A DNA stretch of 53,694 bases, from the IMG/VR virus record IMGVR_UViG_3300025108_000005. One strand, 5' to 3'. A program made the position numbers and the translations under genes. The first letter of the stretch is position 1. The number at the start of each line of letters is the position of its first letter. Positions 1 through 53,694 of this stretch are shown here, piece after piece. Under the pieces are notes generated by a model. It saw only the letters and a program-made list of their open reading frames with translations, had not been told where the DNA came from and ran no database searches. This DNA comes from a virus.

Positions 1-24
1 GCCCCTGCTTCGCTAAAATTATAA
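1..24. repeat. Terminal overlap: nt 1-24 identical to nt 53671-53694 (circular-assembly closure or terminal redundancy)
   Basis: gcccctgcttcgctaaaattataa is present at both window ends. Unit genome length is therefore 53,670 bp. Confidence 0.95.
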
Positions 25-436
25 CAATGGTTATTCCAAGCATAATTGTAACAATGACTGTGGAGCCGCCGTAAATAATAATGCGCTCAACAATCTTTGC
101 CTTACGCTTCCTCTCTGCTTCTGCCTTGGCCTTGCGATCTTTCCTTGCCTGAACCCTTATGGCTTGCAGTTCGCCCCAAGCAGAAAACCCTCTGGTGGCA
201 ATGACGATCTGGCGCAGTTCTTCTTCTGCGTCCTTGGCCCGTTGAAGATTCACAAACGTCTCCATTGCGTTCTCATCCGAGCCGGAAAACAAACTGTTCT
301 TCTTTTTCTCATGCGCGGCGCGTAGCTCATCAACCCCGTCGAAAAACTCCCCGATCTGCTTGGTGACGTTTACAATTTCCTTGCCCGCAGACACCGCTGA
401 CTTCACCGCCGCAAACGCTGTAAACGGATCTATCAT
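1..436 (-). CDS. Hypothetical coiled-coil protein with C-terminal transmembrane helix; ORF crosses the window junction (continues 53670->53663, about 147 aa)
   Basis: ATG at 434-436. I read every codon of this frame down to nt 2 and found no stop. Joined through the overlap, it ends ...ILAKQGRI-TGA at 53663-53665, overlapping (TGATG) the next start. It is absent from the ORF track because it has no in-window stop. The C-terminus GGSTVIVTIMLGITIVIILAK is hydrophobic. Confidence 0.7.
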   Translation of the reverse strand, partial: MIDPFTAFAAVKSAVSAGKEIVNVTKQIGEFFDGVDELRAAHEKKKNSLFSGSDENAMETFVNLQRAKDAEEELRQIVIATRGFSAWGELQAIRVQARKDRKAKAEAERKRKAKIVERIIIYGGSTVIVTIMLGITIVIILAKQG

Positions 437-606
437 GTGTCTTTTCCCACAATGACATAAGCCCAGCACTGAGCATCAGGATGTACGCGGTATGTTTTTG
501 GATAGTGGTAATAAAATGAAGGGCGCGGACAGCGATACCCGCAAGCCTTATACATAATTCCAAAGGGATACATTCCAAAGGCAATAGATGTGAGGGCGCA
601 AATCAT
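433..606 (-). CDS. Possible 57-aa small hydrophobic, Cys/Tyr-rich protein (MICALTSIAFGMYPFGIMYKACGY...)
   Basis: ATG at 604-606 and TGA at 433-435, forming an ATGA overlap with the start of the junction-spanning gene. It is below the 60-aa cut-off of the track. The composition is odd, so this may be non-coding. Confidence 0.3.
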   Translation of the reverse strand: MICALTSIAFGMYPFGIMYKACGYRCPRPSFYYHYPKTYRVHPDAQCWAYVIVGKDT

Positions 607-613
607 GGCTCAA

Positions 614-619
614 TTATAT
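614..619 (-). promoter_or_regulatory. Perfect TATAAT -10 hexamer (minus strand), 7 nt upstream of the ATG at 606
   Basis: Minus strand reads gtgaTATAATtgagccATG. There is no good -35 (TTTAGC at 17 nt). Confidence 0.3.
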
Positions 620-671
620 CACATTTTATCTGCAAGCTAAAAAGTTTTACGTGGCTAACAGATCCAATGTC

Positions 672-908
672 CTATGTCTTGCCAGATATAGCCTCTGGCG
701 CAGTTATAGAAATACGAACACCTTTTGCCTCAGAGCCTGTCCAGTTATTGCCACATTTTGGGCAATTACCGTCAGGATAAGACGCCACCTCTGCTGGAGT
801 ATCTACTATGTTGTCGCAAGACTCATGCGCACAAACAATTGTATCAACACTGGTGGACGGTCGCCACTTCGACCCATCGCCTAACACAATAATTGTTTCA
901 TCACTCAT
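672..908 (-). CDS. Small Cys4 zinc-ribbon-like protein
   Basis: 78-aa ORF with an ATGA overlap to the upstream gene. Cys pairs: CAHESC...CPKC. Confidence 0.7.
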   Translation of the reverse strand: MSDETIIVLGDGSKWRPSTSVDTIVCAHESCDNIVDTPAEVASYPDGNCPKCGNNWTGSEAKGVRISITAPEAISGKT

Positions 909-1201
909 GTCGTTATCACCGTAACCGTTCCTACCGCCCCAGTGCCTGAAGACCCACGAACATGCGGTGTGTTTCCTAACGCAATCTTAACAAAACCTTC
1001 TTGCTGAAACAATGCTCCTGTTTCTAGCCCATAGTCATCGGTCTGTAGTTCTGTCAAAACCATAAAAGTATTTCGTCCCTCACCGGGATTTCTCTGTTGC
1101 TCTAAAAAAACTGAAAAGGAACGAACCACTTCCGCGAAATAGGCTCTGTCATAACTGTCTGGAGGGATTGGAAAGAACGGTACAGGAATGTTTCTAGACA
1201 T
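905..1201 (-). CDS. Hypothetical virion-module protein
   Basis: 98-aa ORF, overlap-coupled at both ends. The C-terminal GTGAVGTVTV motif is shared with neighbouring fibre-like proteins. Confidence 0.8.
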   Translation of the reverse strand: MSRNIPVPFFPIPPDSYDRAYFAEVVRSFSVFLEQQRNPGEGRNTFMVLTELQTDDYGLETGALFQQEGFVKIALGNTPHVRGSSGTGAVGTVTVITT

Positions 1202-3141
1202 TATCGCCTACCATCAGGCTTTACGTCCAACCTATTACTTCCAATTCTCCAGTCCACGCCCAAATCATCAGATGTGAACTTCAATCTCATCTGTCGCCCA
1301 CGCATTCTATAATAAAGCTGTTCTGTTTTTTCACTAGAACTAGCTGTAACTGTATCAACAAACGTCTGTGTGCTGGATTGAAGGTATTCTCCATTCGGAG
1401 CATTACGCACTTTTAACTCTATATTTATAGATGGCAAAGATGCAGTTGACTCCTTAAAAGAAACATCTGGTATCATTCTATTTATAAAAGAAAATTGTTC
1501 GCCATCTCCAATGTCTAGGGGGCTTGAGTCAATAAACGACACGATTGCAGATGCTGGATTAGTTGTACCGTCGTCAAATCCAGTCTCGTGCGCATAAAGA
1601 TATCCGTCAGTATGAGCAGCAATAGGGAACGAGAAGATGCCACGGTCAATCCAAGCAGTACGAGCGAAACTGCCATAATACCAAGACTGCTCTGCATAGT
1701 TGTAGACCACGTAATTATCTAATTGATCACTATTACCTCGCGGATAAAACCACCAAATTTCAGAGTGTTCAGCGTTCAGACCAGCAACAGATTTTGCTTG
1801 TTGAAAAGTATTTATATTATCAAAAATAAAATCACGCACCGTACAGGGAAGTTGTCTAACTGCACCGTCATAGACATAAAATTCAGATACACCCATCCAA
1901 AAAACAGCATCCCCCACAGCAACTGCGGCTTTAGGCCCAGCAATAGTAATGTTCTCTGATATAGCTGATATACCAAACGTGAACGGCGCTCCTAAAAACT
2001 GCATGACATACAGTGTGGTATCTGTAAATACAGCAATCTGTTGGCGCGTTTCTACTGCTAATACTATTTCTGACCCAGAGCCAAGACGCAATTCACCCGC
2101 AGTGTTATCAGTCCTAGTTTCCCAATCTGTAAAAGATTCTTGACTTGAGAATCTTATAGTTAATGCATCCTGAGTTCCGGGGGTTGACTCGCTATCACAT
2201 CCAAACGCTATAATATGTCGATCACGATCTGAAACCATTATTTGCTTCGCTACCTGCGGAGCCTTCGTTGCACCTCCCAAATCAGTAATGTTCACTGCCC
2301 TAGTGGTTAAACCATTGGTAGCATCCCAATAATATATTCCGCCATCTCGAACATTAATAATTAAATCTTCACCAAAGTTGTCTTGGGACCATAACCGCAA
2401 CGTATTTGATACAATCTCGTCTGTTGAAGCAGAACCCCAAGTGTCACGACTCCAAGTACCTGCGCCCCAACCTGCCCCAGATACATTTAAATTCAAACCT
2501 GAATTAACTTGGTATTTACCTACAACTGATGACCCGCCATTTCCAGTGTCAGAAGAGTTTGCATTAACTTCTGTAGGGTTAAGCTGCCCGTCTTCTGTGA
2601 TATCAGAGATGCTTGTACCTGCGGATCGTGCCGTGATAGTGTATGTGTTGGCTCCTGTAACTGATGTAATTTGATATTCTTGGTTCAATACGTCCGCTGT
2701 GATATTGCCACCCAAACTTGCTGAACCAGAGAACGTGACGAAATCGTTCTGAACCGCGCCATGATTTGTGTCGGTGATAGTTATTTCAGACGACCCATTT
2801 GTTGCAGCAAAGGTTATCTCCCCCGCTGATGTTGTGGATCTAAGAGGAGTGATGTCGTTAAACGCGCCACCTTCATCTATGTAAAACTTTAAATTAGTTC
2901 CAACACCCAGAAGCTGATCCCGTGCTAAAGTGACCCACGGGTGCAGTGATCGACATGATCCTAAAAAAGATTGGTTGGATATCTTTTGCCAACCACCAAT
3001 CTTTTCTGGAAATCCTTTTTGGAATCGAACATTATCAATGTCGAACCACCCACCCTCGTTAGAGTAATCGGTAATGTCCCTGATTACACCGGGGCGAAAT
3101 TGTAACTTAGACAGTGGCATTGGGTCACGAAATTTCCTCAT
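1201..3141 (-). CDS. Large virion structural protein (tail/nozzle candidate)
   Basis: 646-aa ORF in the late operon downstream of the fibre genes. No motif recognised. Confidence 0.85.
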   Translation of the reverse strand: MRKFRDPMPLSKLQFRPGVIRDITDYSNEGGWFDIDNVRFQKGFPEKIGGWQKISNQSFLGSCRSLHPWVTLARDQLLGVGTNLKFYIDEGGAFNDITPLRSTTSAGEITFAATNGSSEITITDTNHGAVQNDFVTFSGSASLGGNITADVLNQEYQITSVTGANTYTITARSAGTSISDITEDGQLNPTEVNANSSDTGNGGSSVVGKYQVNSGLNLNVSGAGWGAGTWSRDTWGSASTDEIVSNTLRLWSQDNFGEDLIINVRDGGIYYWDATNGLTTRAVNITDLGGATKAPQVAKQIMVSDRDRHIIAFGCDSESTPGTQDALTIRFSSQESFTDWETRTDNTAGELRLGSGSEIVLAVETRQQIAVFTDTTLYVMQFLGAPFTFGISAISENITIAGPKAAVAVGDAVFWMGVSEFYVYDGAVRQLPCTVRDFIFDNINTFQQAKSVAGLNAEHSEIWWFYPRGNSDQLDNYVVYNYAEQSWYYGSFARTAWIDRGIFSFPIAAHTDGYLYAHETGFDDGTTNPASAIVSFIDSSPLDIGDGEQFSFINRMIPDVSFKESTASLPSINIELKVRNAPNGEYLQSSTQTFVDTVTASSSEKTEQLYYRMRGRQMRLKFTSDDLGVDWRIGSNRLDVKPDGRR

Positions 3142-3514
3142 AGGTTACAATGACAGATAGATCATTTGCATTACTAGCGGTGACTCCTAGAGATGTGTCT
3201 TCTTCTAAATACACAGGAGTATCTCTAGTGATAATGTCTAGGTTTGTATTTGCCGCGACTGCTTTCAACTGGATCAACATTGTCTGCGTTCCACTAGCTG
3301 AACCGCCTGCTGCGTTAGCTTGATTAAACAAACCAGCAGTAGCATTAACGCTGTCACTACCGTCTATGTTTACAACACGTAAAAGCAAAACACGTAAAAC
3401 TTTTCCCGAGCTAGAAGCATTGTTTAATACCGAAGTTGCCGAGGTTGTGCTTAAACTAAACGTATCTGTTTTAAGCGTTAATGTTCCAATATTTACGACG
3501 TTGGGCGCTGACAT
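3125..3514 (-). CDS. Hypothetical structural protein
   Basis: 129-aa ORF with SD GGAGG upstream of the ATG. Ser/Thr/Asn-rich. Confidence 0.8.
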   Translation of the reverse strand: MSAPNVVNIGTLTLKTDTFSLSTTSATSVLNNASSSGKVLRVLLLRVVNIDGSDSVNATAGLFNQANAAGGSASGTQTMLIQLKAVAANTNLDIITRDTPVYLEEDTSLGVTASNANDLSVIVTYEEIS

Positions 3515-3523
3515 AGCAACCTC

Positions 3524-4249
3524 CTAATTCATTATGATGTCAAACGCGATAGCTTTGCCAACTGTTGCGGCACTGCTAAAGCTGAGAGTTGCGGACCCAT
3601 TTGTAGTCAATACTTGACTAGCTGATCCATCTGACGAGGGCAATGTAAACGTATCTGCAAAGTCTTTTAAGTTTTGGTCATATGGCTGCACATCTCCAGA
3701 TCCACCACTACCAATCGCGAGTCCAAGATTAGTTCTTGCCGTGGATGCATCTGATGCACCCGTGCCACCGTCCGCAACAGCAAGATCTGTGATCCCAGCA
3801 ACAGTGCCCCCTGTGATATTAACACTGCTCATGGATAAATCGTTCGTCAAATCGCTAACGGATGCCCCCGATCCTGCACCATCACAGTAGATAATCTTAC
3901 TATCGCCGTTTCCCACTGTAACATTACTGCCAGACCCTTGCGTGAAGATAGCGTCTTGTCCGCTGTCATTTTGCACAAAGTACAAGTGATCGCCGTCATT
4001 CGGAGAAACAGTGATTGTATTAGTGCCAGAAGGTGATCCTGTAAGAACTAAAACCTTAAACATACCCTCAGACAGTGTTCCGTCTGTTGTTGTAAGAGTG
4101 TGGGTAGTGCCTGACAATGAAATAGAACCAACGCCGTTAACCAAACGCGTAATAATGTCAAAATTAGTGTTTGTGGTGGTGCCCCATGTACCTGACTGTT
4201 CGCCTGTTGCGATCTTTTCGATACCACTACCTGTGTACGAACTGGGCAT
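3524..4249 (-). CDS. Tail-fibre-like protein
   Basis: 241 aa. Contains GGTGASDASTARTNLGL, the GGTGA..AR.NLGL motif common in phage tail fibres. Confidence 0.8.
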   Translation of the reverse strand: MPSSYTGSGIEKIATGEQSGTWGTTTNTNFDIITRLVNGVGSISLSGTTHTLTTTDGTLSEGMFKVLVLTGSPSGTNTITVSPNDGDHLYFVQNDSGQDAIFTQGSGSNVTVGNGDSKIIYCDGAGSGASVSDLTNDLSMSSVNITGGTVAGITDLAVADGGTGASDASTARTNLGLAIGSGGSGDVQPYDQNLKDFADTFTLPSSDGSASQVLTTNGSATLSFSSAATVGKAIAFDIIMN

Positions 4250-4257
4250 ATCTTATC

Positions 4258-4833
4258 CTACGCTGCTATAATTTCTGTCCAAACAGTGTTTGTCTCTGGG
4301 ATTATTCTTCCCCAAACTAGCACAGTTCCTACACTCGCGCTAGAGGATACTCCCGTTAATGTAATCGTAGCATTTCCCGATACGGTAACAGAACCAACTC
4401 CAACCGTAGCAGCAAATGAAGGAACAGGAAGACTCGCAGAAGTTTTTTGCGTAACAGCACCACCAGAACCCGTAGCACTTACGCCTGTAGTAGTAATACT
4501 CGCCTCACCAGATACCGTAACGGAGCCTCCAGAGCCAGTCCCTTCAAGGCCCGTTGGCTGCACATCAATGCCCGTGCCGACACTAACCGTAACAGATCCA
4601 CTTGATCCCGCCCCCTCAACTCCAGAAACAATAGCTGCAGTGCCGCCGCCAACTGCTACAACCACCCCTCCAACAGACGCAACCGCAGACAAGCCCGTTG
4701 AATTTAAGCTCTGGTCCGTAACTAAAGATACTGTCCCTACGCCCCCCGTGCCTGCAACTCCCGTAACATTCGATCTTGTTATAATCAAAATGTCAGCTAA
4801 TGGTGCTGCGGCTAATGGGCTAAACCCCAGCAT
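4258..4833 (-). CDS. Gly/Val/Thr/Ser-repeat fibre-associated protein
   Basis: 191 aa with reiterated G(S/A)VGTV(S/T)V / GSGGSVTVSG units. TAATG coupling to the upstream gene. Confidence 0.75.
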   Translation of the reverse strand: MLGFSPLAAAPLADILIITRSNVTGVAGTGGVGTVSLVTDQSLNSTGLSAVASVGGVVVAVGGGTAAIVSGVEGAGSSGSVTVSVGTGIDVQPTGLEGTGSGGSVTVSGEASITTTGVSATGSGGAVTQKTSASLPVPSFAATVGVGSVTVSGNATITLTGVSSSASVGTVLVWGRIIPETNTVWTEIIAA

Positions 4834-7800
4834 TAGATAACCCTAACTTTGAGGTTCTGCGTTGCAAGGGATGTAATCCTTACCTTGTTTGCGGCAGGAA
4901 AATCATAGTTGTAGTCAGTGCCTAAAATGGCTCCTTGATTAAGTGTAGCTGCATCGTAGTTGATACTAACACCATCTGACGAAGGCACATCTAATGAGGC
5001 AGACCCTAAGTATAAGCCAATCATCAAATCTAAGCTATCACCTAACGTATAATGATTTGGGTCTGTAACAGCCTCTAGCTGGGCCTTGTCCATGCGGTTA
5101 AAAGAAACATTGGTCAGTGCCTGTTGCAGTGCAGCTAGTTCAGTATTGGTTGTAGCTGAAGTCCACGTTGTTGATGTTGTGAACGATTGTGTGCCTATGT
5201 TGTATTCGCTTACATCGTTGCCCTGTTCCCCAAGAAGAACCATTTTACTTCCATCAGGTTTAAAAGAAAGGGCTTTTGGATAAAGTTCTTGGGAAGAAAA
5301 ATCAAAGCGTTGCGTATAAGAGGCTGTTGAGATATCCCAAGCAGTGCTTAACGTATATTCGTTTATAAACCTCTGGTTTTCCCCAGCAAAGTACATTTTA
5401 AGGCCATCGTCCTTAAAGAAAAGACCGACAGGGGTGTTGTCTTGACCTGCGCCTGACCCGCCAACACTTTTGTTTTGAACGTATGTAAGTGTTGATATGT
5501 CCCAAGCAGTGCTTAACGTATATTCGTTTATGTCATTCCCAGCGTTGCCTGTAAGATACATTTTAAGGCCGTCAGCCCTAAAAAATAGGCCGCTAGGACT
5601 TGTGTCTTGACCACTGATAGATTCGTTTTGGCTGTAGACTGCGGTAGAAACATCCCAAGCTGTGCTTAAATTGTATTCGTTGACGTCATCCCCAGTACTA
5701 CCAAGAATATACATCTTAGTACCATCAGGCTTGAAGAAAATACCTGTCACAGCGGTATCTTGACCGCTTATATCTTTGCTGTTGTTACTATATACAGAAG
5801 TGCTTACATCCCAAGGCGCACCTAAATTGTACTCGTATATGGTTTGGTTAGAAACGCCACCTACATACATCTTAGTACCATCTGGCTTAAAAAACATACT
5901 CCTTACGGCAACATCTTGAGTTATAGCGTAGTTCGTACTATATACTGCGTCACTTACGCTCCAAGCGTTAGCAATATCAACAGCACTATTATACTGCCAT
6001 GTGCCGCTGTTATCCCGTACAATCGGACGTATACCGCTGCCATTTTTAATGACTGACCATGTGGTACGATCATCAGTGGATACAGCGTAATAAGCTGCAC
6101 CAGCACCAGCAATATCGTCGGTGGTCATACTGTTAATGTCAGTCCAATAAGTAGTGTCAATCTGACCGCCAGCGTTTGTAATCGCAGGGTAATATGCGCC
6201 AGACGCAACCAAAAGCTCGCCCACGTTGTATGAAATCACCGTAGAAGCAGTATTCGCGGCAACATAAAAGCGCGTACCAGAAGCATCCATATAAGAGTTA
6301 GAGGGGTATCTCGTCGCGCTGGGGGTGTTAATATTTAAAGTAGTTTCTAAACTTGCAGTTGTAACATCCCAAGCTGTTGACAAGCTAAATTGCGCTAAAT
6401 TGCTGTTGCTATAATTTCCCGTCCACATTTTTGTGCCAGAATAATCAAAAGAAATTCCTGTTGCGTTCGTGTGACCATTTGGTAAATCAAAATTACCCGC
6501 ACTTCCTGACCCGCTTGTAACATCCCACGGGGTACTTAAATTCCACACTTGCACACGACTTATAGTTGAGCCAACACTGTACATTTGCGTTCCATCTGTT
6601 TTGAACCAGACGCCGTAAGGATTGCTTTCACCATTATCATTAACTGAAATATTTCCAGCGTGGCTGACGCCTGTGCTTAAATCCCACGCGCTGCTTAAAT
6701 CCCACTGCTGAACTCTGTCTTGTGAGCGACCCGTATGATACATTCTTTTGCCATCTGGCCTAAAAAAAAGACCTGTAGGAGTTGATTCATAACTTCCAAC
6801 ATAAAATGAACTAAAGTTCCCGCGTGTCGTCATATCCCAAGCCGTTGAAAGGCTAGCATAATACACACTATCACCACCATTACTAATGTAAAAAAATACT
6901 TTTCCATCTGGCTTAAAGAAAATACCATCAGTGTTATTTAGGCCTGAACTAATACTATTATTACTTGTTGCGTAAGCTATGTCGTTAAGACCCGCTGAAT
7001 AATTTGATATTTCAAGGCCCGCAGTGGCATCCGCTGTTATTCCGCTCAATGACCAATTTCCTGATGCGTAGGAGTCAGATGCAAAAGCAGATTTTTCACG
7101 GTACTGCCCAGTAGATGCCGCAAGAACAGCCGCGCCCCCGTCTGTAGTTGAAACAGTTTTCCCAACATCTGATGCCGCGAAAGACCCTGATCCCAACTGC
7201 AATGTTTTTGCCAAATTATATTCTTGAACTAAGTCATTAGAAAAATTAGTGGTATAAAGTTTGCCAGCATTTTCATCAAAATACATGCCGGTTGCTAAGG
7301 AGCCAAAACCTGTTTTATTTAAATTTGCGCTCGTTAGGGTGCTGATGTCCCAAGCCGTTGACATGGTAAACTGGTGAATAATTCCAGAGCCAATAATTAA
7401 AGCAGTTTTCCCGTCATCAGTTATTTGAATAGCTTGTGCATTAAGCTCAACGTCACCTATGTAAATATTAGCTGTTTCCGAAGCCGTTGTGATATCCCAC
7501 GGCGTTGAAAGAGCGTATTCATATACTTTTTCATTTGAGTTTTCAACTCCATACATTCTTGTGCCATCTGGCTTAAATGAAAGCCCACCGAAATAAGACG
7601 CGCCGTTAAATGTTCCATTGGCGGTAACTGACGATAAATCCCAAGCCGTTGAAAGATCAAATTGCCTTACGTTGTTTGTGGTACAGTAAAAACGTGTTCC
7701 ATCAGGCTTAAATGTAAGGTCATAAAAGCTACCAATGTAACTTGAATTTTGAGAAAAAGTCGCATTTTGCAAACTAAATGGTGGTGATAAGTTAATTTTA

Positions 7801-8600
7801 CTTACGCGGTTTTGGCCTGTTCCAAGGTAAAAAAGCTGCGAACCATCTGGCTTTACATAAACTCCGCGTGGAGTATTTTCACCAGTATTTGTGTTTGTAT
7901 TCCAATTATATCCACTTCCGGTTAATGTTGTAACATTAAGACCAACAGACAAAGATGTGTTCGCCGCATCGTTTTTAACATCATAATTGTCACCGCTGGA
8001 AGCTACGTCCCATGCGCCTTTGCTACTTGCACCGCTCTGAGAAATTTCTTTAGTCGCGGAAACAATAGGCGTTGGCGTAATGCTGCTAGAAAGAGAAATG
8101 GTGCTGCTTTCACCAGAAACAAATGATTTTGTTAAAGTGCCTGCAACGCTTGGTGCCGCATCAAGTTGAGATTGAAGGCCATCAACGTTTGCAATTACAT
8201 GATTATGGCTGTCATCCACAACTGTCGCATTAATTGTGGCGTCACCCAAATCTGTCAGTGTCGCGCTGCCAGTGACATCACCCGAAAGCGTCACTGTCTG
8301 ATTGAAATCTTGCGCGGCAGGCGACAAGAAAACAACAGCAGAGCCAGACAGATTTAACGCTGATCCTGAATTGCTGCTTTCAGTCACAGTACGGCTAAGA
8401 GTAGTGCCAGAAGCCGTATATGTGCCTGTGCCGATTTCCCAGTTATTTGCGCCATCTTCTATGACGTACCTTACAGTGTCACCATTAGATATACCGCCGC
8501 CAGCGAAGGTTTGATAACCGTCCTCCGCTGACCCCAGCGTAATAATACCTGTACCAGTAGTCGCGGTTGAAACTTTAACGCGGTTTGCAAGCGTCACCAT
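4833..8600 (-). CDS. Large beta-propeller-repeat fibre / receptor-binding candidate (1255 aa)
   Basis: About 15 repeats of roughly 50-55 aa, each with ST(A/P)WD(I/V)(S/T) and FFKPDG(T/K)KMY signatures. Confidence 0.9.
5335..5700 (-). repeat. Intragenic DNA-level tandem repeats (about 165-bp period) in the propeller-repeat gene
   Basis: A 32-nt identical block, tcccaagcagtgcttaacgtatattcgtttat, occurs at 5335-5366 and 5500-5531. A diverged third copy lies near 5652. Confidence 0.85.
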
Positions 8601-8611
8601 ATCTTAGCCCT

Positions 8612-9049
8612 TTATGCGATACGGATGATTGCCGAAGAGCTATCCGCAGTTGGGAATACAATCTGGAAGTCACCAGATGTAGAAGATTTGTCTGAGCCAA
8701 AGTCCAGCACAACAACAGAAGGATCACCTGACGCGGTGTCGTTATAGATCAACGCACCACGCGCGGTGATTGTCGCAGACGTAAACGTTAAATCCGCAAA
8801 GTCAGTGAATGCTGTGGTGCTTGACGTTGTTGGGGTTACGTTTGTTAACGCACCACCACCCGCAGTGTACGTGCCAGAGTTACCCACTTCATTTGAGGCT
8901 GTGTAAGCAGTCGTCGCTGCCGTAAAAGCTGCACTATTGGTGTATAGTGCTAATTTAAAAGTGTTACCACTTGAGTTGGTAAAGTTGTGCGTACCCGTAA
9001 GCAACTCTTGCTTAAAAGAAGTACACATATAGTTTCCGCTGAAAGCCAT
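8612..9049 (-). CDS. Hypothetical structural protein
   Basis: 145-aa ORF with SD GGAGA. Confidence 0.85.
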   Translation of the reverse strand: MAFSGNYMCTSFKQELLTGTHNFTNSSGNTFKLALYTNSAAFTAATTAYTASNEVGNSGTYTAGGGALTNVTPTTSSTTAFTDFADLTFTSATITARGALIYNDTASGDPSVVVLDFGSDKSSTSGDFQIVFPTADSSSAIIRIA

Positions 9050-9050
9050 T

Positions 9051-9347
9051 TTAAAGTCTCCTTATAAGTTCAGCCAGTTCTGGGTGCCCTGCATCTTTGA
9101 GAGCATTATACACAGTCGTCCTATCGCTGTGAATAGCCTGTCGCATATAATATGCAACGAGCTTCTCTACGTGCTTGGAAAAAGCACGAGCTTGGTCCCT
9201 TATACCCGGATGGGCACTGTTAGAAACCGAAATTATTTTAGAAACACATTGCTCTGCCAACTCATCAGGGTTGAACCCACGATTCTTCGTGGTTCTTACT
9301 CCAACGATTGACTCATCCTGTGGTACATCTATTTTAAATTCAAACAT
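9051..9347 (-). CDS. Hypothetical protein
   Basis: 98-aa ORF, tightly packed in the late operon. Confidence 0.8.
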   Translation of the reverse strand: MFEFKIDVPQDESIVGVRTTKNRGFNPDELAEQCVSKIISVSNSAHPGIRDQARAFSKHVEKLVAYYMRQAIHSDRTTVYNALKDAGHPELAELIRRL

Positions 9348-9997
9348 TATTGTTTCGCCCTTACAACTTTACCCGTGCGGTATTCGTCTGTTGTTTCTTT
9401 AGCCTCCCCAAGCATTTTTAATCCAGACAAAGACTCATTAAATCTTTTGTCATAGTAGGATAGAAGGTCTTGTTCACCTTTCATAAAAATATATGCTTCT
9501 ATCAGAGATCCGTACAAAAGCGTCAACTCTGCGTTCTCACTTAACCAAGTTGTACTGTCATCTGCACCTGCCGTAATACTTTCCGGCCTATAAAAATAAT
9601 GCAGTTCCGCAGTGTAATTAGTTTCTGGAGTAGGAGACAACATAAAGTTTTTATAATCAAAAACTCCATAGTATCGTGGCGATCCCGTTGTGGTTGAATC
9701 AGGATTGTATTCCTGCAAAAAACTAGGGTCTTTAAAATCTAAAAAGAATCTATCGCCATTTGCTCCAGCTAAACTTAAAGAAAAAGGAGCCAAGAAGTCA
9801 GTGGGCATTGATAAATATTGATTAAGCGCCGCAAGCGTTGCACTCGCGTTTTTCCTAAACAGACTTAATTGAACAGTCTTTAGAATTCGCTCTTCTGAAG
9901 CACGAATAAACAAAGGTATATTCGTTACAAAAGTAGATTCTTTATATTCAGTGTAATCTTGAATTGCTTGTTTAAGCTGTGCGTATGTAAAACTCAT
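9347..9997 (-). CDS. Hypothetical virion protein
   Basis: 216-aa ORF, overlap-coupled at both ends. Confidence 0.85.
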   Translation of the reverse strand: MSFTYAQLKQAIQDYTEYKESTFVTNIPLFIRASEERILKTVQLSLFRKNASATLAALNQYLSMPTDFLAPFSLSLAGANGDRFFLDFKDPSFLQEYNPDSTTTGSPRYYGVFDYKNFMLSPTPETNYTAELHYFYRPESITAGADDSTTWLSENAELTLLYGSLIEAYIFMKGEQDLLSYYDKRFNESLSGLKMLGEAKETTDEYRTGKVVRAKQ

Positions 9998-10695
9998 GGC
10001 GTGTTCGCTTGCCCTCCCATGCCGCTGTGGTTGGTGCAGTAATAATACAGTGTAGGCGCTCCAGAAGCTACGGTTATCTGCGTATAAGCTCCAGAACTAC
10101 CCGGTGTTCCATTTGTTGTAACACCTGATGTGTATTCAGAACCACCTCCATGCGACCCATCAGAAGTAGTCGAAAGCCTCAAGGGGTGTCCAGAATTGCT
10201 ATTATTAGACTGGTCAAATCTATAAGTTTCCCCTTCATTTATAGTGACTGTAGCTTGCTCGACCCCATTGATATAATATTTATTACCATAACCAGAATTT
10301 GCTACCGTAACTGTAAAAGTATTAATTCCAAGGGCGGAAGCAGAACCAACTGATCCAGTTCCTGCGGCACCTGTAACAACTATTGCACCAGAATCTATTG
10401 TCACGACAGAAACGAAGCCAACTTGCCCTACAGCTATTAAATTAGGGCCACGAAACGGAAAACCACCACCACCGACATCAACCCTCAAAGGTTCTTTACG
10501 ATCAGGTCTAGGGTTTCTTATTGCCTGTGGATCTGGGGGAACTCGTAAAGGCTCTAGTTGCGGATGTTTTTCTTCCCATTCATCTTTACCAACAAGAAGG
10601 CCATTCCACTCTTTACGCATGTCCTTTAACCGATATCTGAAACCAGATCGGTCTGAAATGCCGTAGGCCCATTTACCTGTTGCAAATTTAGACAA
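9994..10695 (-). CDS. Hypothetical virion protein with C-terminal Cys/His-containing beta-rich domain
   Basis: 233-aa ORF with a TTG start preceded by AGGA. C-terminus reads ...GHPLRLS...LYYYCTNHSGMGG. Confidence 0.8.
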   Translation of the reverse strand: MSKFATGKWAYGISDRSGFRYRLKDMRKEWNGLLVGKDEWEEKHPQLEPLRVPPDPQAIRNPRPDRKEPLRVDVGGGGFPFRGPNLIAVGQVGFVSVVTIDSGAIVVTGAAGTGSVGSASALGINTFTVTVANSGYGNKYYINGVEQATVTINEGETYRFDQSNNSNSGHPLRLSTTSDGSHGGGSEYTSGVTTNGTPGSSGAYTQITVASGAPTLYYYCTNHSGMGGQANTP

Positions 10696-11356
10696 TGCGA
10701 TAATTCCTTAAACTTGGTGTTATTTGGAAAGATGCACGATCTCTGTCCTCGTCAATCGCGCGGCGCATTTCTTCTTCATACACTGCCTTTAACATTTGAA
10801 CGCGCTCCGGCGCACGTTTTAGTGCAATGTAATATGCCAATCCCGCTGAAAGACATGGATAAAAGCGAAATGGAACATCTGCAGTGTTTGTTTGAGTATC
10901 TGCATCATCAATACGAGTTAGACAATCATATACAATGATATCTGTACTGTTATCTGGAACAGGCCAAACCTTCAAAACAGGCGTTATTTGCCGATCAACA
11001 AAGAACTGAGTAATACGACCTTCAGTTGTTTTTGTTGGAATTGCTATGTATTCGTCGCGGCTGATGCGATCTACAGAATAATCTGTACCACTACGGCGAA
11101 CAACTGCGGACAAAATGTCTATAACATCCCCATCTAGCGTATAATCGCCATCAGATTCTATCGCTGTGATAGTCCTTTGCTTAATTGTCCACTGATTTAG
11201 GCCACGGTTCGCCCAATCTGCAAACATAAGGTTTAAAGAACGCCTCGCTGTGCGCAAATCATAACCTGTACGGGCTTCTAAGCCACACCGCTCAAAAGCC
11301 TCTTCGATGTACTCTGCTACATCTAATTCAAAGTCTGTTGAGCCTGATACGGTCAT
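10688..11356 (-). CDS. Head-tail adaptor candidate
   Basis: 222-aa ORF between the head and tail genes. The function is a guess from position only. Confidence 0.8.
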   Translation of the reverse strand: MTVSGSTDFELDVAEYIEEAFERCGLEARTGYDLRTARRSLNLMFADWANRGLNQWTIKQRTITAIESDGDYTLDGDVIDILSAVVRRSGTDYSVDRISRDEYIAIPTKTTEGRITQFFVDRQITPVLKVWPVPDNSTDIIVYDCLTRIDDADTQTNTADVPFRFYPCLSAGLAYYIALKRAPERVQMLKAVYEEEMRRAIDEDRDRASFQITPSLRNYRIV

Positions 11357-11631
11357 TTCTTCTTCCTTTTAAGCGACTTAACGCGCTTCGGTTTTCCTGC
11401 AGGTTGTCCAAGACGCTTCTTTTGGGCTATTCTACTACCCTTTTCAGTCGATGTCATCTCTGACGCGGTTTTTGGCGTTTTAGAACTTACACGCTTTGTT
11501 GGTCTGCAATATGGTGTGCCTCGCTTTTCTCCCTTTTTGCGACCACAAGCCTTGCCAGTACGGACATCCTTCCAGTCCTCTTTAAACCAACGCTTGAGTG
11601 CAGCACCTTTTTTTGTCTTACGAACAGCCAT
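11353..11631 (-). CDS. Highly basic small protein (Lys/Arg-rich)
   Basis: 92 aa, ending ...KPKRVKSLKRKKK. ATGA coupling. Confidence 0.75.
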   Translation of the reverse strand: MAVRKTKKGAALKRWFKEDWKDVRTGKACGRKKGEKRGTPYCRPTKRVSSKTPKTASEMTSTEKGSRIAQKKRLGQPAGKPKRVKSLKRKKK

Positions 11632-11912
11632 TAGCTCAACTTTGTCACTTTACGACGATTTGTCATTACTTTGCCGCATCCATTTGCAATCGCCTCTCCG
11701 CCACCTAACATACGGCGCACTGGACGCTTACGAAACTCATTTGACGGCATTATCTCACCACCTATGGCCTTATTAACAGGCTTTTTCTTACTTTTGTTTC
11801 CCCAATTCTTTGCGCCTACTTTTCGGCATTTAGCGATTGCGCCGCTTGCGTATGCGCTTGGAAAAACTTTGTACCTTGCTTTTACCTTTCGGTAGCATGC
11901 GTCTTTTGGCAT
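11631..11912 (-). CDS. Highly basic small protein with GG motifs
   Basis: 93 aa with SD AAGGTGA. Contains AIGGEIM and RMLGGGEAI. Confidence 0.75.
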   Translation of the reverse strand: MPKDACYRKVKARYKVFPSAYASGAIAKCRKVGAKNWGNKSKKKPVNKAIGGEIMPSNEFRKRPVRRMLGGGEAIANGCGKVMTNRRKVTKLS

Positions 11913-11981
11913 TTTTCTTCACCTTTCTCTTCATAGGTGGATTTGCCACCTGTTGAGACATTTGAGAGCGACCAATCGCCA

Positions 11982-12200
11982 TTATCTTGCCAACCCTATG
12001 ATTGCTTCCATAAGCATATCACTATTCATCAGCCCTGCTACAAGCAAAGCACCAACAATCATCCACTTCGCTTGAAACAGGATGATTTTGACTTCTTTCA
12101 TGTCGTCTTTCAGCTTATCTACGCTGTCTACTAAATGATCTTGCTGCGTTTGAAACTTCACTAGCTCCAACTCCAAATCGTGGACACTCTTATCCGCCAT
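11982..12200 (-). CDS. Coiled-coil protein with C-terminal TM helix
   Basis: Start re-set to the ATG at 12198-12200 (TAATG coupling), giving MADKSVHDLELELVKF...WMIVGALLVAGLM. Confidence 0.65.
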   Translation of the reverse strand: MADKSVHDLELELVKFQTQQDHLVDSVDKLKDDMKEVKIILFQAKWMIVGALLVAGLMNSDMLMEAIIGLAR

Positions 12201-12493
12201 TAGCATTTCCACCGCTTTCTCGCTTGTCTTAGGCGTGAATTAGGATCTTTCGCCGCTTTTGGAAACTTTTTCATTTGACCCGCAGAACGTGCGCAGAAAG
12301 ATTTACGCCGTTTTGCATCTTTGCTACCCTTTTTGACCTTACCAGTTACAGCAGTCTTGAGCTTAGAGCCGGGATTTGCTTTTTTATACGCGGCAACACC
12401 CTTTTTGGTCATGCCAGCCCCTGATTTGGTCTTACGATAATTACCGCCCTTACCAGTGGTTTTGCGTATCGAATTTTCTTTTTTACGAGCCAT
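12200..12493 (-). CDS. Highly basic small protein
   Basis: Start re-set to the ATG at 12491-12493 with SD AGAGG. 97 aa, Lys/Arg-rich. Confidence 0.75.
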   Translation of the reverse strand: MARKKENSIRKTTGKGGNYRKTKSGAGMTKKGVAAYKKANPGSKLKTAVTGKVKKGSKDAKRRKSFCARSAGQMKKFPKAAKDPNSRLRQARKRWKC

Positions 12494-12494
12494 T

Positions 12495-12782
12495 TTACCT
12501 CTGCACAAACAAAGTTAGCGTTACATTGTTTGGTAATACACCCCAAAGTCCGTTCTCAAAAATTATCCCATCACCCGGAATTTCCATTCCAAAAACTCCT
12601 TTTCCAGACTCATCTAACTCTAAAATAACAGTTCCAGACGCGGCAGAAGCATTGTCATAAATAAATGCTTGATCTGTCGCGCCTGTGTCGTGATTTATAA
12701 TAAAGCCCATTAAACGACCGCGACCTGAAGCAAACGATCCAGAATCGTGTCTGTGAACCGCTTTGACTTCATTCCCAGCCAT
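12495..12782 (-). CDS. Small head-module protein (paralogue of 12792..13073)
   Basis: 95 aa with SD AAGGAG. Shares the MAG start, its length and the IP(G/D)DGI...G pattern with its neighbour. Confidence 0.8.
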   Translation of the reverse strand: MAGNEVKAVHRHDSGSFASGRGRLMGFIINHDTGATDQAFIYDNASAASGTVILELDESGKGVFGMEIPGDGIIFENGLWGVLPNNVTLTLFVQR

Positions 12783-12791
12783 CTTGACTCC

Positions 12792-13073
12792 TTATGACAA
12801 AAATATTGTCAGTTCGTTGCTGGACCCTGTGAAAGCACTAATATACGCGCCACTACCAGCCAAAATGCCATCATCTGGAATATTCAGATGGTGCATACCC
12901 ACTGGAAAAGTTTGCGTAATCAGAGTTTCTCCCGAACCGCTCCCGTTTTTAATCGTAAAAGCGCCAGCCGCAGCAGCGTAAATTACAATTTGACGAATGC
13001 GCGAACGTGCGGGACCGACAACAGCCGCAGATGTTCCCTGCGCCCAATTATATGCCTTTACTGGACCAGCCAT
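12792..13073 (-). CDS. Small head-module protein (paralogue of 12495..12782)
   Basis: 93 aa with SD AAGGAG. Confidence 0.8.
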   Translation of the reverse strand: MAGPVKAYNWAQGTSAAVVGPARSRIRQIVIYAAAAGAFTIKNGSGSGETLITQTFPVGMHHLNIPDDGILAGSGAYISAFTGSSNELTIFLS

Positions 13074-13084
13074 TTAAGTTCTCC

Positions 13085-13315
13085 TTATGCGGTGGCAGTT
13101 GCGCCAGTATCTACGCGAATCCAGTTGTTTCCATCTGAAAACACCAAGTTACCCGTGCCATTGCCAGCCGTCTCAGATACCTTACGGGCGTCGGAAACGT
13201 AATAGATATAACCTTCGTTAGCAGCCGCAGCCGCAGGCAGGTTTGCGAAAAGGATTGGATTGCCCCAAAAAGCGGAATTGCTTTTTACCGGGCCGGAAAA
13301 AGTTGAAGTAGCCAT
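13085..13315 (-). CDS. Small hypothetical protein
   Basis: Start re-set to the ATG at 13313-13315 with SD AGGAG. 76 aa. Confidence 0.8.
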   Translation of the reverse strand: MATSTFSGPVKSNSAFWGNPILFANLPAAAAANEGYIYYVSDARKVSETAGNGTGNLVFSDGNNWIRVDTGATATA

Positions 13316-13388
13316 GTCAATCTCCTGTCGTGGCAAGTGTCAGCCGCACCATGCGACTGTCAGGGATGCCTAAACAATACAGAAGAAT

Positions 13389-13424
13389 AAAACAAAAAGA
13401 AAGAGGCGACTGAAAGCCGCCTCT
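13389..13424 (-). terminator. Rho-independent terminator or attenuator after the capsid gene
   Basis: Minus strand reads AGAGGCGgctttcagtCGCCTCT followed by ttctttttgtttt. Confidence 0.7.
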
Positions 13425-13472
13425 AAGTAAGGAGCAAAACATGAACAATGTCGTGCCCTACTGTAGCACAGA

Positions 13473-14381
13473 TTACGCTCCGGGTGAACCGAATACTGCG
13501 CGTGGGTCAGAATAGCCGAAGCTATAACGCTCACGAGCTTTAAAGCGCATGTTGCCTGTGTCGAAATCCGCTTCCATGTTTGTGCGCATTGGTGAACGCT
13601 CAAAATGCTTGAAGCCATTAGGTGCGTCAGTCTTAATGAAGAACGCATCTGGGTCGGTCAAGAAGTGGTTAACACTGTAACCTTCTGGAAGCATACCCAT
13701 GTTACGGATCGCGTTAACATCATTGTCTGCTGTGCCAACACGCAAAGTTGATTCCAACAAACGATCTGCAACGAATTGCAGTTGTGGTGGAATGATCAAC
13801 TTAGTGCCACGCAGAGCAATGATCATGTTGCGTTCGTCAACGAATGTTGAGATGTCGATAAGAGCATTCTCAAGTGATGTTTCGTTGAGGTCAGCAGCAG
13901 TCGAAGGTTCGTTGCGGAACGTACCACCACCAGCTAGTGGGTGGTCAGTTGCACAAAGTTCTTTGCCGTCACCGCCAGTAAAGTTGCTATCGAACGCATT
14001 ATTGAGCGTAGCAGCAGCTTTAACTTGCTTTGTGTGAGCCATAGAACGAGCCAAAGCACGAGTATAACGCGCACCAAGGCGGTCATACAGGTTATCTTCA
14101 ACAGCTTCTTCGGTTAGTGCGAATGCAAGCGCAACTGTCTCGTGTGTATAACGAGCAGTGTATGCTTCATTTGCGTTATCAAACTGGACACCAGAACCTT
14201 CATTCTTCGTCGGAGCATTTCCGAATCCGACCAGCATAACCTCTTCCTCAAAAGCACGATCTGATGCTTCTGTGTCGTAGATTTCCGCATGCTGATTTTC
14301 ATAGCGGTCATACTCCATTCCGAACAAAGCATTAAGGCCCGGCTCTAGTTCTTTAACGAGTTGTGAACGTGAAATAGCCAT
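13473..14381 (-). CDS. Major capsid protein (candidate)
   Basis: 302 aa with a strong SD GGAGAGGAG. It follows the scaffold-like gene and is followed by a terminator. No fold check was possible. Confidence 0.8.
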   Translation of the reverse strand: MAISRSQLVKELEPGLNALFGMEYDRYENQHAEIYDTEASDRAFEEEVMLVGFGNAPTKNEGSGVQFDNANEAYTARYTHETVALAFALTEEAVEDNLYDRLGARYTRALARSMAHTKQVKAAATLNNAFDSNFTGGDGKELCATDHPLAGGGTFRNEPSTAADLNETSLENALIDISTFVDERNMIIALRGTKLIIPPQLQFVADRLLESTLRVGTADNDVNAIRNMGMLPEGYSVNHFLTDPDAFFIKTDAPNGFKHFERSPMRTNMEADFDTGNMRFKARERYSFGYSDPRAVFGSPGA

Positions 14382-14396
14382 GAATCACTCCTCTCC

Positions 14397-14975
14397 TTAT
14401 GCCAGACCTGCAGTGCCAGCACTGAACAGGTGGTTGTTAATTTTGACAATTACGTTTGTATTTGCCGATGAAACATCGCTATTCTCAGGATCTTGAGAAA
14501 TATCAATGGCTTTCAACGGCAATGTTGCTGTTGTTGCGCCAGTTGTTACGTCCAATTCCATGCGAGAACCACCAGAAGTGGTTTCACCTACAGGTGAATT
14601 GTCAACGATGTCGAAGTTGCCAGCAAGATCAGCTACAGGGAATGCAGCGTCTGCTTGTACTTCGAATGTTGCACTTGGATCATCAATTACGTCTGCAATG
14701 ATGTCAGATGCAGCCACACTACCGGGATAGTAGTTTGACCATGTTGGTTTGCCTGTCGTCGGGTCTGTATAGTTACAGCCATTAAACACGCCAAGGATCA
14801 GTCCTGAACCACCTGCAGCAACACGCTCAATGCCACCACCAGTTACCATGGCAACTAAGTCGCCTTGGAAAATAGCAGTCGCGTAGCCTGAAGCAATACG
14901 GTAGCGGTTCTGTTGTTGAGAACTAATGCTTGTACGTGATGGACGAAGGCCAAAAGGTGCGTCGTAGTTAGACAT
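14397..14975 (-). CDS. Capsid-associated protein (decoration/cement candidate)
   Basis: 192-aa ORF immediately upstream of the capsid gene, with SD GGAGAA. Confidence 0.75.
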   Translation of the reverse strand: MSNYDAPFGLRPSRTSISSQQQNRYRIASGYATAIFQGDLVAMVTGGGIERVAAGGSGLILGVFNGCNYTDPTTGKPTWSNYYPGSVAASDIIADVIDDPSATFEVQADAAFPVADLAGNFDIVDNSPVGETTSGGSRMELDVTTGATTATLPLKAIDISQDPENSDVSSANTNVIVKINNHLFSAGTAGLA

Positions 14976-14977
14976 CC

Positions 14978-15439
14978 TTATTCTCCATCAGATTTGATTC
15001 GTGAGCCGAAACTCACAGAGGATTTACGCTGCGGTGCCAATTTAGGCATCGCGGGGTTATTTTCGCGCATCCAATCGCGATCAACAGCTTCCATTTGGTT
15101 GTGTGTAACGCCTTGGTAGTGATGATTACGTTGATCAGCCAACTCGACGGGGATTCGGGCAAGAACTAAACCGCCGACACCAATAGTGCCTGCGTTGCGC
15201 CCCTCGTCTACAACTGGACCTGAGTATTCTGGATATTCCTCGGCACGAACGAGGTCGTATCCTTCTTGCCGCCGCTTGTGGACGTTGGTTTTGTCATCAA
15301 ACTCCATCACGGATTCACGAATCCAACGATGTTTATACCCCAAAGGGGGTTCCGGCGCTTCTAAAGCCGATCCGGGCCTCCAAACTTTGCGCTCTTGGCG
15401 CTCCCGCGTTTGTGTGTCGCGTGAGGTACGATCTGCCAT
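14978..15439 (-). CDS. Hypothetical head-module protein
   Basis: Start re-set to the ATG at 15437-15439 with SD GGAGAA. 153 aa. Confidence 0.8.
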   Translation of the reverse strand: MADRTSRDTQTRERQERKVWRPGSALEAPEPPLGYKHRWIRESVMEFDDKTNVHKRRQEGYDLVRAEEYPEYSGPVVDEGRNAGTIGVGGLVLARIPVELADQRNHHYQGVTHNQMEAVDRDWMRENNPAMPKLAPQRKSSVSFGSRIKSDGE

Positions 15440-15440
15440 A

Positions 15441-16337
15441 TCAGTTTCTCCGATTTTCAAGTTTAGCTACTTGAGCAGCATATTTATCCAAGGGAACTCC
15501 TAATCTTTCAGCCAAGCGTACTTGACCGGGATTAAGATCCACTTGTTTTTTCCGTCCGCTTTTTAAGGAACGATTACCGCTCCCAGCAGGTGTGACAGAC
15601 TGGACGCTTTTCTTATCACCCTGAAACTTTTGAGGCATTTCTCGACGCATACGCTTGTCGATTTCTGCATAATATTCATCTGAAGTCGGATCATATCCCT
15701 CTTCAGCAATAAGTGTCTCGTGAATTGCACGAGCCGCACCTGTCATAACTTTATCTTGACCAAACCACTTATTCTTACCAATCCATGACTCTAGCTTCGG
15801 GTCACGCTGCTGTTGGCGTGGCTGTGGTTGCTGCTGCTGCTGCTGTGGAACTTGCTGTTGTTGAACAGCTTGAGCCTGTGATCGACCTTTTTGAACACGA
15901 AGACGTTCTTTTTCTATAGCAATTTGAGAAATAGCCTGCTGTGCATCTGCTACTTTATCATAGTCTCCAGCTTCATATGCTTCGGTCAAAGCACGTTTTG
16001 CTTGAGCCTCTTGAGAGGAGATGCGCCCCTCATACTCAGACATATATCCAGTATTTACCGTGGATAGACGCTTTTTATATTCCTCGTTTTGAGCTTGGAC
16101 TTGCTGAATGTACTGAACTGCAGCAGAAGCCTCCTCTTCAGCCTGACGGCGAGCGGCAGTTAGCTTACGAATACGCTTTTGGACATTCTCGCTATACTGG
16201 TCAAGTTCATCATCATCCTGAACATTTGTTCGGGTTTGTTCATCATCGGAGGCAGTTTCAATAACCTCATCAGAGTCGTCATCCAACTCTACAGATGTTG
16301 TTTCTTCAAATTCTTGTTCTTGAGCTTCAGCCTGCAT
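15441..16337 (-). CDS. Scaffolding protein candidate
   Basis: Start re-set to the ATG at 16335-16337 with SD AAGGAG. It has an acidic N-terminus, coiled-coil character and a polyQ tract (QQQQVPQQQQQQPQPRQQQ). Confidence 0.7.
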   Translation of the reverse strand: MQAEAQEQEFEETTSVELDDDSDEVIETASDDEQTRTNVQDDDELDQYSENVQKRIRKLTAARRQAEEEASAAVQYIQQVQAQNEEYKKRLSTVNTGYMSEYEGRISSQEAQAKRALTEAYEAGDYDKVADAQQAISQIAIEKERLRVQKGRSQAQAVQQQQVPQQQQQQPQPRQQQRDPKLESWIGKNKWFGQDKVMTGAARAIHETLIAEEGYDPTSDEYYAEIDKRMRREMPQKFQGDKKSVQSVTPAGSGNRSLKSGRKKQVDLNPGQVRLAERLGVPLDKYAAQVAKLENRRN

Positions 16338-16360
16338 GAAACCTGTCTCCTTTGTTTGCA

Positions 16361-16849
16361 CTATACATATGAAATATCTTTCGGGTCAAGGATTGTGGCT
16401 ATAATATTGTCGTCATTTATAATACGAACCTCAAGTCCTTCCACTTTAAACCTATTTCCAGCATACCTTCCTATAAGAACCCAATCTTTTTCAGAACACC
16501 AGCCCCCTGTTGGGAATTTTTGGGAGTCTTGGTATGCGTCTGGACCTAGTTTAACAACATAAGCAGCAACCGTTGCAAACGATTCACGGTCACGAATTTG
16601 ATCTGGAACATACAATCCGCCCTTGGTTTTCTCACTTGGATAATAAGGAATGATAAGCATGCGGTACCCAGTAGGTTGCGGTAGTCGCTCTAATGCTGAT
16701 GAATCCATTTCTGATGGATCATTTTCATTCTTACTTTCAGACTTATCTTTGCCAAAAGCTGTTTTTACAGGCTTTGGAAGGTCTTCCATACCTGCAGGTT
16801 TGCTTGCTTTTCTTGCCACATGTTCGGGCACATACAGTTTTTTAGTCAT
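16361..16849 (-). CDS. GroES/Cpn10-like co-chaperonin domain protein with N-terminal extension
   Basis: The pattern PTGYRMLI..EKTKGGLYVPD...A.V..LG......D.V......G......R.IN...I.A.. matches the GroES pattern. Confidence 0.7.
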   Translation of the reverse strand: MTKKLYVPEHVARKASKPAGMEDLPKPVKTAFGKDKSESKNENDPSEMDSSALERLPQPTGYRMLIIPYYPSEKTKGGLYVPDQIRDRESFATVAAYVVKLGPDAYQDSQKFPTGGWCSEKDWVLIGRYAGNRFKVEGLEVRIINDDNIIATILDPKDISYV

Positions 16850-17039
16850 CCGCGTACTCAATCGCCTTCATTGCTGATCTGATTTCATCTTCCATGAACG
16901 TTAAGCCTTTGATCTGCCCAACAGCATATTTGTACTCATCAAAAGAACCAATATTACCAGTCCCCAAAGACACCTGTATGTCTTCACGGCGTTGGCGTAA
17001 CTTTTTGTAGAGGTGATCGGCTAAATGTAGTGCGTCCAT
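16842..17039 (-). CDS. Hypothetical small protein
   Basis: 65 aa with SD GGGAGA. Confidence 0.7.
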   Translation of the reverse strand: MDALHLADHLYKKLRQRREDIQVSLGTGNIGSFDEYKYAVGQIKGLTFMEDEIRSAMKAIEYADD

Positions 17040-17101
17040 GCGTGTCTCCCACTAGAACTTTATACGATCTATCGGGAAACACAAGTATTTATCCCACAGG
17101 T

Positions 17102-17440
17102 TTATAAAACACCCTGAAATCTTTGGGGTCTGGCTATTGAGCTAAATCTGCTAACCGCGCCGCCATTAGCTTTTTTTAGCGGCTTTCTTTTTGGCTGGGG
17201 CTTTTTTCTTTGCAGAGGCTTTTGGGGTTTTTTCGACCCACGCTTCATTTTCTGGGGTGTTGGGGTCGTCTTTAACGAAGTGGCCTTTTCCTGTCCTCGC
17301 TCTGACTTTTTCGACTCCGCCAATGCTATCGCCACCGCTTGCTTTCGCGGATACCCCTCCGACACTAGCTTTCTGATGTTGGAGCTTATTATCGCTTGAC
17401 TCCTCCCGTTGGCGAGTGGCAATTTTCTTCTCCTTCTCAA
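17102..17440 (-). CDS. Alternative +1-frame ORF overlapping 17166..17474 (possible frameshift product or overprinted gene)
   Basis: Open 112 codons with only a TTG start and no SD. It contains a protein-like block, SSNIRKLVSEGYPRKQAVAIALAESKK, and a C-terminal ANGGAV motif. Confidence 0.4.
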   Translation of the reverse strand: MRRRRKLPLANGRSQAIISSNIRKLVSEGYPRKQAVAIALAESKKSERGQEKATSLKTTPTPQKMKRGSKKPQKPLQRKKPQPKRKPLKKANGGAVSRFSSIARPQRFQGVL

Positions 17441-17474
17441 CTTCCATCATTTTTGCGCGTACACTACTGGTCAT
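17166..17474 (-). CDS. Small Lys/Ala-rich protein translationally coupled to portal
   Basis: The ATG overlaps the portal stop (TAATG). 102 aa, ending in KKKAPAKKKAAKKS immediately after an A7 run. Confidence 0.65.
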   Translation of the reverse strand: MTSSVRAKMMEVEKEKKIATRQREESSDNKLQHQKASVGGVSAKASGGDSIGGVEKVRARTGKGHFVKDDPNTPENEAWVEKTPKASAKKKAPAKKKAAKKS

Positions 17475-19906
17475 TACTGAACCCCCTTCATTTGTGCATT
17501 GAGAGTCGCAATGTCGCGTTGAGTTTGGATTCTATCCTCTGCGACTCGTGTTTTGTCCTCTAAAGCATCTTGCTGTAGATTCAGACGTTCTTCAGCTAAT
17601 CGCGCATCCATCATTTCGCGCTCACGCTCAAGTTCTTGCTTCGCATCAAATTCTGAAGACTTACGCTGCATATCTGCCGCTTTTAACTGCAATTCTTGTT
17701 GCCTGATCGCAACAAGCGGGTCTTCGCCTTGAGGCATTGGCTCAACAGACTGCGTAAACTCTTCTGTAAGATCCGCGATCAGTATAGCCGCTTGACGCTC
17801 TATCGCAGGCTGTAGCATCTGCATAGCCTCTGGGTTCTGCTGAACCTCTGGTCCTGCTTGCTCCATAACTATCTGCTGCGCCTGTGCTTCAGCAAGCATA
17901 CCAATGTGTTCTTGAATATGCCCCTGAAGCGTTGCCATAGCCTGCGGGTTCATTTGAACAACAGGCGTAGACATAATCGCCAAGTGAGTTTCGATGTGCG
18001 CCTTGTGGTCTTGCTGCGGGAATGCTTGCGGCATGCCGCCAGTCAACGCAATCTTATTCTCCATCGCAGCGTTCATAGGCATAGGCTGTGGTGGGGGTGG
18101 TAAGATCGCGTCGATGTTGTTAACGCCCAAGGCTTCGTACATCTTACGGTACGCTTGGTACAATCCTTGAGGCCCACCGTGGATCTGTGGATTAGATTGA
18201 ACAAGCTGCAATTGGGTTTGCGCAAGAGCAATGCGCTGGGCCATAGAGAAGATGTTAGGGTCACTTACGGGGAGTACATCGACTCGTGCATCAAAGTCCT
18301 GCGCAAAGACTTCAGGTCCAAACTCTGCAGACGGCATATAAGGATACATCTGAATTGTCTCAGAAAATACCTTTGATAGAAGTTTGAACTCAATTTTTTG
18401 CGAATAATGCATGCGCTTATGAATCGCAGACATCACTTTCGTGCCACGCTCCATAATCGCCATTGTAGTGCCTACAGGCGTGTCTCCACCCATCTCACCA
18501 ATCTTCATATCAGCCATAGCCGCAAAGCGGCGTCCTGCGTCCACGAGAGTGCCTAAAAGGTTATAAAGGGTACCAGAAGGCTCCTTGAAGGGAAGGGGCA
18601 TCAAGGAGCTTCTGATATCCGTTCCTGCAACATCAATGTCGCGGAACTCACCCGGTTGTATGGCGCTATCCTCGTCGCGAATACGCGCTCCACGAGCCTT
18701 GAAACCCGCAGGCAAGTTGGAAAGCGTACCCGCATCAATGAGTTGACGCAGTATAGAGGTAGATGCTTGTGCCAACCCGCCAATCATGTGAGTCAAGCCA
18801 AGTCCATAGAAACCAAGACCCGGCAAGAACTTGTAGTGAACGAAATACTGCTTCCGCTTCATCATAGGATCAGACTCAGAATAGTTGCGACGAATCGCAA
18901 GAATCTGACCTGTGTTCTCAATAACCGTTACAATATAAGGAAGTTTCAAACCACTTGGTGATCCTTCCTGATCCATATCCTCAAAACCGGGCAAATCCAA
19001 GTCTGTATGAATTTCATATAGCGTTAGCTCTACTGAAGCATTGCTTGGATGTACGCCTTGGATTTCATTGATAGTCTCTTGGACTTCGCTCATGTTTTCG
19101 CCAGCTTCACCATTCATTGGCAAGTCAACATCGAGATAGAAGCCTGCAAGCTGCAACTTGCGAACCTCATTTGAATCCATCTTAATTACGTGCGTAATGC
19201 GTGGGCTTGTCGCCAAGTCAACTGCACCATAAGGCACAACTAAGTCTTCAGCATGAACAAACTGGCTAACAGCACGACCTTTTAACGGATCAAAGTAAAC
19301 TTTCTTAAACGTAGAACCAATGACTGGAAGATAGAATAACATCTGATCCATTTCAGGATCATACTCTTCCATCTCGTAGGTAATCATATAGTTCATGTAG
19401 TCTTTGACGCGCTCTGCCTGCTTTGTAAGCATTTCGTTCTGCGCACCAACAACTTGTGTTCGAATTGGGCCACTCGCAGGCAACATTTCACGATACGCTT
19501 GCGCTTGAAACTGCGTTACACTCTCAGCAAGCAACGGGTGAATAACGCCAGATGAACCCTCAAATGGCTCAACACGCTCTTCATACTTCATGCCAAGAAA
19601 CTCTAAGCCTTGCTTGTAGGTGTCTTCCCAGTCTTGGCGAGATGAAAAGTCATCATCAATATTACCAGTCAAAGTAGATGAAATCTGACCAAGATCAGAG
19701 TCATCCATAAATTCTGCTAGGTTTGAGTCAAACGCAATCGCCTGAGTTTCTTCCATCTCAGTGTATTCACCAACAATGGCAGACCCATCATCAAACTCAT
19801 AAATGCCGGGAGACTGACCTAGTTCTTCTACAAGAAAATCCTCACCTTCAATCTGGGTTTCTTGCCCCATCATTCCACCCGGACCTGCATCACGTTCAAT
19901 AGCCAT
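17474..19906 (-). CDS. Portal protein (candidate)
   Basis: 810 aa, the largest head-module ORF downstream of terL, with a long C-terminal coiled-coil/acidic tail. SD AAAGGGAAG. Confidence 0.8.
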   Translation of the reverse strand: MAIERDAGPGGMMGQETQIEGEDFLVEELGQSPGIYEFDDGSAIVGEYTEMEETQAIAFDSNLAEFMDDSDLGQISSTLTGNIDDDFSSRQDWEDTYKQGLEFLGMKYEERVEPFEGSSGVIHPLLAESVTQFQAQAYREMLPASGPIRTQVVGAQNEMLTKQAERVKDYMNYMITYEMEEYDPEMDQMLFYLPVIGSTFKKVYFDPLKGRAVSQFVHAEDLVVPYGAVDLATSPRITHVIKMDSNEVRKLQLAGFYLDVDLPMNGEAGENMSEVQETINEIQGVHPSNASVELTLYEIHTDLDLPGFEDMDQEGSPSGLKLPYIVTVIENTGQILAIRRNYSESDPMMKRKQYFVHYKFLPGLGFYGLGLTHMIGGLAQASTSILRQLIDAGTLSNLPAGFKARGARIRDEDSAIQPGEFRDIDVAGTDIRSSLMPLPFKEPSGTLYNLLGTLVDAGRRFAAMADMKIGEMGGDTPVGTTMAIMERGTKVMSAIHKRMHYSQKIEFKLLSKVFSETIQMYPYMPSAEFGPEVFAQDFDARVDVLPVSDPNIFSMAQRIALAQTQLQLVQSNPQIHGGPQGLYQAYRKMYEALGVNNIDAILPPPPQPMPMNAAMENKIALTGGMPQAFPQQDHKAHIETHLAIMSTPVVQMNPQAMATLQGHIQEHIGMLAEAQAQQIVMEQAGPEVQQNPEAMQMLQPAIERQAAILIADLTEEFTQSVEPMPQGEDPLVAIRQQELQLKAADMQRKSSEFDAKQELEREREMMDARLAEERLNLQQDALEDKTRVAEDRIQTQRDIATLNAQMKGVQ

Positions 19907-20029
19907 TTTAACTTCCCTTTAGGTGTTGGAGCGAGGAGCGCTCTACCATCAAGGAGCAGTAACTCTGAGGGAGCGTCTGCACCAATGGGCTGGGAGGTGT
20001 CCCATCGGATATCCCTCGCCCCAACTTCA

Positions 20030-20449
20030 TTAAAAAATATCCTTCGATCCGCCCTCTAAAGGCTCCATCTCATCAATATCATCGTAATCTGTCATAGGAC
20101 CGCCTGCCTCATACGCATTGCATATATTCTCGGCGGAGCAAACAAAGTCAAGTTTCGTGCAGTATCCTACACCATATGAATCGCCCATGCCCTGCTCAAT
20201 GCAGCCCATCATTTCACTACGGATGTCATAGTATTCACAAATTCCACACTTCTCTGGTTTCTTTTCCCAGTTTTTGGGGGATGGGCCATATGAAAACTCA
20301 TCCATAGCATATTGCTTGTGATCCTCATTTGTTTCCTTGTCGTGGGTCACAAGAGGGCAAGCAAAGTCGTCTTCATAATCGTCATCAACAACTTGGTTAA
20401 TGCCAGAAGACAACTCTTCCATGTCAATGTTGATAACGATTTTTGCCAT
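20030..20449 (-). CDS. Acidic Cys-rich protein (HiPIP-like Cys spacing)
   Basis: 139 aa with KCGICEYY...GYCTKLDFVCSAENICNAYEAGG. Confidence 0.8.
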   Translation of the reverse strand: MAKIVINIDMEELSSGINQVVDDDYEDDFACPLVTHDKETNEDHKQYAMDEFSYGPSPKNWEKKPEKCGICEYYDIRSEMMGCIEQGMGDSYGVGYCTKLDFVCSAENICNAYEAGGPMTDYDDIDEMEPLEGGSKDIF

Positions 20450-20964
20450 TATTTACACCCTGTAAATTTAGTACCTGATACAGCGGCACCACCACCACGA
20501 GACATTTCGCGAACACGAGCTTCACCACCATACTTCATGCCAAGCACTTTCTTAGCTGCTTTGCTTGCCGTCGCGGCTGAACCACCTAATACCCCATACT
20601 TTGCAGCGTCTTTAACAAACTCTGCTAACGCTCCTGTAGATTTAGATGGGCTAACTTTAACTTTTAAAGGAGACTTTTTCTTTGGGTTCTTACCAGAATT
20701 AATGGCAGCGTTTATCTCCGCTTTGGTCATACCAGCTAAAAGCTCTTCTGTTTTAATATCACCCTTGCGGCGTCCATCCATAGCATTGGGACGTTTAGGT
20801 GGACGTTTTGACCCCGGCTGCGATGGTTTTGCTTTTGGCTTAACATTTTCCACTCCTACCGCGCCACCTTCCATATATTTCATAGCCGCTTTAGGGTCCA
20901 TCTTTTGTTGAACCGCTTCAGGTAACTTTGAAAAACCTTTATATTTTTTAGGAGTATTTGGCAT
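20449..20964 (-). CDS. Basic protein with GG motifs
   Basis: 171 aa with TAATG coupling. Motifs: YMEGGAVG, MKYGGEARV. Confidence 0.8.
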   Translation of the reverse strand: MPNTPKKYKGFSKLPEAVQQKMDPKAAMKYMEGGAVGVENVKPKAKPSQPGSKRPPKRPNAMDGRRKGDIKTEELLAGMTKAEINAAINSGKNPKKKSPLKVKVSPSKSTGALAEFVKDAAKYGVLGGSAATASKAAKKVLGMKYGGEARVREMSRGGGAAVSGTKFTGCK

Positions 20965-21302
20965 TATCTCTGACCCTTATATTTACCGCCGCGTCCCTTC
21001 ATGACACAGCCCATCTTTGGCTTCTTCTTATTGCTTCTTACAGCGCCACCAGCTTCATATTTCTTAACAGCACCGCCGCTCATCATGCCCAGCTTCTTGC
21101 GCAAACGATCTAGGTCGGCATCAGACATCTGACCCATCTCACCAGCCTCTAAAGCCTCCAACATACCAGCACGATCCATACGCCGCTGACGCATACGATC
21201 AGCGTCTGACATTGGACGCGCTTTCGGACGCTTCGATGTCATCGGTGCAGAACTGCCCATAGCTTCCATGATCGCTCTCATGATTGCTTCTTTTTGTGCC
21301 AT
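20964..21302 (-). CDS. Basic protein with GG motifs
   Basis: 112 aa with SD AGGAGG. Motif: MMSGGAVKKYEAGGAV. Confidence 0.8.
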   Translation of the reverse strand: MAQKEAIMRAIMEAMGSSAPMTSKRPKARPMSDADRMRQRRMDRAGMLEALEAGEMGQMSDADLDRLRKKLGMMSGGAVKKYEAGGAVRSNKKKPKMGCVMKGRGGKYKGQR

Positions 21303-21311
21303 AAAAGCCTC

Positions 21312-22793
21312 CTAATAATATTCGCGTTTACGCCGCATAAACGCGGCCTCTTCTTCATCGTCATAATCACTCGGAGTGGTGATAAAACCACCCTGTCTAA
21401 AACGCAGTATAGCCTGAGTCATCGAATCCGCCAAGTCATCATGTTCACCATTGGGAAATGCGGCACATTCTTCCAACACTTCATCAGCAAAATTAGTCTC
21501 AGGTGCCCACACCATACCACTTTCAAACACTGGCGCACAGGCATGCATTCGCGTAAACTTGTCAGCGCCACGACCCGGAGTAAACGGAGTTACAGGAATA
21601 CCCATACGCCTCAACTCCTGCGTCAACGGCATTCCAGAACCTTTTTGCTCAATTAAAATCATATCAGGGTCAAACTCTCCCCAAAGATCATGAGCCGCTT
21701 TCTTTAGTTCAGGAAACTCCCACCTGCCCCTAACAGCATCAATTAAAATAATATGATCCTCACCTGTCTCCTCATGGTGAAAAATACCCCAAGTTGTTAT
21801 GGCAGAGTAGTCAGCCCTATCACTTTTACTAAACGCAGTATCGTAAGACTGGATAATATAGCTACAAGGTGGGGGATCATCTTTCTCCCAGAGGTTCCAC
21901 CACTCCCTTTTAATAATCGCACCCTCTTCTGCAGTCGGGTTCTGCATATACTGAGCATTCCATTTGCTCACCGGAATAGATGCTTTTACGCCCTCAAGCT
22001 CATCTAAAGACCAAAATTCAGGCCAGAGTGGACCGCCACTGGGCATAATTGCAGGAAACTCTACAACTTCCCACTTATCAGCACCTTTTTCACTCTGCTT
22101 CTGCAAAACCTTCGCTGTTAGATCACGAATCGACCATCGTGTCATAACAATAATAATCGCACCGCCGGGTTGCAAACGCTGTCGAGGACCAGAAGTGTAC
22201 CATTCGTAGATATTATCTAACGCAGTTACACTTAACGCATCTTGTTCCGAAACAGGATCGTCAATAATCGCGAGGTCAGCACCGCGACCCGCAAGCGCAC
22301 CGCCAACGCCAACCGCGTAATATTCGCCACCACCGTTTGTACTCCAGCGGCCACTCGCTTTCGCATCTGTTGCAAGACTGACATTAGGGAAAACATCACG
22401 AAAATCCTCGCTATCAATTAGATTTTTAACCTTACGACCAAAGCCAACAGCCAACTCAGCCGTGTGAGTCGCCTGAATAATCTTTAAATCAGGCCGTCTA
22501 CCCATCAGCCACGTTGGAAACAAATAACTCGCGAACTCAGACTTCGTATGTCGAGGCGGCATATTCACAATCAAACGCTTCAACTTTCCATCCGCTACAT
22601 CCTGCAGCTTCTGAGCGTAAATCTTGTGGTGCCTGCCCTCAATAAACTGAGGCCAAACATGCTTTACAAAATTCATAAAGTTGTCGTGCTTTTCCGACCT
22701 ATCATCTAACGTTTTAAGCCGCTCCAACATGGGAGCGACTTTCGCTAACTCTTCGTCGGTTAGATACTTAGTAAAATCACTAAGATCATTCAT
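21312..22793 (-). CDS. terL: Terminase large subunit
   Basis: 493 aa with a terminase-like ATPase core (..NMPPRHTKSE.., Walker-B-like DLAIIDDP) and a C-terminal nuclease-like half. Confidence 0.85.
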   Translation of the reverse strand: MNDLSDFTKYLTDEELAKVAPMLERLKTLDDRSEKHDNFMNFVKHVWPQFIEGRHHKIYAQKLQDVADGKLKRLIVNMPPRHTKSEFASYLFPTWLMGRRPDLKIIQATHTAELAVGFGRKVKNLIDSEDFRDVFPNVSLATDAKASGRWSTNGGGEYYAVGVGGALAGRGADLAIIDDPVSEQDALSVTALDNIYEWYTSGPRQRLQPGGAIIIVMTRWSIRDLTAKVLQKQSEKGADKWEVVEFPAIMPSGGPLWPEFWSLDELEGVKASIPVSKWNAQYMQNPTAEEGAIIKREWWNLWEKDDPPPCSYIIQSYDTAFSKSDRADYSAITTWGIFHHEETGEDHIILIDAVRGRWEFPELKKAAHDLWGEFDPDMILIEQKGSGMPLTQELRRMGIPVTPFTPGRGADKFTRMHACAPVFESGMVWAPETNFADEVLEECAAFPNGEHDDLADSMTQAILRFRQGGFITTPSDYDDEEEAAFMRRKREYY

Positions 22794-22796
22794 AAA

Positions 22797-25700
22797 TTAC
22801 CCCGCAAGAGCTTTCAGGAAGTTATCCGCAGTGCGATTTAAACCCGCCATTCCACCATCCTGCATAGGACGAATGTTCGCAGAAATCGGAGCAATCTTAG
22901 GCGCACGCGTTGTAATGCGCGCCATAATATCATCAAATCTACGAGATGATGGAATACCTATCCCAATTGGAGATGATACCGTATCAGACTTCTCCTCTTC
23001 CGCAGGTGGCTCACACATGTCTGTATCAGAGTTGTAAACATAACCCTCATCGTTACAGACCTTGTTTCCATCATCATCAGTTGTGTAGTTCTTTATCTCT
23101 TCAGAACCATCGTCACCGCCAGTGGTTGTTTCAGTCACACCAAGAGCCTCGGCAACGTTCTGACCGCCGCCAACTTCAAGTGGAACAGTTCCGTCTGTAA
23201 TCTCAACTACATTGCCACCTGCATCAACAAAGAACTCTTTACCATCTGAGGTAATAAATCCTTGCTCCGTTGACATGCCCGTAGGATCTGCACTCGCAGC
23301 AGTTGATTGTGCGCCAAAGACCTGCTGGAAGCGATCATAATCTGAAACACCATCACCATCTGCGTCAGCTTTATATGCAGGATTGCTATATGCAGGAAGA
23401 CTTAACGTCTGACCAACTGTAAGAGCGTCAGCTTGTGCATTCAGGCCAGAACCCCTTAGTGAATCAATCATATCCTGTGTGACAGTAAATGAAGATGCCT
23501 CAGAACTCGGCGGCATAAAGGCCATAATATCATCTGCCGCAAGAACCTTATCTGCAAAGGTATCCATAGTGCTTATGTCAAACCCAATGTAGTTGCCATC
23601 CTCATCAGTCTTCGGTGTTGCGCCATTCTGTAGCGCATACACATGCTGATCAATAATCGCCTGACGATTCTCACGGCTTGAGCCACGCAGCTTGTCAGCC
23701 AAAGGCTTGCCAAGACCAAAGCCCAAGCCACCAATAACGTCATAGAAAATTGACTCTATGCCAGTCGGCTCTGCCTGATCGCCAATTTGCTGCTTGATCT
23801 TCTCAACATTATCATCGCGACGACCTTGCTCAACCTGTCTGCCAGTCTCACTCGCAGCACCAATCGTAAGAGCAGTAGAACCTGCGCCCTTATCCAAGCC
23901 ACGCGAAATTCCCTCAAACTGCTTACCAAGCGCAGCTTCAAACTCTTCTGGAGTCAACTTGCCACTCTTCAAATCAGAAAGACCCTTGCCGCCAGCCAAG
24001 TCATTCATAACCAAATGCGTACCAATACGCTCCTGAGTGCCCTCGTCAAACTTAGCATTAGGATCAACAATTCCCTGATCAACCAAGGACTGCAACGTAG
24101 AGCCAACAACCTGATATTTACCAGCAGGCGTAGAAATAACACCAGAACCATCTGCACGAGTCATGCCACGCTGCGTGTTAACGCCTTGAGAGTAAGCAGC
24201 ATAAGAATCTTTGCCACGCAGATTCTGGAAGTCCAAGACCTCCTGAACCGTCATGTTCGTTAAATCAACGCCAAAGCGCCCCTCTTGACCACCAAGAAGA
24301 CGACCATAACCGCCCTCATCAGCCGTACCTTCAGCGCGAGAAATACGATTTTTAATCTCAGAGAGCGAAGTATAACCAGCTTCTGGCGGAGCAAAATCCT
24401 GAACAGTAGATGGAGCACCCAATCCACGCTCCAGATCAGAAACAGGACCACTTGGAAGCCCCATATCATCATCCGTAAGTGGAACATTAGTAACACGATC
24501 ACGATCAAATGGGTCCATGTCAGCATCAAGGTTCCGACCAGCCTTAGATACGTTAAGGTCAAGTATATTATCGTCAATGCCATACGTCTCTATCCCTCGA
24601 GAAGATGCAGGTAGAAATTGAGTAATGTCAGGGTCATTCATAGATGTTATAGGCTGAACTCCTAAAACACCGCCTCTAGTATCACCTAAAGGTGGAAGAC
24701 CGCCAACGCCAGCAATGTCGCTGTAAGTAATTGGTGACGGATCAAAGATATTAATCTCACGACCCTCTGGATAATTCTGAAGATACGTTGGGTAAGCCCT
24801 AGCAGCGGCTCGATTCGCTTGCTCTGGACTGTCAAAAATACCTGATTCACGAGCCGTAGCAGAAAAACTATCTATTCCCTGCTGACCAGAACCATACAAA
24901 CGTAACTGCGCAGCAAACGCACGATCAGCCGTGTCAGCCGCCGCCTGCGAGTCATGCTGATTCCCACGGCGATCCGTATATACAGGGGCAGAAACAGGAT
25001 CAATAACACTAATCACAGACGATCCGGCATTACCAGATGACGCAGTATTCAAAATATCATCAATGCTAGAACCAGTCGCAACAGTCACATTGCCACCACC
25101 AGTGTCATACGTGGTCGTACCAGTCCCAGATGTTAAATCCGCAACCGTTACAGTCTTGTCAGAACCACCAACACCAAGATCAGCGTCCTTCGCACTCGTG
25201 TTTACAGAACTTGAATCATCATCGCCGCCAAAAATCGCATCGTGATAATCAGCTACATTGTCAAAAGTATTCCCGCCATAGCTGAAACTCGTATTATCAT
25301 CCGCCTGAACGGCAGCATTCGCAATCGCATCTAAACTTACATTTCCAGATGGACCAATTGAAGAACTGTCATCATTATCGCTCTTCGCCATATCTTTTAG
25401 ACTATCCCTCACCTTGTTAATCTCAGCATAATCCCTGCTAATCACACTTTCAGGCGGATAACTCGGGATACCAGCAGGACCAGAAATGCCTGAACCACCA
25501 AAACTACGAAGCAAAGCCTCCTCATCCTGATTAATATACGCCAACATATGCGGCTGATCAGCAATCATAGTGCTGCGAGGAACAGAATCACCGCCGAAAG
25601 GGCCAGATACCTCTCCCCCCATACGCATATTATTCACATCGCCATACCCATAAAGATCAACATCACCAGTATCTATAGGCGCAATACCAGAATACATCGT

Positions 25701-27125
25701 CCCATAAGTCGGCGTACTCAAGAAATCAAAAATATCAATCTCAACAGGTCGCGCAGGCAATTTAATCGCCCCAATAGGACTCGTAGCAACCATTTCAGGA
25801 CCGTAACTCGTCGTTAAACCACCCGTAATAGGATCAGTCATATACTGAGAAACACTCGTAGGAATGTTGACCTTAGGGCCAAATAATGCAGCCTGCTCAC
25901 GCGTACCCAGCGTAACAACGCCAGTCTCAGGATCAACAGTGTCATAACCACCAGTCGTCCTACCAACATCACCAGTAAACTGACTGTAATCAATCTCATT
26001 AACCTCACTAGGATCAACAGGAGCAGCCGTATAACTACCAGTGCCAAAATTACCACCAGCACCTACCGCACTGCCAGCACCAGCTTGCGCCCCAGTAATC
26101 GTAGAAACAGGAGCAGAAGTAACCTTATCCACAGAAACAGAAGCCTGAGAAGGTGCCTCATATTCACCAACATAAACACGAACAGGAGTCCAACCTGTCT
26201 CGTCACTACCCTCCCAGTTAAGAACATTATCACCAAAACGATAATTCATAATGTCCGCCATATCCATAACAGCACCACGAGTGCTGCGGTAACGACCATC
26301 ACCCAAATCCTCATAGCCAGCATTCAATAAATTAGAACGAACCATAGACTCACGAGCAGGATCAGACGAATAACCAGAACGTGCCTCACCCATATAATCA
26401 AAACCCTGACCCTCAATCGCAGATTTAGCCGCAGAAATACTGCCATAACCAGCCTGAACCGTCGGGTCTAAATCATCACGACCAAAAAGCGCATTAAACG
26501 AAACAGGATTACCCGAAGAATCAACAACCTTGTAACGCTCACCGCTACGAACAACATTCAAATCAGAACCAGAACCTAAACCAGACGAAGATGACTCCTT
26601 AACCAAGTCATAATACTCATCCATACTACCAATCCCCTCACCCAAAACAGGGGGACCACCATCCTCAAAATACTGTACAGGACCACCATCAGCATAACCA
26701 AAAATATCAACCTCACCACCCATAGCCATAGGACGAGGCGCCATAGACTGCATCGGAGGAGTACGCATCATAGGAGTGCCCGGCGCAACCATACGCTGCT
26801 GTGGCATCATCTGGGGCGGCATCGCACTCTGAGGCTGTGGCATGGACGCACCCAAACCCTGATTGCGACCCAACATCCCCTCTAACGCATCGCCAAAACG
26901 ACGACGACGACCCGCCGTAGATCCCTGCATCTGCTGACCCTGAGGCATAGGTGGCATCTGAGGAGGTGGACCCCCAGCCAACGGCATCGGAGGCATAGGC
27001 GCAAAAGGATTCGGAGGGGGAGCAGATGGCATGCCCGGTGAAGGCGGCATACCACCCATAGGCTGCATCGGTGCAGGCATTCCGGGCATCGGCGGGGGAG
27101 TCATTCCAGTCTTAACTGCAGGCAT
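22797..27125 (-). CDS. Giant internal-virion/ejection-type protein (1442 aa) with Met/Pro-rich N-terminus and lytic transglycosylase domain
   Basis: Start re-set to the ATG at 27123-27125 with SD AGGAGA. It is a single ORF, and the stop abuts the terL start. Confidence 0.9.
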   Translation of the reverse strand: MPAVKTGMTPPPMPGMPAPMQPMGGMPPSPGMPSAPPPNPFAPMPPMPLAGGPPPQMPPMPQGQQMQGSTAGRRRRFGDALEGMLGRNQGLGASMPQPQSAMPPQMMPQQRMVAPGTPMMRTPPMQSMAPRPMAMGGEVDIFGYADGGPVQYFEDGGPPVLGEGIGSMDEYYDLVKESSSSGLGSGSDLNVVRSGERYKVVDSSGNPVSFNALFGRDDLDPTVQAGYGSISAAKSAIEGQGFDYMGEARSGYSSDPARESMVRSNLLNAGYEDLGDGRYRSTRGAVMDMADIMNYRFGDNVLNWEGSDETGWTPVRVYVGEYEAPSQASVSVDKVTSAPVSTITGAQAGAGSAVGAGGNFGTGSYTAAPVDPSEVNEIDYSQFTGDVGRTTGGYDTVDPETGVVTLGTREQAALFGPKVNIPTSVSQYMTDPITGGLTTSYGPEMVATSPIGAIKLPARPVEIDIFDFLSTPTYGTMYSGIAPIDTGDVDLYGYGDVNNMRMGGEVSGPFGGDSVPRSTMIADQPHMLAYINQDEEALLRSFGGSGISGPAGIPSYPPESVISRDYAEINKVRDSLKDMAKSDNDDSSSIGPSGNVSLDAIANAAVQADDNTSFSYGGNTFDNVADYHDAIFGGDDDSSSVNTSAKDADLGVGGSDKTVTVADLTSGTGTTTYDTGGGNVTVATGSSIDDILNTASSGNAGSSVISVIDPVSAPVYTDRRGNQHDSQAAADTADRAFAAQLRLYGSGQQGIDSFSATARESGIFDSPEQANRAAARAYPTYLQNYPEGREINIFDPSPITYSDIAGVGGLPPLGDTRGGVLGVQPITSMNDPDITQFLPASSRGIETYGIDDNILDLNVSKAGRNLDADMDPFDRDRVTNVPLTDDDMGLPSGPVSDLERGLGAPSTVQDFAPPEAGYTSLSEIKNRISRAEGTADEGGYGRLLGGQEGRFGVDLTNMTVQEVLDFQNLRGKDSYAAYSQGVNTQRGMTRADGSGVISTPAGKYQVVGSTLQSLVDQGIVDPNAKFDEGTQERIGTHLVMNDLAGGKGLSDLKSGKLTPEEFEAALGKQFEGISRGLDKGAGSTALTIGAASETGRQVEQGRRDDNVEKIKQQIGDQAEPTGIESIFYDVIGGLGFGLGKPLADKLRGSSRENRQAIIDQHVYALQNGATPKTDEDGNYIGFDISTMDTFADKVLAADDIMAFMPPSSEASSFTVTQDMIDSLRGSGLNAQADALTVGQTLSLPAYSNPAYKADADGDGVSDYDRFQQVFGAQSTAASADPTGMSTEQGFITSDGKEFFVDAGGNVVEITDGTVPLEVGGGQNVAEALGVTETTTGGDDGSEEIKNYTTDDDGNKVCNDEGYVYNSDTDMCEPPAEEEKSDTVSSPIGIGIPSSRRFDDIMARITTRAPKIAPISANIRPMQDGGMAGLNRTADNFLKALAG
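23980..24350 (-). other. Lambda-R-like (GH104-type) lytic transglycosylase domain inside the giant protein
   Basis: RAEGTADEGGYGRLLGG...STPAGKYQVVGSTL parallels lambda R WSEGT...GYDVIVGG...STGAGRYQLL. The putative catalytic Glu codon is at 24330-24332. Confidence 0.65.
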
Positions 27126-27178
27126 CCAATAAATTCTCCTAAACGAACCTAACACGCATCCTAACAGCTACTCAAAAT

Positions 27179-27418
27179 TTAATCAATAATCTCCAACAAT
27201 CCATTACGAATCATGCTACGCGCCAAACTATCCCGGTCCGTAAAACAATAATGATCACCACTCCACTCACACATCTCAATCGCCATCCTGCGCAAAAAAA
27301 TATCCTCACGCTCTCCAGATCCCAAAACATGACCCGCATGCAAAATCGGAACAACCTCTCCCGCAGTCTGACCATCAAACTCTAAACTCGTACCGTAACT
27401 CAACCTAAATGTCGGCAT
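27179..27418 (-). CDS. Hypothetical small protein (first gene of the late operon)
   Basis: Start re-set to the ATG at 27416-27418 (MPTFRLSYG...). 79 aa. Confidence 0.6.
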   Translation of the reverse strand: MPTFRLSYGTSLEFDGQTAGEVVPILHAGHVLGSGEREDIFLRRMAIEMCEWSGDHYCFTDRDSLARSMIRNGLLEIID

Positions 27419-27549
27419 AACTCTTCCCCATCTCCAATAACTTCGGCAATCCAATCGGAGCAGAATAACCCTCACCATGAGAGTTCTTACCCTGCAACAG
27501 GCATAAAACTCGGCCTCATATGCCCTCTCCTTATACTAACATGTGGTAC

Positions 27550-27579
27550 TTTATGGGACAGTCTAGGGTACCTTGTCAA
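27550..27579 (-). promoter_or_regulatory. Sigma70-like promoter for the late operon
   Basis: Minus strand reads TTGACA(27574-27579)-18 nt-CATAAA(27550-27555). The -35 overlaps an iteron copy. Confidence 0.45.
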
Positions 27580-27676
27580 GCCGTAGGGTACCTTGGAAGG
27601 GACAAACGGTGACATCCACCTTTAGGGGGTGTCCCTTGTCCATAGGGTACCTTGAAGGGCTTAGGGTACCTTGTGA

Positions 27677-27696
27677 TTTTTTTAAAAAATTTTTTT
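27677..27696. promoter_or_regulatory. T7-A6-T7 tract (possible DNA-unwinding element)
   Basis: tttttttaaaaaattttttt lies immediately next to the iteron pairs. Confidence 0.5.
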
Positions 27697-27790
27697 GTGG
27701 TGACTGTAGGTGGATTTCTTAGTGTAAGTGCTGTCCGACACGCGCCAGAATATAGGGGGGGGTGCATGGCCCCCATATCCCCCGTTTCTA

Positions 27791-27802
27791 GAACAATTGT
27801 TC
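27791..27802. promoter_or_regulatory. Perfect 12-bp palindrome GAACAATTGTTC (copy 1)
   Basis: Exact palindrome in intergenic DNA between the amidoligase terminator and the iterons. Confidence 0.85.
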
Positions 27803-27829
27803 GGTTTTCTTAGGGTACCTTGGAAAAGC

Positions 27830-27852
27830 AAAAAAGCCCGCACTAGGCGGGC
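27830..27852 (-). terminator. Rho-independent terminator after the amidoligase gene
   Basis: Minus strand reads GCCCGCctagtGCGGGC followed by tttttt. Confidence 0.75.
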
Positions 27853-27882
27853 TTCTCTGTGGCTGTGGCATGGTCTTGACGC

Positions 27883-28953
27883 TTAACGCGCCAAGTATTC
27901 TATTCGCTCTTGCCAATATTCAAATATGTCGTCGGATGTTTCAGCCCATATTGACGCGATGCCACGCTCGCTTTCGTCGCGCAATTGAACAGCGCCGTCG
28001 GTTGTCTGAAACGCCGTCAACACTTCGTAGCGCGTGTGATCTGTTCCGTCACCATATGACGCGCCGTTTGATTGTTGCGTGTGGGTGACAACCGCGCTTT
28101 CGCCAACGCGCTGCCGGATTTCAGTAACAGCGGCGCGGACGCGCTGCTCACTACAGCCGGTTGCGTCCATGATGTCGCGCGTTGAAACGCCACCATTATC
28201 ATTGCGCATCATGGTGTACTGAACGCCAACGCGTGAATTTCTGCGAAATGGCCCAACCGGCGTATCTTGAACAATTGTTCTGGTGCCATTTTCAACGCGG
28301 TTTTCAATTGTGTGGTTGATGAAATTCAAAAGGAATTTTACCCAATTGATAATTTTGTCCGCGTCAATTGTGCCACCATGCTGACGAAATTCAATTGTGC
28401 CACTACGCCATGTGTCGAGATTAATCGCATAGAATTTGCCATGATTTAATTCGCTAATTGTTGAAGCGTTTTCTATGCGCGATGCGCTCAATGGTTGCGC
28501 GTATCGGTTCATGGTGCGCGAACGTGCAAACATACTATCCAGCGTTGCTTGCTGGCGCTCATAGCGATACATGATGTCCTTTACCACCACGGCGTCCATA
28601 GGTTCACCATGCGCTGACAGAAAACCACCACGCGCCTCAGTGTGTGCAATGCTTGCACCAGTAAAATCTGCGGCGTTTACGCCGTCTAATGGCGCGTTTG
28701 AAATGTGAACGTGCAAGCCACATGATGTATTGATTGCACAACCAACGTTTTCCAAAACGCGGCAAACGCTTTTGATATAGTCCTCAGCAATTGGATGATT
28801 GCCCAATGGTGGCAATACGATTTCAGCGTCAACGTTCGGTGTGCCGTCTGGCTTTACTTGGCAACCGATAATTCCAGCGCGTTCCAGTGCATTTTTAACG
28901 CGGCTTATTGAAACGCCGCTTGTTTCGATTTCTATTCCAAATGTGTAAGTCAT
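27883..28953 (-). CDS. Putative amidoligase (Amidoligase_2 / GS-like COOH-NH2 ligase family) with about 110-aa C-terminal extension
   Basis: N-terminal FGIEIE, central CGLHVHIS and GTIEFRQHGGT match my recollection of the Amidoligase_2 signature. The C-terminal STRDIMDATGCSEQRVRAAVTEIRQRVG looks HTH-like. Confidence 0.75.
   Translation of the reverse strand: MTYTFGIEIETSGVSISRVKNALERAGIIGCQVKPDGTPNVDAEIVLPPLGNHPIAEDYIKSVCRVLENVGCAINTSCGLHVHISNAPLDGVNAADFTGASIAHTEARGGFLSAHGEPMDAVVVKDIMYRYERQQATLDSMFARSRTMNRYAQPLSASRIENASTISELNHGKFYAINLDTWRSGTIEFRQHGGTIDADKIINWVKFLLNFINHTIENRVENGTRTIVQDTPVGPFRRNSRVGVQYTMMRNDNGGVSTRDIMDATGCSEQRVRAAVTEIRQRVGESAVVTHTQQSNGASYGDGTDHTRYEVLTAFQTTDGAVQLRDESERGIASIWAETSDDIFEYWQERIEYLAR
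28269..28280. promoter_or_regulatory. Perfect 12-bp palindrome GAACAATTGTTC (copy 2, inside the amidoligase CDS)
   Basis: Encodes RTIVQ at about residue 224, where the recognisable amidoligase core ends. Confidence 0.85.
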
Positions 28954-29068
28954 TGTTTTTGTTACCTTTTTTCTAGATTGTAGGGCAAAGCTGTCGCCCT
29001 ATACCTAGTTTATGCGCCATTTTTTCCCATAATACAAGGGGTTTTGTGGGATATTGTGGGATAAACCA

Positions 29069-29080
29069 GAACAATTGTTC
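29069..29080. promoter_or_regulatory. Perfect 12-bp palindrome GAACAATTGTTC (copy 3)
   Basis: Lies upstream of the amidoligase gene. The extended match GAACAATTGTTCGGGTT(A/G)TTG is shared with copy 4. Confidence 0.85.
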
Positions 29081-29110
29081 GGGTTATTGATTTGACCAAC
29101 GCCGCGACAC

Positions 29111-29138
29111 AAAAAAAGCGCGCCAAAATTGACGCGCG
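29111..29138 (-). terminator. Rho-independent terminator (minus strand)
   Basis: Minus strand reads GCGCGtCAAttTTGgCGCGC followed by ttttttt. Confidence 0.7.
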
Positions 29139-29183
29139 AAAATCGGTTTTTTTTATATTTATAGAGAACGCGCGCGATCATGC

Positions 29184-29236
29184 GTGTGTATATGTGTATA
29201 TGTGTGTAGTTATATATACATAGGTATATATACTAT
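29184..29236. repeat. Alternating purine-pyrimidine (TG/TA)n tract
   Basis: gtgtgtatatgtgtatatgtgtgtagttatatatacataggtatatatactata. Confidence 0.85.
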
Positions 29237-29237
29237 A

Positions 29238-29299
29238 CCCCGAACCCCGAAGCCCGAAGCCCGAACCCCGAAAGCCCGACCCCGAAGGATCAGGCCCGA
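29238..29299. repeat. Tandem heptamer array (G/C)CCCGAA (TTCGGG(G/C) on the minus strand)
   Basis: Five perfect back-to-back 7-mers at 29238-29272, then three more units with small spacers up to 29299. Confidence 0.9.
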
Positions 29300-29303
29300 T
29301 TGT

Positions 29304-29600
29304 TTATTTCATTGTATGCGCAAGTGTTGTCATTGCACTCGTTGTCGGGTTCCCGTTGTTCACGATAAAAGTATAGCAATGAACGTTGCAGGCAAGAACA
29401 CCGAAGCGTTCAGCGTCATGGTATCTCATGAATTGAGGCTCCTCATCCATATCAACTGGTTCAGAAGTGCCGTAGTTTTTAACTGCCCATTGGCAAAATT
29501 CTTGGAAAGGCTTTTCGTCCTCATATTCAAACCCGCTCGTGTCATCATAAAACAGCGCGGTTGCCCAAAACTCGGGCAACTCCAGTGTGATCGTTTCCAT
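29304..29600 (-). CDS. Hypothetical acidic protein
   Basis: Start re-set to the ATG at 29598-29600 (TAATG coupling, SD GAGGGGG). 98 aa, METITLELPEFW... Confidence 0.75.
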   Translation of the reverse strand: METITLELPEFWATALFYDDTSGFEYEDEKPFQEFCQWAVKNYGTSEPVDMDEEPQFMRYHDAERFGVLACNVHCYTFIVNNGNPTTSAMTTLAHTMK

Positions 29601-29788
29601 TATTCCACCCCCTCTAATACTTCCATTGCATGCTCTAAGGCTTCTTGCTCGTTGTCGATTCCGTAGCAAGTAAAGCAATGATAATCGACCCACTGTCCTT
29701 GGATCGGGGTCTGCAAGTTAAAAGTTGCTGACTCGTTCCACTCAATGCGAAGATAATCGCCGTTATGCTCTAATTCCCAGTGTTTCAT
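29600..29788 (-). CDS. Hypothetical small protein
   Basis: 62 aa with SD AAGGAG. Confidence 0.75.
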   Translation of the reverse strand: MKHWELEHNGDYLRIEWNESATFNLQTPIQGQWVDYHCFTCYGIDNEQEALEHAMEVLEGVE

Positions 29789-29799
29789 TGTTTTTCTCC

Positions 29800-30111
29800 T
29801 TAATATCTGGCTGCGTAATAGCGCATTTGATCAATGGCCACATCGTTTGCAATTTTATAATTACCTTCGTCGTACTGACGCATAATAAATGCTTTCAGCG
29901 CATTTTCGTTATTGCAAATAAAATCCAAGAAATCGTCACGATCTTCTTCGTCGTCAAAATCAATCACTCCATCAATATTGCGCGATGCATCTCTAAAAAC
30001 GATGTCGTGCTTTAGAAACTGATCGTCATATGAGCCATTGTCTTTGATAAGAGTGTTCAGCACTTGCTCTGTGTCGTACTGCCTACCTGTTTCGATCATT
30101 TTAAAAAACAT
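29800..30111 (-). CDS. Hypothetical acidic protein
   Basis: Start re-set to the ATG at 30109-30111 with SD GAGGAAAAAG. 103 aa. Confidence 0.75.
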   Translation of the reverse strand: MFFKMIETGRQYDTEQVLNTLIKDNGSYDDQFLKHDIVFRDASRNIDGVIDFDDEEDRDDFLDFICNNENALKAFIMRQYDEGNYKIANDVAIDQMRYYAARY

Positions 30112-30143
30112 TTTCTTTTTCCTCACTACTAGACTGTAATCCC

Positions 30144-30172
30144 ACATTATCCCACACATTATTATATGTCAA
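30144..30172 (-). promoter_or_regulatory. Sigma70-like promoter for the 3-gene cassette
   Basis: Minus strand reads TTGACA(30167-30172)-17 nt-TAATGT. The spacer carries TGGGATAatgTGGGAT. Confidence 0.45.
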
Positions 30173-30195
30173 CACAAAATATAAAAAAAATTATG

Positions 30196-30486
30196 CCGGG
30201 CCGTGCCGGGTAAAACTGCCGGGGATTCATCCGGGCGCGAACAATTGTTCGGGTTGTTGTTCCGGGAATGCGTCGGGAGTTTACCGGGAAGGAGTTCCGG
30301 GCAGGCCAGCGACGGGAAGATGTTACCGGGGAGCTTTACCCGAACAATTTCTCGGGTTATACTATACCCGGAAGCCCGAATCCCGAATGCCCGGAGAGCC
30401 GCAGAGCGCCCCTAAGAGTTAACCCGAACAATTTAGGCACCCAGACACCCCGAAAACCCGAAACCCCGACCAGACGGCCCCGAAAA
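30196..30486. repeat. Dispersed short-repeat array: about 12 (C/T)CGGG units at 10-14-bp spacing, then about 7 CCCGAA units
   Basis: CCGGG/TCGGG at 30196, 30206, 30219, 30231, 30250, 30262, 30273, 30284, 30297, 30311, 30325. CCCGAA at about 30339, 30374, 30381, 30423, 30449, 30457, 30479. Confidence 0.85.
30239..30250. promoter_or_regulatory. Perfect palindrome GAACAATTGTTC (copy 4; 14-bp CGAACAATTGTTCG here)
   Basis: Embedded in the CCGGG array. Confidence 0.85.
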
Positions 30487-30531
30487 CGGCTCTGAGGGCG
30501 GGCGGAAGCCCCTCCCCTCCAAGAGTTCCCG

Positions 30532-31056
30532 CTATTCTGCGGCTTCGCCGTTACAATCAGTTATAGGGATTGGTTCGGATTCTGTGGGATTTTCTGTTGG
30601 TGTTACGTCAATCATGCGATTTTTAGCACGATCCATAAATTCTTGCAGTTGTTCTACGATTTGATCCCTGCTGAGATTATCAACGTGTTCGTGTGTGACA
30701 TGGCTACGCGCTACCATGAGGCCCGTGACCTTTAGCCTAAGTTCTTCTGCTTTGATAGCTGCGGAGAAGTTGCCTTGCTCCCATGCCTCATCGCGCAACC
30801 GCTGCATATCCCGAACAGATTTGGTTATTGTTACGCCGTACTTGCTTTCGAGTTCTTGGCGCATTTCTTCCATGCGTTCTTTTACGCGTGGATGATTGAG
30901 AAGCTGCACGGCTGATACGTTCGGGTTTTTATATCCCGCTGCTCTGGCTGCTGCGGTTTGCGTCATGTCTTTGTGAATGTAGTTATCAAGAAACTTCTGC
31001 TGCGGGGGAGTTAGTCGCTTTTCCCCTTTTGCTATCTGTTCTCCGACCTTTGGCAT
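30532..31056 (-). CDS. terS: Terminase small subunit (Terminase_2-like HTH)
   Basis: LTPPQQKFLDNYIHKDMTQTAAARAAGYKNPNVSAVQLLNHPRVKERM is the typical TerS N-terminal HTH, followed by a coiled-coil core. Confidence 0.75.
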   Translation of the reverse strand: MPKVGEQIAKGEKRLTPPQQKFLDNYIHKDMTQTAAARAAGYKNPNVSAVQLLNHPRVKERMEEMRQELESKYGVTITKSVRDMQRLRDEAWEQGNFSAAIKAEELRLKVTGLMVARSHVTHEHVDNLSRDQIVEQLQEFMDRAKNRMIDVTPTENPTESEPIPITDCNGEAAE

Positions 31057-31101
31057 TTGTGCTTCTACCCGAATAATTTCTCGACTTGTTCCCCTGCTGT
31101 T

Positions 31102-31129
31102 ATACTACCCGATACGCTGCTGCGGTCAA
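31102..31129 (-). promoter_or_regulatory. Possible terS promoter
   Basis: Minus strand reads TTGACC(31124-31129)-16 nt-TAGTAT(31102-31107). Confidence 0.4.
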
Positions 31130-31190
31130 GTGCTACATTTCCCAAAATATCCCAACATTGCATCGGGCTGCGCTGCGTTAAAAAACATCA

Positions 31191-31226
31191 GGGGGGGGTT
31201 AGTATATACCCCCCCTTATAGGGGGG
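31191..31226. repeat. Homopolymer G8 / C7 / G6 tracts able to form alternative hairpins
   Basis: G8 at 31191-31198, C7 at 31209-31215, G6 at 31221-31226. The TATAGGGGGGTG box also occurs at 27751-27764. Confidence 0.85.
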
Positions 31227-31390
31227 TGACGTAGATAACGTAAATTAACCTATTGATTTTATTACGTTATTTACGTCAAAACGACTTTTTAACGTAATTC
31301 CCGTAAATCGTTAAACCGTTGATTTTATTACATATTCTACGTTACGTTACTTACGTCAGCTTTTGACGTAAATTATTTTGACGTAAATTA
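31227..31390. repeat. ACGT-core repeat array (TGACGTAA / TTACGTCA), including a perfect tandem 15-mer
   Basis: About 10 ACGT cores in 160 bp. ttttgacgtaaatta occurs at 31361-31375 and 31376-31390, with inverted copies at 31270-31281 and about 31350. ttgattttattac is duplicated at 31253 and 31319 (66-bp period). Confidence 0.9.
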
Positions 31391-31415
31391 ATATAAAATA
31401 GTTTATAAAAAGTTA

Positions 31416-31445
31416 TTGACAGTCCCAAACTATCCCATATATAAG
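31416..31445 (+). promoter_or_regulatory. Early rightward sigma70-like promoter
   Basis: TTGACA(31416-31421), spacer gtCCCAaacTATCCCAt, then TATATA/TATAAG. AAGGAGG lies before the ATG at 31484. Confidence 0.6.
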
Positions 31446-31483
31446 ATGTATATTCTAGTAAGCAAGGAGGCTACAGAATCCAC

Positions 31484-31879
31484 ATGGATTACACAGCAAA
31501 AACACGAATCATCCGCGATCTACAGGGCGACCTATTAGATAGCAATCACGCAACCCGCCGCTTTTTCCGCTGTTGGTTGGACGGCTCTTATTTGGGCGAG
31601 GAGCACTACAGGGACAACGTTGCGTATTTGCGCCAGTCTTTGTCTCGCTATGGCGTAGGCATGAAGTTAGAGGCCAAAATTCGCGGTTGGGTGATTGGTC
31701 AATTTGTGCGCTACACGGCGCACGATGCTCAGTGTTCACACGGTTACGCTCAGAGGGTTATCGTTGACACGGTTGATGGCGAAACGCTGTCAGAGTTGAC
31801 GCATCATTTAATCACGGACGCGCTTGATCTGATTGAAGATGATATTCGCGAACATTTGAAGGAAACTGCTAATGTTTGA
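31484..31879 (+). CDS. Hypothetical early protein
   Basis: 131 aa with a strong SD AAGGAGG. Confidence 0.85.
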   Translation: MDYTAKTRIIRDLQGDLLDSNHATRRFFRCWLDGSYLGEEHYRDNVAYLRQSLSRYGVGMKLEAKIRGWVIGQFVRYTAHDAQCSHGYAQRVIVDTVDGETLSELTHHLITDALDLIEDDIREHLKETANV

Positions 31880-32099
31880 GATTGAAAAAGGTATTCCGAT
31901 TCCAGATGGCGAGGGGCGTGGGCGCGAGAAAAGCCCATTGCGCCTTGCTGTGGAGAAAATGGAAGTTGGCGATAGCGTTTTGGTTAGTAAAACGCACCGT
32001 CAGCAGCTTCATGCCGTGTCGAATACACTTGGCATTAAGTACAAAACCCGAACAATTTGCAAAGAAAGCAAAACGGTTCGTTTTTGGCGCACAAAATAA
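31872..32099 (+). CDS. Small hypothetical protein (MFEIEKGIPIP...VGDSVLV...VRFWRTK)
   Basis: 75 aa, overlapping the upstream stop. Confidence 0.8.
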   Translation: MFEIEKGIPIPDGEGRGREKSPLRLAVEKMEVGDSVLVSKTHRQQLHAVSNTLGIKYKTRTICKESKTVRFWRTK

Positions 32100-32103
32100 C
32101 ATT

Positions 32104-32126
32104 GGGGGCGCAATGCCCCCTTTATT
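32104..32126 (+). terminator. Weak terminator or attenuator hairpin
   Basis: GGGGGCgcaatGCCCCC followed by tttatt. Confidence 0.45.
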
Positions 32127-32143
32127 CTAGCAAAGGAGAAGAC

Positions 32144-32545
32144 ATGTATTATTTAGCATATGGAATGAACACGAACCGCGAGGCTATGGCTGCGCGATGC
32201 CCTAATGCCAAGCCTATGGGCGGCTTTTATTTACCTGACCACCGTTTGACGTTTCGCGGAGTGGCTGACTTTCGCTACGATGCTGACATGGTTTTACCAG
32301 TTGTTTTGTGGGAGATTACGCACGATTGTTTGAGGGCGTTAGACCGACTTGAGGGCTACCCGACTTTGTACGACCGCCGCAAGATCAACGGCAATTGGTT
32401 GATTTACGATATGAACGGCAACAAGGGCGCACTGGGCACACCGTCTGGCGGCTACTATAAAATGATTGAGGAGGGCTACCGAGACTTTGGGCTTGATGAT
32501 TGGTATTTACGCGCTGCGGCGAAAGATGCGGAGTTAGCGGCATGA
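32144..32545 (+). CDS. Gamma-glutamyl cyclotransferase-like (AIG2/GGCT family) protein
   Basis: Start re-set to the ATG at 32144 with SD AAAGGAGAAG. MYYLAYGMNTN...ALDRLEGYPTLYDRR matches the YxxYGSN...LD.xEG..Y.R signature. Confidence 0.8.
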   Translation: MYYLAYGMNTNREAMAARCPNAKPMGGFYLPDHRLTFRGVADFRYDADMVLPVVLWEITHDCLRALDRLEGYPTLYDRRKINGNWLIYDMNGNKGALGTPSGGYYKMIEEGYRDFGLDDWYLRAAAKDAELAA

Positions 32546-32688
32546 GCAAGAAAGATTTACTGATTGCGTTGCTTGAGGAAATGGAGAGCGACCTAAAGCG
32601 GATCGACTGGCAAGATATTTTTATTGCTGTTGCTGTGTTCGGTTTAGTTGTTCTCTGGATTTGGGGGTGTCATTATCAATGGTGGTAG
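32542..32688 (+). CDS. 48-aa protein with C-terminal TM helix
   Basis: ATGA overlap with the GGCT stop. MSKKDLL...IFIAVAVFGLVVLWIWG. Confidence 0.6.
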   Translation: MSKKDLLIALLEEMESDLKRIDWQDIFIAVAVFGLVVLWIWGCHYQWW

Positions 32689-32716
32689 ACCCTGACACAA
32701 CCCGAATAATATGAAG

Positions 32717-32747
32717 CCCCCGCCTGATAACGAGCGGGGGTTTTTTT
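32717..32747 (+). terminator. Strong rho-independent terminator
   Basis: CCCCCGCctgataacgaGCGGGGG followed by T7. Confidence 0.85.
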
Positions 32748-32788
32748 ATGCGTTACAATTCTGGGCGAGTTTCCCCCGATGAAACCTG

Positions 32789-32817
32789 TTGACTTGGGAT
32801 TTATCCCATGCTATGTG
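32789..32817 (+). promoter_or_regulatory. Sigma70-like promoter between two terminators
   Basis: TTGACT-17 nt-TATGTG. The spacer is the inverted repeat TGGGATttATCCCA. Confidence 0.55.
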
Positions 32818-32823
32818 AGGGGT

Positions 32824-32906
32824 GCTTGGGTTTCCGATCATTGTTTCCCCAAGCATGCTTCATGGACTAGACTAGCCCCCGACTTGAAATAGTTGGGGGT
32901 TTTTTT
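32824..32906 (+). ncRNA. Candidate small RNA of about 80 nt (own promoter, internal hairpin, own terminator)
   Basis: Hairpin GCTTGGG(32824-30)...CCCAAGC(32848-54), then a terminator at 32876-32906. There is no ORF and no SD in the interval. Confidence 0.45.
32876..32906 (+). terminator. Rho-independent terminator
   Basis: CCCCCGACttgaaataGTTGGGGG followed by T7. Confidence 0.8.
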
Positions 32907-32919
32907 ATAATTTTTTTTA

Positions 32920-32948
32920 TTGACACTGAATAAATTATATTATATGTA
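32920..32948 (+). promoter_or_regulatory. Sigma70-like promoter
   Basis: TTGACA-17 nt-TATGTA, followed by TGGGAT. AAGAGGAG lies before the ATG at 32983. Confidence 0.6.
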
Positions 32949-32982
32949 TGGGATGTCTAGCATATAAGAGGAGTTTAATATC

Positions 32983-33420
32983 ATGGGCTTAGATATGTAT
33001 TTACGCGGCGACAAGTTCGTCAGTTCTTGGGATCATTCGCAGCGCGATGAGAACGGTAGGTCGTTAGAGGTAAAGCGTCCACAGATGGATGGGTTTGAGG
33101 TTACGTCTTACGTTCTTGACCTTGGCTACTGGCGCAAGTTCGCGCCGTTGCACACTTTCATCGTGAGAGTGTTTGCGAATGACGAGGATAATTGCCAACC
33201 GATTGATTTGGGTGCCGAGGATTTGCGCCGTATTGCTGCCGCAATTCGTGACGGTAATTTGCCTGATGATGAGGGCAGCACTGGTTTCTTTTTTGGTTCG
33301 CCTGAGTTCTGGGATGAGTACCGCGCCGAGGCTGAGGAGCATGCGCAGACGTTCGAGAAAGCTGCGGCTTGGATTGATTCCGATTCTTGGAACACCGTTA
33401 CCTATCAAGCGAGTTGGTAA
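32983..33420 (+). CDS. Hypothetical acidic protein (MGLDMYL... family)
   Basis: 145 aa with a strong SD. Confidence 0.85.
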   Translation: MGLDMYLRGDKFVSSWDHSQRDENGRSLEVKRPQMDGFEVTSYVLDLGYWRKFAPLHTFIVRVFANDEDNCQPIDLGAEDLRRIAAAIRDGNLPDDEGSTGFFFGSPEFWDEYRAEAEEHAQTFEKAAAWIDSDSWNTVTYQASW

Positions 33421-33421
33421 G

Positions 33422-33712
33422 ATGAAAGACATGTTGATCGAGATGCAAGAGACGCCGATCATGGACCCGTGTTCCGAGTGCCGAGGTACGGGGACCGTTG
33501 AGTATGAGGTTGCGCGTCCTCAGAGTTTCAGTCGTGACATTGGCGAGATCGATGTTGAGGAGAAGACTTGCGAGGCGTGTGCTGGCGGCGGCGAGGTGCC
33601 GCGATTGTGTGATTGCGGTGAGGAGGTAACGAAGGCCCGATTGGATGGCAATGTTCATTACATTATCAACGGGCGTGATTTTGACAAATGCGAGGAGTGT
33701 GCGAATGCATAG
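33422..33712 (+). CDS. DnaJ-type (CxxCxGxG) zinc-finger protein
   Basis: Start re-set to the ATG at 33422. Contains CSECRGTG and CEACAGGG plus CDCG and CEEC. Confidence 0.8.
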   Translation: MKDMLIEMQETPIMDPCSECRGTGTVEYEVARPQSFSRDIGEIDVEEKTCEACAGGGEVPRLCDCGEEVTKARLDGNVHYIINGRDFDKCEECANA

Positions 33713-33938
33713 GAATGTTTACCCGAACACGCGCAAGGCTATGGATCAGTCTTTAGCTTTGTTGTGTGACGCGGCAAAGGATTCATTAAAGTATTATGCT
33801 AATCATTACCCGAACAATTCCGAGGTTGCATTGATGAAGGGCGACATGAATAGCTTTGAACGTGAGTTGCGCCGATGCATTGATAACCATGTTATCATGA
33901 TGTGGAGAAATGAGTGGTTTGAGGAGAAGAATTTATGA
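33705..33938 (+). CDS. Hypothetical protein
   Basis: Start re-set to the ATG at 33705, overlapping the upstream stop. 77 aa. Confidence 0.7.
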   Translation: MHRNVYPNTRKAMDQSLALLCDAAKDSLKYYANHYPNNSEVALMKGDMNSFERELRRCIDNHVIMMWRNEWFEEKNL

Positions 33939-34273
33939 CTTATGAAGAAAATACAATGTGCATGAAATACACGTTGGAGCGTCTTGGCGATATCAAGACG
34001 CAAACTGATTTGGACGAGTTTAAGGACGAGATTCGGAATGATCTGGAGGTTAACAGTCAATGGCGTTCAGTTAACGATTATAACCCGAACATTTCTGAAG
34101 TTATTGAGCCAGATGACTTTGATGTGTATCGTGCAATTGATAATGTAAAACGCAATTACATTGAGAGAGCATTGACCCGATCAAAGAACATTGGCGAGGC
34201 TTCAAAGATGTTAGGTGTTCGTAATTACCAGACGTTGCAGAATTGGATGGTAAAGTTAGGAGTGGACTATTGA
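33935..34273 (+). CDS. Fis-type HTH DNA-binding protein
   Basis: The C-terminus IERALTRSKNIGEASKMLGVRNYQTLQNWMVKLGV resembles the Fis/NtrC HTH_8 motif. Confidence 0.75.
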   Translation: MTYEENTMCMKYTLERLGDIKTQTDLDEFKDEIRNDLEVNSQWRSVNDYNPNISEVIEPDDFDVYRAIDNVKRNYIERALTRSKNIGEASKMLGVRNYQTLQNWMVKLGVDY

Positions 34274-34503
34274 TTTATTATTTCACTGCGCTTGTAATTA
34301 CTTACAGCATGGATGCTGAGAGGATTACGACTTCCTACATTTTGTACGATAAGAAGCGGCATTGCCAAGAGGCTTTGCAGGGTCTTGCCGACCCGATTTA
34401 TAATCAGATTTATGAGTTATATGAGGGTACAATGATGCAATGCGTTGTGTCCGATAAAGTTTCATATGTGTTAAAACCGAAGTTGAGGCCCGAAAATGGA
34501 TGA
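34270..34503 (+). CDS. Hypothetical protein with hydrophobic N-terminus
   Basis: TTG at 34270, 7 nt after AGGAG, with a TTGA overlap on the upstream stop. An alternative start is the ATG at 34309. Confidence 0.55.
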   Translation: MIYYFTALVITYSMDAERITTSYILYDKKRHCQEALQGLADPIYNQIYELYEGTMMQCVVSDKVSYVLKPKLRPENG

Positions 34504-34660
34504 TAGATTAGCAATTGTGAGCGATGAAATTAAGCGTTTGCAGCGTGAGTATGACGATGCTGAATGGGAAGGCGATCCGAGGTCAACAGAGTTGGCAAAG
34601 GAGTTGAATTATTATAACAAACTGCACGAACAGGGTGTTGTTTTTGAGCCTAAGTTTTAG
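34496..34660 (+). CDS. 54-aa hypothetical protein (not in ORF track)
   Basis: The ATG at 34496 overlaps the upstream stop. MDDRLAIVSDEIKRLQREYDD...EPKF. Confidence 0.55.
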   Translation: MDDRLAIVSDEIKRLQREYDDAEWEGDPRSTELAKELNYYNKLHEQGVVFEPKF

Positions 34661-34671
34661 TAAAAAACTAT

Positions 34672-34719
34672 GGGGGCGTTACATATTGCGTTGTATTTCG
34701 AAACCATAACGCCGCCCCC
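34672..34719. terminator. Bidirectional terminator-like hairpin between convergent operons
   Basis: GGGGGCGTTA ... TAACGCCGCCCCC, with T-runs on both strands. Confidence 0.55.
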
Positions 34720-34724
34720 ACGAA

Positions 34725-35069
34725 TTATTTATTTTTTTTCTGTGGCAAGTCCCACGTTCTGATGTCGCTCATAACCTGACTTACATTTACGTCTAAATAA
34801 TGCGCAATGCGTTCAATTGTAATTTCATCATTTAGCATTCTATTGACTTGTTTAGCCCGAACAGATGCACGTTTGGGCCATTTGTATTCGTTTTGATCAT
34901 TTATTTTTGTAGGTGTTTTTGGTTCACGCGGTTTAACGACTTCTTTTGGTTCGTCTTGTTTGTTGCGCCATCCCTCTTGCTTTCTTGTCATTTCCAACAT
35001 TCTAGCTATTTCGGATTCTGTTGGCGGTCTTTTGTATAGCTTTGTAAATGAATCTAAGATGTTAACCAT
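34725..35069 (-). CDS. Hypothetical protein (possible C-terminal HTH)
   Basis: 114-aa ORF. Confidence 0.8.
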   Translation of the reverse strand: MVNILDSFTKLYKRPPTESEIARMLEMTRKQEGWRNKQDEPKEVVKPREPKTPTKINDQNEYKWPKRASVRAKQVNRMLNDEITIERIAHYLDVNVSQVMSDIRTWDLPQKKNK

Positions 35070-35232
35070 CGTTTTGCCTTTTTACTGCTCGTTCTAACAT
35101 TTCTAACAAAGCGAACATTTCTTCGCCTTGCTGCTTTCCATGAGGAAAGCCCATGCGCTTACCATCGTAAATAAGCACATGGGCCTTTCGTTTTAGAGTT
35201 TTTATTATAGTGTCGATGGATTTTATGTCCAT
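35062..35232 (-). CDS. Small hypothetical protein
   Basis: Start re-set to the ATG at 35230-35232 (MDIKSIDT...). 56 aa. Confidence 0.6.
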   Translation of the reverse strand: MDIKSIDTIIKTLKRKAHVLIYDGKRMGFPHGKQQGEEMFALLEMLERAVKRQNDG

Positions 35233-35450
35233 TTGGCTTCGCCTTTGAGAACAACCGCAGGCCCGACGATACCAGTTCCGCATAGCTCTGTAGCTTCTTC
35301 GTTAAATGGCAGACCTTCGATCAAGCCTTCTTCGTTCACAAGAATTTGCCAATCGGGTTTTGTTGGTGATCGAACCATTTCTACCAATCCCCCGACGATC
35401 TGCTGCGCTTCTTCAAGCGTTGGTTTTCTTTCTTCAAATACCGTAATCAT
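35223..35450 (-). CDS. Hypothetical protein
   Basis: 75 aa with SD AAAGGAGAAG. Confidence 0.8.
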   Translation of the reverse strand: MITVFEERKPTLEEAQQIVGGLVEMVRSPTKPDWQILVNEEGLIEGLPFNEEATELCGTGIVGPAVVLKGEAKWT

Positions 35451-35480
35451 AGCTTCTCCTTTTCCTAGATTAACTTGGGA

Positions 35481-35509
35481 TAATTACCACACTATCCCAT
35501 GTCAGTCAA
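35481..35509 (-). promoter_or_regulatory. Sigma70-like promoter
   Basis: Minus strand reads TTGACT-17 nt-TAATTA, with ATGGGATA in the spacer and TATCCCA just downstream. Confidence 0.5.
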
Positions 35510-37694
35510 GCATATCTTCCTCTTGATTAAGAGTTCCGCCGACCACTCCGAGCCACTTTCGTGGGCCGCTTCTGGTTCGCTTGAACTGATCAATACGATT
35601 ATCATTTTGCAGTGTCGTAACTGCTTTTTTAATTGTGCTTTCACCCACAGTTTTAAGATTAGCTGCATTCATATCGTCATGTGGTGCGGTCTTGATTGCT
35701 TCCCAAATGCCATCATGCTGACCGCCTTTGGTGACAGGAATGCCCCGCGCTTCACGATCTGCGATAAGATTATAGACATATTCATGTCGGTCCCGAACAA
35801 CTTGCGACATTACGAGATTACGGATGTCTTGACTACGATCTTCCAGCAATCCTGTGTCTTGATTCCGAACAAAGTGTCGAATGTCACGACTGGCAGGGCC
35901 GTTGGCTTTCACTACTGCGCCATCAAACACTGCGTTGCGTGTGAACGGTACATTCATATCTTTGCAGCGTGACCGCGCTGTGGCCTCATCGACTTGCCAG
36001 ACAGCGAACGCTGCACGAACGCCATCAACGATAGCTGATGTGCCTCGAATCAGGTTACGCGCTTCTTCTGGCGTTGTGATCGGATCTTTGTCTCTGATCT
36101 TTGCCATGTGGTGGTTGACGATTACAGTTGCGCCAGTTTCGGTTGCGATTTGCGCCAACAGACCCATGAAAGCTGCACCTGCTGCGGGATCGGCATTTAC
36201 ATCTGCGTGAACGAACGATGCCATCGGGTCAACAATGACCAGTGCGAGGTCTTTGATTTCGAGCATTTCTTCATAAATCTTTTCAAACTCTGGAGATGTT
36301 GCGTAGGTGTTGTCCACTTTCATCATAATTGGGAACACTCCGCCTTCGTTTGGTAGCGGAACGACGATAAGGTCATGCTCATAAGCCGAACGTTTGTTCA
36401 GGGGATCTAGCCTGCTGACCCGGCGATGTAGCTCGTCACGGTCATCTTCTGCTGAGAGAATGATAGCTGTGCCGTGATGCGCGACCAAACCACCGAATGC
36501 ATTCTGCATGCCTTCGCCAGAAGCGACCTTCATGGCTAGATCTAGCGTCATCATACCTTTACCGCTGTCACCCGCTGCTGCGAACACGACTGGTACGCCT
36601 AGTGGAAGGGTATCACCGATTAAGAACTTCTGATCTGGTGCGCGACCTTGAAACTGCGCACTGGCAAGTAGACTAGGATTTTTTAGAGATAGAGCCTTTT
36701 TAACCTTATGAACTGGAGCATTTAGGAACTTGGCAATGTCGAAACCTTCGTCAATTGCGTCCGCTGCGTCCCACTTTTTAGGTTTACCCTTTGGCGGCAC
36801 GAGCATCGTAATTGATTTTGCACCTGCGTTTTGGGCTAACTCTTGAATAATCTTTGCCAGTTTCAGACCCGCTTCGTCATTGTCAGGCCAGATAATTAAC
36901 TCTTTGCCCTGCAATGGAGAAAAGTCGAACTTATCTTTTGTTTTCTGGGATAGCATTCCTGCGCCACCAATGGTGCATGTTGCTGTGTATCCCATCTTTG
37001 TAAGTTCATCTGCGCATTTTTCGCCTTCTACCCAAATAATGCGACCTGATTGCGCGATGTCAGGCAGGTTATAAAGAGGGCGCGTTTCAGGCAGACGAGG
37101 GAACTGGCGAAACTCTTTCTTAGCGTTGCCGTCACTGTCCCGAACAATTTCCCCTGCTGGGGTGCGTTCGATATATCTGCGCACTGTGACGAGGATTTCG
37201 CCATCTCCCGATAGGTATAAGTATTCGCCATCATGTGGTGTATTTACATCAATTACCCGGCGTTGTTTAACTTGTTCGGGTTGTATAGGATTTTGTACCG
37301 GGAACTGCTGGGCCAAACTGGGGTTAATAGGATTCATAGGTGGCTCTGGTCTATCTTGCTTCAGATAAGACGCGAAATGCTCTGCTACATCTGGAACCTT
37401 CCAGTTATTTGCCCTCATTAATATTTTTGTAATTCCACCAATACCTTCGCCCGTATTGAAGTCCATGCCACGCATGAAGTTTGGACTCATTGGATCAATT
37501 TCGATCTTTAATGATTGCCCTGCTTCGCCATCCAGCGAGCCTAAATAGAACTCATTTCGGATTACTTTACCGTTTGGAAATGCATTTTTTAACGCTTCGA
37601 TTTGCACATATGACGGAACCCTTTCCGAAATCTCTGCGACTAAATCTTTTCCGTTATTACCATATCCTGTGTTGCCAACTACCCTTAATGACAT
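35502..37694 (-). CDS. Bifunctional primase-helicase (Toprim + RecA/AAA_25-like NTPase)
   Basis: Toprim motifs IIWVEGEKCAD and IWPDNDEAG. P-loop AAAGDSGKGMMT. 730 aa with SD GAGGA. Confidence 0.85.
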   Translation of the reverse strand: MSLRVVGNTGYGNNGKDLVAEISERVPSYVQIEALKNAFPNGKVIRNEFYLGSLDGEAGQSLKIEIDPMSPNFMRGMDFNTGEGIGGITKILMRANNWKVPDVAEHFASYLKQDRPEPPMNPINPSLAQQFPVQNPIQPEQVKQRRVIDVNTPHDGEYLYLSGDGEILVTVRRYIERTPAGEIVRDSDGNAKKEFRQFPRLPETRPLYNLPDIAQSGRIIWVEGEKCADELTKMGYTATCTIGGAGMLSQKTKDKFDFSPLQGKELIIWPDNDEAGLKLAKIIQELAQNAGAKSITMLVPPKGKPKKWDAADAIDEGFDIAKFLNAPVHKVKKALSLKNPSLLASAQFQGRAPDQKFLIGDTLPLGVPVVFAAAGDSGKGMMTLDLAMKVASGEGMQNAFGGLVAHHGTAIILSAEDDRDELHRRVSRLDPLNKRSAYEHDLIVVPLPNEGGVFPIMMKVDNTYATSPEFEKIYEEMLEIKDLALVIVDPMASFVHADVNADPAAGAAFMGLLAQIATETGATVIVNHHMAKIRDKDPITTPEEARNLIRGTSAIVDGVRAAFAVWQVDEATARSRCKDMNVPFTRNAVFDGAVVKANGPASRDIRHFVRNQDTGLLEDRSQDIRNLVMSQVVRDRHEYVYNLIADREARGIPVTKGGQHDGIWEAIKTAPHDDMNAANLKTVGESTIKKAVTTLQNDNRIDQFKRTRSGPRKWLGVVGGTLNQEEDMLD

Positions 37695-37759
37695 TATATT
37701 GTCCTCATACCCATAAATACTTCTCTAGGGGGCTAGTTCTAGGACTGGCCCCTTCTTTT

Positions 37760-38539
37760 TTATTCACCTTTCCAGCAAGTCTCCCGATACTCGCAGAACT
37801 TACAAAGAAAGAAGTCTTTGCTTTGTGCTACTCTTGGCAAGATGTCACCTGCTTTGGAAGCCGTCAAGATATTTACGGCCTTATCACTTGCCTTCTGAGC
37901 CAACTCCTTATCATAAGGAACTAGCTCGTAATAAACTTCTGATGTGTTTTTATTCACAACAGTAAACAGCGCAGGGTGTTTAGTTAAATCCATATATGTT
38001 TGATAGAGTGCGATCTGCGTTGCATAAATTATGTTGGCCTTCGCTACGCCATGTCGAACAAAAGACTGAAACTTTTTGTCGTTGGCGGATTTGTTTTCCC
38101 ATAACGATGGGTATCCCATTTCTACGGGGCCATCGCATATTACGCCGTCGATGTGACCTTTGATTTGATCATCAGCGATAGAGAAGCCAAATTGTTCGCC
38201 TTGTTTGTCTTCCGTGCGAAGGTCAAAGCCAGCGTCCCTGATCCATTTTGCTGCGTAGTCTTCAATCTCGTGACCGAACTGAAAAATGCGTAACGTTCGT
38301 GCGCTAAACTCTGACCCCTCATCTTGTGGGTAATTCATAAAACGATACTGTATCTTGCGACTACATTCGTCACCTACACTAGATGCGCCAAGATATTTTC
38401 GACGTTCGCGCTTCGATTCGTTACGCAAGATGCCATCGTCTACCGCTGACTTGATAGCCTCTGCTGTAGGATCAGAAGGGGATGCTTGTAGATGGGAAGC
38501 TGCCCGTTGACTTAAAGTACTTTTGTTCAAGTTCAGCAA
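37760..38539 (-). CDS. Cas4/RecB-like PD-(D/E)XK exonuclease with Fe-S Cys cluster
   Basis: N-terminal Cys (GDECSRK), IDGV...LWENK core and C-terminal CKFCEYRETC (C-x2-C-x5-C). No in-frame ATG precedes the first Cys, so I placed the start at the TTG at 38539 after AGGAGA. TTG at 38581 is also possible. Confidence 0.75.
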   Translation of the reverse strand: MLNLNKSTLSQRAASHLQASPSDPTAEAIKSAVDDGILRNESKRERRKYLGASSVGDECSRKIQYRFMNYPQDEGSEFSARTLRIFQFGHEIEDYAAKWIRDAGFDLRTEDKQGEQFGFSIADDQIKGHIDGVICDGPVEMGYPSLWENKSANDKKFQSFVRHGVAKANIIYATQIALYQTYMDLTKHPALFTVVNKNTSEVYYELVPYDKELAQKASDKAVNILTASKAGDILPRVAQSKDFFLCKFCEYRETCWKGE

Positions 38540-38690
38540 CGTGAATCTCCTGTGATAACTTTTCTGCTTCTTGCAATCCAAAGATCAAAACGTGTACCTG
38601 ATCCTCTGATAAGTCTGAAAACTTGGTATCCCAACCAAACTTTTCCAGTATGAATGCCAATTCATTTATTGGCTTTGTTAATGGTGGCAT
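38472..38690 (-). CDS. Hypothetical small protein
   Basis: Start re-set to the ATG at 38688-38690. The 3' end overlaps the nuclease 5' end. Confidence 0.5.
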   Translation of the reverse strand: MPPLTKPINELAFILEKFGWDTKFSDLSEDQVHVLIFGLQEAEKLSQEIHVAELEQKYFKSTGSFPSTSIPF

Positions 38691-38692
38691 GC

Positions 38693-39019
38693 TCAATGCA
38701 CTGTCTCCTCTCCTGCTCCGTCTATAATTAAGTCCATTATTTCGTTTAATTCTTCTTTAGGGACTTCTTTATTTTTGTATTGCATCATCAAAACTGTTAA
38801 TTCGTTAATGATAACATCGGCTGTCCCGAACAATACTTCGCCTTCCTCGTCTTCCAGAAACTCTTCGTGAACGATTTTATTTACCGTTTCGGTAATTTCT
38901 TCTATGTCACCTAGATCTTTACAAAAGCACATGTAATCGTATTCCTCGGTGTATAGTTCTTGTTCGTCACTTCTCTTGGCTATTGAAAGAACGAGTTCAA
39001 ATCTTGCCATCTCCAACAT
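38693..39019 (-). CDS. Hypothetical acidic protein
   Basis: 108-aa ORF. Confidence 0.75.
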   Translation of the reverse strand: MLEMARFELVLSIAKRSDEQELYTEEYDYMCFCKDLGDIEEITETVNKIVHEEFLEDEEGEVLFGTADVIINELTVLMMQYKNKEVPKEELNEIMDLIIDGAGEETVH

Positions 39020-39167
39020 CCTCTCCGTTGTTATGTCTTAACCATAACGCTAAATCAGAAATAAGATATTTAAATTCAAATGGATGTATCTTGGCGACCA
39101 ACTCACCATCATACCAGATTTTGAGTCCATCATCATAAACAGACCAACGTATTCTTGCGTCTTTCAT
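38997..39167 (-). CDS. 56-aa hypothetical protein (not in ORF track)
   Basis: ATGA overlap with the helicase stop. MKDARIRWSVYDDGLKIWYDGELV... Confidence 0.5.
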   Translation of the reverse strand: MKDARIRWSVYDDGLKIWYDGELVAKIHPFEFKYLISDLALWLRHNNGEDVGDGKI

Positions 39168-40828
39168 AGATATTTCTCCACTGCTATCTCAATTACTGTC
39201 CTATTCCACAGGAAATTCAGCATGCATGCTGCTTTATACTTTGTCCATGAAAAGTCCATGAACCCCACTTCGATGCCTTGCTTCCGCAGATGTTCGATCT
39301 GCTTTGGCGTTGCACCTTGATCTAACCACCGCTTGGTTTTCTTGGCAGCGCCACCGTCTTCGATTTCACGCAGGAAGTCATCGGCTGCTGCCGTAGCCTG
39401 TGTACCGCCGCCTACTGCTAGTACGCGCAACTGCATTCCCGTTGCTTTTGCTTTTCCGAAAGCAATGCTCAACTCTGGTGTGTTGGCAACTCCGACAAAC
39501 CCTTCGAATCCCATAGCCATGCGTAAGCTACCGTCACCAAACAAGTCGATCCAACGGAAGGGAGACATTTTCATCAGATCGTATTCGGTCATAGTAAACC
39601 GAACAAGTTCCTCTTTTTCCTCGGATTCCGATACAATTTCTGTACCGCAGATAGGGCAGACTTGCGCCCCCATAGGAATTTCGCTTTCACACTCCACACA
39701 AATCTTTGTGGGTGCTTCGCCCTTTTCGCGATCATCTAAGTTCACTGAGTCTTCAAGTGAGCCGTGCGTGAGAACACTTGTTCCGAAATCCAGAACCACG
39801 CAGTCTGTTTTAACAATGTCAGGAAACTCTTCTGGATCAATAGTGCGTAGGCCACGCCCGATCATCTGCACCATTGTGCCCTTCTGAGAACAGGGGCGCG
39901 TTAGAACCACACAGGACACAGGTGGAGCGTCAAAGCCCTCTGTAAGCACTGCTACGTTCACGACTACCTGTACGTCACCGTGGGCTAGGTCATGCAGTAT
40001 TTTGGCTCTCTCTTGCTTTGGTGTGTCTCCTGTGACGATACCCGCGTTGATGTCCTCATAAAGAAACTCTTCTAGAAGGTCTTCAGCGTGTGTGACCGTG
40101 CTGCAGAATACAACAGTCTTGCGATCTTCTGCGTGATTCAACCACTCTTCAACAACCTTCTGGTTAATCACCTTGCGGTTCATAATCGCTTCGACTTCAT
40201 CCATGTCAAAGTCGTTGCCTCTGCGTGTGACCTTATCAAGTTGGTCTTTGACCCCGCAATCAATCACATAGGTACGCGGTGCAACAAGAAAGCCTTCTCG
40301 GATTAAAGTGGTGATTTCAATCTGGTGTGAGCAATTGCTGAATACGCTGCGCAGTCCCTTGCCATCGCCACGGTTAGGCGTAGCTGTGAAGCCCACGATT
40401 TCTACGTTGGGGTTGTCCTTCTTTACCGCGTTGATAACCTTCTTATAGGTATCTGCGGCGGCATGGTGGCTTTCGTCTATGACAATCATATCAAACACGA
40501 CACGATCACGTAGGTTCCTATCGCGTGAGATTGTTTGCACCATAGAGAATACTGCATCGCCATCCCAACACTTTACTGCGCCGTTTACGATGCTTGTTGT
40601 GATGTACGGGTTAATGCGTTCAAACTTGGATTTGTTTTGATTAACAAGCTCATCTCTGTGCTGCATCACAAGAATCTTTTTACCATCCTTGAATCGACGC
40701 CCAATGAGAGCGGACATCATAATGGTCTTACCTGCGCCTGTGGGGGCGACTACTATTGTATTGCTGTGCTTATCGAGTGCGTTAAATGCATCATCGACAG
40801 CCGCCTCTTGATATGGACGTAATAACAT
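39164..40828 (-). CDS. SF2 (DEAD/DEAH, type III restriction Res-like) helicase with zinc ribbon
   Basis: Motif I APTGAGKT, motif II VIDESHH, motif III FTATPNR, motif VI QMIGRGLR, and CVECESEIPMGAQVCPICG. Confidence 0.9.
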   Translation of the reverse strand: MLLRPYQEAAVDDAFNALDKHSNTIVVAPTGAGKTIMMSALIGRRFKDGKKILVMQHRDELVNQNKSKFERINPYITTSIVNGAVKCWDGDAVFSMVQTISRDRNLRDRVVFDMIVIDESHHAAADTYKKVINAVKKDNPNVEIVGFTATPNRGDGKGLRSVFSNCSHQIEITTLIREGFLVAPRTYVIDCGVKDQLDKVTRRGNDFDMDEVEAIMNRKVINQKVVEEWLNHAEDRKTVVFCSTVTHAEDLLEEFLYEDINAGIVTGDTPKQERAKILHDLAHGDVQVVVNVAVLTEGFDAPPVSCVVLTRPCSQKGTMVQMIGRGLRTIDPEEFPDIVKTDCVVLDFGTSVLTHGSLEDSVNLDDREKGEAPTKICVECESEIPMGAQVCPICGTEIVSESEEKEELVRFTMTEYDLMKMSPFRWIDLFGDGSLRMAMGFEGFVGVANTPELSIAFGKAKATGMQLRVLAVGGGTQATAAADDFLREIEDGGAAKKTKRWLDQGATPKQIEHLRKQGIEVGFMDFSWTKYKAACMLNFLWNRTVIEIAVEKYL

Positions 40829-40831
40829 TGA

Positions 40832-41248
40832 TTACCCCAAGAACTTAAATTCTGAAATTGGAATGTGAACCACTGGTTCAATATCTTGCCAGTCATTGCG
40901 GTCTGTGCGACCACCAACCATAACAGGCCAGTCATTCTTAAAGTATGTATAGCCAAGTTTATCTTTCCACTTAACAAGAAGGATGCTGATGATCCCAGAT
41001 GATTGTTTCAATCCGTTTGCGGCTGAAACTTTGGAAAGAGATAGCAAAAGTGTACTGTATTGATCGTGATTATTTGTCCTAACTTTGACCTCGCAAAATC
41101 CAACAACTTTGTCTTGCTTTAGGACACAATAATCTAGGTGATATTGCTTGGGCATCTTTGCAAATCCAAAATTAAACGGACCACAGAATGCCTCAATAAC
41201 ACTGCGCTCATTGCGCAAGTCATCAACAGTCTCATACGTTGGACGCAT
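40832..41248 (-). CDS. PD-(D/E)XK-like nuclease candidate
   Basis: LDYCVL...GFCEVKVR (D...ExK). 138 aa with SD AAAGGAGAA. Confidence 0.65.
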   Translation of the reverse strand: MRPTYETVDDLRNERSVIEAFCGPFNFGFAKMPKQYHLDYCVLKQDKVVGFCEVKVRTNNHDQYSTLLLSLSKVSAANGLKQSSGIISILLVKWKDKLGYTYFKNDWPVMVGGRTDRNDWQDIEPVVHIPISEFKFLG

Positions 41249-41344
41249 AAGATTCTCCTTTTAATCTAGAAAGTGAGGGGGTATTTGGCCCACGGCCCCC
41301 CTTCCGTGGTCTAGCAGGTGCAGAGTGACCTGTGCCTCTAGATA

Positions 41345-41950
41345 TTACCGATTAGCCCAACTTGGTGCTACACCTGTTGCCTGTGGTTGAGGCGTTGGTG
41401 CTGCCGCTGCAGATGTCTGCATGACTGGTTCTTGACCAGTTGGGATAAAATCCTTTTGGTTCGGCGTTAAGGCTGCTGTTAGCTTGTTGCTATCAGAATA
41501 GCCATTGCTGCCTTTCTTGATGCCAACTTTAGCGCAAATCTCCATTCCATTCAAGTCCATGATACCTGAAATGTTTCGACGCTGTTGCGCGTCTGGTGAC
41601 ATGTCGCTTGGATCAAGGCTATTCGCGCTTTCAATGATCTGACGCAGTGTTTGCAAGCCAATCTCTTTGGCCTGTGGAATACCGCTCTGACCCATCTTGT
41701 CGCCATCGACAAAGATGCGATCCCAGAACTTACGGCGATCATGTTCGCCGCCCACGATTGTGAACTCTAATTCCATCCACTTCGCCTTTGATGACTGTGA
41801 TTGCTTGAACCACTGACCTGCGCCGAACTCTTGAAGTTCGATGTCGCCCATCTTAACGATGATTACAGCGCGGCACACTGTGGCTGCAGGGATTAGGGTG
41901 CGCTCCATTTGTGGTGCGTCTGATACGGGTGCATTATTTAGATTAAGCAT
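41345..41950 (-). CDS. ssDNA-binding protein candidate (DUF669-like, Sak4-associated)
   Basis: Start re-set to the ATG at 41948-41950. Called from position directly after the Sak4-like ATPase and general family resemblance. Confidence 0.6.
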   Translation of the reverse strand: MLNLNNAPVSDAPQMERTLIPAATVCRAVIIVKMGDIELQEFGAGQWFKQSQSSKAKWMELEFTIVGGEHDRRKFWDRIFVDGDKMGQSGIPQAKEIGLQTLRQIIESANSLDPSDMSPDAQQRRNISGIMDLNGMEICAKVGIKKGSNGYSDSNKLTAALTPNQKDFIPTGQEPVMQTSAAAAPTPQPQATGVAPSWANR

Positions 41951-42815
41951 TTGCGATTTCTCCTTCGCTAGAATTTTGAGCGTTTGGATCAACAAAGTCC
42001 AATGGGCGCTCTGATTGCAATGGGCCTGTTGACATCTTTGCCATCAGTTTACCCAAGTGCGGTTCTTCTAATGTGTCGAGCCTACCAGACCGATCTTTAG
42101 CAGGGTAGCCCCATTCGTTTAGGGCACCGCAGACGAAGGCACGAAACGGTCCATTGTCCCCACCAAGGACCGCCATCGTGATCACTTCGTCTACGATTCC
42201 CGGCAATTCGCGTCCAGTCTTGCTGCCCTCAATCTGAAGCGCGTATTGCTTTCTGCCATAATCATCGGTAACTTCGTCTAGGATGCCGACGAAAATGACA
42301 TTCTTTGCGCGGATATGCTGCAAATGCGTAAGCCATGCCATCATCTCGCGCCCGTGCATGCCATAGGCCGAACGAGTGTCCAACTTGCCAGTCCTATCGG
42401 ATCGTGATTCTGGCTGTTGTTGGCACCACTGAAAACATAGGCGACCTGCGACTGTGATTGAGTCAACAAAGATCGTGCTAAACTTCGCCATAATCTCTTG
42501 AGGATCACCATATGTTTGCACAACGTAATCGTAATGTGCTTGGCTATATGGCTGATCCTCTGACAATGATGGGTTTGGCCCACCAATGTAGCATGCAAAG
42601 TCACGGCATTCTGCCCATGTTTGAGGACGGATAACGTCGATGGGGTATCCTTCGATAGCCGCATCACCCGCTTCTAAGTCCATGAATAGTGTAGTGTTTG
42701 GCTCTAGTGTACGAGCCAATGTTGTTTTGCCTACGCCGCTTGCACCACATACTACGATCTTGTGACCGCGCTTTTCTGCAAGACGTTGTTCGGCTGTAAT
42801 AATTTGTAAACCCAT
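41943..42815 (-). CDS. Sak4-like (AAA_24) recombination ATPase
   Basis: Walker A GASGVGKTT and Walker B IFVDSI. Confidence 0.8.
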   Translation of the reverse strand: MGLQIITAEQRLAEKRGHKIVVCGASGVGKTTLARTLEPNTTLFMDLEAGDAAIEGYPIDVIRPQTWAECRDFACYIGGPNPSLSEDQPYSQAHYDYVVQTYGDPQEIMAKFSTIFVDSITVAGRLCFQWCQQQPESRSDRTGKLDTRSAYGMHGREMMAWLTHLQHIRAKNVIFVGILDEVTDDYGRKQYALQIEGSKTGRELPGIVDEVITMAVLGGDNGPFRAFVCGALNEWGYPAKDRSGRLDTLEEPHLGKLMAKMSTGPLQSERPLDFVDPNAQNSSEGEIANA

Positions 42816-42816
42816 T

Positions 42817-43731
42817 TTATTTTACCACCCTTAATTCTTCAGTTGCATATTTTTTCATTACTCCATAAACGCTTTCTTTCACTTGATTCCTAAAGCTGCT
42901 GAAAATGGCAACATTTTTAGATTGCGAATCGTAATTTTGAAAAGCGAACATCCCGCGCATAAAGTAATCATTGTCCAAGGAAACTCCAGCCCTGTTAATA
43001 TGAATTTGACCTTCCATAATTTGACGATACATAGCGATAAAAATCACAGGCCATTCGTTGATTTCATTACGACATAAGCTCTTATAAATATTTAAAGCAC
43101 TTTCGTGGTCAATGCGTTTTGTTGCAATCGCCAGAGCATAAGCTGCGCGGAAGCCAGTTTGTTTCCAAATGCCACGCGAAGTCTTGGGCGGTTTGATGTC
43201 ATATTCAATTTCTGAAAGCAAATCACCAATCGAATCTTCCAGAACGCGACTTACATCTTCTGGTGTTGGATGTGAAATTGATGATGCAGATCGCAACAGA
43301 AATTGAATTGGATGAACAACTCCATTATGAGCGCCTGTGATATCGGCATTAGACCTAACTTTGCCTTGATCTAAATACTTGTAGATGTCCTTATCTTTCC
43401 GAATGCAGATTGCATAGGGAATTGTCATACCAGTTTCAATTTGAGCATTTGAACGATGTTGTCCATTCGTCATAATCCAACCAGACTCAGTTTTGACAAA
43501 TACAAGTGGCTCTGGATGAAGAACCCAACGATTTAAGTTCATTGATCGAACATATTTCCGAAATGTCGCTTTATTTAAGTCGCGATTTCCTTCGTAATTC
43601 CAACCGATTATAGATTCCATTTCTGATGCAGTAATTTCTGCATTAAAATGAATTTGCTTTTGATCAAGCTGATTGACCGATTCGATCATTTTCTTATAGT
43701 TTAATTCTAGTAAATCATGAATACCCATCAT
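42817..43731 (-). CDS. ParB-like N-terminal (nuclease/NTPase) domain protein
   Basis: Start re-set to the ATG at 43729-43731 (ATGA coupling, SD AAGAGG). TNGQHRSNA resembles the ParB GxxR box. Confidence 0.6.
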   Translation of the reverse strand: MMGIHDLLELNYKKMIESVNQLDQKQIHFNAEITASEMESIIGWNYEGNRDLNKATFRKYVRSMNLNRWVLHPEPLVFVKTESGWIMTNGQHRSNAQIETGMTIPYAICIRKDKDIYKYLDQGKVRSNADITGAHNGVVHPIQFLLRSASSISHPTPEDVSRVLEDSIGDLLSEIEYDIKPPKTSRGIWKQTGFRAAYALAIATKRIDHESALNIYKSLCRNEINEWPVIFIAMYRQIMEGQIHINRAGVSLDNDYFMRGMFAFQNYDSQSKNVAIFSSFRNQVKESVYGVMKKYATEELRVVK

Positions 43732-44126
43732 TCTACCTCTTCGATTGAGAAACCACCAACCTCTACCGTGCGGCAAGGCTCCAATACTTCTTTGATTGAA
43801 GGTGGTGCTGTTGTGTACTTACGCTCTTCTACGGCGAGTGTAAGTTTCCCATAGTGACGAGCCTCGTTCTCAGGCATTTCTTGCAATGCCTTGCCAAGCT
43901 CATCTTGATCCCATGTTACCTTTTTGCGGACAACAGCTTTCAGCTTTTTGTTTCCCGCAACGATGTGTGTGGTACCAAAGTCTTTACCGTCTGCGCGTAA
44001 TGCGTCACGCGCTACGGTTAACCACATATCTGAGATTTGATCTTCAATGTCTTTAAGTTCAGTTTTCAAGTCTGAGAGAATAAACTTCAACTCCTCTCGA
44101 CGTTGAAACAGTTCACTACTGTTCAT
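43728..44126 (-). CDS. Hypothetical coiled-coil protein (first gene of the replication operon)
   Basis: 132 aa with SD GGAGA. Confidence 0.8.
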   Translation of the reverse strand: MNSSELFQRREELKFILSDLKTELKDIEDQISDMWLTVARDALRADGKDFGTTHIVAGNKKLKAVVRKKVTWDQDELGKALQEMPENEARHYGKLTLAVEERKYTTAPPSIKEVLEPCRTVEVGGFSIEEVE

Positions 44127-44159
44127 GTCAGTCTCCGCGTTAAATTTTCTAGAACCCTA

Positions 44160-44188
44160 GACTTAGGATAGTATGGGATTCGTGTCAA
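44160..44188 (-). promoter_or_regulatory. Sigma70-like promoter for the replication operon
   Basis: Minus strand reads TTGACAcgaaTCCCAtacTATCCTAAGTC, very similar to the 31416 promoter. Confidence 0.5.
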
Positions 44189-44212
44189 CAACTTTTTGTA
44201 TAAATTTTTTTA

Positions 44213-44241
44213 TTGACATTTGGAAAAGTATGGGGTATTAT
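44213..44241 (+). promoter_or_regulatory. Sigma70-like promoter (divergent)
   Basis: TTGACA-17 nt-TATTAT. Confidence 0.55.
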
Positions 44242-44299
44242 AGAAAAGTCAACAACAAAAGTTGGCACGTTATTTGAAATGTCTAACATGAGGTTAAAA

Positions 44300-44512
44300 A
44301 TGCAAAGTTACAAAGAGCTTGAAACAGCCGAACTGCGTCAATGGTATATGAATGCATATGCAACGCGACATTGTTTAGGTCACAAAAAGCATGATCGAAA
44401 CAGACGCCTTACAGAATTGTATAGGGAAGAACTTCAAAGCAGAGGAGAGAACGTCCCAAGTAATGAAGAAGTCAAAGAGTTCGGAAAGTTTAACGGACAA
44501 GGATCATCATAA
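44300..44512 (+). CDS. Small hypothetical protein
   Basis: Start re-set to the ATG at 44300, 6 nt after GAGG. 70 aa. Confidence 0.6.
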   Translation: MQSYKELETAELRQWYMNAYATRHCLGHKKHDRNRRLTELYREELQSRGENVPSNEEVKEFGKFNGQGSS

Positions 44513-44514
44513 GT

Positions 44515-44540
44515 GAAGGGGCTACGGCCCCTTCTTTTTT
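44515..44540 (+). terminator. Rho-independent terminator
   Basis: GAAGGGGCtacgGCCCCTTC followed by tttttt. Confidence 0.8.
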
Positions 44541-44899
44541 GAAAGGTAGATGTCGATGTTATGCACAGCCCTCATAAGTTTTTTCTTCAACTTAAACTCT
44601 GGGGTTTCTACGCCCTTTGCGTCTTCGATTATGTGTTCCCAATCACCGTCTTTAGTTTCCTTATCGTACTGGAAGTCAGCAACGTAGGTGCAAATCTTTT
44701 GACTGTTGACTGTGATTAAGAAGCGCGGCTGAAGTTCGAGATTCTTTATACGCCCCGCTTTCTCTAAAGACTTTAGGTACAAATACCGCTGCGATTCCCA
44801 CTTTGAATCAAATGTAATCCCATCAACCACAGTCTTCTTGTTGCCGTACTTCGGCCTTGACCTTTTAAGTTTGGGATTATATGTTGGTTTCGAGTACAT
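44522..44899 (-). CDS. DUF1064-like protein (resolvase/nuclease-like)
   Basis: KYGNKKTVVDGITFDSKWESQRYLYL matches my recollection of DUF1064. I preferred the ATG at 44897-44899 over the GTG at 44962. Confidence 0.7.
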   Translation of the reverse strand: MYSKPTYNPKLKRSRPKYGNKKTVVDGITFDSKWESQRYLYLKSLEKAGRIKNLELQPRFLITVNSQKICTYVADFQYDKETKDGDWEHIIEDAKGVETPEFKLKKKLMRAVHNIDIYLSKKKGP

Positions 44900-44900
44900 T

Positions 44901-45122
44901 ATGGGAGTTATGCTAGTGCCTAAGCCATCAAAATACAAGTCTATAGGTGTCAGCACAGACACTTATGAAAAAATAGTTCAAATGGCGGAGAAAGAACGCC
45001 GCAACATTTCGCAGCAATTGTCGCTTCTTGTTGATCGTGAGTATGAATCTTACGGTATGACAAGACAGCCCACACCTGCTCGTATTGTTACAGGTGGTCT
45101 ATCCGCAATCATTGAAGATTAA
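44901..45122 (+). CDS. Possible ribbon-helix-helix (CopG/Arc-like) protein
   Basis: KSIGVSTDTYEKIVQMAEKERRNISQQLSLLVDREY is RHH-like. There is no clear SD or promoter. Confidence 0.4.
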   Translation: MGVMLVPKPSKYKSIGVSTDTYEKIVQMAEKERRNISQQLSLLVDREYESYGMTRQPTPARIVTGGLSAIIED

Positions 45123-48100
45123 AGAAGCCCCGCGCTTCCAAGACCCCCTAGTAGTGTAGAAGCTATATAGGGGTTTCTTTTTGCGCGTTCACGCAAGCTC
45201 TGCTGTTGCTGGATAATCCGGGGGTCTATTTTTTGGGTTATCTGCATATTTTCTGCATTTACCGGGGGAAGCACTTGTGGAACACTTGTTCGGCTTGTGC
45301 GTGGCTGCTCCGGGGGAGTTCCGCGAACCTGCTGGGGAGAAGTAAGTAACTGCCCCAAGCCCTGACGAGTTGCTACATTGCCGCGATTGATCGCTCCAAG
45401 TGTAGCACCTACACCCTTTACCGCCCCTGCTGCCCGTTGCGTTAACGGTACACCTTCTCCAGTAACTTGCGCTGCTGATTCGTTCAGTGCTTGCGTTAGG
45501 CTTTGTGCCGCTGCCTGTGGGCTTGTGCGACCTGCCTTAACTTCTAACGCACGGCGCATAACTGTTGGGTTGTTTATCATATGGTTCAACACACGAAAGC
45601 GACCCGCTTTGGGGATATTCTTCAGTGGGTTTGTGTACTGACCTGTACGGATAGCGTCTGCAGCTAGTGAACCCGCGCCTCTTGCCCCTGTATCACGCAA
45701 GAAAACAAGGTCATCAGCCATTTGTTTGATGTCTTTTACTGCCTGTTCTCCAAGAACTTTGTTCAGCATTTCAGGCTTATAAGACTCCAGCGCATTACGA
45801 AGAGAGTAAGCTGCTTTCTCGTTAATGAAGATATCTTCGTCTACTGAACCAAGAATATCATTAACAATTGTTCGTTTTATTGTGTTTTGAGCTTCCGGGC
45901 TATCTTCAAAGAACTTCAGGATGCGGTTCATTTGCGCACGGGTCATGTTGCGATTTGTGATCGCCGCTGCTGCTTCTTCTGGGTCTAGGTTTCCTGAGTT
46001 TAAACGGCGTAAGATGCTAGACTGAGATGCTTCTTCTAGTCCGACCTGCGCATCACGAACGCTACGCAGTGTTTGAACAATTCCTGCATCTGGGTTCTGA
46101 GCCACGATGCGCTGAAGCGTTGCGTCATCAATCTTTTTAACGCCCCCGTAAGCCAGTGATTTTGCTAGGCTTTGAACTTCGCCCCACTGATCGCCAAACA
46201 ATAGCTTACCAGTTTTGTCTTTGTTCATACGCTTGATTTTGCCGTAGAACTGAACACCGTTAAACTTCGTTGGGTCTGCGAAGTCTTTGTTAGAATCAAG
46301 CAGTGCTTCGTCAAGATAACGCTTTGCTAGGTCTTGCCGAACAACTTCTTTCTGACCTTTGGCTGCTTCCAACGCAGCTTCAATACGCGCTGGGCTTTGA
46401 ATGATTTTGTCGTAGTTCCGACCAACTTCCAGCTTAACGTTCACTCCCGGTTCACCAAGATTCCGAACAATTCCTAAGTTCTCTAAACGATTGAACATAC
46501 GCATCTCTGCGCGATAGGCTTTGTTTGCATCTTGCAACAAGCTCATAGCTGTACGCATTTTATTTGCATTTCCAGAGCCACCAATACCAGTTAGCTTGAC
46601 ATCTCCCTGCAACATAGTGTCAACGTTGTTGCGTAGATCGACTAAAAGACGGCGAGGGGTGGTGTCTGAGATACTTAGTTTAGGGTCCATCAAAGTATCT
46701 TGAATGTTTTTACGCAGTGCGCGAAGACCGTTAAATGAAGTAAAGCCTACTTCTGAACCTTTACTCACAAGGTCATTAATCTGTGCGCCAATCGCTGTAA
46801 ATTCGTCAGGTGCCGTAGATGCTGCACCGCCGTATCTGCTATCAATCACATCATCAAAGCGCGTTTTTATCGCACGAATATCAAAGACTGGAAGTTCGCC
46901 ACCCTCAACCTGAACTGTTCTGCCATTTATTGTGATAGGGCCAGTGATTTCTGCCAGCTTATCATCAACAGCCTTGTAGTTAGTGTTCGCGCCTTTTGCG
47001 AACTCATCATAGTTATACATCAGGACATCAAGTACAGCGTCATCAATCTCAGTACCCTCTTTCGTTGACTTTGAAAGAATAGAGATTGTCTCATCAATTG
47101 CCTTCATGTGTGCTTCTTGGGCATCATCCAAGGAACGTTGCAACTGATTTGCCTTATTCGGTGCAGAATCAGCGATAACTTTCGCAAGGTCATCAGTGGT
47201 TGCGCCTGCCACAATCTGTCCTGATTCATCCATAATGCCTGCTTCTTTAAGTAGTTTTTCCTTTTTACCAAGAGCAAAGACTACGTTTTGAACTGCACGT
47301 TTTTCTTTTCCCGAAATTGCTTCTGCGATTTGAGATGCACGAGATACCGCTGCAGGCATACCCGCTGCTTCATAGCTTGGCATACCACCCTCATCCATAA
47401 TCCGCAGAGCCTGTTCGGCTTGTGCCTGACCTAGTTGACGTTCACCCTGTCCTGCAGCACGAGCAACTGCACTTGCGCCTTTGCCTGCGCCTTGAATAAG
47501 CGCACGGCCTGCTTTAAATGTGCCCATAGTCGCAAGGTCAATTGTGCCTGCCAAAGCACCTTCGATAGCAGCCTGCTTCGCAACTTCAGTACCAGTTTGC
47601 TGCTGCAGACCAAGTAAGTTTTCAATTCCTTCTTCAAGAAGCTGACCACCAGCCGCACCCACACCTGCACCAACCGCACCACCGATAAGGGTTGGCGCAC
47701 CGATGATACCACCGATTACAGAACCGATTGTTTCAGGAGCTAGTCCTGCAACGTCAGCAAGATCACGACCAAGACGGAAGCCCTCTTCCTCAATGACAAG
47801 GTTTTTCTCAATTGGTTCGTAGCCTAGCTTTGCCTGACCTTCAGGGGTCAACGCCAAGCGTCCCTTGGAATCTTTGGTGAAACCAGACTCACCAACCTTT
47901 TGGCGCAGTAGGTTTTCTTTTTCCTGTGGCGTTTCCATGAAAGAAAGAGCCGCACGAATGCCGCCTTTTGCGCCAGTGGTATAATCAAAGTTACCTAAGT
48001 CTTTGCCAGTGGATGATGCGCTTAATTCTTCAAAAGATTTAGGACGGGCCATACCTAAAGAACTGCCGCGAGATTGAGAGGCACGAAGTTGCTTTAACTC

Positions 48101-48166
48101 CTCAAGAGGGGTTAAAGATTTTTCCTGAGACTTTCTGATAGCGGCAAGCTCTTCTTGTGGAGTCAT
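45119..48166 (-). CDS. Large internal-virion/ejection-type protein (1015 aa) with Gly-rich hydrophobic segment
   Basis: GSVIGGIIGAPTLIGGAVGAGVGAAGG. ATGA coupling to the upstream gene. Confidence 0.9.
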   Translation of the reverse strand: MTPQEELAAIRKSQEKSLTPLEELKQLRASQSRGSSLGMARPKSFEELSASSTGKDLGNFDYTTGAKGGIRAALSFMETPQEKENLLRQKVGESGFTKDSKGRLALTPEGQAKLGYEPIEKNLVIEEEGFRLGRDLADVAGLAPETIGSVIGGIIGAPTLIGGAVGAGVGAAGGQLLEEGIENLLGLQQQTGTEVAKQAAIEGALAGTIDLATMGTFKAGRALIQGAGKGASAVARAAGQGERQLGQAQAEQALRIMDEGGMPSYEAAGMPAAVSRASQIAEAISGKEKRAVQNVVFALGKKEKLLKEAGIMDESGQIVAGATTDDLAKVIADSAPNKANQLQRSLDDAQEAHMKAIDETISILSKSTKEGTEIDDAVLDVLMYNYDEFAKGANTNYKAVDDKLAEITGPITINGRTVQVEGGELPVFDIRAIKTRFDDVIDSRYGGAASTAPDEFTAIGAQINDLVSKGSEVGFTSFNGLRALRKNIQDTLMDPKLSISDTTPRRLLVDLRNNVDTMLQGDVKLTGIGGSGNANKMRTAMSLLQDANKAYRAEMRMFNRLENLGIVRNLGEPGVNVKLEVGRNYDKIIQSPARIEAALEAAKGQKEVVRQDLAKRYLDEALLDSNKDFADPTKFNGVQFYGKIKRMNKDKTGKLLFGDQWGEVQSLAKSLAYGGVKKIDDATLQRIVAQNPDAGIVQTLRSVRDAQVGLEEASQSSILRRLNSGNLDPEEAAAAITNRNMTRAQMNRILKFFEDSPEAQNTIKRTIVNDILGSVDEDIFINEKAAYSLRNALESYKPEMLNKVLGEQAVKDIKQMADDLVFLRDTGARGAGSLAADAIRTGQYTNPLKNIPKAGRFRVLNHMINNPTVMRRALEVKAGRTSPQAAAQSLTQALNESAAQVTGEGVPLTQRAAGAVKGVGATLGAINRGNVATRQGLGQLLTSPQQVRGTPPEQPRTSRTSVPQVLPPVNAENMQITQKIDPRIIQQQQSLRERAKRNPYIASTLLGGLGSAGLL

Positions 48167-50040
48167 TTGTAATCATCCATTGTTAGAGGCTGTTCACCTC
48201 TGGCTTTTCTATTCTCGTTAATCGTCTGCAACTCTGCCTCTGTTGGCATATCACCCTGCGCAGGCCCAAACTTAATACCTGCGTTTTGCTCCATCCAGCT
48301 AACAGCAAGATCAAGGTTTTCTTGAGGCTTTTCTACCGTAAGTCTATATATCTCTTTGAGCTTTTTCTTTATTAGTGCTGCATCACCTGAAACAAAAGAA
48401 ATTTCACCAACGAGATCTTCAACGCGTCTACGGTCGTTATCAGAAAGAGTTTTACCTGACTCTTGCAGAATGTTAGTTGCCTCCCTTACGGCAATTTCTT
48501 TAAGCATTGTACGAGCTTGTGCGATATCAGTTGGCTGATCACCAACGTTAAATCCCAAGTTTCTAAGTCCAGTATATACTGTACTTACCATTTGATCTGG
48601 AATGCTAACACCGCTATCAATTGCAGAAATCAAATTTTCAAACTTTGCAGAACCAGAAGTAATGCTTTGCTGTAGTTCTCCAAAGCGTCGAACAACCGTT
48701 TCTGGGTTTTCTGCAATCTTAAACGAAGTTGGTGTTAGCCCTTTATAGTTCGGATCAGCCGCTGCGGCTAAAACTTGTAACTCAGGCGCAACATCATCAG
48801 CTTTACCGCCAATCAAAGATACACGTTCATACCCTGACCACATATCTCCAAGATCAACGCCCTCTGCACGTTTCTCTAAGATAGACATACGGTCAGATGC
48901 GTCAATGAACTCATACTGATTGTCAAAGTCCTTGTTATCAATCAGCTTATTAAGCTCAAATGGATTGAGATCAACGAACTCGCCATCATCAAAGTTCGCG
49001 AACTCTGTGCCTTTGCCGCCTTTTTTATAAACCCAATACTTGCCACGCCTTTTACCCGCCAAGTCCGCAGCTTCGTCTTTGGCTCTATCTGATCCTCGTG
49101 ACTCAAGAGCATACTTACCAGCAGCCAATGCAGCAGTTTGAGCTTTGTTTTTGGCTTTCTCAAGGGCAGGCAATGCAGCAGAGCCAGCTTTACCAACCGC
49201 GCTCAACATACGACCTACATTGAATCCCTTACCAGCGCGGTTCTGCATTAATGCTAGTCCCATTGACATCAAAGCCGAACTTTTGTCCACCTTGCCGCTG
49301 ATATCTACCCCGGTAGCTTCTGCGAACTCTTTTTTATAATCATCAAGAGTACGCTCTTTTTTATCAGGTCCAGCGCCACGAACAGAATTAATGAAGTCAT
49401 CCATTGCACTAGCAAAGGTTTCATCAAGTGCTTTCTGCACGTTCTGTGGGTCGGCTCCCATCTCCGGCATCATACCTTCGGCAAGCCTTTCCTCTTCTGC
49501 CCGAAATTCTTCCGCAGATTGGCCTCTTTGTTTTTCTGCAATTATATTTTGCGCTATAGCTTCGTCACTCGCACCAGTCGGTGCATTGATTTTCGCAATC
49601 TGTTCAGCTATTTCATCCAAAGGACTTATAAAATCATTACTTAAATCCAAGTTCTCAGCGTTTTGTAATCTGAGCTTATCCCTTTCTAGTCTAGAAATGT
49701 TATCTTCTGGTCCTGCGAATTTTGAACTTTCTTGCATACTTTTAATTTTAGCAAATTCTGCCTCTAAGCCTTTAGGAGCTAACTCCTCGATCCTGCGCAA
49801 ACTCTCAGCTTGTCTTTCTTCGGCTATTCTGCGTTCTATTTGAGGATTCACAATTCTGGGGTCCATGCCAGACTGAATCTGACCCTTTCCTGATTCTCTT
49901 AATGTTGAAATAACTTTAGACAATTGAGAACTAGGACCAAGACCCGGACCTTCTTCTTGGAATAGATCGCCCAGTCCACGACTTTTTTGAGCCGCTAAGT
50001 AACGCTCATATAAACGCGCTGGGTCTAGAGGATCAGCCAT
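48163..50040 (-). CDS. Large virion-associated protein (625 aa)
   Basis: Long ORF with a coiled-coil-rich N-terminal half. Confidence 0.9.
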   Translation of the reverse strand: MADPLDPARLYERYLAAQKSRGLGDLFQEEGPGLGPSSQLSKVISTLRESGKGQIQSGMDPRIVNPQIERRIAEERQAESLRRIEELAPKGLEAEFAKIKSMQESSKFAGPEDNISRLERDKLRLQNAENLDLSNDFISPLDEIAEQIAKINAPTGASDEAIAQNIIAEKQRGQSAEEFRAEEERLAEGMMPEMGADPQNVQKALDETFASAMDDFINSVRGAGPDKKERTLDDYKKEFAEATGVDISGKVDKSSALMSMGLALMQNRAGKGFNVGRMLSAVGKAGSAALPALEKAKNKAQTAALAAGKYALESRGSDRAKDEAADLAGKRRGKYWVYKKGGKGTEFANFDDGEFVDLNPFELNKLIDNKDFDNQYEFIDASDRMSILEKRAEGVDLGDMWSGYERVSLIGGKADDVAPELQVLAAAADPNYKGLTPTSFKIAENPETVVRRFGELQQSITSGSAKFENLISAIDSGVSIPDQMVSTVYTGLRNLGFNVGDQPTDIAQARTMLKEIAVREATNILQESGKTLSDNDRRRVEDLVGEISFVSGDAALIKKKLKEIYRLTVEKPQENLDLAVSWMEQNAGIKFGPAQGDMPTEAELQTINENRKARGEQPLTMDDYK

Positions 50041-50051
50041 AATTGTTCGCC

Positions 50052-51338
50052 TTATGCAGCTTGGTTAATGCCCTGAAGCGCAGTGTATGCGCCAAGACCA
50101 GATACAAATGGATTAGGTTGTTGACCATAGTTTTGCTGAGTTTGTGAATAAACGCCTGCTGACGGAGTTCCTGACAGCGCACCATATGCGTATGTGTACG
50201 GTAACAACGCTTGCTCTGTTGGACGCTGATATTCCTGACGCGATGTATCAATCATGCTCTGACGATATCCACGCTCCGCCTCACCTACGCCTGTCATAAA
50301 GGCTAAGTCTGCGGGACCAAGAGCGGAGTAAACACGACCAATATCTGCTGTCGTACCTGCTAGACTGTCATAACCCGTCCCCAGATTGCCATACCCAGTT
50401 CCAAGCGCCCCTACACTCTGGCCTAAACCACCCATTAAACGTCCTGCTTCTAAGTCGCGAGTAGATGCTTTTTCATATGCGTTCTGAGATGCATCTAAAG
50501 CAGACTGATAACCCCTTGCTCTTAGGTCGGTACTAGCTTTGGTTTTCGCGTCTTGAATCGCTCGTTCAACTTCTGCGGCCTGAATGCCTTGACGCGATCC
50601 TCCAAATGCACCTGCGCGCACGGCCTGATCAGATGCGCGCTTTCTAGATGTTTCACCCTGACGCTCAATATCTTTTTCAGATTCCTTGATAACATCATCT
50701 ATGTAAGGATTCATATACGAACTAACATACTGAGATGGGTCATACATGCCACGCCCACCAGACACATACTGTGCTGCAGGCCCAAAAAATGTCTTTGCTT
50801 CGCCTATTGTGCCAAGACCGCGACGAAGAGATTCAACGCCACCAGTCGTAGCAGCTCCTGCAGTTTCAAAATATGGCTGATATCGACCTAAAAAGTCTGG
50901 AATGCCATCATTATTAGAATCTTGAGAAAGAGCTTGAGAGCCAAACGTTTCTAATCCAAATCCTGTAATATCTCCGGGCTGTGCGCCTTCAGGATAAACT
51001 AGCCCTTGCTGTACCATTAGGGCATCATTTGAATCAATCTTACCATCGCCATCATAATCGTACTGCAAATCAGTTTCTATTGAACCTGTACTCATTTGCA
51101 TTATTTTGGTGGCTAAATCATCAGCGGCCTGACCAGATATCGGCTGCGCCCGGCCCTGCTGACCTGCTAGTCTGTACGGCGCGACACCAAACAAATCTGG
51201 ACGTTGGAGGATACCGCCCTGCAGAACACCTTCTTTATCCTCTATTCCAAATATTCCTTGGAGCAGAGCTTTCTCAAGGCGCTCAATGTATTCGGGACGG
51301 CGTTGAACGGTTTCACTTGTGTATGTTTCGTCAGCCAT
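50052..51338 (-). CDS. Virion-associated protein (428 aa)
   Basis: Long ORF whose ATG is embedded in the upstream stop (ATGGCTGA). Confidence 0.9.
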   Translation of the reverse strand: MADETYTSETVQRRPEYIERLEKALLQGIFGIEDKEGVLQGGILQRPDLFGVAPYRLAGQQGRAQPISGQAADDLATKIMQMSTGSIETDLQYDYDGDGKIDSNDALMVQQGLVYPEGAQPGDITGFGLETFGSQALSQDSNNDGIPDFLGRYQPYFETAGAATTGGVESLRRGLGTIGEAKTFFGPAAQYVSGGRGMYDPSQYVSSYMNPYIDDVIKESEKDIERQGETSRKRASDQAVRAGAFGGSRQGIQAAEVERAIQDAKTKASTDLRARGYQSALDASQNAYEKASTRDLEAGRLMGGLGQSVGALGTGYGNLGTGYDSLAGTTADIGRVYSALGPADLAFMTGVGEAERGYRQSMIDTSRQEYQRPTEQALLPYTYAYGALSGTPSAGVYSQTQQNYGQQPNPFVSGLGAYTALQGINQAA

Positions 51339-52137
51339 AATTGTTCGCCTTATTTTCTAGTTGATTCATCATAGAGTAGGCTTTTTGAATACCTTCTTTA
51401 GAATCACCGTTACCAAGACCTTTTACTGCGTCTTTCGTTAACACAAATTCACCTGCCATTAACATAGCAGGAACATCATCTTTTTGACCAGAGCCTTCTG
51501 ACGGCATGATTCCGCCATTGCGACGAGGGAAATACTGACCATCAATATATCCACCAGCCGCATATTTGTTTGGAACGTTGAGTTTAATACGTCCTTCACC
51601 ACCAAATGGGCGGGAAGCTCTCCCGCTACCTAGCTCTTCATCTTGGTCAAACAGTTTAGACCCAAGACCTGATACAAGAGATGTAGCTAAAGCCTCACCA
51701 ACGCGAGAGTTTAGAAGATTTGTCATTTTACTATCTGGCTGCAGTAGCCCTGAATCCACAAGAAATTTAGCGTATCCTAATGTATTTTCGCCCTGCTTGA
51801 ATACTGGGGCCAAATTTGCTGCAGTTTTAGCCACCGATGACAAGTTAGGTCTAGTCGCTATGGCATCTGCGTTTATTTTACCTGAAATTGCTCTATCTGC
51901 TGCAGCACGAGAAATTTGATCTGGACTCATTCCCGATACTGCTTGTTCAGTCCCACCACCAAACAAGTTACCTATATTCTCAGAACCAAGCCCTTGCTGA
52001 AGAGCAGTAAACATTAGTGCGTCTTTTGTGTCACCACCAAGTAGCTTTGATGTAATAGCATTTGCGGCAAGATTCGTAAGGAAGTTACCACCACCGCCCC
52101 CGCCACCAAAGATTCCTGAGATAAGTTTATCTAACAT
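51331..52137 (-). CDS. Gly-rich virion-associated protein
   Basis: Start re-set to the ATG at 52135-52137 after GGAG. Contains a G7 run and the motifs KYAAGGYI and RRNGGIMP. Confidence 0.85.
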   Translation of the reverse strand: MLDKLISGIFGGGGGGGNFLTNLAANAITSKLLGGDTKDALMFTALQQGLGSENIGNLFGGGTEQAVSGMSPDQISRAAADRAISGKINADAIATRPNLSSVAKTAANLAPVFKQGENTLGYAKFLVDSGLLQPDSKMTNLLNSRVGEALATSLVSGLGSKLFDQDEELGSGRASRPFGGEGRIKLNVPNKYAAGGYIDGQYFPRRNGGIMPSEGSGQKDDVPAMLMAGEFVLTKDAVKGLGNGDSKEGIQKAYSMMNQLENKANNYG

Positions 52138-52206
52138 TGGACGCTCCAAGTATCATTTATGCTTTTTTAACACACTATTCGCAGATTTCAAAGGGTACAG
52201 CATATC

Positions 52207-52833
52207 TTACGACAACCAACCATAAATATTTTTAGTCTTCTCGATACGATCATCTAAACCGTGATATCCACCATTCACACGCTTAGTAATGCTCTTAATA
52301 ATACTATTATTAACACCCTTATCAGCAAGTCCGAACAAGCCGTTCTTTTCAAAGAAGAATATTGCGCTGTCCATTGCAAGCTCAGTCGCAATCGGTGATG
52401 GGTCATTTACCAATCCATCACGCCCAATATGTTCGGCAAATTCACGAACGTTGTTTTTGCCAGTTAATTGGATGAAACCTTTTCCTGCAAAAAGCCAACC
52501 ATCACCGCTGCTTTCGGGTCCATTCCCCATACGGCTTGAGTAAACCTTGTTCGCTAATTTTTCAGGGTTCATCGCGTATGGCGCGGCGTCCACCTCTGTT
52601 GCAAAACGAGAAGGCCAAACTCTGCACATAGTAGATGCACGGTAGTTAAGGTTTTCTTCGCTAACCATAAAGTTTGCACTTTCGTGCGCTGCTTGACCTA
52701 ATAAGTGTGCGCCACGTTTTGGTGACAATTTGTAACGATCTGCGATTGCACGGGCCGTATTGGGGCCGAACGCCCCATCTGCCGTTACGCCACACTTGGC
52801 CTGCAATATTTTGAGTGCTTCACCTTTTGCCAT
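52207..52833 (-). CDS. Endolysin: N-terminal PG_binding_1 domain + GH19 (chitinase-like) muramidase domain
   Basis: GVTADGAFGPNTARAI (PG-binding), plus AAHESANF and GKGFIQLTGKNN (GH19 signature). Confidence 0.85.
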   Translation of the reverse strand: MAKGEALKILQAKCGVTADGAFGPNTARAIADRYKLSPKRGAHLLGQAAHESANFMVSEENLNYRASTMCRVWPSRFATEVDAAPYAMNPEKLANKVYSSRMGNGPESSGDGWLFAGKGFIQLTGKNNVREFAEHIGRDGLVNDPSPIATELAMDSAIFFFEKNGLFGLADKGVNNSIIKSITKRVNGGYHGLDDRIEKTKNIYGWLS

Positions 52834-53222
52834 TATTTCTTACCCCCAAAAAACTTAGTTGCTGACCTGACGGCGAAGCTACTAGCGACGATTACACCCA
52901 AAGTATATTGATACCATTCTGGCATGGATTCCAATGCAGCGAATCCATTTGCGACAGCGTTTCTGCCAAACTCACCACAAAATGACAGCACAAGAGGGAT
53001 TGAAAAGAGCAAAACAAGATATTCATCTTTCCATGAGCTTTGGGTTCCTTGAGCCATAATCCGCTCCCAGTCCGCAACGCTTGTCTTTTCGCTGAGAAGG
53101 ATCTTGGATTTAGTTTCTGCCTCAGTGAGCTTTAACTTGGCTTCCGCTGCGGTTTTATCAGCTTTGCCCTGCAACCAGCTTCCAGCGAGGTTGGCGATTG
53201 GCCCTATAAATGCTTGTATCAT
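52833..53222 (-). CDS. Holin candidate (GTA-type 3-TM holin-like)
   Basis: 129 aa with an N-terminal amphipathic/coiled region and then hydrophobic helices. TAATG coupling to the endolysin. Confidence 0.65.
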   Translation of the reverse strand: MIQAFIGPIANLAGSWLQGKADKTAAEAKLKLTEAETKSKILLSEKTSVADWERIMAQGTQSSWKDEYLVLLFSIPLVLSFCGEFGRNAVANGFAALESMPEWYQYTLGVIVASSFAVRSATKFFGGKK

Positions 53223-53407
53223 TTTTCAGAACCTAACCACACGGCAAACGCGCCCGTCATGGCCCCCGAGCAGATGCTAATCATTGCGGATTGTTGCGTG
53301 GACAAATCATCCAAACTCATCCCCCACTCCAAAACGCGTATATACATGATCGTCATAACCAGCATCATAAGACGCGGCATGATCTTCCAAGCTAGTAATT
53401 TTTCCAT
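53219..53407 (-). CDS. Small two-TM membrane protein (holin/antiholin or spanin-like candidate)
   Basis: 62 aa with an ATGA overlap to the holin. Confidence 0.65.
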   Translation of the reverse strand: MEKLLAWKIMPRLMMLVMTIMYIRVLEWGMSLDDLSTQQSAMISICSGAMTGAFAVWLGSEK

Positions 53408-53408
53408 G

Positions 53409-53663
53409 TCAAACCTCTATGTTTAACTTTGTTCCCTGCGGTCTATCCGCATTAGTCTTGCGCCCAAATCTATCATAACTTTCCTGTAAGTCCAATCTTT
53501 GCTTTACGAGCGCCTCTAAGTGGCTGTGATTAGCCCTGTGTTCTTTCTCTACCCTCTGCTCCGCTAAATGCGTTTCTATGCGCTCACGCACTCTGGTTTG
53601 GGCGTGTATGTCGCTTCCCACATTAAACGGCGCGTTGCCCACTCCTGAAACACCGTCAGCCAT
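53409..53663 (-). CDS. Hypothetical soluble protein
   Basis: 84-aa ORF whose start overlaps the stop of the junction-spanning gene. Confidence 0.75.
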   Translation of the reverse strand: MADGVSGVGNAPFNVGSDIHAQTRVRERIETHLAEQRVEKEHRANHSHLEALVKQRLDLQESYDRFGRKTNADRPQGTKLNIEV

Positions 53664-53670
53664 CAGATGC

Positions 53671-53694
53671 GCCCCTGCTTCGCTAAAATTATAA
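53671..53694. repeat. Terminal overlap (copy of nt 1-24)
   Basis: Identical 24-mer. Confidence 0.95.

Follow-up and report, generated by a model that had tools for sequence, protein, structure and literature searches.

The window analyzed here, that is, the whole stretch of 53,694 nucleotides of the IMG/VR virus record IMGVR_UViG_3300025108_000005, is a circular assembly of ~53.7 kb with a 24-bp direct repeat at its termini and a G+C content of 45.7% (AT 54.3%), in which the minus strand carries almost all genes. In the order of this strand, terS for the small terminase (30532-31056; Pfam Terminase_2, E = 2.8e-10) is followed by small ORFs and by the amidoligase gene (27883-28953), which is the last of the operon running from terS to amidoligase; then come a terminator, the repeat region that is the subject of this analysis, p99, the gene of a 1452-aa protein, TerL (21312-22793) and the portal gene. 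The first conserved late gene, p99 (minus strand, 27179..27418), encodes 79 aa starting with MPTFRLSYG, falls in no family, and forms together with the 1452-aa low-complexity protein, TerL and portal the late operon of virion and packaging functions. The replication genes (primase-helicase, Cas4-type exonuclease, helicase and Sak4) are located at 35.5-43 kb, 8-17 kb from the element. Neither a phage RNA polymerase nor a DNA polymerase was found in the genome, and a phage without its own RNA polymerase must use the host enzyme and host promoters of the sigma-70 type for transcription. Pfam and PHROGs scans of the window proteins gave no integrase and no cI-like gene; the phage is apparently lytic.

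Between p99 and the repeats lies a remnant ORF of 10 codons (MRPSFMPVAG*; minus strand, 27487..27519) behind an AAGGAG ribosome-binding site, which is what remains of a gene found complete in two related loci (L010 and L011) and that, in our reading, encodes a putative protein of GIY-YIG type. The short ORFs listed inside the region are not kept as reading frames in relatives, since these differ by indels of 1-2 nt.

Repeat boxes, predicted late promoter and neighboring elements

The 12-mer TAGGGTACCTTG is present in five exact copies within 260 bp, all in one orientation, with starts at 27564, 27584, 27643, 27662 and 27811 and start-to-start spacings of 20, 59, 19 and 149 bp. Chance alone would yield ~0.006 exact occurrences of a 12-mer over 2 x 53.7 kb, so that five copies lie far above it; the sole further match with two mismatches or fewer in the whole window is at 53040. 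The element also holds five of the eight GGTACC sites of the genome. The first-pass annotation of this DNA had reported the five exact copies and their arrangement in two pairs 19-20 bp apart, and both statements are borne out (20 and 19 bp, with no exact copy elsewhere in the genome), as is the presence of the other features it had listed, namely TTGACAAGGTACCCTA, the inverted repeat GGGACA...TGTCCC, the T7A6T7 tract and the G8/C5/C5 block. Its choice of the 12-mer as the repeat unit fits the five exact copies of the window, but the unit conserved across relatives is the 10-mer AGGTACCCTA (scrambled version, AGCTAGCCTA), read in the minus-strand direction of transcription and usually having a T-rich flank ahead.

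We have named the boxes A to E in the direction of transcription. The distal box A (27811..27822), which reads CAAGGTACCCTA on the minus strand, lies ~10 nt past the T-run of the terminator. Boxes B (27662..27673) and C (27643..27654), 19 bp apart, form a pair arranged as in a related locus (L093). The center of box D (27584..27595) lies at ~-46 with respect to the predicted transcription start site, and the core AGGTACCCTA of the promoter box E (27564..27575) occupies the spacer at positions ~-30 to -21. The predicted late promoter itself (minus strand, 27550..27579) consists of a -35 element TTGACA (27579-27574), a spacer of 18 bp and a -10 element CATAAA (27555-27550), with transcription predicted to start near 27543, ~7 nt past CATAAA; a possible second, extended -10 element (TGTTAGTAT) follows ~20 nt downstream of the first. 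The pattern TTGACA-N18-CATAAW has a single exact match in the genome, at this predicted promoter, which would be of near-consensus sigma-70 type and is predicted to head the operon of p99, the 1452-aa protein, TerL and portal.

Upstream of box A, the operon that ends with the amidoligase gene is closed by an intrinsic terminator (minus strand, 27829..27859; GCCCGC-CTAGT-GCGGGC followed by U6), the fold of which has -20.9 kcal/mol and z = -5.2, none of 200 shuffles being as stable; an equivalent hairpin with T-run is found in nearly all relatives. An Rfam scan of the region gave nothing near a gathering score, the best match (asX2, 25.6 bits vs. a threshold of 70) overlapping this terminator. 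Late antitermination of the lambda Q/QBE kind was discarded, given that the terminators lie upstream of the promoter and not downstream, and a Q-like antiterminator was discarded too, for the PHROG 'Q-like' match (E = 9e-6) of a protein of ~96 aa reflects only a DnaJ-type CXXCXGXG zinc finger.

Box A is accompanied, both in the window and in its relatives, by the perfect palindrome GAACAATTGTTC (27791..27802; extended consensus CCGAACAATTGTTCGG). It occurs four times in the window in exact form (27791, 28269, 29069 and 30239), a count matched by none of 100 shuffles, and its half-site is the most over-represented 9-mer of the genome; GAACAATTGTTC is therefore probably a second, separate operator-like site for a different regulator. 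The adjoining block of G- and C-runs (minus strand, 27756..27785) reads ATCGGGG ... CCCCCCCC and continues into T-rich or TA-rich sequence. This block is conserved in sequence and not in structure: RNAalifold returned 0 pairs for it and its fold in the window has a z-score of -1.06. These values, together with the replacement of the T-run by TATAT in half of the family, led us to reject a second terminator or conserved hairpin at this place. There follows a conserved ~30-mer (minus strand, 27698..27728) with the family consensus TTACACTAAGTTTTCCACCAACAGYCACC, which has no match in cultured relatives. A phage attachment site (attP) seems unlikely and was set aside, since the 30-mer is unlike the 3' end of a tRNA and no integrase-like protein is present among the window proteins scanned with Pfam and PHROGs.

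The A/T tract at 27677..27696 (T7A6T7, or A7T6A7 on the minus strand) varies in length from 13 to ~23 bp across the family, being reduced to ACAAAAACCTTTT in many relatives and absent in loci of the L021 type; it is probably an intrinsic bend or a spacer. Between boxes C and D, an inserted segment (minus strand, 27596..27642) contains the GGGACA...TGTCCC hairpin (inverted repeat, 27600-27635; -18.2 kcal/mol, z = -2.2), which is part of an insertion of 56-62 bp found in a subset of relatives only (L007, L011 and L098 types). The window looks like a recombinant, its boxes B and C being close to the L093 type and its hairpin with boxes D and E to the L098 type.

Conservation of the region and proposed operator exchange in sister clades

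No DNA similar to the region was found among GenBank phages. In TerL, the cultured phages nearest to the window are two pelagiphages of the HTVC023P type, HTVC027P and HTVC023P, together with 023Pt_psg01 and DSL-LC04 (55-62% identity), and the motif is absent from these four; other short repeats are present between their terS and terL genes. HTVC023P-type phages have been reported as the most abundant pelagiphage group, and none of the elements described here is mentioned in publications on this phage group. The window belongs to a family of uncultured marine phages that is abundant: in IMG/VR, at least 412 contigs encode close relatives of TerS. Our comparison set comprises 111 related phage contigs or loci from IMG/VR and metagenome scans (86 of type I and 25 of type II, as defined below), with the statistics of box layout taken over 60 unique loci. 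A four-sequence TerS alignment used as query returned only relatives that are 88-98% identical, and, of the helicase-anchored loci drawn on to extend the typing into types I and II, a single one, which is truncated, reached the element. The 26 loci obtained from a scan of genome contigs include none of this phage family, to which no match in a bacterial genome belongs.

In the direction of transcription, the parts of the region follow a conserved order across the family: terminator, box A, GAACAATTGTTC, the block of G- and C-runs, the ~30-mer, the A/T tract, two to four boxes, the promoter and a ribosome-binding site. Among the unique loci, 31 have three boxes and 24 have four, the window alone having five. 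The distance from box A to box B ranges from 133 to 153 bp with a bimodal distribution (133-136 and 141-149 bp), and the proximal boxes are stepped by 20 bp, steps of 21 or 24 being rare. The core AGGTACCCTA is invariant in every box of the 86 type I loci, while the flanking proteins diverge to 33-65% identity (with ranges of 33-94% for amidoligase and 35-93% for p99) and the first downstream gene differs between loci.

The late promoter is kept in about 50 of the 60 unique loci as TTGACA, a spacer that is mostly of 17 bp (18 in the window) and CATAA(A/T); alignment on the last box gives CCCC-TTGACA-GGTACCCTAGACTGTCC-CATAA(A/T). In these loci the last box sits at -30 to -21, with its neighbors centered at ~-46 and ~-66. 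As the neighbors are 20 bp and, in relatives with four boxes, also 40 bp upstream of the last box, the boxes lie on one face of the helix.

Box A is present in all three types of locus, which differ in the operators at the promoter. Type I carries the proximal boxes described above. In type II (25 loci, with TerS 88-98% identical to that of the window), all parts from the terminator to the 30-mer are kept, box A, GAACAATTGTTC and the G/C block included, and the proximal boxes are replaced by a CTATGGGTCCCATAG palindrome; the promoter reads TTGAC(N) and has either the palindrome GGGTCCC or GTCCCATAA in its spacer. Type III (L016, L021 and L109) has a ATGCAATCATTGCAT palindrome in the spacer of TTGACA-N17-ATATAT, as well as a gene with an XRE helix-turn-helix (HTH) domain (PF01381, E = 4e-7, above the cutoff) in the operon just downstream. 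A pair of AGGTACCCTA copies is found inside this XRE gene, where it is read as QGTL..QGTL, 620 bp from box A and 440 bp downstream of the promoter. The presence of three different operators at one promoter position constitutes the strongest argument for considering the proximal boxes as operators, and their exchange with retention of the promoter points to promoter control.

Readings of the element and candidate binding proteins

The element is a real, strongly conserved cis-element within a control region of several parts, and it is best read as an operator array of the late promoter. The first-pass annotation had proposed an array of activator or repressor sites overlapping this promoter, a proposal that is well supported by the fixed position of the boxes in ~50 of 60 loci and by the swapped operators of the sister clades. 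Several features expected of an operator array are found here: sites fixed over core promoter elements (the box at -30 to -21), sites kept while their neighbors diverge, and a different operator in the equivalent place in some related phages. We thus consider it on balance probable that the AGGTACCCTA boxes are the sites of one family-wide, sequence-specific DNA-binding protein and that they form, in this phage, the operator array of the late promoter. Promoters this close to consensus call for a repressor, not an activator, if their expression is to be delayed or limited. Such a protein would bind the proximal boxes co-operatively, cover the -35 element and the spacer, and keep an otherwise strong late promoter shut, or close it again. 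Box A could contribute through a bridge or loop that spans the A-tract, or could be a roadblock placed after the terminator. We are not convinced that the distance from A to B is strictly phased with the helix, as it varies within 133-136 and 141-149 bp, and looping between box A and the proximal boxes is a weak suggestion. The retention of box A in type II and the type III pair inside a gene imply at least one role of the boxes besides promoter occlusion.

Systems of this kind are known; what differs here is that asymmetric direct-repeat boxes lie in the spacer, that a distal copy lies behind a terminator and that the operators are swappable cassettes. The I1-I2/O2 sites of AraC at pBAD, and also the looping systems of lac and gal, are similar in having repeated half-sites about two turns apart at the -35 element, a distal copy more than 100 bp upstream and bendable DNA in between. 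However, the window has no protein of the AraC family, its proximal site lies in the spacer instead of upstream of the -35 element, and its distal site is loosely phased (133-153 bp), looping being here a matter of inference. The heteroimmune lambdoid phages (cI/cro with OR and OL) also keep the promoter architecture while exchanging the operator, as do the three types in this family, one of which has an XRE gene adjacent. In contrast to lambdoid operators, those of type I are asymmetric direct repeats and not palindromes, and they would control the late structural operon of an apparently lytic phage.

To search for the protein that reads the boxes, all ORFs of the 111 typed loci were clustered, and their presence (corrected for coverage) and alleles were tested against box type. 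The universal proteins are TerS, q112, a CXXCXGXG zinc-finger protein, q86, q145, q162, q131, p99 and amidoligase. No protein family within -12 to +6 kb tracks box type across the 111 loci (a comparison of low power beyond -7 kb, where only 19 of these reach), and no alignment column in the universal proteins separates the box types; for TerS, as an example, identity is 0.79 among type I proteins, 0.90 among those of type II and 0.80 when both types are compared. Since neither a family nor an allele tracks the type of proximal box, we have no cognate regulator to name. The reader of box A should be universal because box A is so, and the best single candidate is TerS, given its predicted N-terminal HTH domain of SPP1/SF6 type. 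Other possible readers are a small HTH protein such as q112, which has a Fis-type HTH match below threshold, or a host factor. When examined as regulators, q112 and r114 were set aside, for they have no match in PDB or phage databases and their Pfam HTH matches are under the cutoff.

The candidacy of TerS leads to the main alternative, a packaging (pac) site like that of phage SPP1, at which TerS would read box A and the other boxes and TerL would make its first cut in the conserved segment between them, which comprises the G/C block, the 30-mer and the A-tract bend, with repression of the TerL operon as a secondary, coupled effect in a switch from transcription to packaging. We regard this as possible, if on balance unlikely. 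Its appeal lies in the resemblance to the pacL-pacC-pacR region of SPP1 and SF6, recognized by the TerS protein G1P, where three sets of direct repeats flank the cut site in bent DNA that overlaps the promoters PL1/PL2 and TerS represses the operon (PMC4737164, PMC6316719). The TerS of the window shares with that system a Terminase_2 N-terminal HTH, which matches the structures of the SF6 DNA-binding domain (4zc3, 3zqp and 2cmp, E ~1e-6), and the element shares with it short direct repeats, A-tract or bent DNA and overlap with the promoter of a packaging operon; the repeats stand on either side of a central segment of 135-150 bp and overlap the promoter of the TerL operon, the bend being inferred from A-tracts. 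Moreover, among recognizable DNA binders TerS alone occurs in all three types of locus, and its N-terminal domain is conserved at 64-93% in all phages that carry boxes, against 41-87% for the C-terminal part, the identity of this N-terminal HTH falling to ~32% in relatives without boxes. Box A and the constant module do not vary between the three types of locus, and in this resemble TerL, which is highly conserved; the element occurs once in the genome, and the box pair of type III falls within coding sequence, a frequent location of pac sites.

Against this stands, in the first place, the location of the element, which precedes the TerL operon and is separated by four ORFs and a terminator from terS, 3 kb upstream, whereas pac of the SPP1 type is placed at the 5' end of terS. 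Second, the TerS of type II phages is 91-95% identical to that of the window and yet the proximal boxes are lost, so that near-identical TerS proteins occur in sister phages without them, and no column of the TerS alignment follows box type. Third, the DNA-binding domain of SF6 TerS shows little sequence specificity, a weak and shape-based recognition having been proposed for it; the boxes here are identical, invariant 10-mers, whereas the three box types of SPP1/SF6 pac are loosely conserved. Finally, contigs that end inside the element do so at differing nucleotides, with no fixed end, although this carries little weight, since headful packaging leaves imprecise ends in any case. The six contig ends concerned all differ and are thus assembly breaks, and they led us to discard a terminus of cos or direct-terminal-repeat (DTR) type. 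The more specific proposal, that the constant module (terminator, box A, GAACAATTGTTC, G/C block, 30-mer and A-tract) and the promoter boxes together form a packaging-initiation site in front of the TerL operon, that a TerS of the SPP1 family reads the 10-mer in a sequence-specific way and switches the DNA from late transcription to packaging, and that relatives have uncoupled both processes by operator swap, we hold to be rather unlikely.

Whichever protein is the reader, the element offers a precise handle on late-gene control, and possibly on packaging recognition, in that it combines a box of 10 bp with a defined promoter and with operators that occur naturally in three variants. Should TerS be the reader, it would provide a clear case of sequence-specific recognition by a small terminase of the SPP1 family, coupled to promoter shut-off; if the reader is a separate regulator, the operator swaps would represent immunity-like modular evolution at the late promoter of an apparently lytic phage. 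To our knowledge, nothing has been described on the timing of gene expression in these phages.

The operator array could in principle work in the positive sense, in which case a late activator of the phage would occupy ~-46, ~-66 and the spacer and would recruit or remodel the host RNA polymerase. Comparable sites are those of P1 Lpa at -22, of Mu C and of spacer binders of the MerR type. The fixed position of the boxes relative to the promoter, their placement on one helix face and the 18-bp spacer of the window, slightly above the optimum, would all suit an activator, as would the finding that in the related HTVC027P a separate temporal class with high expression is made up of genes that follow repeat-flanked promoters. 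We nevertheless deem activation improbable, for the -35 element is a perfect TTGACA and most relatives combine it with the optimal 17-bp spacer and CATAAT or CATAAA, whereas activator-dependent late promoters of phages typically have no good -35 element; in addition, the XRE-type palindrome in the spacer of type III corresponds to the usual layout of a repressor.

Evidence bearing on a replication origin

The other of the two readings offered by the first-pass annotation was an origin of replication, with the boxes as iterons and an AT-rich unwinding element; here an initiator would bind the boxes and the A/T tract would be unwound. We find this highly improbable. It is true that direct repeats with a spacing of about two turns lie beside an A/T tract of 20 bp, much as iteron origins (lambda ori; P1, F and pSC101; SaPI ori) have direct repeats with a period of ~20 bp, and the promoter of P1 repA is itself embedded in iterons. 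The 30-mer of relatives, moreover, contains TTTTCCAC(C), which we read as agreeing with the DnaA-box consensus at eight of nine positions, and the phage primase-helicase might in principle recognize an origin (cf. the P4 alpha protein). Yet the window has AAATCCACC at this place and no DnaA box, and the direct repeats are not accompanied by the AT-rich unwinding region and adjacent initiator gene of iteron origins: the region has 52% AT vs. 54.3% for the genome, the A/T tract is reduced to 13 bp or absent in relatives, and the neighbors of the boxes are amidoligase, p99 and the 1452-aa protein, with a variable first downstream gene and no Rep-like gene, in agreement with the earlier remark that no initiator gene is obvious. 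Furthermore, a sister clade, type II, can dispense with the proximal boxes, as it has box A alone while sharing the primase-helicase and other genes, and the cumulative GC skew passes 27.6 kb without an inflection.

A locus with far more of the character of an origin is present at 31.2-31.45 kb. It is part of a divergent intergenic stretch that precedes terS (31.15-31.48 kb) and that contains the most AT-rich 200 bp of the genome (73.5% AT) and at least eight TTACGT/ACGTAA repeats in both orientations, tandem and inverted, and coincides with the minimum of GC skew. The type of late promoter shows no association with the type of repeat upstream of terS. Relatives keep the architecture of this 31.15-31.48 kb region with swapped repeat sequences.

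A candidate origin upstream of terS

The 24-bp direct repeat found at the two termini of the window (1-24 and 53671-53694) indicates that the assembly is circular or concatemeric and that the genome, of about 53.67 kb, is complete. Within this genome, the divergent intergenic region lying upstream of the small terminase gene terS (30532-31056), at 31150-31480, coincides with the minimum of the cumulative GC skew and has an AT content of 73.5%, the highest of any 200 bp. It contains at least eight repeats of the form TTACGT(C)A / TGACGTAA, present in both orientations, together with two tandem 15-mers (TTTTGACGTAAATTA) and inverted repeats of 17 nt. The architecture of the region upstream of terS is retained in the relatives, with the TTACGT repeat being absent in approximately 40% of them; the sole locus of this kind that was read, L005 from a related phage contig, has ACTCCAGAAA repeats in its place. 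The region is a better candidate for an origin, or for early control, than the box region at the late promoter, which the first-pass annotation had considered as a possible origin.

Palindromes and repeat arrays

Palindromes of 6 bp are extremely avoided across the whole window, since 20 of the 64 are wholly absent and 11 more are present only once, a situation that suggests strong pressure from restriction systems. The absent palindromes include AAGCTT (0 sites vs. approximately 23 expected), as well as CGATCG, CAGCTG, CCCGGG, GGATCC and CTTAAG, whereas GGTACC is not depleted, five of its eight sites corresponding to the boxes, namely the five identical 12-mers of the predicted operator array at the late promoter. 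The perfect palindrome GAACAATTGTTC, probably recognised by a separate regulator, occurs in four exact copies that all lie between 27.8 and 30.3 kb (at 27791, 28269, 29069 and 30239). Its half-site, CGAACAATT, is the commonest 9-mer in the genome with 15 copies, some of which immediately adjoin start codons (50041 and 51339). Two further intergenic regions, 28954-29303 and 30160-30531, contain TTCGGG(G) and CCCGG repeats arranged in arrays with GGGTATAGTATA at their end, which may represent a phage-specific type of promoter. Analogous arrays of CAAGCTT abut TTGACA...TATAGTATAGG in HTVC027P (L023, 8825-8860 and 9145-9170), which is among the closest cultured phages by the large terminase, TerL.

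Late control regions in the wider phage group

Another of these cultured relatives, DSL-LC04, has a 700-bp gap upstream of TerL (L025, 11203-11905) in which the design of the window's late region is built from different parts: a terminator is followed by one copy of CCGTGGGCCG and, 163 bp further on, by a pair of copies 28 bp apart; an A/T tract lies right before the gene. This similarity in design suggests that the late control regions of the wider phage group have a common layout. The interval between the late promoter and p99, the first conserved late gene, is an insertion hot spot. In the window, a stump of 10 codons (27487-27519) is found for a gene that is intact in the related loci L010 (4868-5560) and L011 (3680-4380) and, by eye, looks like the GIY-YIG type; L011 has an additional ORF of approximately 260 aa in the interval, and L035 an ORF of approximately 950 bp with copies of the box on its flanks. 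Unrelated contigs, from Bacteroides, Prevotella, Kiritimatiellae, Lachnospiraceae and others, also carry AGGTACCCTA, in tandem arrays with periods of 18, 22 or 24 bp (L026, L027, L048, L061, L082 and others; L146-L170). Such arrays have no relation to the phage and are either repeat elements of another kind or chance matches.

A low-complexity protein and possible modification genes

Immediately upstream of TerL, a position kept in the whole family, the window encodes a protein of 1452 aa (22797-27155) that is of low complexity, rich in Met, Gln, Asp, Gly and Ala, and matches no Pfam or PHROG family. Its length varies widely across the phage family, from 754 to 1452 aa. In type II phages, the sister clade that keeps distal box A and has other operators at the late promoter, a variant of this protein is adjoined by a gene of the HlyC family of RTX toxin acyltransferases (PF02794, E = 2e-13), located at about 13.3-13.6 kb in L176 and present also in L225, L244 and L248. 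Taken together with the conserved genes for an amidoligase and a gamma-glutamyl cyclotransferase, this gene gives a hint that a virion protein or an injected one is covalently modified.

Follow-up and report, generated by a model that had tools for sequence, protein, structure and literature searches.

The C1 repressor of phage P1 recognizes an asymmetric sequence of about 17 bp that is dispersed over many phage loci. This sequence is found either singly (monovalent operators) or as overlapping inverted pairs that make up an incomplete palindrome (bivalent operators), and C1 itself is the stand-alone immunity repressor of a temperate plasmid-prophage. The stoperators of mycobacteriophages L5 and Bxb1 (gp71 sites) are 13-bp asymmetric elements in many copies, located in short intergenic spaces and oriented with transcription, and they are believed to halt RNA polymerase during elongation rather than to occlude promoters; those of L5 are spread genome-wide in a temperate phage and are bound by its immunity repressor. 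In BirA-type regulators, an ATP-dependent ligase is joined to a winged helix that acts on a palindromic operator, which ties transcription to the state of the enzyme; BirA has an N-terminal winged helix-turn-helix (wHTH), one operator and a biotin-protein-ligase fold. SmtB/ArsR proteins act on inverted-repeat operators, arranged as 12-2-12 with a core of the TGAACA-NN-TGTTCA type (PMC8790569), and at the PeSLs of T4-type phages the exchange junctions map to a conserved promoter plus stem-loop (PMC2839356, PMC4122927).

The window analyzed here is a complete stretch of 53,694 nucleotides, a 53.7-kb circular phage genome in which no lysogeny genes were found. Its sites resemble the P1 C1 operators in that an asymmetric element is present in both monovalent and bivalent forms at many loci, but they do not extend beyond about 10 kb, and their proposed binder forms a fusion with an enzyme. 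They share with the L5/Bxb1 stoperators an asymmetric 13-mer in many copies, a location in short intergenic spaces and an orientation along the direction of transcription, whereas palindromes make up half of the strong sites and the sites form a local cluster. The combination of a ligase–winged-helix fusion with a palindromic operator recalls BirA (binding here is predicted), although the wHTH is C-terminal and the enzyme is an unrelated glutamine-synthetase-like Amidoligase_2 protein with many sites. The predicted fold of the extension and the presence of GAACA-AT-TGTTC in the 10-2-10 site are reminiscent of ArsR/SmtB and MarR, but the extension has no sequence-level membership in these families. 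As in the T4-type PeSLs, short conserved sequences lie between small accessory genes of a hyperplastic region, each gene with its own promoter and terminator (PMC2839356, PMC4122927); unlike in the PeSLs, the word conserved here is separate from both of these, a third element that sits between them, and breakpoints show no sharp focus on it.

An asymmetric 13-nt element and its palindromic form

The palindrome GAACAATTGTTC is the two-sided (bivalent) form of an asymmetric 13-nt element, AACCCGAACAATT, which is the most over-represented word of the genome. The initial annotation had reported four exact copies of the palindrome (27791, 28269, 29069 and 30239); all were confirmed, the genome contains no other, and they are the strongest copies of the motif. 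In the comparison with a shuffled background that it had proposed, a mean of 0.02 copies is expected and none of 100 shuffles reached four. On the minus (coding) strand each palindrome reads (A)ACC(C)GAACAATTGTTC with a variable far flank, which defines the asymmetric unit. The half-site CCCGAACAATT is found exactly at 30339, 30423, 32047, 33809 and 37139, all five previously listed (33809 as 33811), and it also constitutes one arm of copies 3 and 4, for a total of seven versus 0.07 expected; with up to two mismatches, ACCCGAACAATT occurs 27 times versus 4.9 expected. The words at 50041 and 51339, which had been grouped with these sites, are real; GGC replaces the ACCC flank there. They sit in one and the same 22-mer, TAAGGCGAACAATTATGGCTGA (comprising a stop codon, a ribosome-binding site and ATG), at two consecutive gene junctions, and were treated as translation-start contexts outside the site family. 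A 22-bp form of the motif is AACCCGAACAATTGTTCGGGTT; no cultured phage matched a doubled 22-bp form.

Four sites carry the palindrome, all on the minus strand. Site 1 (27791..27806; coding strand AACCGAACAATTGTTC), with copy 1 (27791-27802), lies 77 nt past the amidoligase stop codon, just beyond the intrinsic terminator of this gene and upstream of a TAGGGTACCTTG array and the late-operon promoter. Site 2 (28269..28284; ACCAGAACAATTGTTC), with copy 2, is inside the amidoligase CDS (codons T-R-T-I-V-Q). The bivalent site 3 (29065..29085; coding strand AACCCGAACAATTGTTCTGGT), with copy 3, is found past the terminator of a three-gene cassette (29118-29137) and 112 nt ahead of the amidoligase ATG, and the bivalent site 4 (30235..30255; AACCCGAACAATTGTTCGCGC), with copy 4, lies in a CGGG-periodic array, 281 nt past the stop codon of the small terminase gene (TerS); the TTGACA box of the cassette promoter follows 67 nt downstream. 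As previously described, copies 3 and 4, 1170 bp apart and equally oriented, have in common GAACAATTGTTCGGGTT(A/G)TTG (21 nt, 95% identical) and bracket three small minus-strand ORFs (29304-30159).

The TerS gene (30532..31056, minus strand), whose product has an N-terminal DNA-binding domain of the SF6/SPP1 G1P type, has sites on both flanks. On its 3′ side, a degenerate bivalent site (30338..30357, plus strand; ACCCGAACAATTTCTCGGGT) lies between the two boxes of a promoter-like TTTACC-N17-TATACT (30335-30363), which is directed antisense into the 3′ end of TerS, and a monovalent unit (the ACCCGAACAATT word) is located at 30422..30433 (plus strand). In the TerS 5′UTR, a monovalent unit with one mismatch (31067..31078, plus strand; ACCCGAATAATT) is separated from the ATG by 10 nt and follows a TTGACC-N16-TAGTAT promoter (31129-31102, minus strand). 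Other monovalent units on the plus strand were found at 32046..32057, in the 3′ end of a 75-aa ORF and about 90 nt upstream of a gamma-glutamyl cyclotransferase-like gene (GGACT; 32145..32545, plus strand); at 33808..33819, inside the ORF 33645-33938 and accompanied by a one-mismatch copy (34083-34094); and, with one mismatch, at 37138..37149 (TCCCGAACAATT), inside a primase/helicase gene, with a second copy at 37270-37281 (minus strand). The sites and the −35 boxes do not overlap, the former being 35-110 nt upstream, which gives no indication of classical promoter occlusion.

The amidoligase and its C-terminal extension

The amidoligase gene (27883..28953, minus strand) encodes 356 aa, of which residues 36-211 correspond to the Pfam Amidoligase_2 core. 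The C-terminal extension includes a DUF3489-like domain (residues ~241-324; nt 27982-28233, minus strand), the proposed binder, whose HTH, TTREIMDATGCSEQRVRAAVSEIR, is nearly invariant among homologs. DUF3489 was matched in 21 of 22 homologs and HTH_23 in 20 of 22; these are the nearest Pfam families, and both score below the curated cut-offs. In an AlphaFold model of the extension (pLDDT 73), the core matches the winged helices of MarR/MepR, SmtB/ArsR and PefI/PapI with a probability of 0.97-0.99 (Foldseek E-values weak, 0.03-0.1; TM-scores 0.32-0.5). By these features the extension is a winged-helix domain and looks like a DNA-binding one; it is absent from the amidoligases of cultured phages. 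The first residues of the recognition helix differ between clades with no visible change in the motif core, and this counts against the extension as binder.

Copy 2 spans codons 225-229 (R-T-I-V-Q), that is, the linker between the Amidoligase_2 match (ending at residue 211) and the C-terminal domain, in agreement with the initial annotation. Of the 7 DNA variants encoding RTIVQ, 4 retain the palindrome, as do ~5 of ~100 homolog variants, a poor conservation that counts against the operator reading; two relatives (L041 and L056) have a full ACCCGAACAATTGTTC at this position by means of a CGA Arg codon. All homologs have the C-terminal domain, and the internal palindrome is missing from most of them; copy 2 is thus not a fusion junction, and its interpretation as a recombination scar was rejected.

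Conservation of the motif and coupling to the amidoligase gene

The motif is kept in hundreds of uncultured marine phage contigs at the same positions: in the TerS 5′UTR and 3′ flank, between small gene cassettes (often just past terminators), and on both sides of the amidoligase gene (~105 nt before and ~79 nt after it). It forms a conserved island at syntenic positions while the flanks diverge among relatives. With relatives anchored on TerS instead of the motif, 632 kb contained 894 occurrences of the core CGAACAA versus ~77 expected, and a position-weight scan yielded 689 unique sites with a dimer-like information profile. The motif always has AATT at its center; among occurrences of GAAC-N4-GTTC, the center is AATT in 137 of ~165. 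Allowing up to two mismatches, a site is present 77-85 nt past the amidoligase stop codon in 26 of 43 unique flanks, a unit oriented as that at 30422..30433 within 200 nt past the TerS stop codon in 58 of 59 relatives, a sense-oriented 17-mer no further than 450 nt past TerS in 61 of 62 unique flanks, and the TerS 5′UTR unit in 58 of 113 unique upstream regions. Of 50 unique flanks, 35 have a site ~105 nt upstream of the amidoligase start. Within 50 nt, 41% of the oriented sites are preceded by a run of at least five T (median gap 18 nt), and 22% have such a run on the opposite side. Relatives whose GC content ranges from 36% to 57% have the same core as their top word, a point in favor of a binder of phage rather than host origin.

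The presence of the motif is coupled to that of the amidoligase gene. Among the loci spanning from TerS to the late genes, 65 of 66 have the amidoligase and all 65 have sites; when loci were anchored on the late gene g99, the corresponding values were 14 of 15 and all 14. Every amidoligase-encoding contig checked from TerS to the late genes (79 counted, plus ~25 of a divergent clade) has sites, and in the divergent clade (TerS-anchored) every contig extending 3 kb or more downstream encodes the amidoligase and contains CGAACAATT 5-19 times. The amidoligase-less comparison comprises two independent lineages only, L028/L026 and L282/L286, where no unit with up to one mismatch was found in 9.8, 4.9 and 14.2 kb. 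In L026 and L028, the TerS 5′UTR unit, which is outside the deleted segment, has decayed to AATTTTTTAGGTAG. Since the word is restricted to relatives with the amidoligase–DNA-binding fusion, the sites are most likely docking sites of the fusion protein, and the C-terminal extension, one of the candidate binders suggested in the initial annotation, is favored by its near-invariant winged helix and by the occurrence of sites only where the gene is present. The Fis-type HTH protein, another of those candidates, is disfavored: L028 and L282 keep a homolog yet lack sites.

The GGACT gene, probably a partner of the amidoligase, was lost together with it in L028 and L282, as were a 131-aa ORF (p131, 31484-31879) and intergenic DNA; another co-lost factor, or the loss of site-bearing DNA, could therefore explain part of the pattern. 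That the binder is another co-lost phage protein, or a host transcription factor such as a LexA-type repressor, seems unlikely. Co-loss would fit GGACT or p131, but the former has no DNA-binding domain and the latter is undetectable in L270 and L271, which have sites. With regard to a host factor, CGAACAATTGTTCG is a perfect Gram-positive/actinobacterial SOS box, and the 14-bp core of the motif coincides with a perfect LexA SOS (Cheo) box, CGAAC-N4-GTTCG, namely that of M. tuberculosis dnaE2, TCGAACAATTGTTCGA (PMC8607333, PMC2724278). However, the center is dominated by AATT whereas the listed LexA boxes have varied centers, the conserved AACC flank and the plentiful single units fit a LexA dimer poorly, the motif is unchanged across phages that probably have different hosts, site presence follows a phage gene and not the host, and the 69 hits of the 17-mer in the species genomes of 185,579 bacteria and archaea are what chance would give.

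Sites recognized by TerS, either as a multi-site pac region or with TerS as a regulator, are similarly improbable. A TerS homolog is encoded by 96 of 112 motif-selected contigs, its gene is bracketed by sites, its N-terminal HTH, a homolog of the DNA-binding domain of SF6/SPP1 G1P, is the best-conserved part of the protein, and in SF6/SPP1-type phages the pac site is around the TerS gene. Nevertheless, the amidoligase-less lineages retain TerS (93% identity in L028/L026, 72% in L282) with zero sites, and the arrays that persist with TerS in them are TCGGGG/CCCGAA repeats, not the 13-mer. In addition, the sites extend over more than 7 kb, some inside unrelated genes, and the G1P-type domain binds DNA weakly and in an essentially sequence-independent manner, selecting bent DNA (PMC4737164), which argues against TerS as reader of the motif.

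The repeats could also be module-boundary sequences that act as PeSL-like crossover points between co-infecting phages with no dedicated binder; we give this little credence. The sites do lie between independently transcribed cassettes of variable content, five direct copies are 600-700 bp apart in L083, and the phage has genes for a Sak4-like annealase and a Cas4-like exonuclease. The shuffling at palindromes proposed in the initial annotation is weakly supported by the alignment of relatives: some homology blocks stop at palindrome 3 (L014 and L027), and internal breakpoints are enriched 2.5-fold within 20 nt of a site (10% versus 3.9% for random positions), but the enrichment is diffuse (1.7-2-fold out to 160 nt), only 10% of the breakpoints are at a site, and most are at gene boundaries. 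The best-resolved indel, an insertion of the gene 29800-30109, has its limits at the RBS and stop codon of that gene, not at a palindrome. Recombination alone leaves unexplained the 13-17 nt kept exactly within diverged flanks, the AATT center, the single units in the TerS 5′UTR and inside genes, and the lack of sites where the amidoligase is missing; moreover, PeSLs are themselves promoters and terminators (PMC4122927), and the motif is neither.

A nucleic-acid structure or RNA signal (hairpin, cruciform, terminator, processing site or translational operator) is highly improbable, even though the full 22-mer has a 9-bp stem and is a terminator hairpin in 12 Flavobacteriaceae genomes and one unit lies in the TerS 5′UTR beside the start codon. 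Conservation is limited to one arm and concerns sequence rather than pairing. Shuffled sequences do as well as the predicted DNA hairpins of copies 1 and 2 (−1.2 to −1.3 kcal/mol), and those of copies 3 and 4 reach −5 at most. The phage sites have no following U-tract and, since they come after separate terminators and before the next promoter, would for the most part escape transcription.

A putative operator network

We favor, with modest confidence, a dispersed operator network for the amidoligase–winged-helix fusion, in which AACCCGAACAATT would be used as bivalent palindromes and single units. The protein-binding operator set envisaged in the initial annotation is supported at the sequence level by the syntenic conservation, the dimer-site profile, the AATT center and the weak, unconserved hairpin. 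The winged-helix domain at the amidoligase C-terminus would bind as a dimer, tightly on the 10-2-10 palindromes and with weaker occupancy on single units. The site cluster is limited to ~10 kb containing the small-terminase gene, small gene cassettes and the amidoligase gene, and its sites have four settings: the TerS 5′UTR, positions between transcription units 13-27 nt past terminator-like T-runs, both sides of the amidoligase, and just ahead of the late-operon control region. From these positions we infer autoregulation of the amidoligase module by the predicted binding, which, by roadblock or looping, would also lead to insulation or repression of neighboring units and so reduce read-through towards the late genes. 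The effect may be repressing, insulating or activating; the TerS gene is probably a target of this network rather than the source of its binder.

Palindrome copies and genomic setting

The repeat described in the initial annotation is real and non-random: four exact copies of the 12-bp palindrome GAACAATTGTTC were found at 27791, 28269, 29069 and 30239 and no further one anywhere in the window, against a mean of 0.02 in dinucleotide-preserving shuffles, of which 0 of 100 reached four. As had also been reported, the copies at 29069 and 30239 share a direct 21-nt extension (95% identity) and bracket three closely packed minus-strand ORFs (29304-30159). The 11-mer half-site, CCCGAACAATT, occurs seven times where 0.07 were expected. 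Two of these occurrences are arms of the same two copies, and the other five lie at 30339, 30423, 32047, 33809 and 37139; the fourth of them had been placed two bases away, at 33811. Over-representation of a short inverted repeat is what a generic operator set for a dimeric repressor displays. AATTGTTCGGGT is the commonest 12-mer in the entire sequence. The occurrences proposed at 50041 and 51339 do exist but were not counted as sites, since they are part of an identical 22-mer, TAAGGCGAACAATTATGGCTGA (50033-50054 and 51331-51352, minus strand), that forms two consecutive gene junctions and is made up of a stop codon, a ribosome-binding site and a start codon (stop, RBS, ATG-GCT-GA). This junction sequence has 9 nt in common with the operator unit, without its ACCC flank, and AAGGCGAACAATT is found a third time at 38190.

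The window is a complete assembly whose first and last 24 nt (1-24 and 53671-53694) are identical, which indicates a circular or circularly permuted sequence of about 53,670 bp. It represents a tailed phage with nearly all its genes on the minus strand: structural genes (1-20 kb), portal (17474-19906), the large terminase TerL (21312-22793), a 1452-aa protein (22797-27155), the amidoligase (27883-28953), the three-gene cassette, the small terminase TerS (30532-31056), the primase/helicase, Cas4-like exonuclease, helicase and Sak4 genes (from about 35 kb) and the endolysin (52207-52833). A block that includes a gamma-glutamyl cyclotransferase-like (GGACT) gene (31484-34660) is on the plus strand. 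No tRNA, RNA polymerase or integrase was found in the window. TerL is 55-62% identical to that of the HTVC023P/HTVC027P pelagiphages and of phage 023Pt_psg01, and sequence comparison places the group as distant kin of HTVC023P-type pelagiphages. Among cultured phages, megablast recovered no DNA resembling 27000-31000, the nearest TerS homologs were about 29% identical, none of them close, and a query with the doubled 22-bp motif gave no match. The 1452-aa protein, encoded directly upstream of TerL, is rich in Pro and Met in its low-complexity N-terminus and matched nothing in PHROG or Pfam; its homologs keep the same position in relatives, one of them (L282) carrying a 1273-aa version.

The motif across relatives and the placement of its sites

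We searched IMG/VR with the TerS protein, which yielded 275 relatives, and used the best 80 (88-98% identical), a set of 80 loci and 632 kb chosen without reference to the motif. These loci contain 894 occurrences of the core CGAACAA, where about 77 would be expected, with AACC conserved upstream and TT downstream; of about 165 instances of GAAC-N4-GTTC, 137 have AATT at the centre. An iterated weight-matrix scan recovered 689 unique sites, in which the information is distributed more or less symmetrically around AATT, the left half being the stronger. A separate scan for exact GAACAATTGTTCGGGTT identified at least 119 contigs, many with two to five copies in a single orientation, 0.5-1.2 kb apart; across 288 unique contexts, conservation was limited to the palindrome and one flank, and beyond the conserved element the information content of the flanks was about zero. 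The conserved flank and the left-heavy profile argue that the basic element is an asymmetric 13-mer, AACCCGAACAATT. The 12-bp palindrome is produced wherever two inverted units share AATT as their overlap, the ideal form being a 22-bp site of 10-2-10 arrangement. The core CGAACAATTGTTCG is the top word in relatives ranging from 36% to 57% GC, which argues for a phage-encoded reader, and one relative carries 25 copies of AATTGTTCG in 13.9 kb (L159).

We examined the position of the sites with tests anchored on neighbouring genes, so that the motif played no part in picking the regions; these were preferred to ORF-based coding and non-coding classes because repeat arrays create spurious ORFs. 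With up to two mismatches and in sense orientation, the 17-mer form of the site was present within 450 nt downstream of TerS in 61 of 62 unique flanks, upstream of the amidoligase in 35 of 50 (about 105 nt before the ATG) and downstream of it in 26 of 43 (77-85 nt after the stop codon), whereas shuffled flanks had at least five mismatches in every case. The sites are therefore kept in syntenic positions while their flanks drift, as in the operator set of a dimeric repressor, and the motif is selectively maintained. Of 113 unique regions upstream of TerS, 58 also contain a single unit in the 5'UTR, downstream of a TTGAC(C/G)-N16-17-TA(G/A)TAT promoter and 10-15 nt ahead of the start codon.

In the direction of transcription, the usual order is an ORF stop, an intrinsic terminator, a gap of about 9-25 nt, AACCCGAACAATTGTTC, 35-110 nt with cassette-specific short repeats, a TTGACA-N17-TATAAT promoter, and then the 5'UTR, RBS and next ORF. 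A run of at least five T lies within 50 nt upstream of 41% of the 236 oriented asymmetric sites (median gap, 18 nt) and downstream of only 22%. Most sites, being 35-110 nt upstream of the −35 box, do not overlap core promoter elements, the exceptions being the TerS 5'UTR unit and the site at 30338, which lies in a promoter-like spacer.

Several other repeats accompany these control regions. The late operon comprises the late gene g99, the 1452-aa protein gene and TerL, and in the interval that separates its promoter from the terminator of the amidoligase (27562-27822), TAGGGTACCTTG (with a GGTACC palindrome) occurs five times and looks like the site array of a separate regulator; GGTACCCTA arrays occupy the corresponding place in L028, a relative that has no amidoligase. 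The 98-aa cassette gene and TerS are each followed, straight after the stop codon, by CCCGA repeats with a period of 7-8 nt (29239-29300, 30367-30390 and 30449-30470). The genome has just three canonical G-quadruplex motifs, and all of them fall in these repeats, on the coding (minus) strand; relatives without the 13-mer still carry similar TCGGGG arrays. In the early region, most sigma-70-like promoters come with boxes of the form GTGGGAT(A/T) or ATCCCA (29045-29062, 30139-30156, 31130-31160, 31425-31440, 32795-32812 and 35470-35500), and the first two of them constitute an 18-nt inverted pair, 94% complementary, that flanks the three-gene cassette. In many 5'UTRs, TCTAG is present on the coding strand 5-10 nt before the ribosome-binding site (28972-28977, 30129-30133, 31454-31458, 32126-32130, 32956-32960 and 35465-35469) and may act as a common signal for transcript start or processing. 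TTACGT/ACGTAA inverted and direct repeats crowd the divergent control region that separates TerS from the plus-strand block (31227-31390), such as TGACGTAGATAACGTAA / TTACGTTATTTACGTCA and two 32-nt direct repeats, which look like operators of yet another regulator.

Candidate binders and alternative explanations

The initial annotation had named the C-terminal extension of the amidoligase among the possible binders, and we found that the sites occur only where this gene is present. Among 112 contigs picked solely for carrying the motif, a TerS homolog was detected in 96 and the amidoligase in 78. Amidoligase and sites were found together in 65 of 66 loci that span from TerS to the late genes (the one without the amidoligase being L028), in 14 of 15 loci anchored on g99 (the exception being L282), and in a divergent TerS-anchored clade, where all contigs reaching at least 3 kb downstream carry the amidoligase and 5-19 CGAACAATT, except L286, which is the same contig as L282. 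All 79 spanning loci counted with an amidoligase gene have sites. The two lineages without it, L028 with its relative L026 and L282/L286, showed no unit at up to one mismatch in 9.8, 4.9 and 14.2 kb; a search for further members of the L028 lineage through one cassette gene gave only an unrelated contig. In L026 and L028 the TerS 5'UTR unit has decayed to AATTTTTTAGGTAG, although it lies outside the deleted segment, and the TCGGGG/CCCGAA and GGTACCCTA arrays persist in the amidoligase-less lineages. The GGACT gene and p131, a 131-aa ORF (31484-31879), are also lost from these lineages; in two other relatives (L270 and L271) sites are present and p131 is undetectable. L282 contains two intergenic copies of AACCCGAACTATA, 28 nt apart (5819-5831 and 5847-5859), which match the unit on its left side but differ from it on the right.

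The amidoligase, the nearby candidate DNA-binding protein that co-varies with the sites, has an Amidoligase_2 core followed by an extension (residues ~225-356) whose conservation is far above that of the enzyme core and which includes the nearly invariant TTREIMDATGCSEQRVRAAVSEIR. Among 22 homologs, 21 matched DUF3489 (best E-value, 8.7e-6) and 20 matched HTH_23, all below the curated cut-offs. An AlphaFold2 model of the extension (pLDDT 73) has three helices (H25-34, H42-49 and H53-67) followed by a beta wing (strands 72-76 and 91-108), that is, a predicted winged-helix fold of a DNA-binding type. Its top PDB matches were the winged-helix repressors MepR/MarR, SmtB/ArsR and PefI/PapI, with probabilities of 0.97-0.99 and with E-values of only 0.03-0.1 and TM-scores of 0.32-0.5. 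SmtB/ArsR operators have TGAACA-NN-TGTTCA cores (PMC8790569), and the GAACA-AT-TGTTC of this phage resembles them without indicating membership of that family. Among the relatives compared, no co-variation of recognition-helix variants with motif variants was seen. Cultured-phage amidoligases (Porphyromonas, Bacillus, Arthrobacter) do not carry the extension, their alignment stopping after residues 1 to ~230. The palindrome copy inside the amidoligase gene (28269), reported to coincide with the end of the enzyme core, is not a fusion scar, since the C-terminal domain is present in all homologs and an internal palindrome in about 5 of about 100 variants.

The small terminase was first suspected as the binder because of its N-terminal domain, which is homologous to the SF6/SPP1 G1P DNA-binding domain and is the best-conserved part of the protein. 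This candidate was rejected because TerS is retained in the site-less L028 (93% identical) and L282/L286 (72%), and because the G1P-type domain is reported to bind DNA weakly and independently of sequence, with a preference for bent DNA (PMC4737164). Nor, in view of these site-less lineages, does the motif behave as an SPP1/SF6-type pac site, which would be found wherever TerS is. Downstream of TerS, CGGG recurs every 10-15 nt over 11 intervals (30197-30327), and this stretch could be a pac region; in the model for small terminases of the SF6/SPP1 type, bent DNA is wrapped around the protein, whose HTH motifs are spaced by about one turn of the helix (PMC4737164). The Fis-type HTH protein (33935-34273), another binder proposed in the initial annotation, has homologs in the site-less L028 and L282 and was discarded, as was a 114-aa HTH protein (34725-35069) found in only 1 of 80 relatives.

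The palindromes had equally been interpreted as module boundaries used in recombinational shuffling, an explanation that we consider weak. Cassette content between them does vary, and in an all-against-all comparison 10% of the internal homology ends fell within 20 nt of a site, compared with 3.9% at random; however, an excess of 1.7-2x continued to 160 nt, with no sharp focus on the motif. Moreover, the clearest indel, a 119-aa gene (29800-30109) absent from L001, is a clean insertion with junctions at the RBS and stop of the neighbouring genes; with one nucleotide-level match among 192 related loci, this gene is nearly unique to this genome.

The 14-bp core is identical to the SOS (LexA) box of M. 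tuberculosis dnaE2 (PMC8607333). Despite this match, a host LexA box is disfavoured by the invariant AATT centre, the extra flank, the single units, the GC spread and the dependence on a phage gene; LexA boxes (CGAAC-N4-GTTCG) have a variable AT-rich centre and lie upstream of host DNA-repair genes. In 185,579 species genomes, the 17-mer scan for host or prophage copies returned 69 stretches, about the chance level, and the sole real match was a 3.2-kb phage contig binned with an alphaproteobacterial MAG (L199). The perfect 22-bp palindrome, AACCCGAACAATTGTTCGGGTT, is present once per locus in 12 Flavobacteriaceae loci; in the one inspected (L258, 5888-5909) it is embedded in A-/T-runs as a bidirectional terminator hairpin beside an integrase and appears unrelated to the phage motif.

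A promoter for a phage RNA polymerase or sigma factor was rejected because the ORFs searched, large and small, included no member of either family, and no partner element is conserved at −35 or −10 distance from the motif. A PeSL-like combination of promoter and terminator does not fit, as the motif has a terminator on one side and a TTGACA-N17-TATAAT promoter on the other, both distinct from it. A hairpin or intrinsic terminator is opposed by the weak folding energies (the copies at 27791 and 28269 being no better than shuffles), the conservation of one arm alone and T-runs that precede the site rather than follow it.

Proposed mechanism and significance

The conserved positions and the co-variation with the amidoligase support the operator interpretation advanced in the initial annotation, with the amidoligase winged helix as predicted binder. 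We infer the functional steps as follows. A dimer of the amidoligase-winged-helix protein would bind tightly to bivalent sites and only weakly to single units. The sites are located in the TerS 5'UTR, immediately past inter-cassette terminators, on both flanks of the amidoligase and just before the late-operon control region. These positions suggest autoregulation plus insulation or repression of adjacent transcription units, which could operate by roadblock or looping. Regulation may in addition be coupled to the substrate state of the enzyme, for which BirA is the model.

It is also conceivable, though we regard it as improbable, that the winged helix serves mainly as a tether and not as a repressor, bringing the ATP-dependent amidoligase to DNA addresses where, with the GGACT-type partner, it would covalently modify a DNA-bound target. 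The addresses in this less likely case would be those beside terminators, the terminase gene and the late-operon control region, and the target could be RNA polymerase, TerS, a nucleoid protein or DNA itself. If this were true, site-directed amidoligation would be a phage control or anti-defence mechanism.

The comparisons thus support, for an uncultured marine phage clade, a dispersed network of putative mono- and bivalent operators that would be read by an enzyme-fused winged helix. Phage Amidoligase_2 enzymes are widespread and often accompanied by gamma-glutamyl cyclotransferase-like partners, and to our knowledge the function of phage amidoligases has never been established. An enzyme fused to a predicted DNA-binding domain with a precisely defined putative target of 13-22 bp offers a direct experimental handle on this function, for which the amidoligase-less lineages represent natural knock-out controls. 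The motif serves as a marker of an abundant, so far uncultured group of marine phages and reveals part of how their regulation is laid out.

Follow-up and report, generated by a model that had tools for sequence, protein, structure and literature searches.

Gene neighborhoods of phages and prophages that combine a ligase of the Amidoligase_2 family with an AIG2/gamma-glutamyl cyclotransferase (GGCT) protein were reportedly predicted by Iyer, Abhiman, Burroughs and Aravind in 2009. Such a combination without an amidotransferase is presumably one of the two neighborhood types given in the Pfam description of PF12224. In Bacillus phage 035JT001, the ligase and the GGCT are annotated as genes 41 and 45. 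The pair is also annotated in Clostridium (C. clostridioforme) prophages (PMC11318856). In phiEco32, mycobacteriophages, and the OM43 phages MEP401/402, Amidoligase_2 forms sets with a class-II glutamine amidotransferase (PMC10580990). In the searchable literature, we found no experimental characterization of a phage amidoligase/GGCT set, as the initial annotation of the DNA studied here had said, and no biochemistry for any Amidoligase_2 enzyme.

The window, that is, the whole stretch of 53,694 nucleotides analyzed here, covers almost the whole genome of an uncultured marine podophage, whose TerL is 60% identical to that of pelagiphages HTVC027P/023P. It encodes a pair of the already predicted ligase and AIG2/GGCT kind (Table 1). 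The cultured relatives HTVC027P and 023Pt_psg01 have neither of the two genes, nor the palindrome GAACAATTGTTC that accompanies the ligase in the window.

Table 1. Features around the ligase and GGCT genes, in window coordinates
Feature	Position	Strand	Basis or remark
GAACAATTGTTC, 81 nt downstream of ligase stop	27791..27802	.	just past ligase terminator
Intrinsic terminator of ligase transcript	27828..27857	-	-22.4 kcal/mol, z -3.1, plus U-run
Amidoligase_2 ligase with C-terminal wHTH fusion, 356 aa	27883..28953	-	Pfam, AF2, Foldseek
C-terminal wHTH of ligase, DUF3489-like below Pfam threshold	27886..28281	-	secondary structure, profile matches
GAACAATTGTTC inside ligase gene	28269..28280	.	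encodes R-T-I-V at the joint of catalytic domain and wHTH
Stable hairpin in ligase 5' leader, just before ribosome-binding site	28973..29008	-	folding against shuffles
Candidate sigma-70-type promoter, TTGTAT-N17-CATAAA	29009..29037	-	read by eye only
GAACAATTGTTC, 116 nt upstream of ligase start	29069..29080	.	at -114 to -117 in many relatives
Intrinsic terminator ending upstream small-ORF unit	29111..29137	-	8-bp G+C stem, then U7
GAACAATTGTTC between terS-like gene and first small cassette ORF	30239..30250	.	
terS-like HTH protein (Terminase_2)	30532..31056	-	family matches, locus comparison
131-aa ORF, no family match	31484..31879	+	accompanies GGCT in both gene arrangements
GGCT-fold enzyme, 133 aa	32144..32545	+	Pfam, phrog, profile, AF2

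The two enzymes and their linkage

The ligase ORF contains the motifs FGIEIE, CGLHVHIS, and EFRQHGGT, from which it had been assigned to Amidoligase_2, and the Pfam search agrees with this assignment (PF12224, 74.3 bits over aa 36-211, with the cutoff at 22). It also matches phrog_2443. Residues 1 to ~220 constitute a glutamine-synthetase-fold carboxylate-amine ligase domain. The AF2 model has a pLDDT of 84, and Foldseek searches with the ligase found phage amidoligases in BFVD and, as a weak match (E 7e-4, TMq 0.3), glutamine synthetase in the PDB. The catalytic Glu/His/Arg motifs, including E8, E10, E44, H81, H83, E188, and R190, are invariant, so that selection acts on the enzyme activity. 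The catalytic core (~aa 15-170) is hypervariable within otherwise conserved backbones. Among relatives whose terS-like proteins are at least 84% identical (n = 50), identity is 33-91% in the ligase N-domain and 69-98% in the GGCT, and nucleotide similarity between the mosaic ligase alleles is lost over ~aa 15-170.

The GGCT ORF contains YYLAYGMN and LDRLEGYPTLYDRR, and both the YGMN motif (YGxN) and the catalytic Glu70 in LDRLEGYP are intact. Its proposed membership in the AIG2/GGCT family is confirmed by Pfam GGACT (PF06094, 23.2 bits, just above the cutoff of 22.8), by phrog_2520 ‘gamma-glutamyl cyclotransferase’ (E 1.8e-23), and by a profile built from its homologues, which finds human GGCT (E 2.6e-10). 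The AF2 model (pLDDT 95) matches human GGCT with a TMq of 0.75-0.79. By these matches and its modeled structure, the ORF is a genuine GGCT-fold enzyme.

A link between the two genes had been assumed from the window, and related loci bear it out. Of 35 related contigs whose upstream sequence is 4.1 kb or longer, 34 have the GGCT together with the ligase; the single exception is L078, which has 5.2 kb. Among 80 ligase loci in IMG/VR, 50 have the GGCT within 4 kb. The pair takes two layouts. In one, the genes are divergent; in the other, seen in 13 loci, they are neighbors that share a strand, with the GGCT immediately upstream of the ligase at a distance of 300-1200 nt. The pair has also recurred independently in Bacillus phage 035JT001, in Clostridium prophages (PMC11318856), and in contigs of Legionella, Fluviibacter, and Clostridia. 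From the linkage in relatives and this recurrence, it follows that the ligase/GGCT module is real. In related loci, the terS-like gene is its invariable neighbor. The 131-aa ORF is seen beside the GGCT in, for example, loci L047, L049, and L073.

In the initial annotation, the two genes were placed on opposite strands of a divergent control region. The strands are indeed opposite, but the ligase is away from that region (31057-31483), since the terS-like gene and three small ORFs lie between them. Because the two genes belong to different transcription units on opposite strands in the window, their expression times may differ. This layout had been taken as a distinction of the locus, as had the absence of an amidotransferase. 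The former is only one of the arrangements, in view of the 13 co-directional relatives. A Pfam scan of ~70 window ORFs indeed detected no class-II amidotransferase, but annotations of Bacillus phage 035JT001 and of Clostridium prophages (PMC11318856) show the same pairing, so that the absence of an amidotransferase does not set the window apart.

The winged helix-turn-helix domain, the palindrome, and the ligase transcription unit

The extra HTH-like C-terminal domain of the ligase, already suspected from the sequence, is predicted to be a winged HTH (wHTH) of ~130 aa (aa ~225-356). In the AF2 model, helices 241-249, 258-265, and 269-283 are accompanied by a beta wing, and Foldseek found SmtB and a MarR-like protein. 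Divergent homologues match DUF3489 weakly (E 2e-5 to 0.06). The domain occurs in only 70 clusters among 1.84e9 protein representatives, nearly all of them ligase fusions; in one protein, P0279, it is joined to alpha-CTD and sigma70 region 4. Judged from these searches, the wHTH fusion is nearly confined to the phage lineage of the window and is new relative to the known pairs.

The wHTH probably binds DNA. The obvious candidate site would be the palindrome AACCC-GAACAATTGTTC, which is conserved lineage-wide and is located on both sides of and inside the ligase gene; AACCCGAACAATTGTTCGGGTT is the putative target sequence, and the extended, oriented consensus is AACCCGAACAATTGTTC. The window contains exactly four copies of GAACAATTGTTC against an expectation of 0.004 (0.3 with one mismatch allowed), and those at 27791, 28269, and 29069 flank and interrupt the ligase, just as described earlier. 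The palindrome is essentially limited to the lineage of the window, lies mostly within ~2 kb of the ligase, and has fixed offsets (-116, about -290, +680, and +1150). Codons of the in-gene copy are constrained (xGA 45/47, ACA 41/46, ATT 45/46, GTT 30/42), whereas conserved residues flanking it show mixed codon use. This pattern indicates that the in-gene copy is kept by synonymous-codon constraint.

Terminators on both sides of the ligase, which the initial annotation had also noticed, are on the ligase strand. The leader hairpin (-16.4 kcal/mol, z -3.9) was equaled in 0 of 200 shuffles. With this hairpin, a candidate promoter region, and the two terminators, the ligase is by its predicted signals a self-contained unit.

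Possible functions of the pair

Characterized ligases of the superfamily, such as glutamine synthetase (GS), gamma-glutamylcysteine ligase, PuuA, and PafA, form an amide between an amine and the gamma-carboxylate of glutamate, which they activate. Enzymes of the GGCT fold cleave such gamma-glutamyl-amine bonds to release 5-oxoproline and the free amine. From this family chemistry, the most likely role of the pair is to write and erase a gamma-glutamyl amide. During infection, the ATP-dependent ligase would attach the glutamyl group to a target that bears an amine and the GGCT would remove it, with the wHTH probably serving in DNA binding. We give this reading an even chance of being right. The hypervariable ligase core and the conserved GGCT are in keeping with a ligase that recognizes a variable acceptor and an eraser that recognizes an unvarying gamma-glutamyl moiety. 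Against the writer/eraser reading, glutamate as the donor is extrapolated from distant superfamily members, and the Foldseek match to glutamine synthetase is weak. The two genes may be expressed at different times in the window, and enzymes acting on one bond would waste ATP in a futile cycle if neither time nor target kept them apart. No candidate acceptor emerged, and each gene can occur alone: L078 has no GGCT, and other phages have GGCT homologues (44-49% identity) without the ligase, one within a FolE/QueD/QueE (7-deazaguanine) cluster (L168) and another on a 193-kb contig (L169).

The resemblance of the wHTH to SmtB and MarR-like proteins and the domain combination of P0279 point to another role, in which the ligase-wHTH is a trigger enzyme in the manner of BirA or the B. 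subtilis GS/TnrA-GlnR pair. It would be chiefly a transcription regulator on GAACAATTGTTC operators marking transcription units from the terS-like gene to the late operon, with a ligase domain that senses or consumes a metabolite and a GGCT that resets the signal. The near-exclusive, ligase-proximal palindrome with its fixed offsets and constrained in-gene copy is consistent with this role, as is the invariance of R273, S277/E278, and R280, which lie in the presumed recognition helix, alongside an unchanging site. However, the invariant catalytic residues argue that the activity itself is selected, and the palindrome could equally well be bound by competing candidates, namely the terS-like HTH protein and small HTH ORFs of the window. 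In L173, the palindrome flanks numerous small cassettes, and the available 3.2 kb contains no ligase; relatives keep another copy inside a head-module gene; and short contigs encoding the stand-alone domain have no palindrome. We consider a mainly regulatory role rather unlikely. Opposite strands and separate units in the window, the GGCT homologues in L168 and L169, and the many phage amidoligases that partner amidotransferases instead (PMC10580990) would also suit two independent auxiliary genes, the GGCT acting on host gamma-glutamyl compounds (glutathione-related peptides) and the ligase on something unrelated, which co-occur only because both have long resided in the phage lineage. This is unlikely, since the linkage has outlasted a rearrangement by which the GGCT came to lie just upstream of the ligase, the pairing appears in unrelated Bacillus phage, Legionella, Fluviibacter, and Clostridia backgrounds, and the nearest cultured relatives lack both genes.

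Two further proposals concern the target. In later papers, Iyer et al. (2009) are credited with an envelope idea for phiEco32 (PMC10580990; PMC11318856), and these secondary citations are its source here: the ligase would add an amino acid to peptidoglycan or a surface polymer, causing cell-envelope modification or superinfection exclusion. A hypervariable core fits a host-interface gene, but the ligase translation shows no visible signal peptide or membrane segment, cell-wall genes are not linked to the module, and a DNA-binding-type domain is hard to square with an envelope target, which makes this proposal improbable. A domain of the DNA-binding type would suit DNA hypermodification, where the wHTH would bring the ligase to phage DNA, a modified base would be amidated, and the GGCT would trim the adduct. 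In viromes, amidoligase/amidotransferase genes are found alongside thymidine-hypermodification genes (PMC8989533), and the GGCT homologue within the 7-deazaguanine cluster of another phage points the same way. Nevertheless, genes for dUMP hydroxymethylase, 5-HMUDK, aGPT-Pplase, TET/JBP, and DpdA as well as Que genes are absent from the window, and a wHTH that recognizes one specific sequence at a few sites is poorly suited to reaching bases across the genome; we regard hypermodification as highly improbable.

Comparison with known systems

Amidotransferase sets share the ligase family with the window and occur in lytic marine and enteric phages (PMC10580990), whereas the window has no amidotransferase and its ligase is partnered by a GGCT. 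The known Amidoligase_2 and AIG2/GGCT neighborhoods resemble the window more closely in that both families lie a few kb apart in an early/accessory region without an amidotransferase. Unlike them, the window module has its own lineage-wide palindrome and genes on opposite strands. Ligases of the 035JT001/Clostridium type are ~290 aa long without the C-terminal wHTH, and are 26-30% identical to the window ligase, in the N-domain only.

In butirosin biosynthesis, the ATP-dependent ligase BtrJ adds a gamma-glutamyl group to an amine and the GGCT-fold enzyme BtrG removes it as 5-oxoproline. This protecting-group cycle has the same logic as that proposed for the window pair, although BtrJ is an ATP-grasp rather than a GS-fold enzyme and acts on carrier-protein-bound intermediates, and nothing of the large butirosin cluster is found in the window. 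In pupylation, the GS-superfamily ligase PafA joins the gamma-carboxylate of Glu to lysine, and Dop is the dedicated removal enzyme. The window pair likewise combines a GS-fold ligase with a dedicated removal enzyme, but its ligase has no significant sequence match to PafA, and no small protein resembling Pup turned up as a universal companion of the pair. Because the GGCT-fold eraser of the window needs a gamma-glutamyl group with a free alpha-amino group, a single Glu tag is likelier than a protein tag. BirA, a trigger enzyme, carries ligase and wHTH in one polypeptide and has a palindromic site close to the gene that encodes it. The window ligase is similar in its fusion and in the palindrome close to its gene, but the ligase folds are unrelated, and the HTH is N-terminal in BirA whereas the putative DNA-binding domain of the window ligase is C-terminal.

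Families and folds of the ligase and the GGCT

The putative amidoligase and the gamma-glutamyl-cyclotransferase-like protein (GGCT) of this phage are a real, correctly identified pair, of a kind already predicted. The motifs that the initial annotation had quoted for both ORFs are present exactly as it gave them and where it placed them. In a Pfam profile search, Amidoligase_2 (PF12224) matched aa 36-211 of the ligase at 74.3 bits, against a cutoff of 22, in agreement with the family first proposed, and the PHROG 'amidoligase enzyme' family phrog_2443 matched it with E 7e-17. The motif set GxExE, DxE, CGxHVH and ExR was tested in the ligase, and the catalytic residues are intact: E8, E10, D42, E44, C78-G79-L80-H81, H83, E188 and R190 show no variation in 27 homologues (55-96% identity), and the acidic, His and Arg motifs are also kept in relatives at 34% identity. 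The structure model of the ligase (pLDDT 84) is strongly matched by predicted phage amidoligases (E 7e-11), and its top PDB match in Foldseek is a weak one, to glutamine synthetase 8fbp (E 7e-4, TMq 0.29-0.30). Neither the single sequence nor a profile of the ligase matched the sequences of solved structures, and PADLOC and NCBIfam matched neither of the two proteins nor any of the neighbouring ones.

The GGACT/AIG2 assignment of the second ORF passes Pfam only marginally (PF06094, 23.2 bits vs a cutoff of 22.8). Despite this narrow pass it is secure, because the window GGCT matched phrog_2520 'gamma-glutamyl cyclotransferase' with E 1.8e-23, a profile of its homologues found human GGCT with E 2.6e-10 and with the YG(S/M)N motif aligned, and its AlphaFold (AF2) model, of pLDDT 95, superposed on human GGCT (2rbh, 3cry, 2i5t) with TMq 0.75-0.79 and probability 1.0. 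Structures of GGACT, ChaC2 and YtfP were also matched by this model. Residues Y6, G7, N9 and E70 are invariant among the homologues. In the profile alignment, E70 of LDRLEGYP falls on the Glu of human LDEQEG, which we take to be the catalytic Glu98.

The extra HTH-like domain noticed earlier at the C-terminus of the ligase is borne out by structure prediction. Residues ~225-356 fold into a bundle of three helices (H241-249, H258-265, H269-283) followed by a beta wing, and Foldseek matched this winged HTH (wHTH) to SmtB (1smt, probability 0.99) and to a MarR-like protein (1ku9, 0.97). With the DUF3489 profile, hmmscan gave 13.9 bits for the window protein and 24.5-25 (E 2e-5) for divergent homologues, with a cutoff of 29.5. 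Judged by these profile scores, the domain is related to DUF3489 and by Pfam's rule is no member of it. When the domain alone was searched exhaustively against 1.84 billion cluster representatives, only 70 clusters were returned, nearly all of them this same fusion to a ligase, in proteins of 360-440 aa with the match at the C-terminal end; in the few exceptions the domain is N-terminal in short proteins. A 962-aa protein from a Logan assembly (P0279, locus L093, 546-3434) is built unusually for a transcription factor: a close homologue of the ligase wHTH (52% identity) at its start is followed by a pair of domains like the alpha-CTD of RNA polymerase and by sigma-70 region 4. This joining of the wHTH to alpha-CTD-like and sigma-70 region 4 domains argues for a DNA- or transcription-related role.

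Linkage of the pair and its phage lineage

More than 340 full-length homologues of the ligase, with 54-96% identity, were found in marine metagenomes, and linkage was followed in 80 IMG/VR ligase loci, including relatives down to 34% identity. The C-terminal domain is kept in 80/80 of them. A GGCT homologue lies at most 4 kb upstream of the ligase in 50/80, and in 34 of the 35 loci with at least 4.1 kb of sequence upstream; almost all of the loci without a GGCT end too early to show it, and the linkage is conserved. Two layouts occur, the divergent one of the window and a co-directional one (16 loci, in 13 of which 300-1200 nt separate the end of the GGCT from the start of the ligase downstream), so that the placement on opposite strands, put forward initially as a difference from known sets, is no novelty. 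A 131-aa ORF (window 31484-31879) accompanies the GGCT in both layouts. The same pair is found in settings unrelated to this lineage, in Bacillus phage 035JT001 (genes 41 and 45), on Legionella, Fluviibacter and Clostridia contigs, and in Clostridium prophages (PMC11318856).

Homologues of the GGCT are also found apart from any ligase, one of them on a 193-kb contig. Another, 44% identical to that of the window, has no amidoligase nearby (L168, NCBI JBJKNJ010004310.1, 5532-11243); on this ~60-kb contig it lies amid genes for FolE (GTP cyclohydrolase I), PTPS/QueD, a radical-SAM QueE-like protein and a phosphoribosyltransferase, a cluster of the 7-deazaguanine type. Thus, the link is strong, yet not obligatory for the GGCT family. 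The lack of an amidotransferase partner, also noted at first, holds: no GATase, class-II amidotransferase or Ntn partner appeared in the Pfam matches of ~70 window ORFs, and the Pfam families precomputed for the source contig include no GATase. It is not a difference from known sets, since the combination of a ligase with an AIG2/GGCT protein had already been predicted.

The window is a circular permutation of a marine metagenomic ~53.8-kb contig (JGI Ga0208667_1000040, 53,804 bp), and genes at its right end run on into those at its left end, so that the genome is probably complete. Its G+C content is ~46%. The identical ligase protein is found on 21 contigs. TerL is 55-62% identical to that of Pelagibacter phages HTVC027P and HTVC023P, phage 023Pt_psg01 and phage DSL-LC04, all four of which lack both the ligase and the GGCT; gp35 of HTVC027P, at a roughly comparable position, was considered as a counterpart of the ligase and rejected as unrelated. 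No close cultured relative was found by megablast. In GTDB genomes, the only full-length relatives are on short contigs binned into MAGs, and the taxonomy of these is inconsistent (Rhodobacteraceae, Marinomonas, Nitrosomonas, Alphaproteobacteria). No integrase, amidotransferase or DNA-modification genes were detected in the window.

Between the ligase region and TerL, a minus-strand ORF of 1442-1452 aa (22797-27155) has an N-terminus in which Pro, Met, Gln and Gly are extremely frequent; no Pfam domain was recorded for it, and its length ranges from 1341 to 1444 aa among contigs otherwise identical around it. Three large adjacent minus-strand ORFs at 45119-51338 (1015, 625 and 428 aa) have no PHROG matches, and the sole Pfam match, in the 428-aa ORF, is a borderline Dockerin_1 (22.9 bits, at the cutoff). 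No ORF of the window could be recognised as a DNA polymerase, although a primase/helicase, a DEAD helicase, AAA_24 and PD-(D/E)XK genes are present.

The ligase transcription unit and its palindrome

The ligase is a self-contained minus-strand unit, independent in its transcription signals, and has its own terminators on both sides, as the initial annotation had described.

Coordinates of the ligase, the GGCT and the elements of the ligase unit
Feature	Position	Strand	Remarks
Ligase	27883-28953	minus	356 aa, Amidoligase_2
GGCT	32144-32545	plus	133 aa, GGCT / AIG2-like
Intrinsic terminator	29111-29137	minus	upstream side of ligase unit
Palindrome copy	29069-29080		follows upstream terminator
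Candidate promoter TTGTAT-N17-CATAAA	29009-29037	minus	read by eye
Leader hairpin, stable	28973-29008	minus	z -3.9
Strong terminator	27828-27857	minus	downstream of ligase gene
Palindrome copy	27791-27802		past ligase terminator

The palindrome GAACAATTGTTC, said earlier to flank and interrupt the ligase, does lie upstream of the gene, within it and past its stop. Exact copies number 4 in the window, where 0.004 are expected, and 144 across the 80 related loci. In these it is a conserved cis element, recurring at offsets of -116, about -290, +680 (in-gene) and +1150 (just past the stop) from the ligase start, with more copies farther upstream, towards the terS-like gene. When extended and oriented, the consensus reads AACCC-GAACAATTGTTC-GgGtT, and the 22-bp palindrome AACCCGAACAATTGTTCGGGTT is a candidate DNA-binding site. 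A scan of IMG/VR with a 17-mer found >119 stretches, essentially all of the window's phage lineage; HTVC027P and 023Pt_psg01 lack the palindrome.

The palindrome also occurs far from the ligase. Homologues of the head-module ORF 15441-16361 hold an exact AACCCGAACAATTGTTC in loci L171, L185, L188, L226, L234, L241, L243 and L256, and the window carries, at the corresponding position, a copy with one mismatch, GAACATTTGTTC (16220-16231). With these copies in relatives, the palindrome has a further conserved site ~12 kb from the ligase. In L173, a low-G+C relative, six copies lie downstream of the terS-like gene and separate small cassettes of genes. Together with the head-gene copies, they mark the palindrome as a lineage-wide boundary or regulatory site, not private to the ligase.

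The in-gene copy codes for R-T-I-V where the two ligase domains join. Its synonymous sites are unusually fixed (xGA 45/47, ACA 41/46, ATT 45/46, GTT 30/42), and conserved residues nearby have mixed codons; this codon usage points to selection on the DNA itself. The palindrome may be bound by the ligase wHTH, by the HTH protein encoded by the terS-like gene or by another small HTH ORF. The palindrome is constant while parts of the recognition helix of the wHTH vary, and the invariance of R273, S277, E278 and R280 could be the reason. Three proteins with the wHTH domain and no ligase (P0276, P0278, P0279) are on contigs without the palindrome that are only 1.1-4.6 kb long. Known RNA elements, such as the glutamine riboswitch, gave no Rfam match above threshold in the intergenic regions.

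A quasi-palindrome around GGTACC, TAGGGTACCTTG, is present five times at 27561-27827, within a 400-bp non-coding stretch from the ligase terminator to the gene that opens the late/structural operon. One of the copies overlaps a TTGACA -35-like hexamer, and they look like putative operator or activator sites for the late promoter. Downstream of the terS-like gene, 376 bp of non-coding DNA (30160-30535) carry dense CCGGG/CCCGA repeats at ~10-30-nt spacing and three AACCCGAACAATT half-sites; the repeat region, which has no Rfam match, is a possible pac/terS-binding array or origin. A shorter run rich in CCCGAA is found at 29230-29295. Finally, dense direct and inverted TGACGTAA / TTACGT repeats, including a tandem TTTTGACGTAAATTA x2, lie at 31226-31390 in the divergent control region, which separates the terS-like gene from the early operon on the plus strand; they are upstream of a promoter-like site TTGACA-N17-ATATAA at 31416.

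Variation of the ligase and possible functions

The ligase is hypervariable. In 50 loci with a terS-like protein of at least 84% identity to that of the window, identity to the window is 33-91% in the catalytic domain of the ligase, 46-98% in its C-terminal domain and 69-98% in the GGCT. DNA comparison indicates that the whole ligase cassette is replaced in L172, L182 and L229. Four other loci (L040, L050, L051, L054) are mosaic: only codons ~15-170 are replaced, and similarity is retained in the promoter, in the first codons of the ligase and in all sequence from the GKF...GTIEFRQ motif on, near which it resumes. The in-gene palindrome was considered as the breakpoint of this recombination and rejected, since similarity resumes ~150 nt upstream of it in these four loci.

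Many groups of phages have genes annotated as Amidoligase_2, among them actinophages and Pseudomonas, Bacillus, gut and marine phages. In the literature searched, neither a phage amidoligase nor any other member of the Amidoligase_2 family was found to have been characterised experimentally, and no published substrate for phage Amidoligase_2 enzymes was found; a 2026 PNAS paper naming an 'amidoligase' was set aside because the enzyme there is an ATP-grasp. The ligase + AIG2/GGCT kind of set, and a role for phage amidoligases, were reportedly predicted by Iyer et al. in 2009. Three features are genuinely new: the wHTH fusion, which is nearly confined to the marine lineage of the window; the dedicated palindrome, which has a copy inside the gene; and the extreme variability of the ligase. 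As a minimal case, the lineage has two enzymes only, no amidotransferase and hundreds of natural alleles, and it gives a further handle in its predicted built-in DNA-binding domain and an obvious candidate site.

The characterised ligases of the GS superfamily (GS, GCL, PuuA, PafA) phosphorylate the gamma-carboxylate of glutamate and pass it to an amine. GGCT-fold enzymes (GGCT, GGACT, ChaC, BtrG) cut gamma-glutamyl-amine bonds by cyclisation to 5-oxoproline and require a free alpha-amino group. By analogy, the ligase would form an amide bond at the expense of ATP, placing a gamma-glutamyl group on an amine, and the GGCT would remove it as 5-oxoproline. The simplest joint reading, to which we give about an even chance, is that the two would act as writer and eraser of a single gamma-glutamyl group. 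The variable ligase core and the conserved GGCT fit a variable acceptor and a constant gamma-glutamyl moiety, and a hypervariable writer beside a conserved eraser suggests such an acceptor together with an arms-race role. Among related loci, no universally linked small ORF was found that ends in Gly-Gly-Gln/Glu, as a Pup-like tag would. A 62-aa ORF upstream of the ligase (29600-29788, minus strand) has Glu as its last residue, in -LEGVE; only some of the loci have this ORF, so that an obligatory tag is unlikely, and as a putative ligase substrate it may be worth a look.

Of the rival readings, that of the ligase-wHTH as a trigger-enzyme regulator seems rather unlikely. A fuller form of this idea, taken jointly with a DNA-tethered variant, we consider unlikely: a ligase-wHTH dimer would sit on AACCC-GAACAATTGTTC operators at every transcription unit from the terS-like gene to the late operon, in its own coding sequence and in the head gene; gamma-glutamyl ligation, reflecting the Glu/ATP/amine status of the host, would be coupled to a late-transcription switch; and the GGCT would be the reset. 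In the variant, a DNA-bound protein or polyamine would be gamma-glutamylated at the palindrome sites. Independent functions of ligase and GGCT, for which the solitary GGCT homologues would speak and the conserved linkage would not, are likewise improbable. Modification of the envelope by the ligase is very unlikely, and DNA hypermodification hardly to be expected, as dUMP hydroxymethylase, TET/JBP, 5-HMUDK (5-hmdU DNA kinase) and aGPT-Pplase are all missing from the Pfam and PHROG matches of the window.

If the wHTH binds the palindrome, the ligase would be a rare phage enzyme doubling as a regulator. If a host or phage macromolecule is gamma-glutamylated, this would be a new reversible modification in phage-host biology. 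In its function, the proposed writer/eraser pair of ligase and GGCT would resemble the protecting-group cycle of BtrJ and BtrG.

Follow-up and report, generated by a model that had tools for sequence, protein, structure and literature searches.

The window analysed here (53,694 nucleotides, IMG/VR record IMGVR_UViG_3300025108_000005) is a closed phage genome of 53.67 kb, the assembly of which closes as a circle. The gene for the large terminase subunit (terL) is located at 21312–22793, 7.7 kb away from that for the small subunit (terS), and the replication genes are at 35.5–44 kb. A search of the window for tRNAs found none, and the sole match of an Rfam scan was Mu-gpT-DE at 13.3 kb, leaving the repeat blocks described below empty. 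Distant relatives include the HTVC023P-type pelagiphages (TerL identity of 55–62%), and recognizable relatives of TerL include those of Aaphi23-, Pam1- and Staphylococcus-type phages. Among cultured phages, megablast searches with the genome DNA returned no relatives and tblastn searches with TerS returned no match. Marine viromes contain hundreds of relatives: IMG/VR has 275 stretches that encode this TerS and 467 that are anchored on terL. A previous study described the wider HTVC023P-like group as the most abundant among marine phages (bioRxiv 10.1101/2019.12.14.876532), and the literature on HTVC023P-type phages makes no mention of these repeats, the termini or TerS binding.

Downstream of terS, two blocks of short repeats (Blocks A and B) flank a cassette of small genes. 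In the direction of terS, the features are as follows.

30532–31056, minus strand: terS-like gene, 174 amino acids, with an N-terminal helix-turn-helix (HTH) domain of the SPP1/SF6 G1P type.
30481–30531, minus strand: GC-rich stem-loop without a U-tract, directly after the terS stop codon.
30367–30486, minus strand: terS-proximal array of 9 TCGGG/CCGGG units, mostly 7–8 bp apart; kept in relatives.
30339–30356, unstranded: type I palindrome, CCCGAACAATTTCTCGGG, with inverted TTCGGG half-sites 6 bp apart.
30237–30254, unstranded: type II palindrome inside the promoter-proximal array, with CGAACAATTGTTCG as its perfect core.
30196–30330, minus strand: promoter-proximal array of 10 units that read YCGGG on the plus strand and CCCGG in the terS sense, spaced 10–18 bp apart, in the orientation opposite to that of the other arrays.
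30139–30190, minus strand: putative cassette promoter, with a T-run, TTGACA (30167–30172) and then TGGGATAATGTGGGAT with GATAAT (30146–30151); conserved in relatives.
29304–30111, minus strand: variable cassette of three small acidic open reading frames (ORFs) of 103 (29800–30111), 62 (29600–29788) and 98 (29304–29600) amino acids.
29238–29299, minus strand: Block A, the cassette-distal array, with 8 TCGGG(G/C) units, five of which are perfect heptamers.
29177–29236, unstranded: TA/CA-rich alternating tract that abuts Block A, the third least stable 60-mer of the genome.
29118–29137, minus strand: predicted intrinsic terminator, GCGCGTCAATTTTGGCGCGC followed by T7, which would end cassette transcripts past Block A.
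29066–29085, unstranded: third palindrome copy, which reads AACCCGAACAATTGTTCTGG on the minus strand and lies upstream of the gene for an amidoligase (27883–28953).

The identification of terS in the preliminary description was upheld by profile and structure matches: Pfam Terminase_2 (PF03592) at 2.8e-10 (41.4 bits against a cut-off of 26.1), PHROG 51 at 1.8e-14 and the SF6/SPP1 G1P DNA-binding domains (PDB 4zc3, 3zqp and 2cmp) at 2e-6 to 1e-5. Residues 1–80 have a pI of 9.7. TerS is the only confident DNA-binding protein among the proteins scanned, in which the search for regulators found no ribbon-helix-helix (RHH) protein and no strong HTH, only sub-threshold matches to HTH_8 and Sigma70_r3. 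Conservation along TerS is uniform and thus carries no information on the recognition helix. The first 51 nt of RNA after the stop codon fold into a closed hairpin, with counterparts of G and C runs at the same place in relatives.

The recurring unit of the arrays is TCGGG(G) on the minus (terS-sense) strand. In Block A, CCCGA starts at 29239, 29246, 29253, 29260, 29267, 29275, 29281 and 29295 (spacings of 7, 7, 7, 7, 8, 6 and 14; TRF score of 63–77). These positions bear out the earlier account of five perfect back-to-back heptamers and three further units directly after the last cassette gene, from whose stop codon (29304–29306) the block is separated by 4 nt. Block B had been described as about 12 (C/T)CGGG units spaced 10–14 bp apart and followed by about seven CCCGAA units. 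It is a composite of a tight terS-proximal TCGGG array, two palindromes of inverted TTCGGG half-sites and, near the promoter, a looser CCCGG array that is oppositely oriented. We count 11 YCGGG units on the plus strand (30196–30352; spacings of 10, 13, 12, 18, 13, 11, 11, 13, 29 and 26), followed by 10 CCCGR units (30339–30479) that include seven CCCGAA. The CCCGR starts of the terS-proximal array are 30367, 30375, 30382, 30390, 30423, 30449, 30457, 30465 and 30479. The two tight arrays, together with the TATAGTATA downstream of each, form a pair of direct repeats, and TATATATA-type repeats come after the array in most relatives. The TA/CA-rich tract beside Block A has a nearest-neighbour dG of −65.8, compared with a genome mean of −82.2 (s.d. 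5.1).

The palindromes are inverted copies of the array hexamer TTCGGG. Type I has the family consensus AACCCGAnnAATTGTTCGGGTT and occurs in 1–3 copies per relative, in which the left inner half-site is not conserved; the sequence GAACAATTGTTC is perfect at 27791, 28269, 29069 and 30239. The palindromes, the two kinds of array, the hypervariable cassette and a better origin candidate at 31.2–31.4 kb go beyond what had been noticed previously.

Clusters of YCGGG/CCCGR occur at only two places in the 53.7 kb, with 12 and 9 units per 150-bp window; the next-best window has 4 units, and 100 Markov simulations yielded 5 at most. Over the whole 53.7 kb, CCCGAA is present in 41 copies, compared with 19.4 ± 4.0 for shuffled sequences. 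Plus-strand ORFs that cross the blocks (29184–29666, 30203–30415 and 30268–30495) were rejected as coding because single-base indels in the arrays separate close relatives. Nor did we take CCSGG for an avoided restriction site clustered in the blocks, as a raw count gives 38 further copies outside them (0.71 per kb).

The layout is constant in more than 60 distinct relatives with TerS proteins that are 72–98% identical: terS, a GC hairpin, a TCGGG array with a 6–8-bp period, the type I palindrome, a looser CCCGG array, the promoter, 0–3 variable genes, a second TCGGG array (5–12 units) and TA-rich DNA. All of the relatives examined that cover the region retain arrays. The cassette-distal array (4–13 units, 6–8-bp period) is present in 50 of 58 distinct downstream regions, and arrays accompany even those TerS proteins that are 72–75% identical, so the arrays beside terS that the preliminary description had suggested looking for in related phages are indeed there. 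Between close relatives the number of units and the spacers vary and the motif persists. In relatives, the CCCGG array has a modal spacing of 11–19 bp, and in one relative (L073) CCCAGG replaces the promoter-proximal motif. When arrays were defined by the density of G-runs alone, TC preceded 314 of 321 G-runs.

Orientation is also constrained. Across 80 terL-anchored loci, all 21 tight arrays point in the terS/terL direction and none points the opposite way; in three loci (L083–L085) the adjacent genes of the cassette run on the opposite strand and the arrays still have the terS orientation. Every terL-anchored locus that reaches far enough carries terS and arrays. In a pattern scan of IMG/VR, irregular non-coding TCGGG arrays belonged to this TerS lineage, and the remaining matches were mostly perfect hexamer microsatellites inside long ORFs. 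Sister lineages, with TerS proteins that are 27–29% identical, have different repeats beside terS or in the terS–terL interval. HTVC027P has equivalent arrays, (GCTTGAA)n, which are devoid of G-tracts and abut the −35 elements of two cassette promoters, and every cassette gap of DSL-LC04 contains a palindrome particular to that phage (TGTTTGTA..TACAAACA). Neutral microsatellite expansion is rejected because the arrays are kept in relatives, are built from a sequence-specific TC-GGG unit and have a fixed polarity. From these patterns, the TCGGG arrays are almost certainly a polar, double-stranded DNA element that is read by a sequence-specific protein.

The gene content between the arrays is hypervariable. 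The three cassette ORFs have no match in Pfam or PHROG and encode proteins with pI values of 4.3–4.4; the 98-residue protein has homologues only in this lineage. We rejected the idea that the cassette encodes a DNA-binding protein, given that all three products are acidic and that the confident AF2 model of the 98-residue protein (pLDDT of 83) has no fold match in the PDB. The putative promoter includes the motif ATCCCACAWTATCCCAC and was missed by a consensus scanner because its spacer is 15 nt. Genomes with near-identical flanks differ in cassette content (0–3 ORFs), and when genomes were compared in 12 pairs, homology ended at the promoter or ribosome-binding site and began again within 0–8 nt of the distal array's 5′ edge. 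Three relatives (L024, L030 and L043) have no promoter-driven cassette and a single fused array. The arrays mark the boundaries of a hypervariable slot, which is likely to be home to accessory or counter-defence genes.

The most plausible role for the TCGGG arrays, judging from their sequence and setting, is that of a genome-packaging signal. Specifically, we propose with a probability of roughly 0.35 that they form a loading and recognition array (a pac region) for the adjacent SPP1/SF6-type TerS, and that the same repeats may act as the fixed flanks of cassette exchange. TerS would nucleate on the palindromic inverted TTCGGG sites and then fill the 5–12 tandem TCGGG units, a number of the same order as the subunits of a TerS ring. 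Reported TerS rings have 8–11 subunits. Loading would mark the DNA as that of the phage and set the direction of TerL loading and headful packaging, with the easily melted TA-rich tract beside the distal array as a candidate cut or entry site. The direct repeats, kept identical by their recognition function under this proposal, could double as constant flanks for the gain, loss and exchange of small early accessory genes. The relatives of TerL and the circular assembly are compatible with headful packaging.

A packaging-recognition array had been put forward in the preliminary description, and conservation, sequence specificity, co-orientation with terS and terL, uniqueness in the genome and the neighbouring SPP1/SF6-type terS all fit such a role, as do the failure to find a second confident DNA-binding protein among those scanned and the different repeats of the sister lineages; the 3′ position and the near sequence-independence of SF6-type binding speak against it. 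In SPP1 and SF6, G1P binds a pac region (pacL–pacC–pacR, with the direct-repeat sets of boxes A, B and C); in the accepted model a ring of DNA-binding domains engages many sites at once, and binding by the SF6 domains is nearly sequence-independent (PMC4737164). Our locus resembles this system in the N-terminal HTH family of its TerS and in having non-coding DNA beside terS with several sets of short direct repeats. However, the SPP1 pac spans the terS promoters and the 5′ end of the gene, whereas the arrays here lie 45–1300 bp downstream of the terS stop codon and it is the TTACGT repeats that lie upstream. The SPP1 boxes are few and poorly conserved, whereas a strict pentamer is repeated 20–30 times here, with terS 7.7 kb from terL. 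As the SF6 domains bind almost independently of sequence, a strictly conserved TCGGG is not predicted; if the packaging reading is right, a strict short motif might be what TerS-type HTH rings read, unlike in the SF6 model.

Other packaging sites offer partial parallels. In the pac site of P1, repeats of the hexamer TGATCA/G flank the cleavage region (7 copies in about 160 bp) and are Dam sites recognized by PacA/PacB. Clusters of a short motif on both sides of a centre recall the forward units, palindrome and reverse units of Block B, the difference being that the P1 hexamers are sites of Dam methylation. T7 and T3 have arrays of short repeats by the terminal repeats at the concatemer junction. 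Units of about 7 bp with regular spacing in the non-coding DNA of a podovirus are common to both, and the T7/T3 site is tied to concatemer processing and packaging; the terminase system is a different one, the sequences are unrelated and the terminal repeats of T7 are fixed.

Several further points count against packaging. DNA that wraps around a TerS ring would be expected to supply approximately 10 bp to each subunit, which the 7-bp period does not fit. The two arrays are about 1 kb apart, at a distance that varies with the cassette content. By analogy, the heptamer arrays at the −35 elements in HTVC027P look more like transcription control, and synteny could be all that links the arrays to terS. 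Contig ends of relatives were discarded as a proxy for termini, as they are spread evenly over the 5.5 kb downstream of terS (binned by hand), with no hotspot. A conserved polar element beside terS makes the packaging hypothesis testable with existing virome reads.

It is possible, if somewhat unlikely, that the arrays are instead operators or insulators. A dimeric regulator (from the phage, from the host or TerS itself) would bind the palindromes and spread over the half-sites, so that the early cassette promoter and those next to it are either controlled or insulated. The palindromes do have the shape of dimeric operators and are located upstream of three successive transcription units (30239/30342, 29069 and 27791); the promoter, with its T-rich tract and TTGACA, has the CCCGG array immediately upstream; and both the promoter-abutting heptamers of HTVC027P and the palindromes in the cassette gaps of DSL-LC04 are suggestive of regulation. 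However, the tight TCGGG arrays are 3′ of genes rather than at promoters, and promoters of the same architecture (at about 31410, 32930 and 44200) have no arrays. Array orientation in L083 tracks the genome rather than local transcription, and among the proteins scanned the weak HTH_8 and Sigma70_r3 matches are the nearest approach to a regulator.

A regulatory parallel comes from inc18 plasmids (pSM19035, for example), where the operators of the RHH repressor omega consist of direct and inverted 7-bp units that overlap promoters in a system that includes the RHH gene. The omega units are contiguous, in runs of about 7–10, and have one small protein as their reader. The tight arrays here have a 6–8-bp period and one orientation, and the inverted units are another variant at 11–19-bp spacing; in contrast to omega, the proteins scanned include no RHH protein and the tight arrays are 3′ of genes. 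If the arrays are regulatory or recombinational rather than packaging signals, they would still define how this clade organizes and exchanges its variable early genes.

A bolder form of the packaging reading, which we consider unlikely, is that a telomere-like polar TCGGG(G) system is the packaging signal of this globally abundant uncultured marine podophage clade, with one unit per subunit of a detached TerS ring and the same repeats serving as landing pads for the hypervariable slot. TTCGGG(G) is one base removed from TTAGGG, and the potential to form G-quadruplexes is a pattern shared with TTAGGG and TTGGGG. Greive et al. list hTRF1 with the proteins that are most similar in structure to the DNA-binding domain of SF6 TerS (PMC4737164). 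We treat the resemblance to telomeres and Myb/TRF-type HTH domains as a lead by analogy; telomeres lie at ends, whereas the arrays here are 40–60 bp long and internal to a circularly assembled genome. If true, packaging, its direction and cassette turnover would be coupled through one DNA element, and a slot for early accessory genes, possibly including anti-defence genes, would be kept open for exchange.

That the arrays and the conserved promoter are primarily a recombination scaffold, providing blocks of homology for the exchange of accessory cassettes between co-infecting phages, is distinctly unlikely. Such a role has been proposed for T4-type PeSL elements, in which an early promoter and a stem-loop flank the ORFs of hyperplastic regions and are scattered many times through the genome. 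Conserved regulatory blocks that flank small variable early ORFs, with recombination junctions that coincide with the blocks, are found in both; PeSL, however, comprises many dispersed promoter–hairpin units, whereas here a single slot lies between a promoter and a polar tandem array. The junctions in the 12 comparisons, the 0–3 ORFs between near-identical flanks, the fused array of the three cassette-less genomes and the mutual direct repetition of the arrays all fit such a scaffold. But recombination requires homology and has no need of a palindrome, of a strict TC-GGG unit or of a polarity that is fixed; whatever the first conserved element does, junctions would be expected to fall there; and arrays persist in genomes without a cassette.

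We regard as quite improbable an element that acts through nucleic-acid structure, in which a G-quadruplex or R-loop beside the TA tract would prime replication, pause polymerases or stabilize transcript 3′ ends. The G-quadruplex pattern reported earlier is real as a property of the sequence: judged by at least four G3+ tracts with loops of 1–7 nt and a G4Hunter score of about 1.5 or above, the genome has only three canonical motifs, all in Blocks A and B and all on the minus strand, and the mean G4Hunter score over 48 related arrays is about 1.57. The low stability of the adjoining tract and a T8 run at the end of the array in some relatives would also suit a structural role. As an explanation it is weak, because the TC that precedes nearly every G-run is a constraint that quadruplex formation does not need, and the sister-lineage arrays of HTVC027P lack G-tracts. 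One array in L083 runs antisense to the genes on either side, and their transcripts would therefore lack the G-rich strand. ViennaRNA folding predicts only duplex hairpins. We rejected Block B as a conserved long RNA hairpin: compared with shuffles, the gain in folding is modest (z = −2.8 for the window, with a median of −2.9 across 41 relatives) and its arms are unbalanced (15.7 versus 7.2 units), with uncorrelated lengths (r = −0.24).

An iteron-type replication origin, with tandem binding sites and an adjacent DNA-unwinding element, is very unlikely here, even though Block A adjoins the low-stability AT-rich tract. There are two arrays per genome, and their neighbours are terS, acidic small ORFs and the amidoligase gene, with no adjacent initiator gene. 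A stronger origin candidate spans 31225–31443, where about 12 TTACGT/TGACGTAA units and the second least stable 60-mer lie between divergent promoters. Its TTACGT-type motif changes between sublineages that keep the TCGGG arrays, and we consider it a separate and better candidate for an origin or operator.

Least probable of all is Chi-like polar protection, in which oriented units recognized by host RecBCD/AddAB would shield the unpackaged end after the terminase cut or a rolling-circle tail: the unit is short, G-rich, polar and invariant in orientation relative to the genome, the forward units, palindrome and reverse units of Block B would protect both ends of a central cut and multiple copies would presumably raise the probability of recognition, but forward and reverse units differ (TCGGG versus mostly CCGGG). 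To our knowledge, natural Chi arrays in phages are without precedent.

The type II palindrome was also considered as a host transcription-factor site and a clue to the host. Its core, CGAACAATTGTTCG, resembles a Gram-positive LexA box and was judged uninformative: the left inner half-site varies among type I copies, and all 71 places where bacterial genomes match it exactly are ordinary hairpins of terminators, between runs of A and T.

The window is a circularly closed assembly, since its nt 1-24 and nt 53671-53694 are identical, and represents a complete genome of about 53.67 kb. It has tailed-phage gene content, and in addition to the genes listed below we identified a primase-helicase, a helicase, a Cas4-type exonuclease, Sak4 and an endolysin. 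The large terminase, TerL, shares 55-62% identity with its counterparts in Pelagibacter phages HTVC027P and HTVC023P, phage 023Pt_psg01 and phage DSL-LC04; no cultured phage matched the window at the DNA level or through the small terminase, TerS. The terS gene lies 7.7 kb from terL, and the region of the arrays is transcribed leftward, from the minus strand. A 1452-aa ORF with no Pfam match (22797-27155) directly abuts terL. The features discussed here are as follows.

13473-14381: major head protein gene
17474-19906: portal gene
21312-22793: TerL gene
27883-28953: amidoligase gene (Amidoligase_2)
29137-29118, minus strand: intrinsic terminator, preceded by a TA-rich tract past Block A
29238-29299: Block A, the cassette-distal TCGGG array
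29304-30111: cassette of small ORFs
between terS and the three small ORFs: 372-bp gap, equal to Block B
30532-31056, minus strand: terS-like gene (Pfam Terminase_2, PHROG 51, PDB SF6/SPP1 G1P DNA-binding domains)
31225-31443 (repeat family at 31225-31395): about 12 TTACGT/TGACGTAA iteron-like units, between divergent terS and early promoters

Recounting bore out the coordinates and unit numbers given for both blocks in the preliminary description. Block A consists of five perfect heptamers and three further units (CCCGA starts at 29239, 29246, 29253, 29260, 29267, 29275, 29281 and 29295) and its end lies 4 nt from the stop codon that closes the last cassette gene. In Block B, 11 plus-strand YCGGG units (30196-30352, spacing mostly 10-13 bp) are followed by 10 CCCGR units (30339-30479). 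These arrays are non-random and unique in the genome: CCCGAA occurs 41 times in the window, against 19.4 +/- 4.0 in shuffles, and the two blocks reach 12 and 9 units per 150-bp window, against 4 in the next best window and at most 5 in 100 Markov simulations. The G-quadruplex pattern claimed earlier for the minus strand of Block A was also recovered, as the only three canonical G4 motifs of the genome all lie inside Blocks A and B on that strand. Block B is composite, with the following elements.

Minus strand, directly after the terS stop codon: GC-rich stem-loop of 51 nt
Minus strand, second: tight TCGGG array with a 7-8 bp period
Third: palindrome CCCGAgaAATTGTTCGGG, two inverted TTCGGG half-sites
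Fourth: looser CCCGG array in the opposite orientation, containing a second palindrome whose core, CGAACAATTGTTCG, is perfect
Last, minus-strand reading: T-run, TTGACA and TGGGATAATGTGGGAT, a putative cassette promoter

We read this last element as the likely cassette promoter, with the repeated ATCCCACAWTATCCCAC motif as its -10 region. Promoter-like sites at about 31410, 32930 and 44200 and at 30146-30172 share the T-run, TTGACA and a -10 region with (T)ATGGGAT or ATCCCAT; this may be a -10 variant particular to the clade, or a site bound by a factor. Block A, a second tight TCGGG(G/C) array, points the same way as the first. Past it come TATAGTATATATA and a TA/CA-rich tract, which ranks third among the least stable 60-mers in the genome. 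Perfect GAACAATTGTTC palindromes number four, all between 27.8 and 30.3 kb.

A TerS scan of IMG/VR returned 275 stretches that encode the protein, the best 80 of the 275 at 88-98% identity, and the protein database supplied two further lineages, with TerS at 72-74% identity. Looking next to terS in these related phages, as suggested earlier, revealed the same architecture downstream of that gene in all of them: a hairpin, a forward TCGGG array, one to three palindromes (consensus AACCCGAnnAATTGTTCGGGTT), a reverse CCCGG array, a promoter, zero to three small ORFs and a second forward array, followed by TATATATA-type repeats or another AT-rich end. The cassette-distal array is present in 50 of 58 distinct downstream regions, with 4-13 units (mode 6-8) at a spacing of 6-8 bp; most reverse units read CCGGG, and they lie 11-19 bp apart. 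Unit number and loop sequences differ even among close relatives (one array has 12 units). The arrays thus turn over like tandem repeats yet are always retained, and we therefore reject a neutral microsatellite. In one relative (L073), CCCAGG/CCAGG (CCWGG-like) units replace the promoter-proximal CCCGG at about 200-360, downstream of terS, so the reverse array is more plastic than the TCGGG arrays.

An IMG/VR pattern scan for four closely spaced TCGGG units also linked the array type to the TerS lineage of the window; 119 loci among the matches listed were examined. Of these, 21 encode the window-type TerS, and their arrays are irregular, non-coding and of the type described above; in 83 of the other 98, the match falls within an ORF of 150 codons or more, and most of the 98 are perfect hexamer microsatellites from unrelated viruses. 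When 80 loci were fetched with TerL rather than TerS, every locus extending far enough upstream had both terS and the arrays, and all 21 tight arrays were in the terS/terL orientation, with none opposite. In the lineage with a 72% identical TerS (L083-L085), the cassette genes are on the opposite strand and both TTCGGG arrays are still in the terS orientation; polarity therefore follows the genome rather than the local transcripts, which argues for a directional function at the DNA level and against one at the mRNA level. Consistent with this, the fold of Block B RNA exceeds shuffles only modestly (z = -2.8; over 41 relatives the median is -2.9), and the forward and reverse arms are unbalanced (15.7 versus 7.2 units, r = -0.24).

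The cassette between the arrays is a hypervariable slot. In 12 genome pairs, homology spans terS and Block B up to the promoter or ribosome-binding site, is then lost, and returns at the 5' edge of the distal array, to within 0-8 nt. Relatives have none to three ORFs here, and three that lack a promoter-driven cassette (L024, L030 and L043) have a single fused array. All three small proteins of the window are acidic (pI about 4.3) and received no family assignment from Pfam or PHROG. The most widespread, of 98 aa, has homologues in the lineage of the window only, and its confident AF2 model (pLDDT 83) matched no PDB fold. We would guess that these are early accessory or counter-defence genes.

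The array unit is a specific sequence, not merely a G-tract. After the distal arrays were redefined by G-run density alone (48 arrays), a TC dinucleotide still preceded 314 of 321 G-runs; quadruplex formation needs no TC. Arrays in sister lineages have other units ((GCTTGAA)n in HTVC027P, (GCTCGCT)n with recurring GGGCCCACCCNCCCC in 023Pt_psg01 and (TGGGCCG)n in DSL-LC04), not all of them G4-prone. Taken with the palindromes built from the same hexamer, these patterns point to a protein that reads the sequence specifically.

Only TerS was confidently identified as a DNA-binding protein, both in the neighbourhood and among the scanned proteins of the genome; the other DNA-binding matches were weak and below threshold. 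The N-terminal domain of TerS, which is basic (pI 9.7), matches the HTH of SF6/SPP1 G1P. The TerS proteins of four sister lineages are homologous to that of the window but share only 27-29% identity with it, and every one of these lineages carries distinct repeats next to terS or in the terS-terL interval. Co-evolution of the repeats with TerS would give this pattern, but so would any other lineage-specific protein. The repeats occupy 11340-11470 in 023Pt_psg01 and 11450-11665 in DSL-LC04, where (TGGGCCG)n lies upstream of terL and every gap also holds TGTTTGTA..TACAAACA palindromes. In HTVC023P, three 33-bp repeats directly follow terS (4245-4345).

We tentatively propose, with a probability of about 0.35, that the arrays form a polar TerS-loading and packaging-recognition (pac) array. 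TerS would read the arrays, packaging would start at them, and the TA-rich tract would be the cut or entry site; the duplicated, functionally constrained repeats would double as constant flanks of the cassette-exchange slot. Several observations count against this proposal. The contig ends of relatives have no hotspot in the region, the period is 7 bp and not about 10 bp, and the arrays lie 3' of terS, whereas pac of SPP1 is at the 5' end of terS. Moreover, SF6 TerS DNA-binding domains bind almost without sequence preference (PMC4737164).

A regulator-operator or insulator array is a possible but doubtful alternative. It is favoured, at the expense of the pac proposal, by HTVC027P, in which the equivalent heptamers (about 10830-10880 and 11145-11175) abut the -35 boxes of two cassette promoters. 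That the arrays are primarily a recombination scaffold is unlikely. A G4/R-loop element is more unlikely still: the predicted quadruplex potential is real (G4Hunter mean 1.57 over the 48 arrays), but a quadruplex does not need the TC constraint, and not all of the sister analogues are G4-prone. We consider a replication origin at the arrays quite improbable: in our view the TTACGT locus is the better candidate for an origin or early operator, and this makes Block A less likely to be an origin. That locus contains a perfect 15-bp tandem (TTTTGACGTAAATTA x2, 31361-31390) and adjoins the second least stable 60-mer of the genome; one sublineage (L007-L013) has TTTACGGTA or TTTACAGTA units there and keeps its TCGGG arrays. 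Chi-like protection is the least probable role. Some of these functions could coexist with TerS loading and packaging recognition.

The array element is real and conserved; its role in packaging is putative. In kind, the arrays fall into the known class of protein-binding regions made of short repeats, which includes pac sites, heptad operators and iterons, and we found no description of them in papers on HTVC023P-type phages. We know of no account of this combination of a strict pentamer, telomere-like arrays of invariant polarity, palindromes of the same half-site, a detached terS and a bracketed hypervariable slot. The whole combination is conserved across hundreds of uncultured marine phage genomes, and the finding is directly testable with existing virome reads.

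The 18-bp palindrome CCCGAACAATTGTTCGGG is found in 71 bacterial or archaeal contigs (L090-L160), many from Bacteroidota; we rejected it as a host clue, as these copies are ordinary bidirectional terminator hairpins between A and T runs. Other repeats occur near the arrays. Five copies of TAGGGTACCTTG (containing GGTACC; 27560-27830) constitute a third motif family; they fill part of the 400 bp that separate the amidoligase terminator (about 27835-27860) from the gene after it, a gap that also contains another GAACAATTGTTC palindrome (27791) and, at 27755-27785, a G8/C5 hairpin. Upstream of terS there is a G8...C7...G6 hairpin (GGGGGGGGTTAGTATATACCCCCCCTTATAGGGGGG, 31190-31228), and similar G/C-run hairpins occur at other gap boundaries and in relatives. 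The amidoligase gene and a gamma-glutamyl cyclotransferase-like gene (32057-32545) lie on either side of the region, and this pair recurs near terS in two relatives (L083 and L086). Just downstream of the major head protein gene is an Rfam Mu-gpT-DE RNA (RF03012; 13313-13365, minus strand; 75 bits, E = 9e-16).
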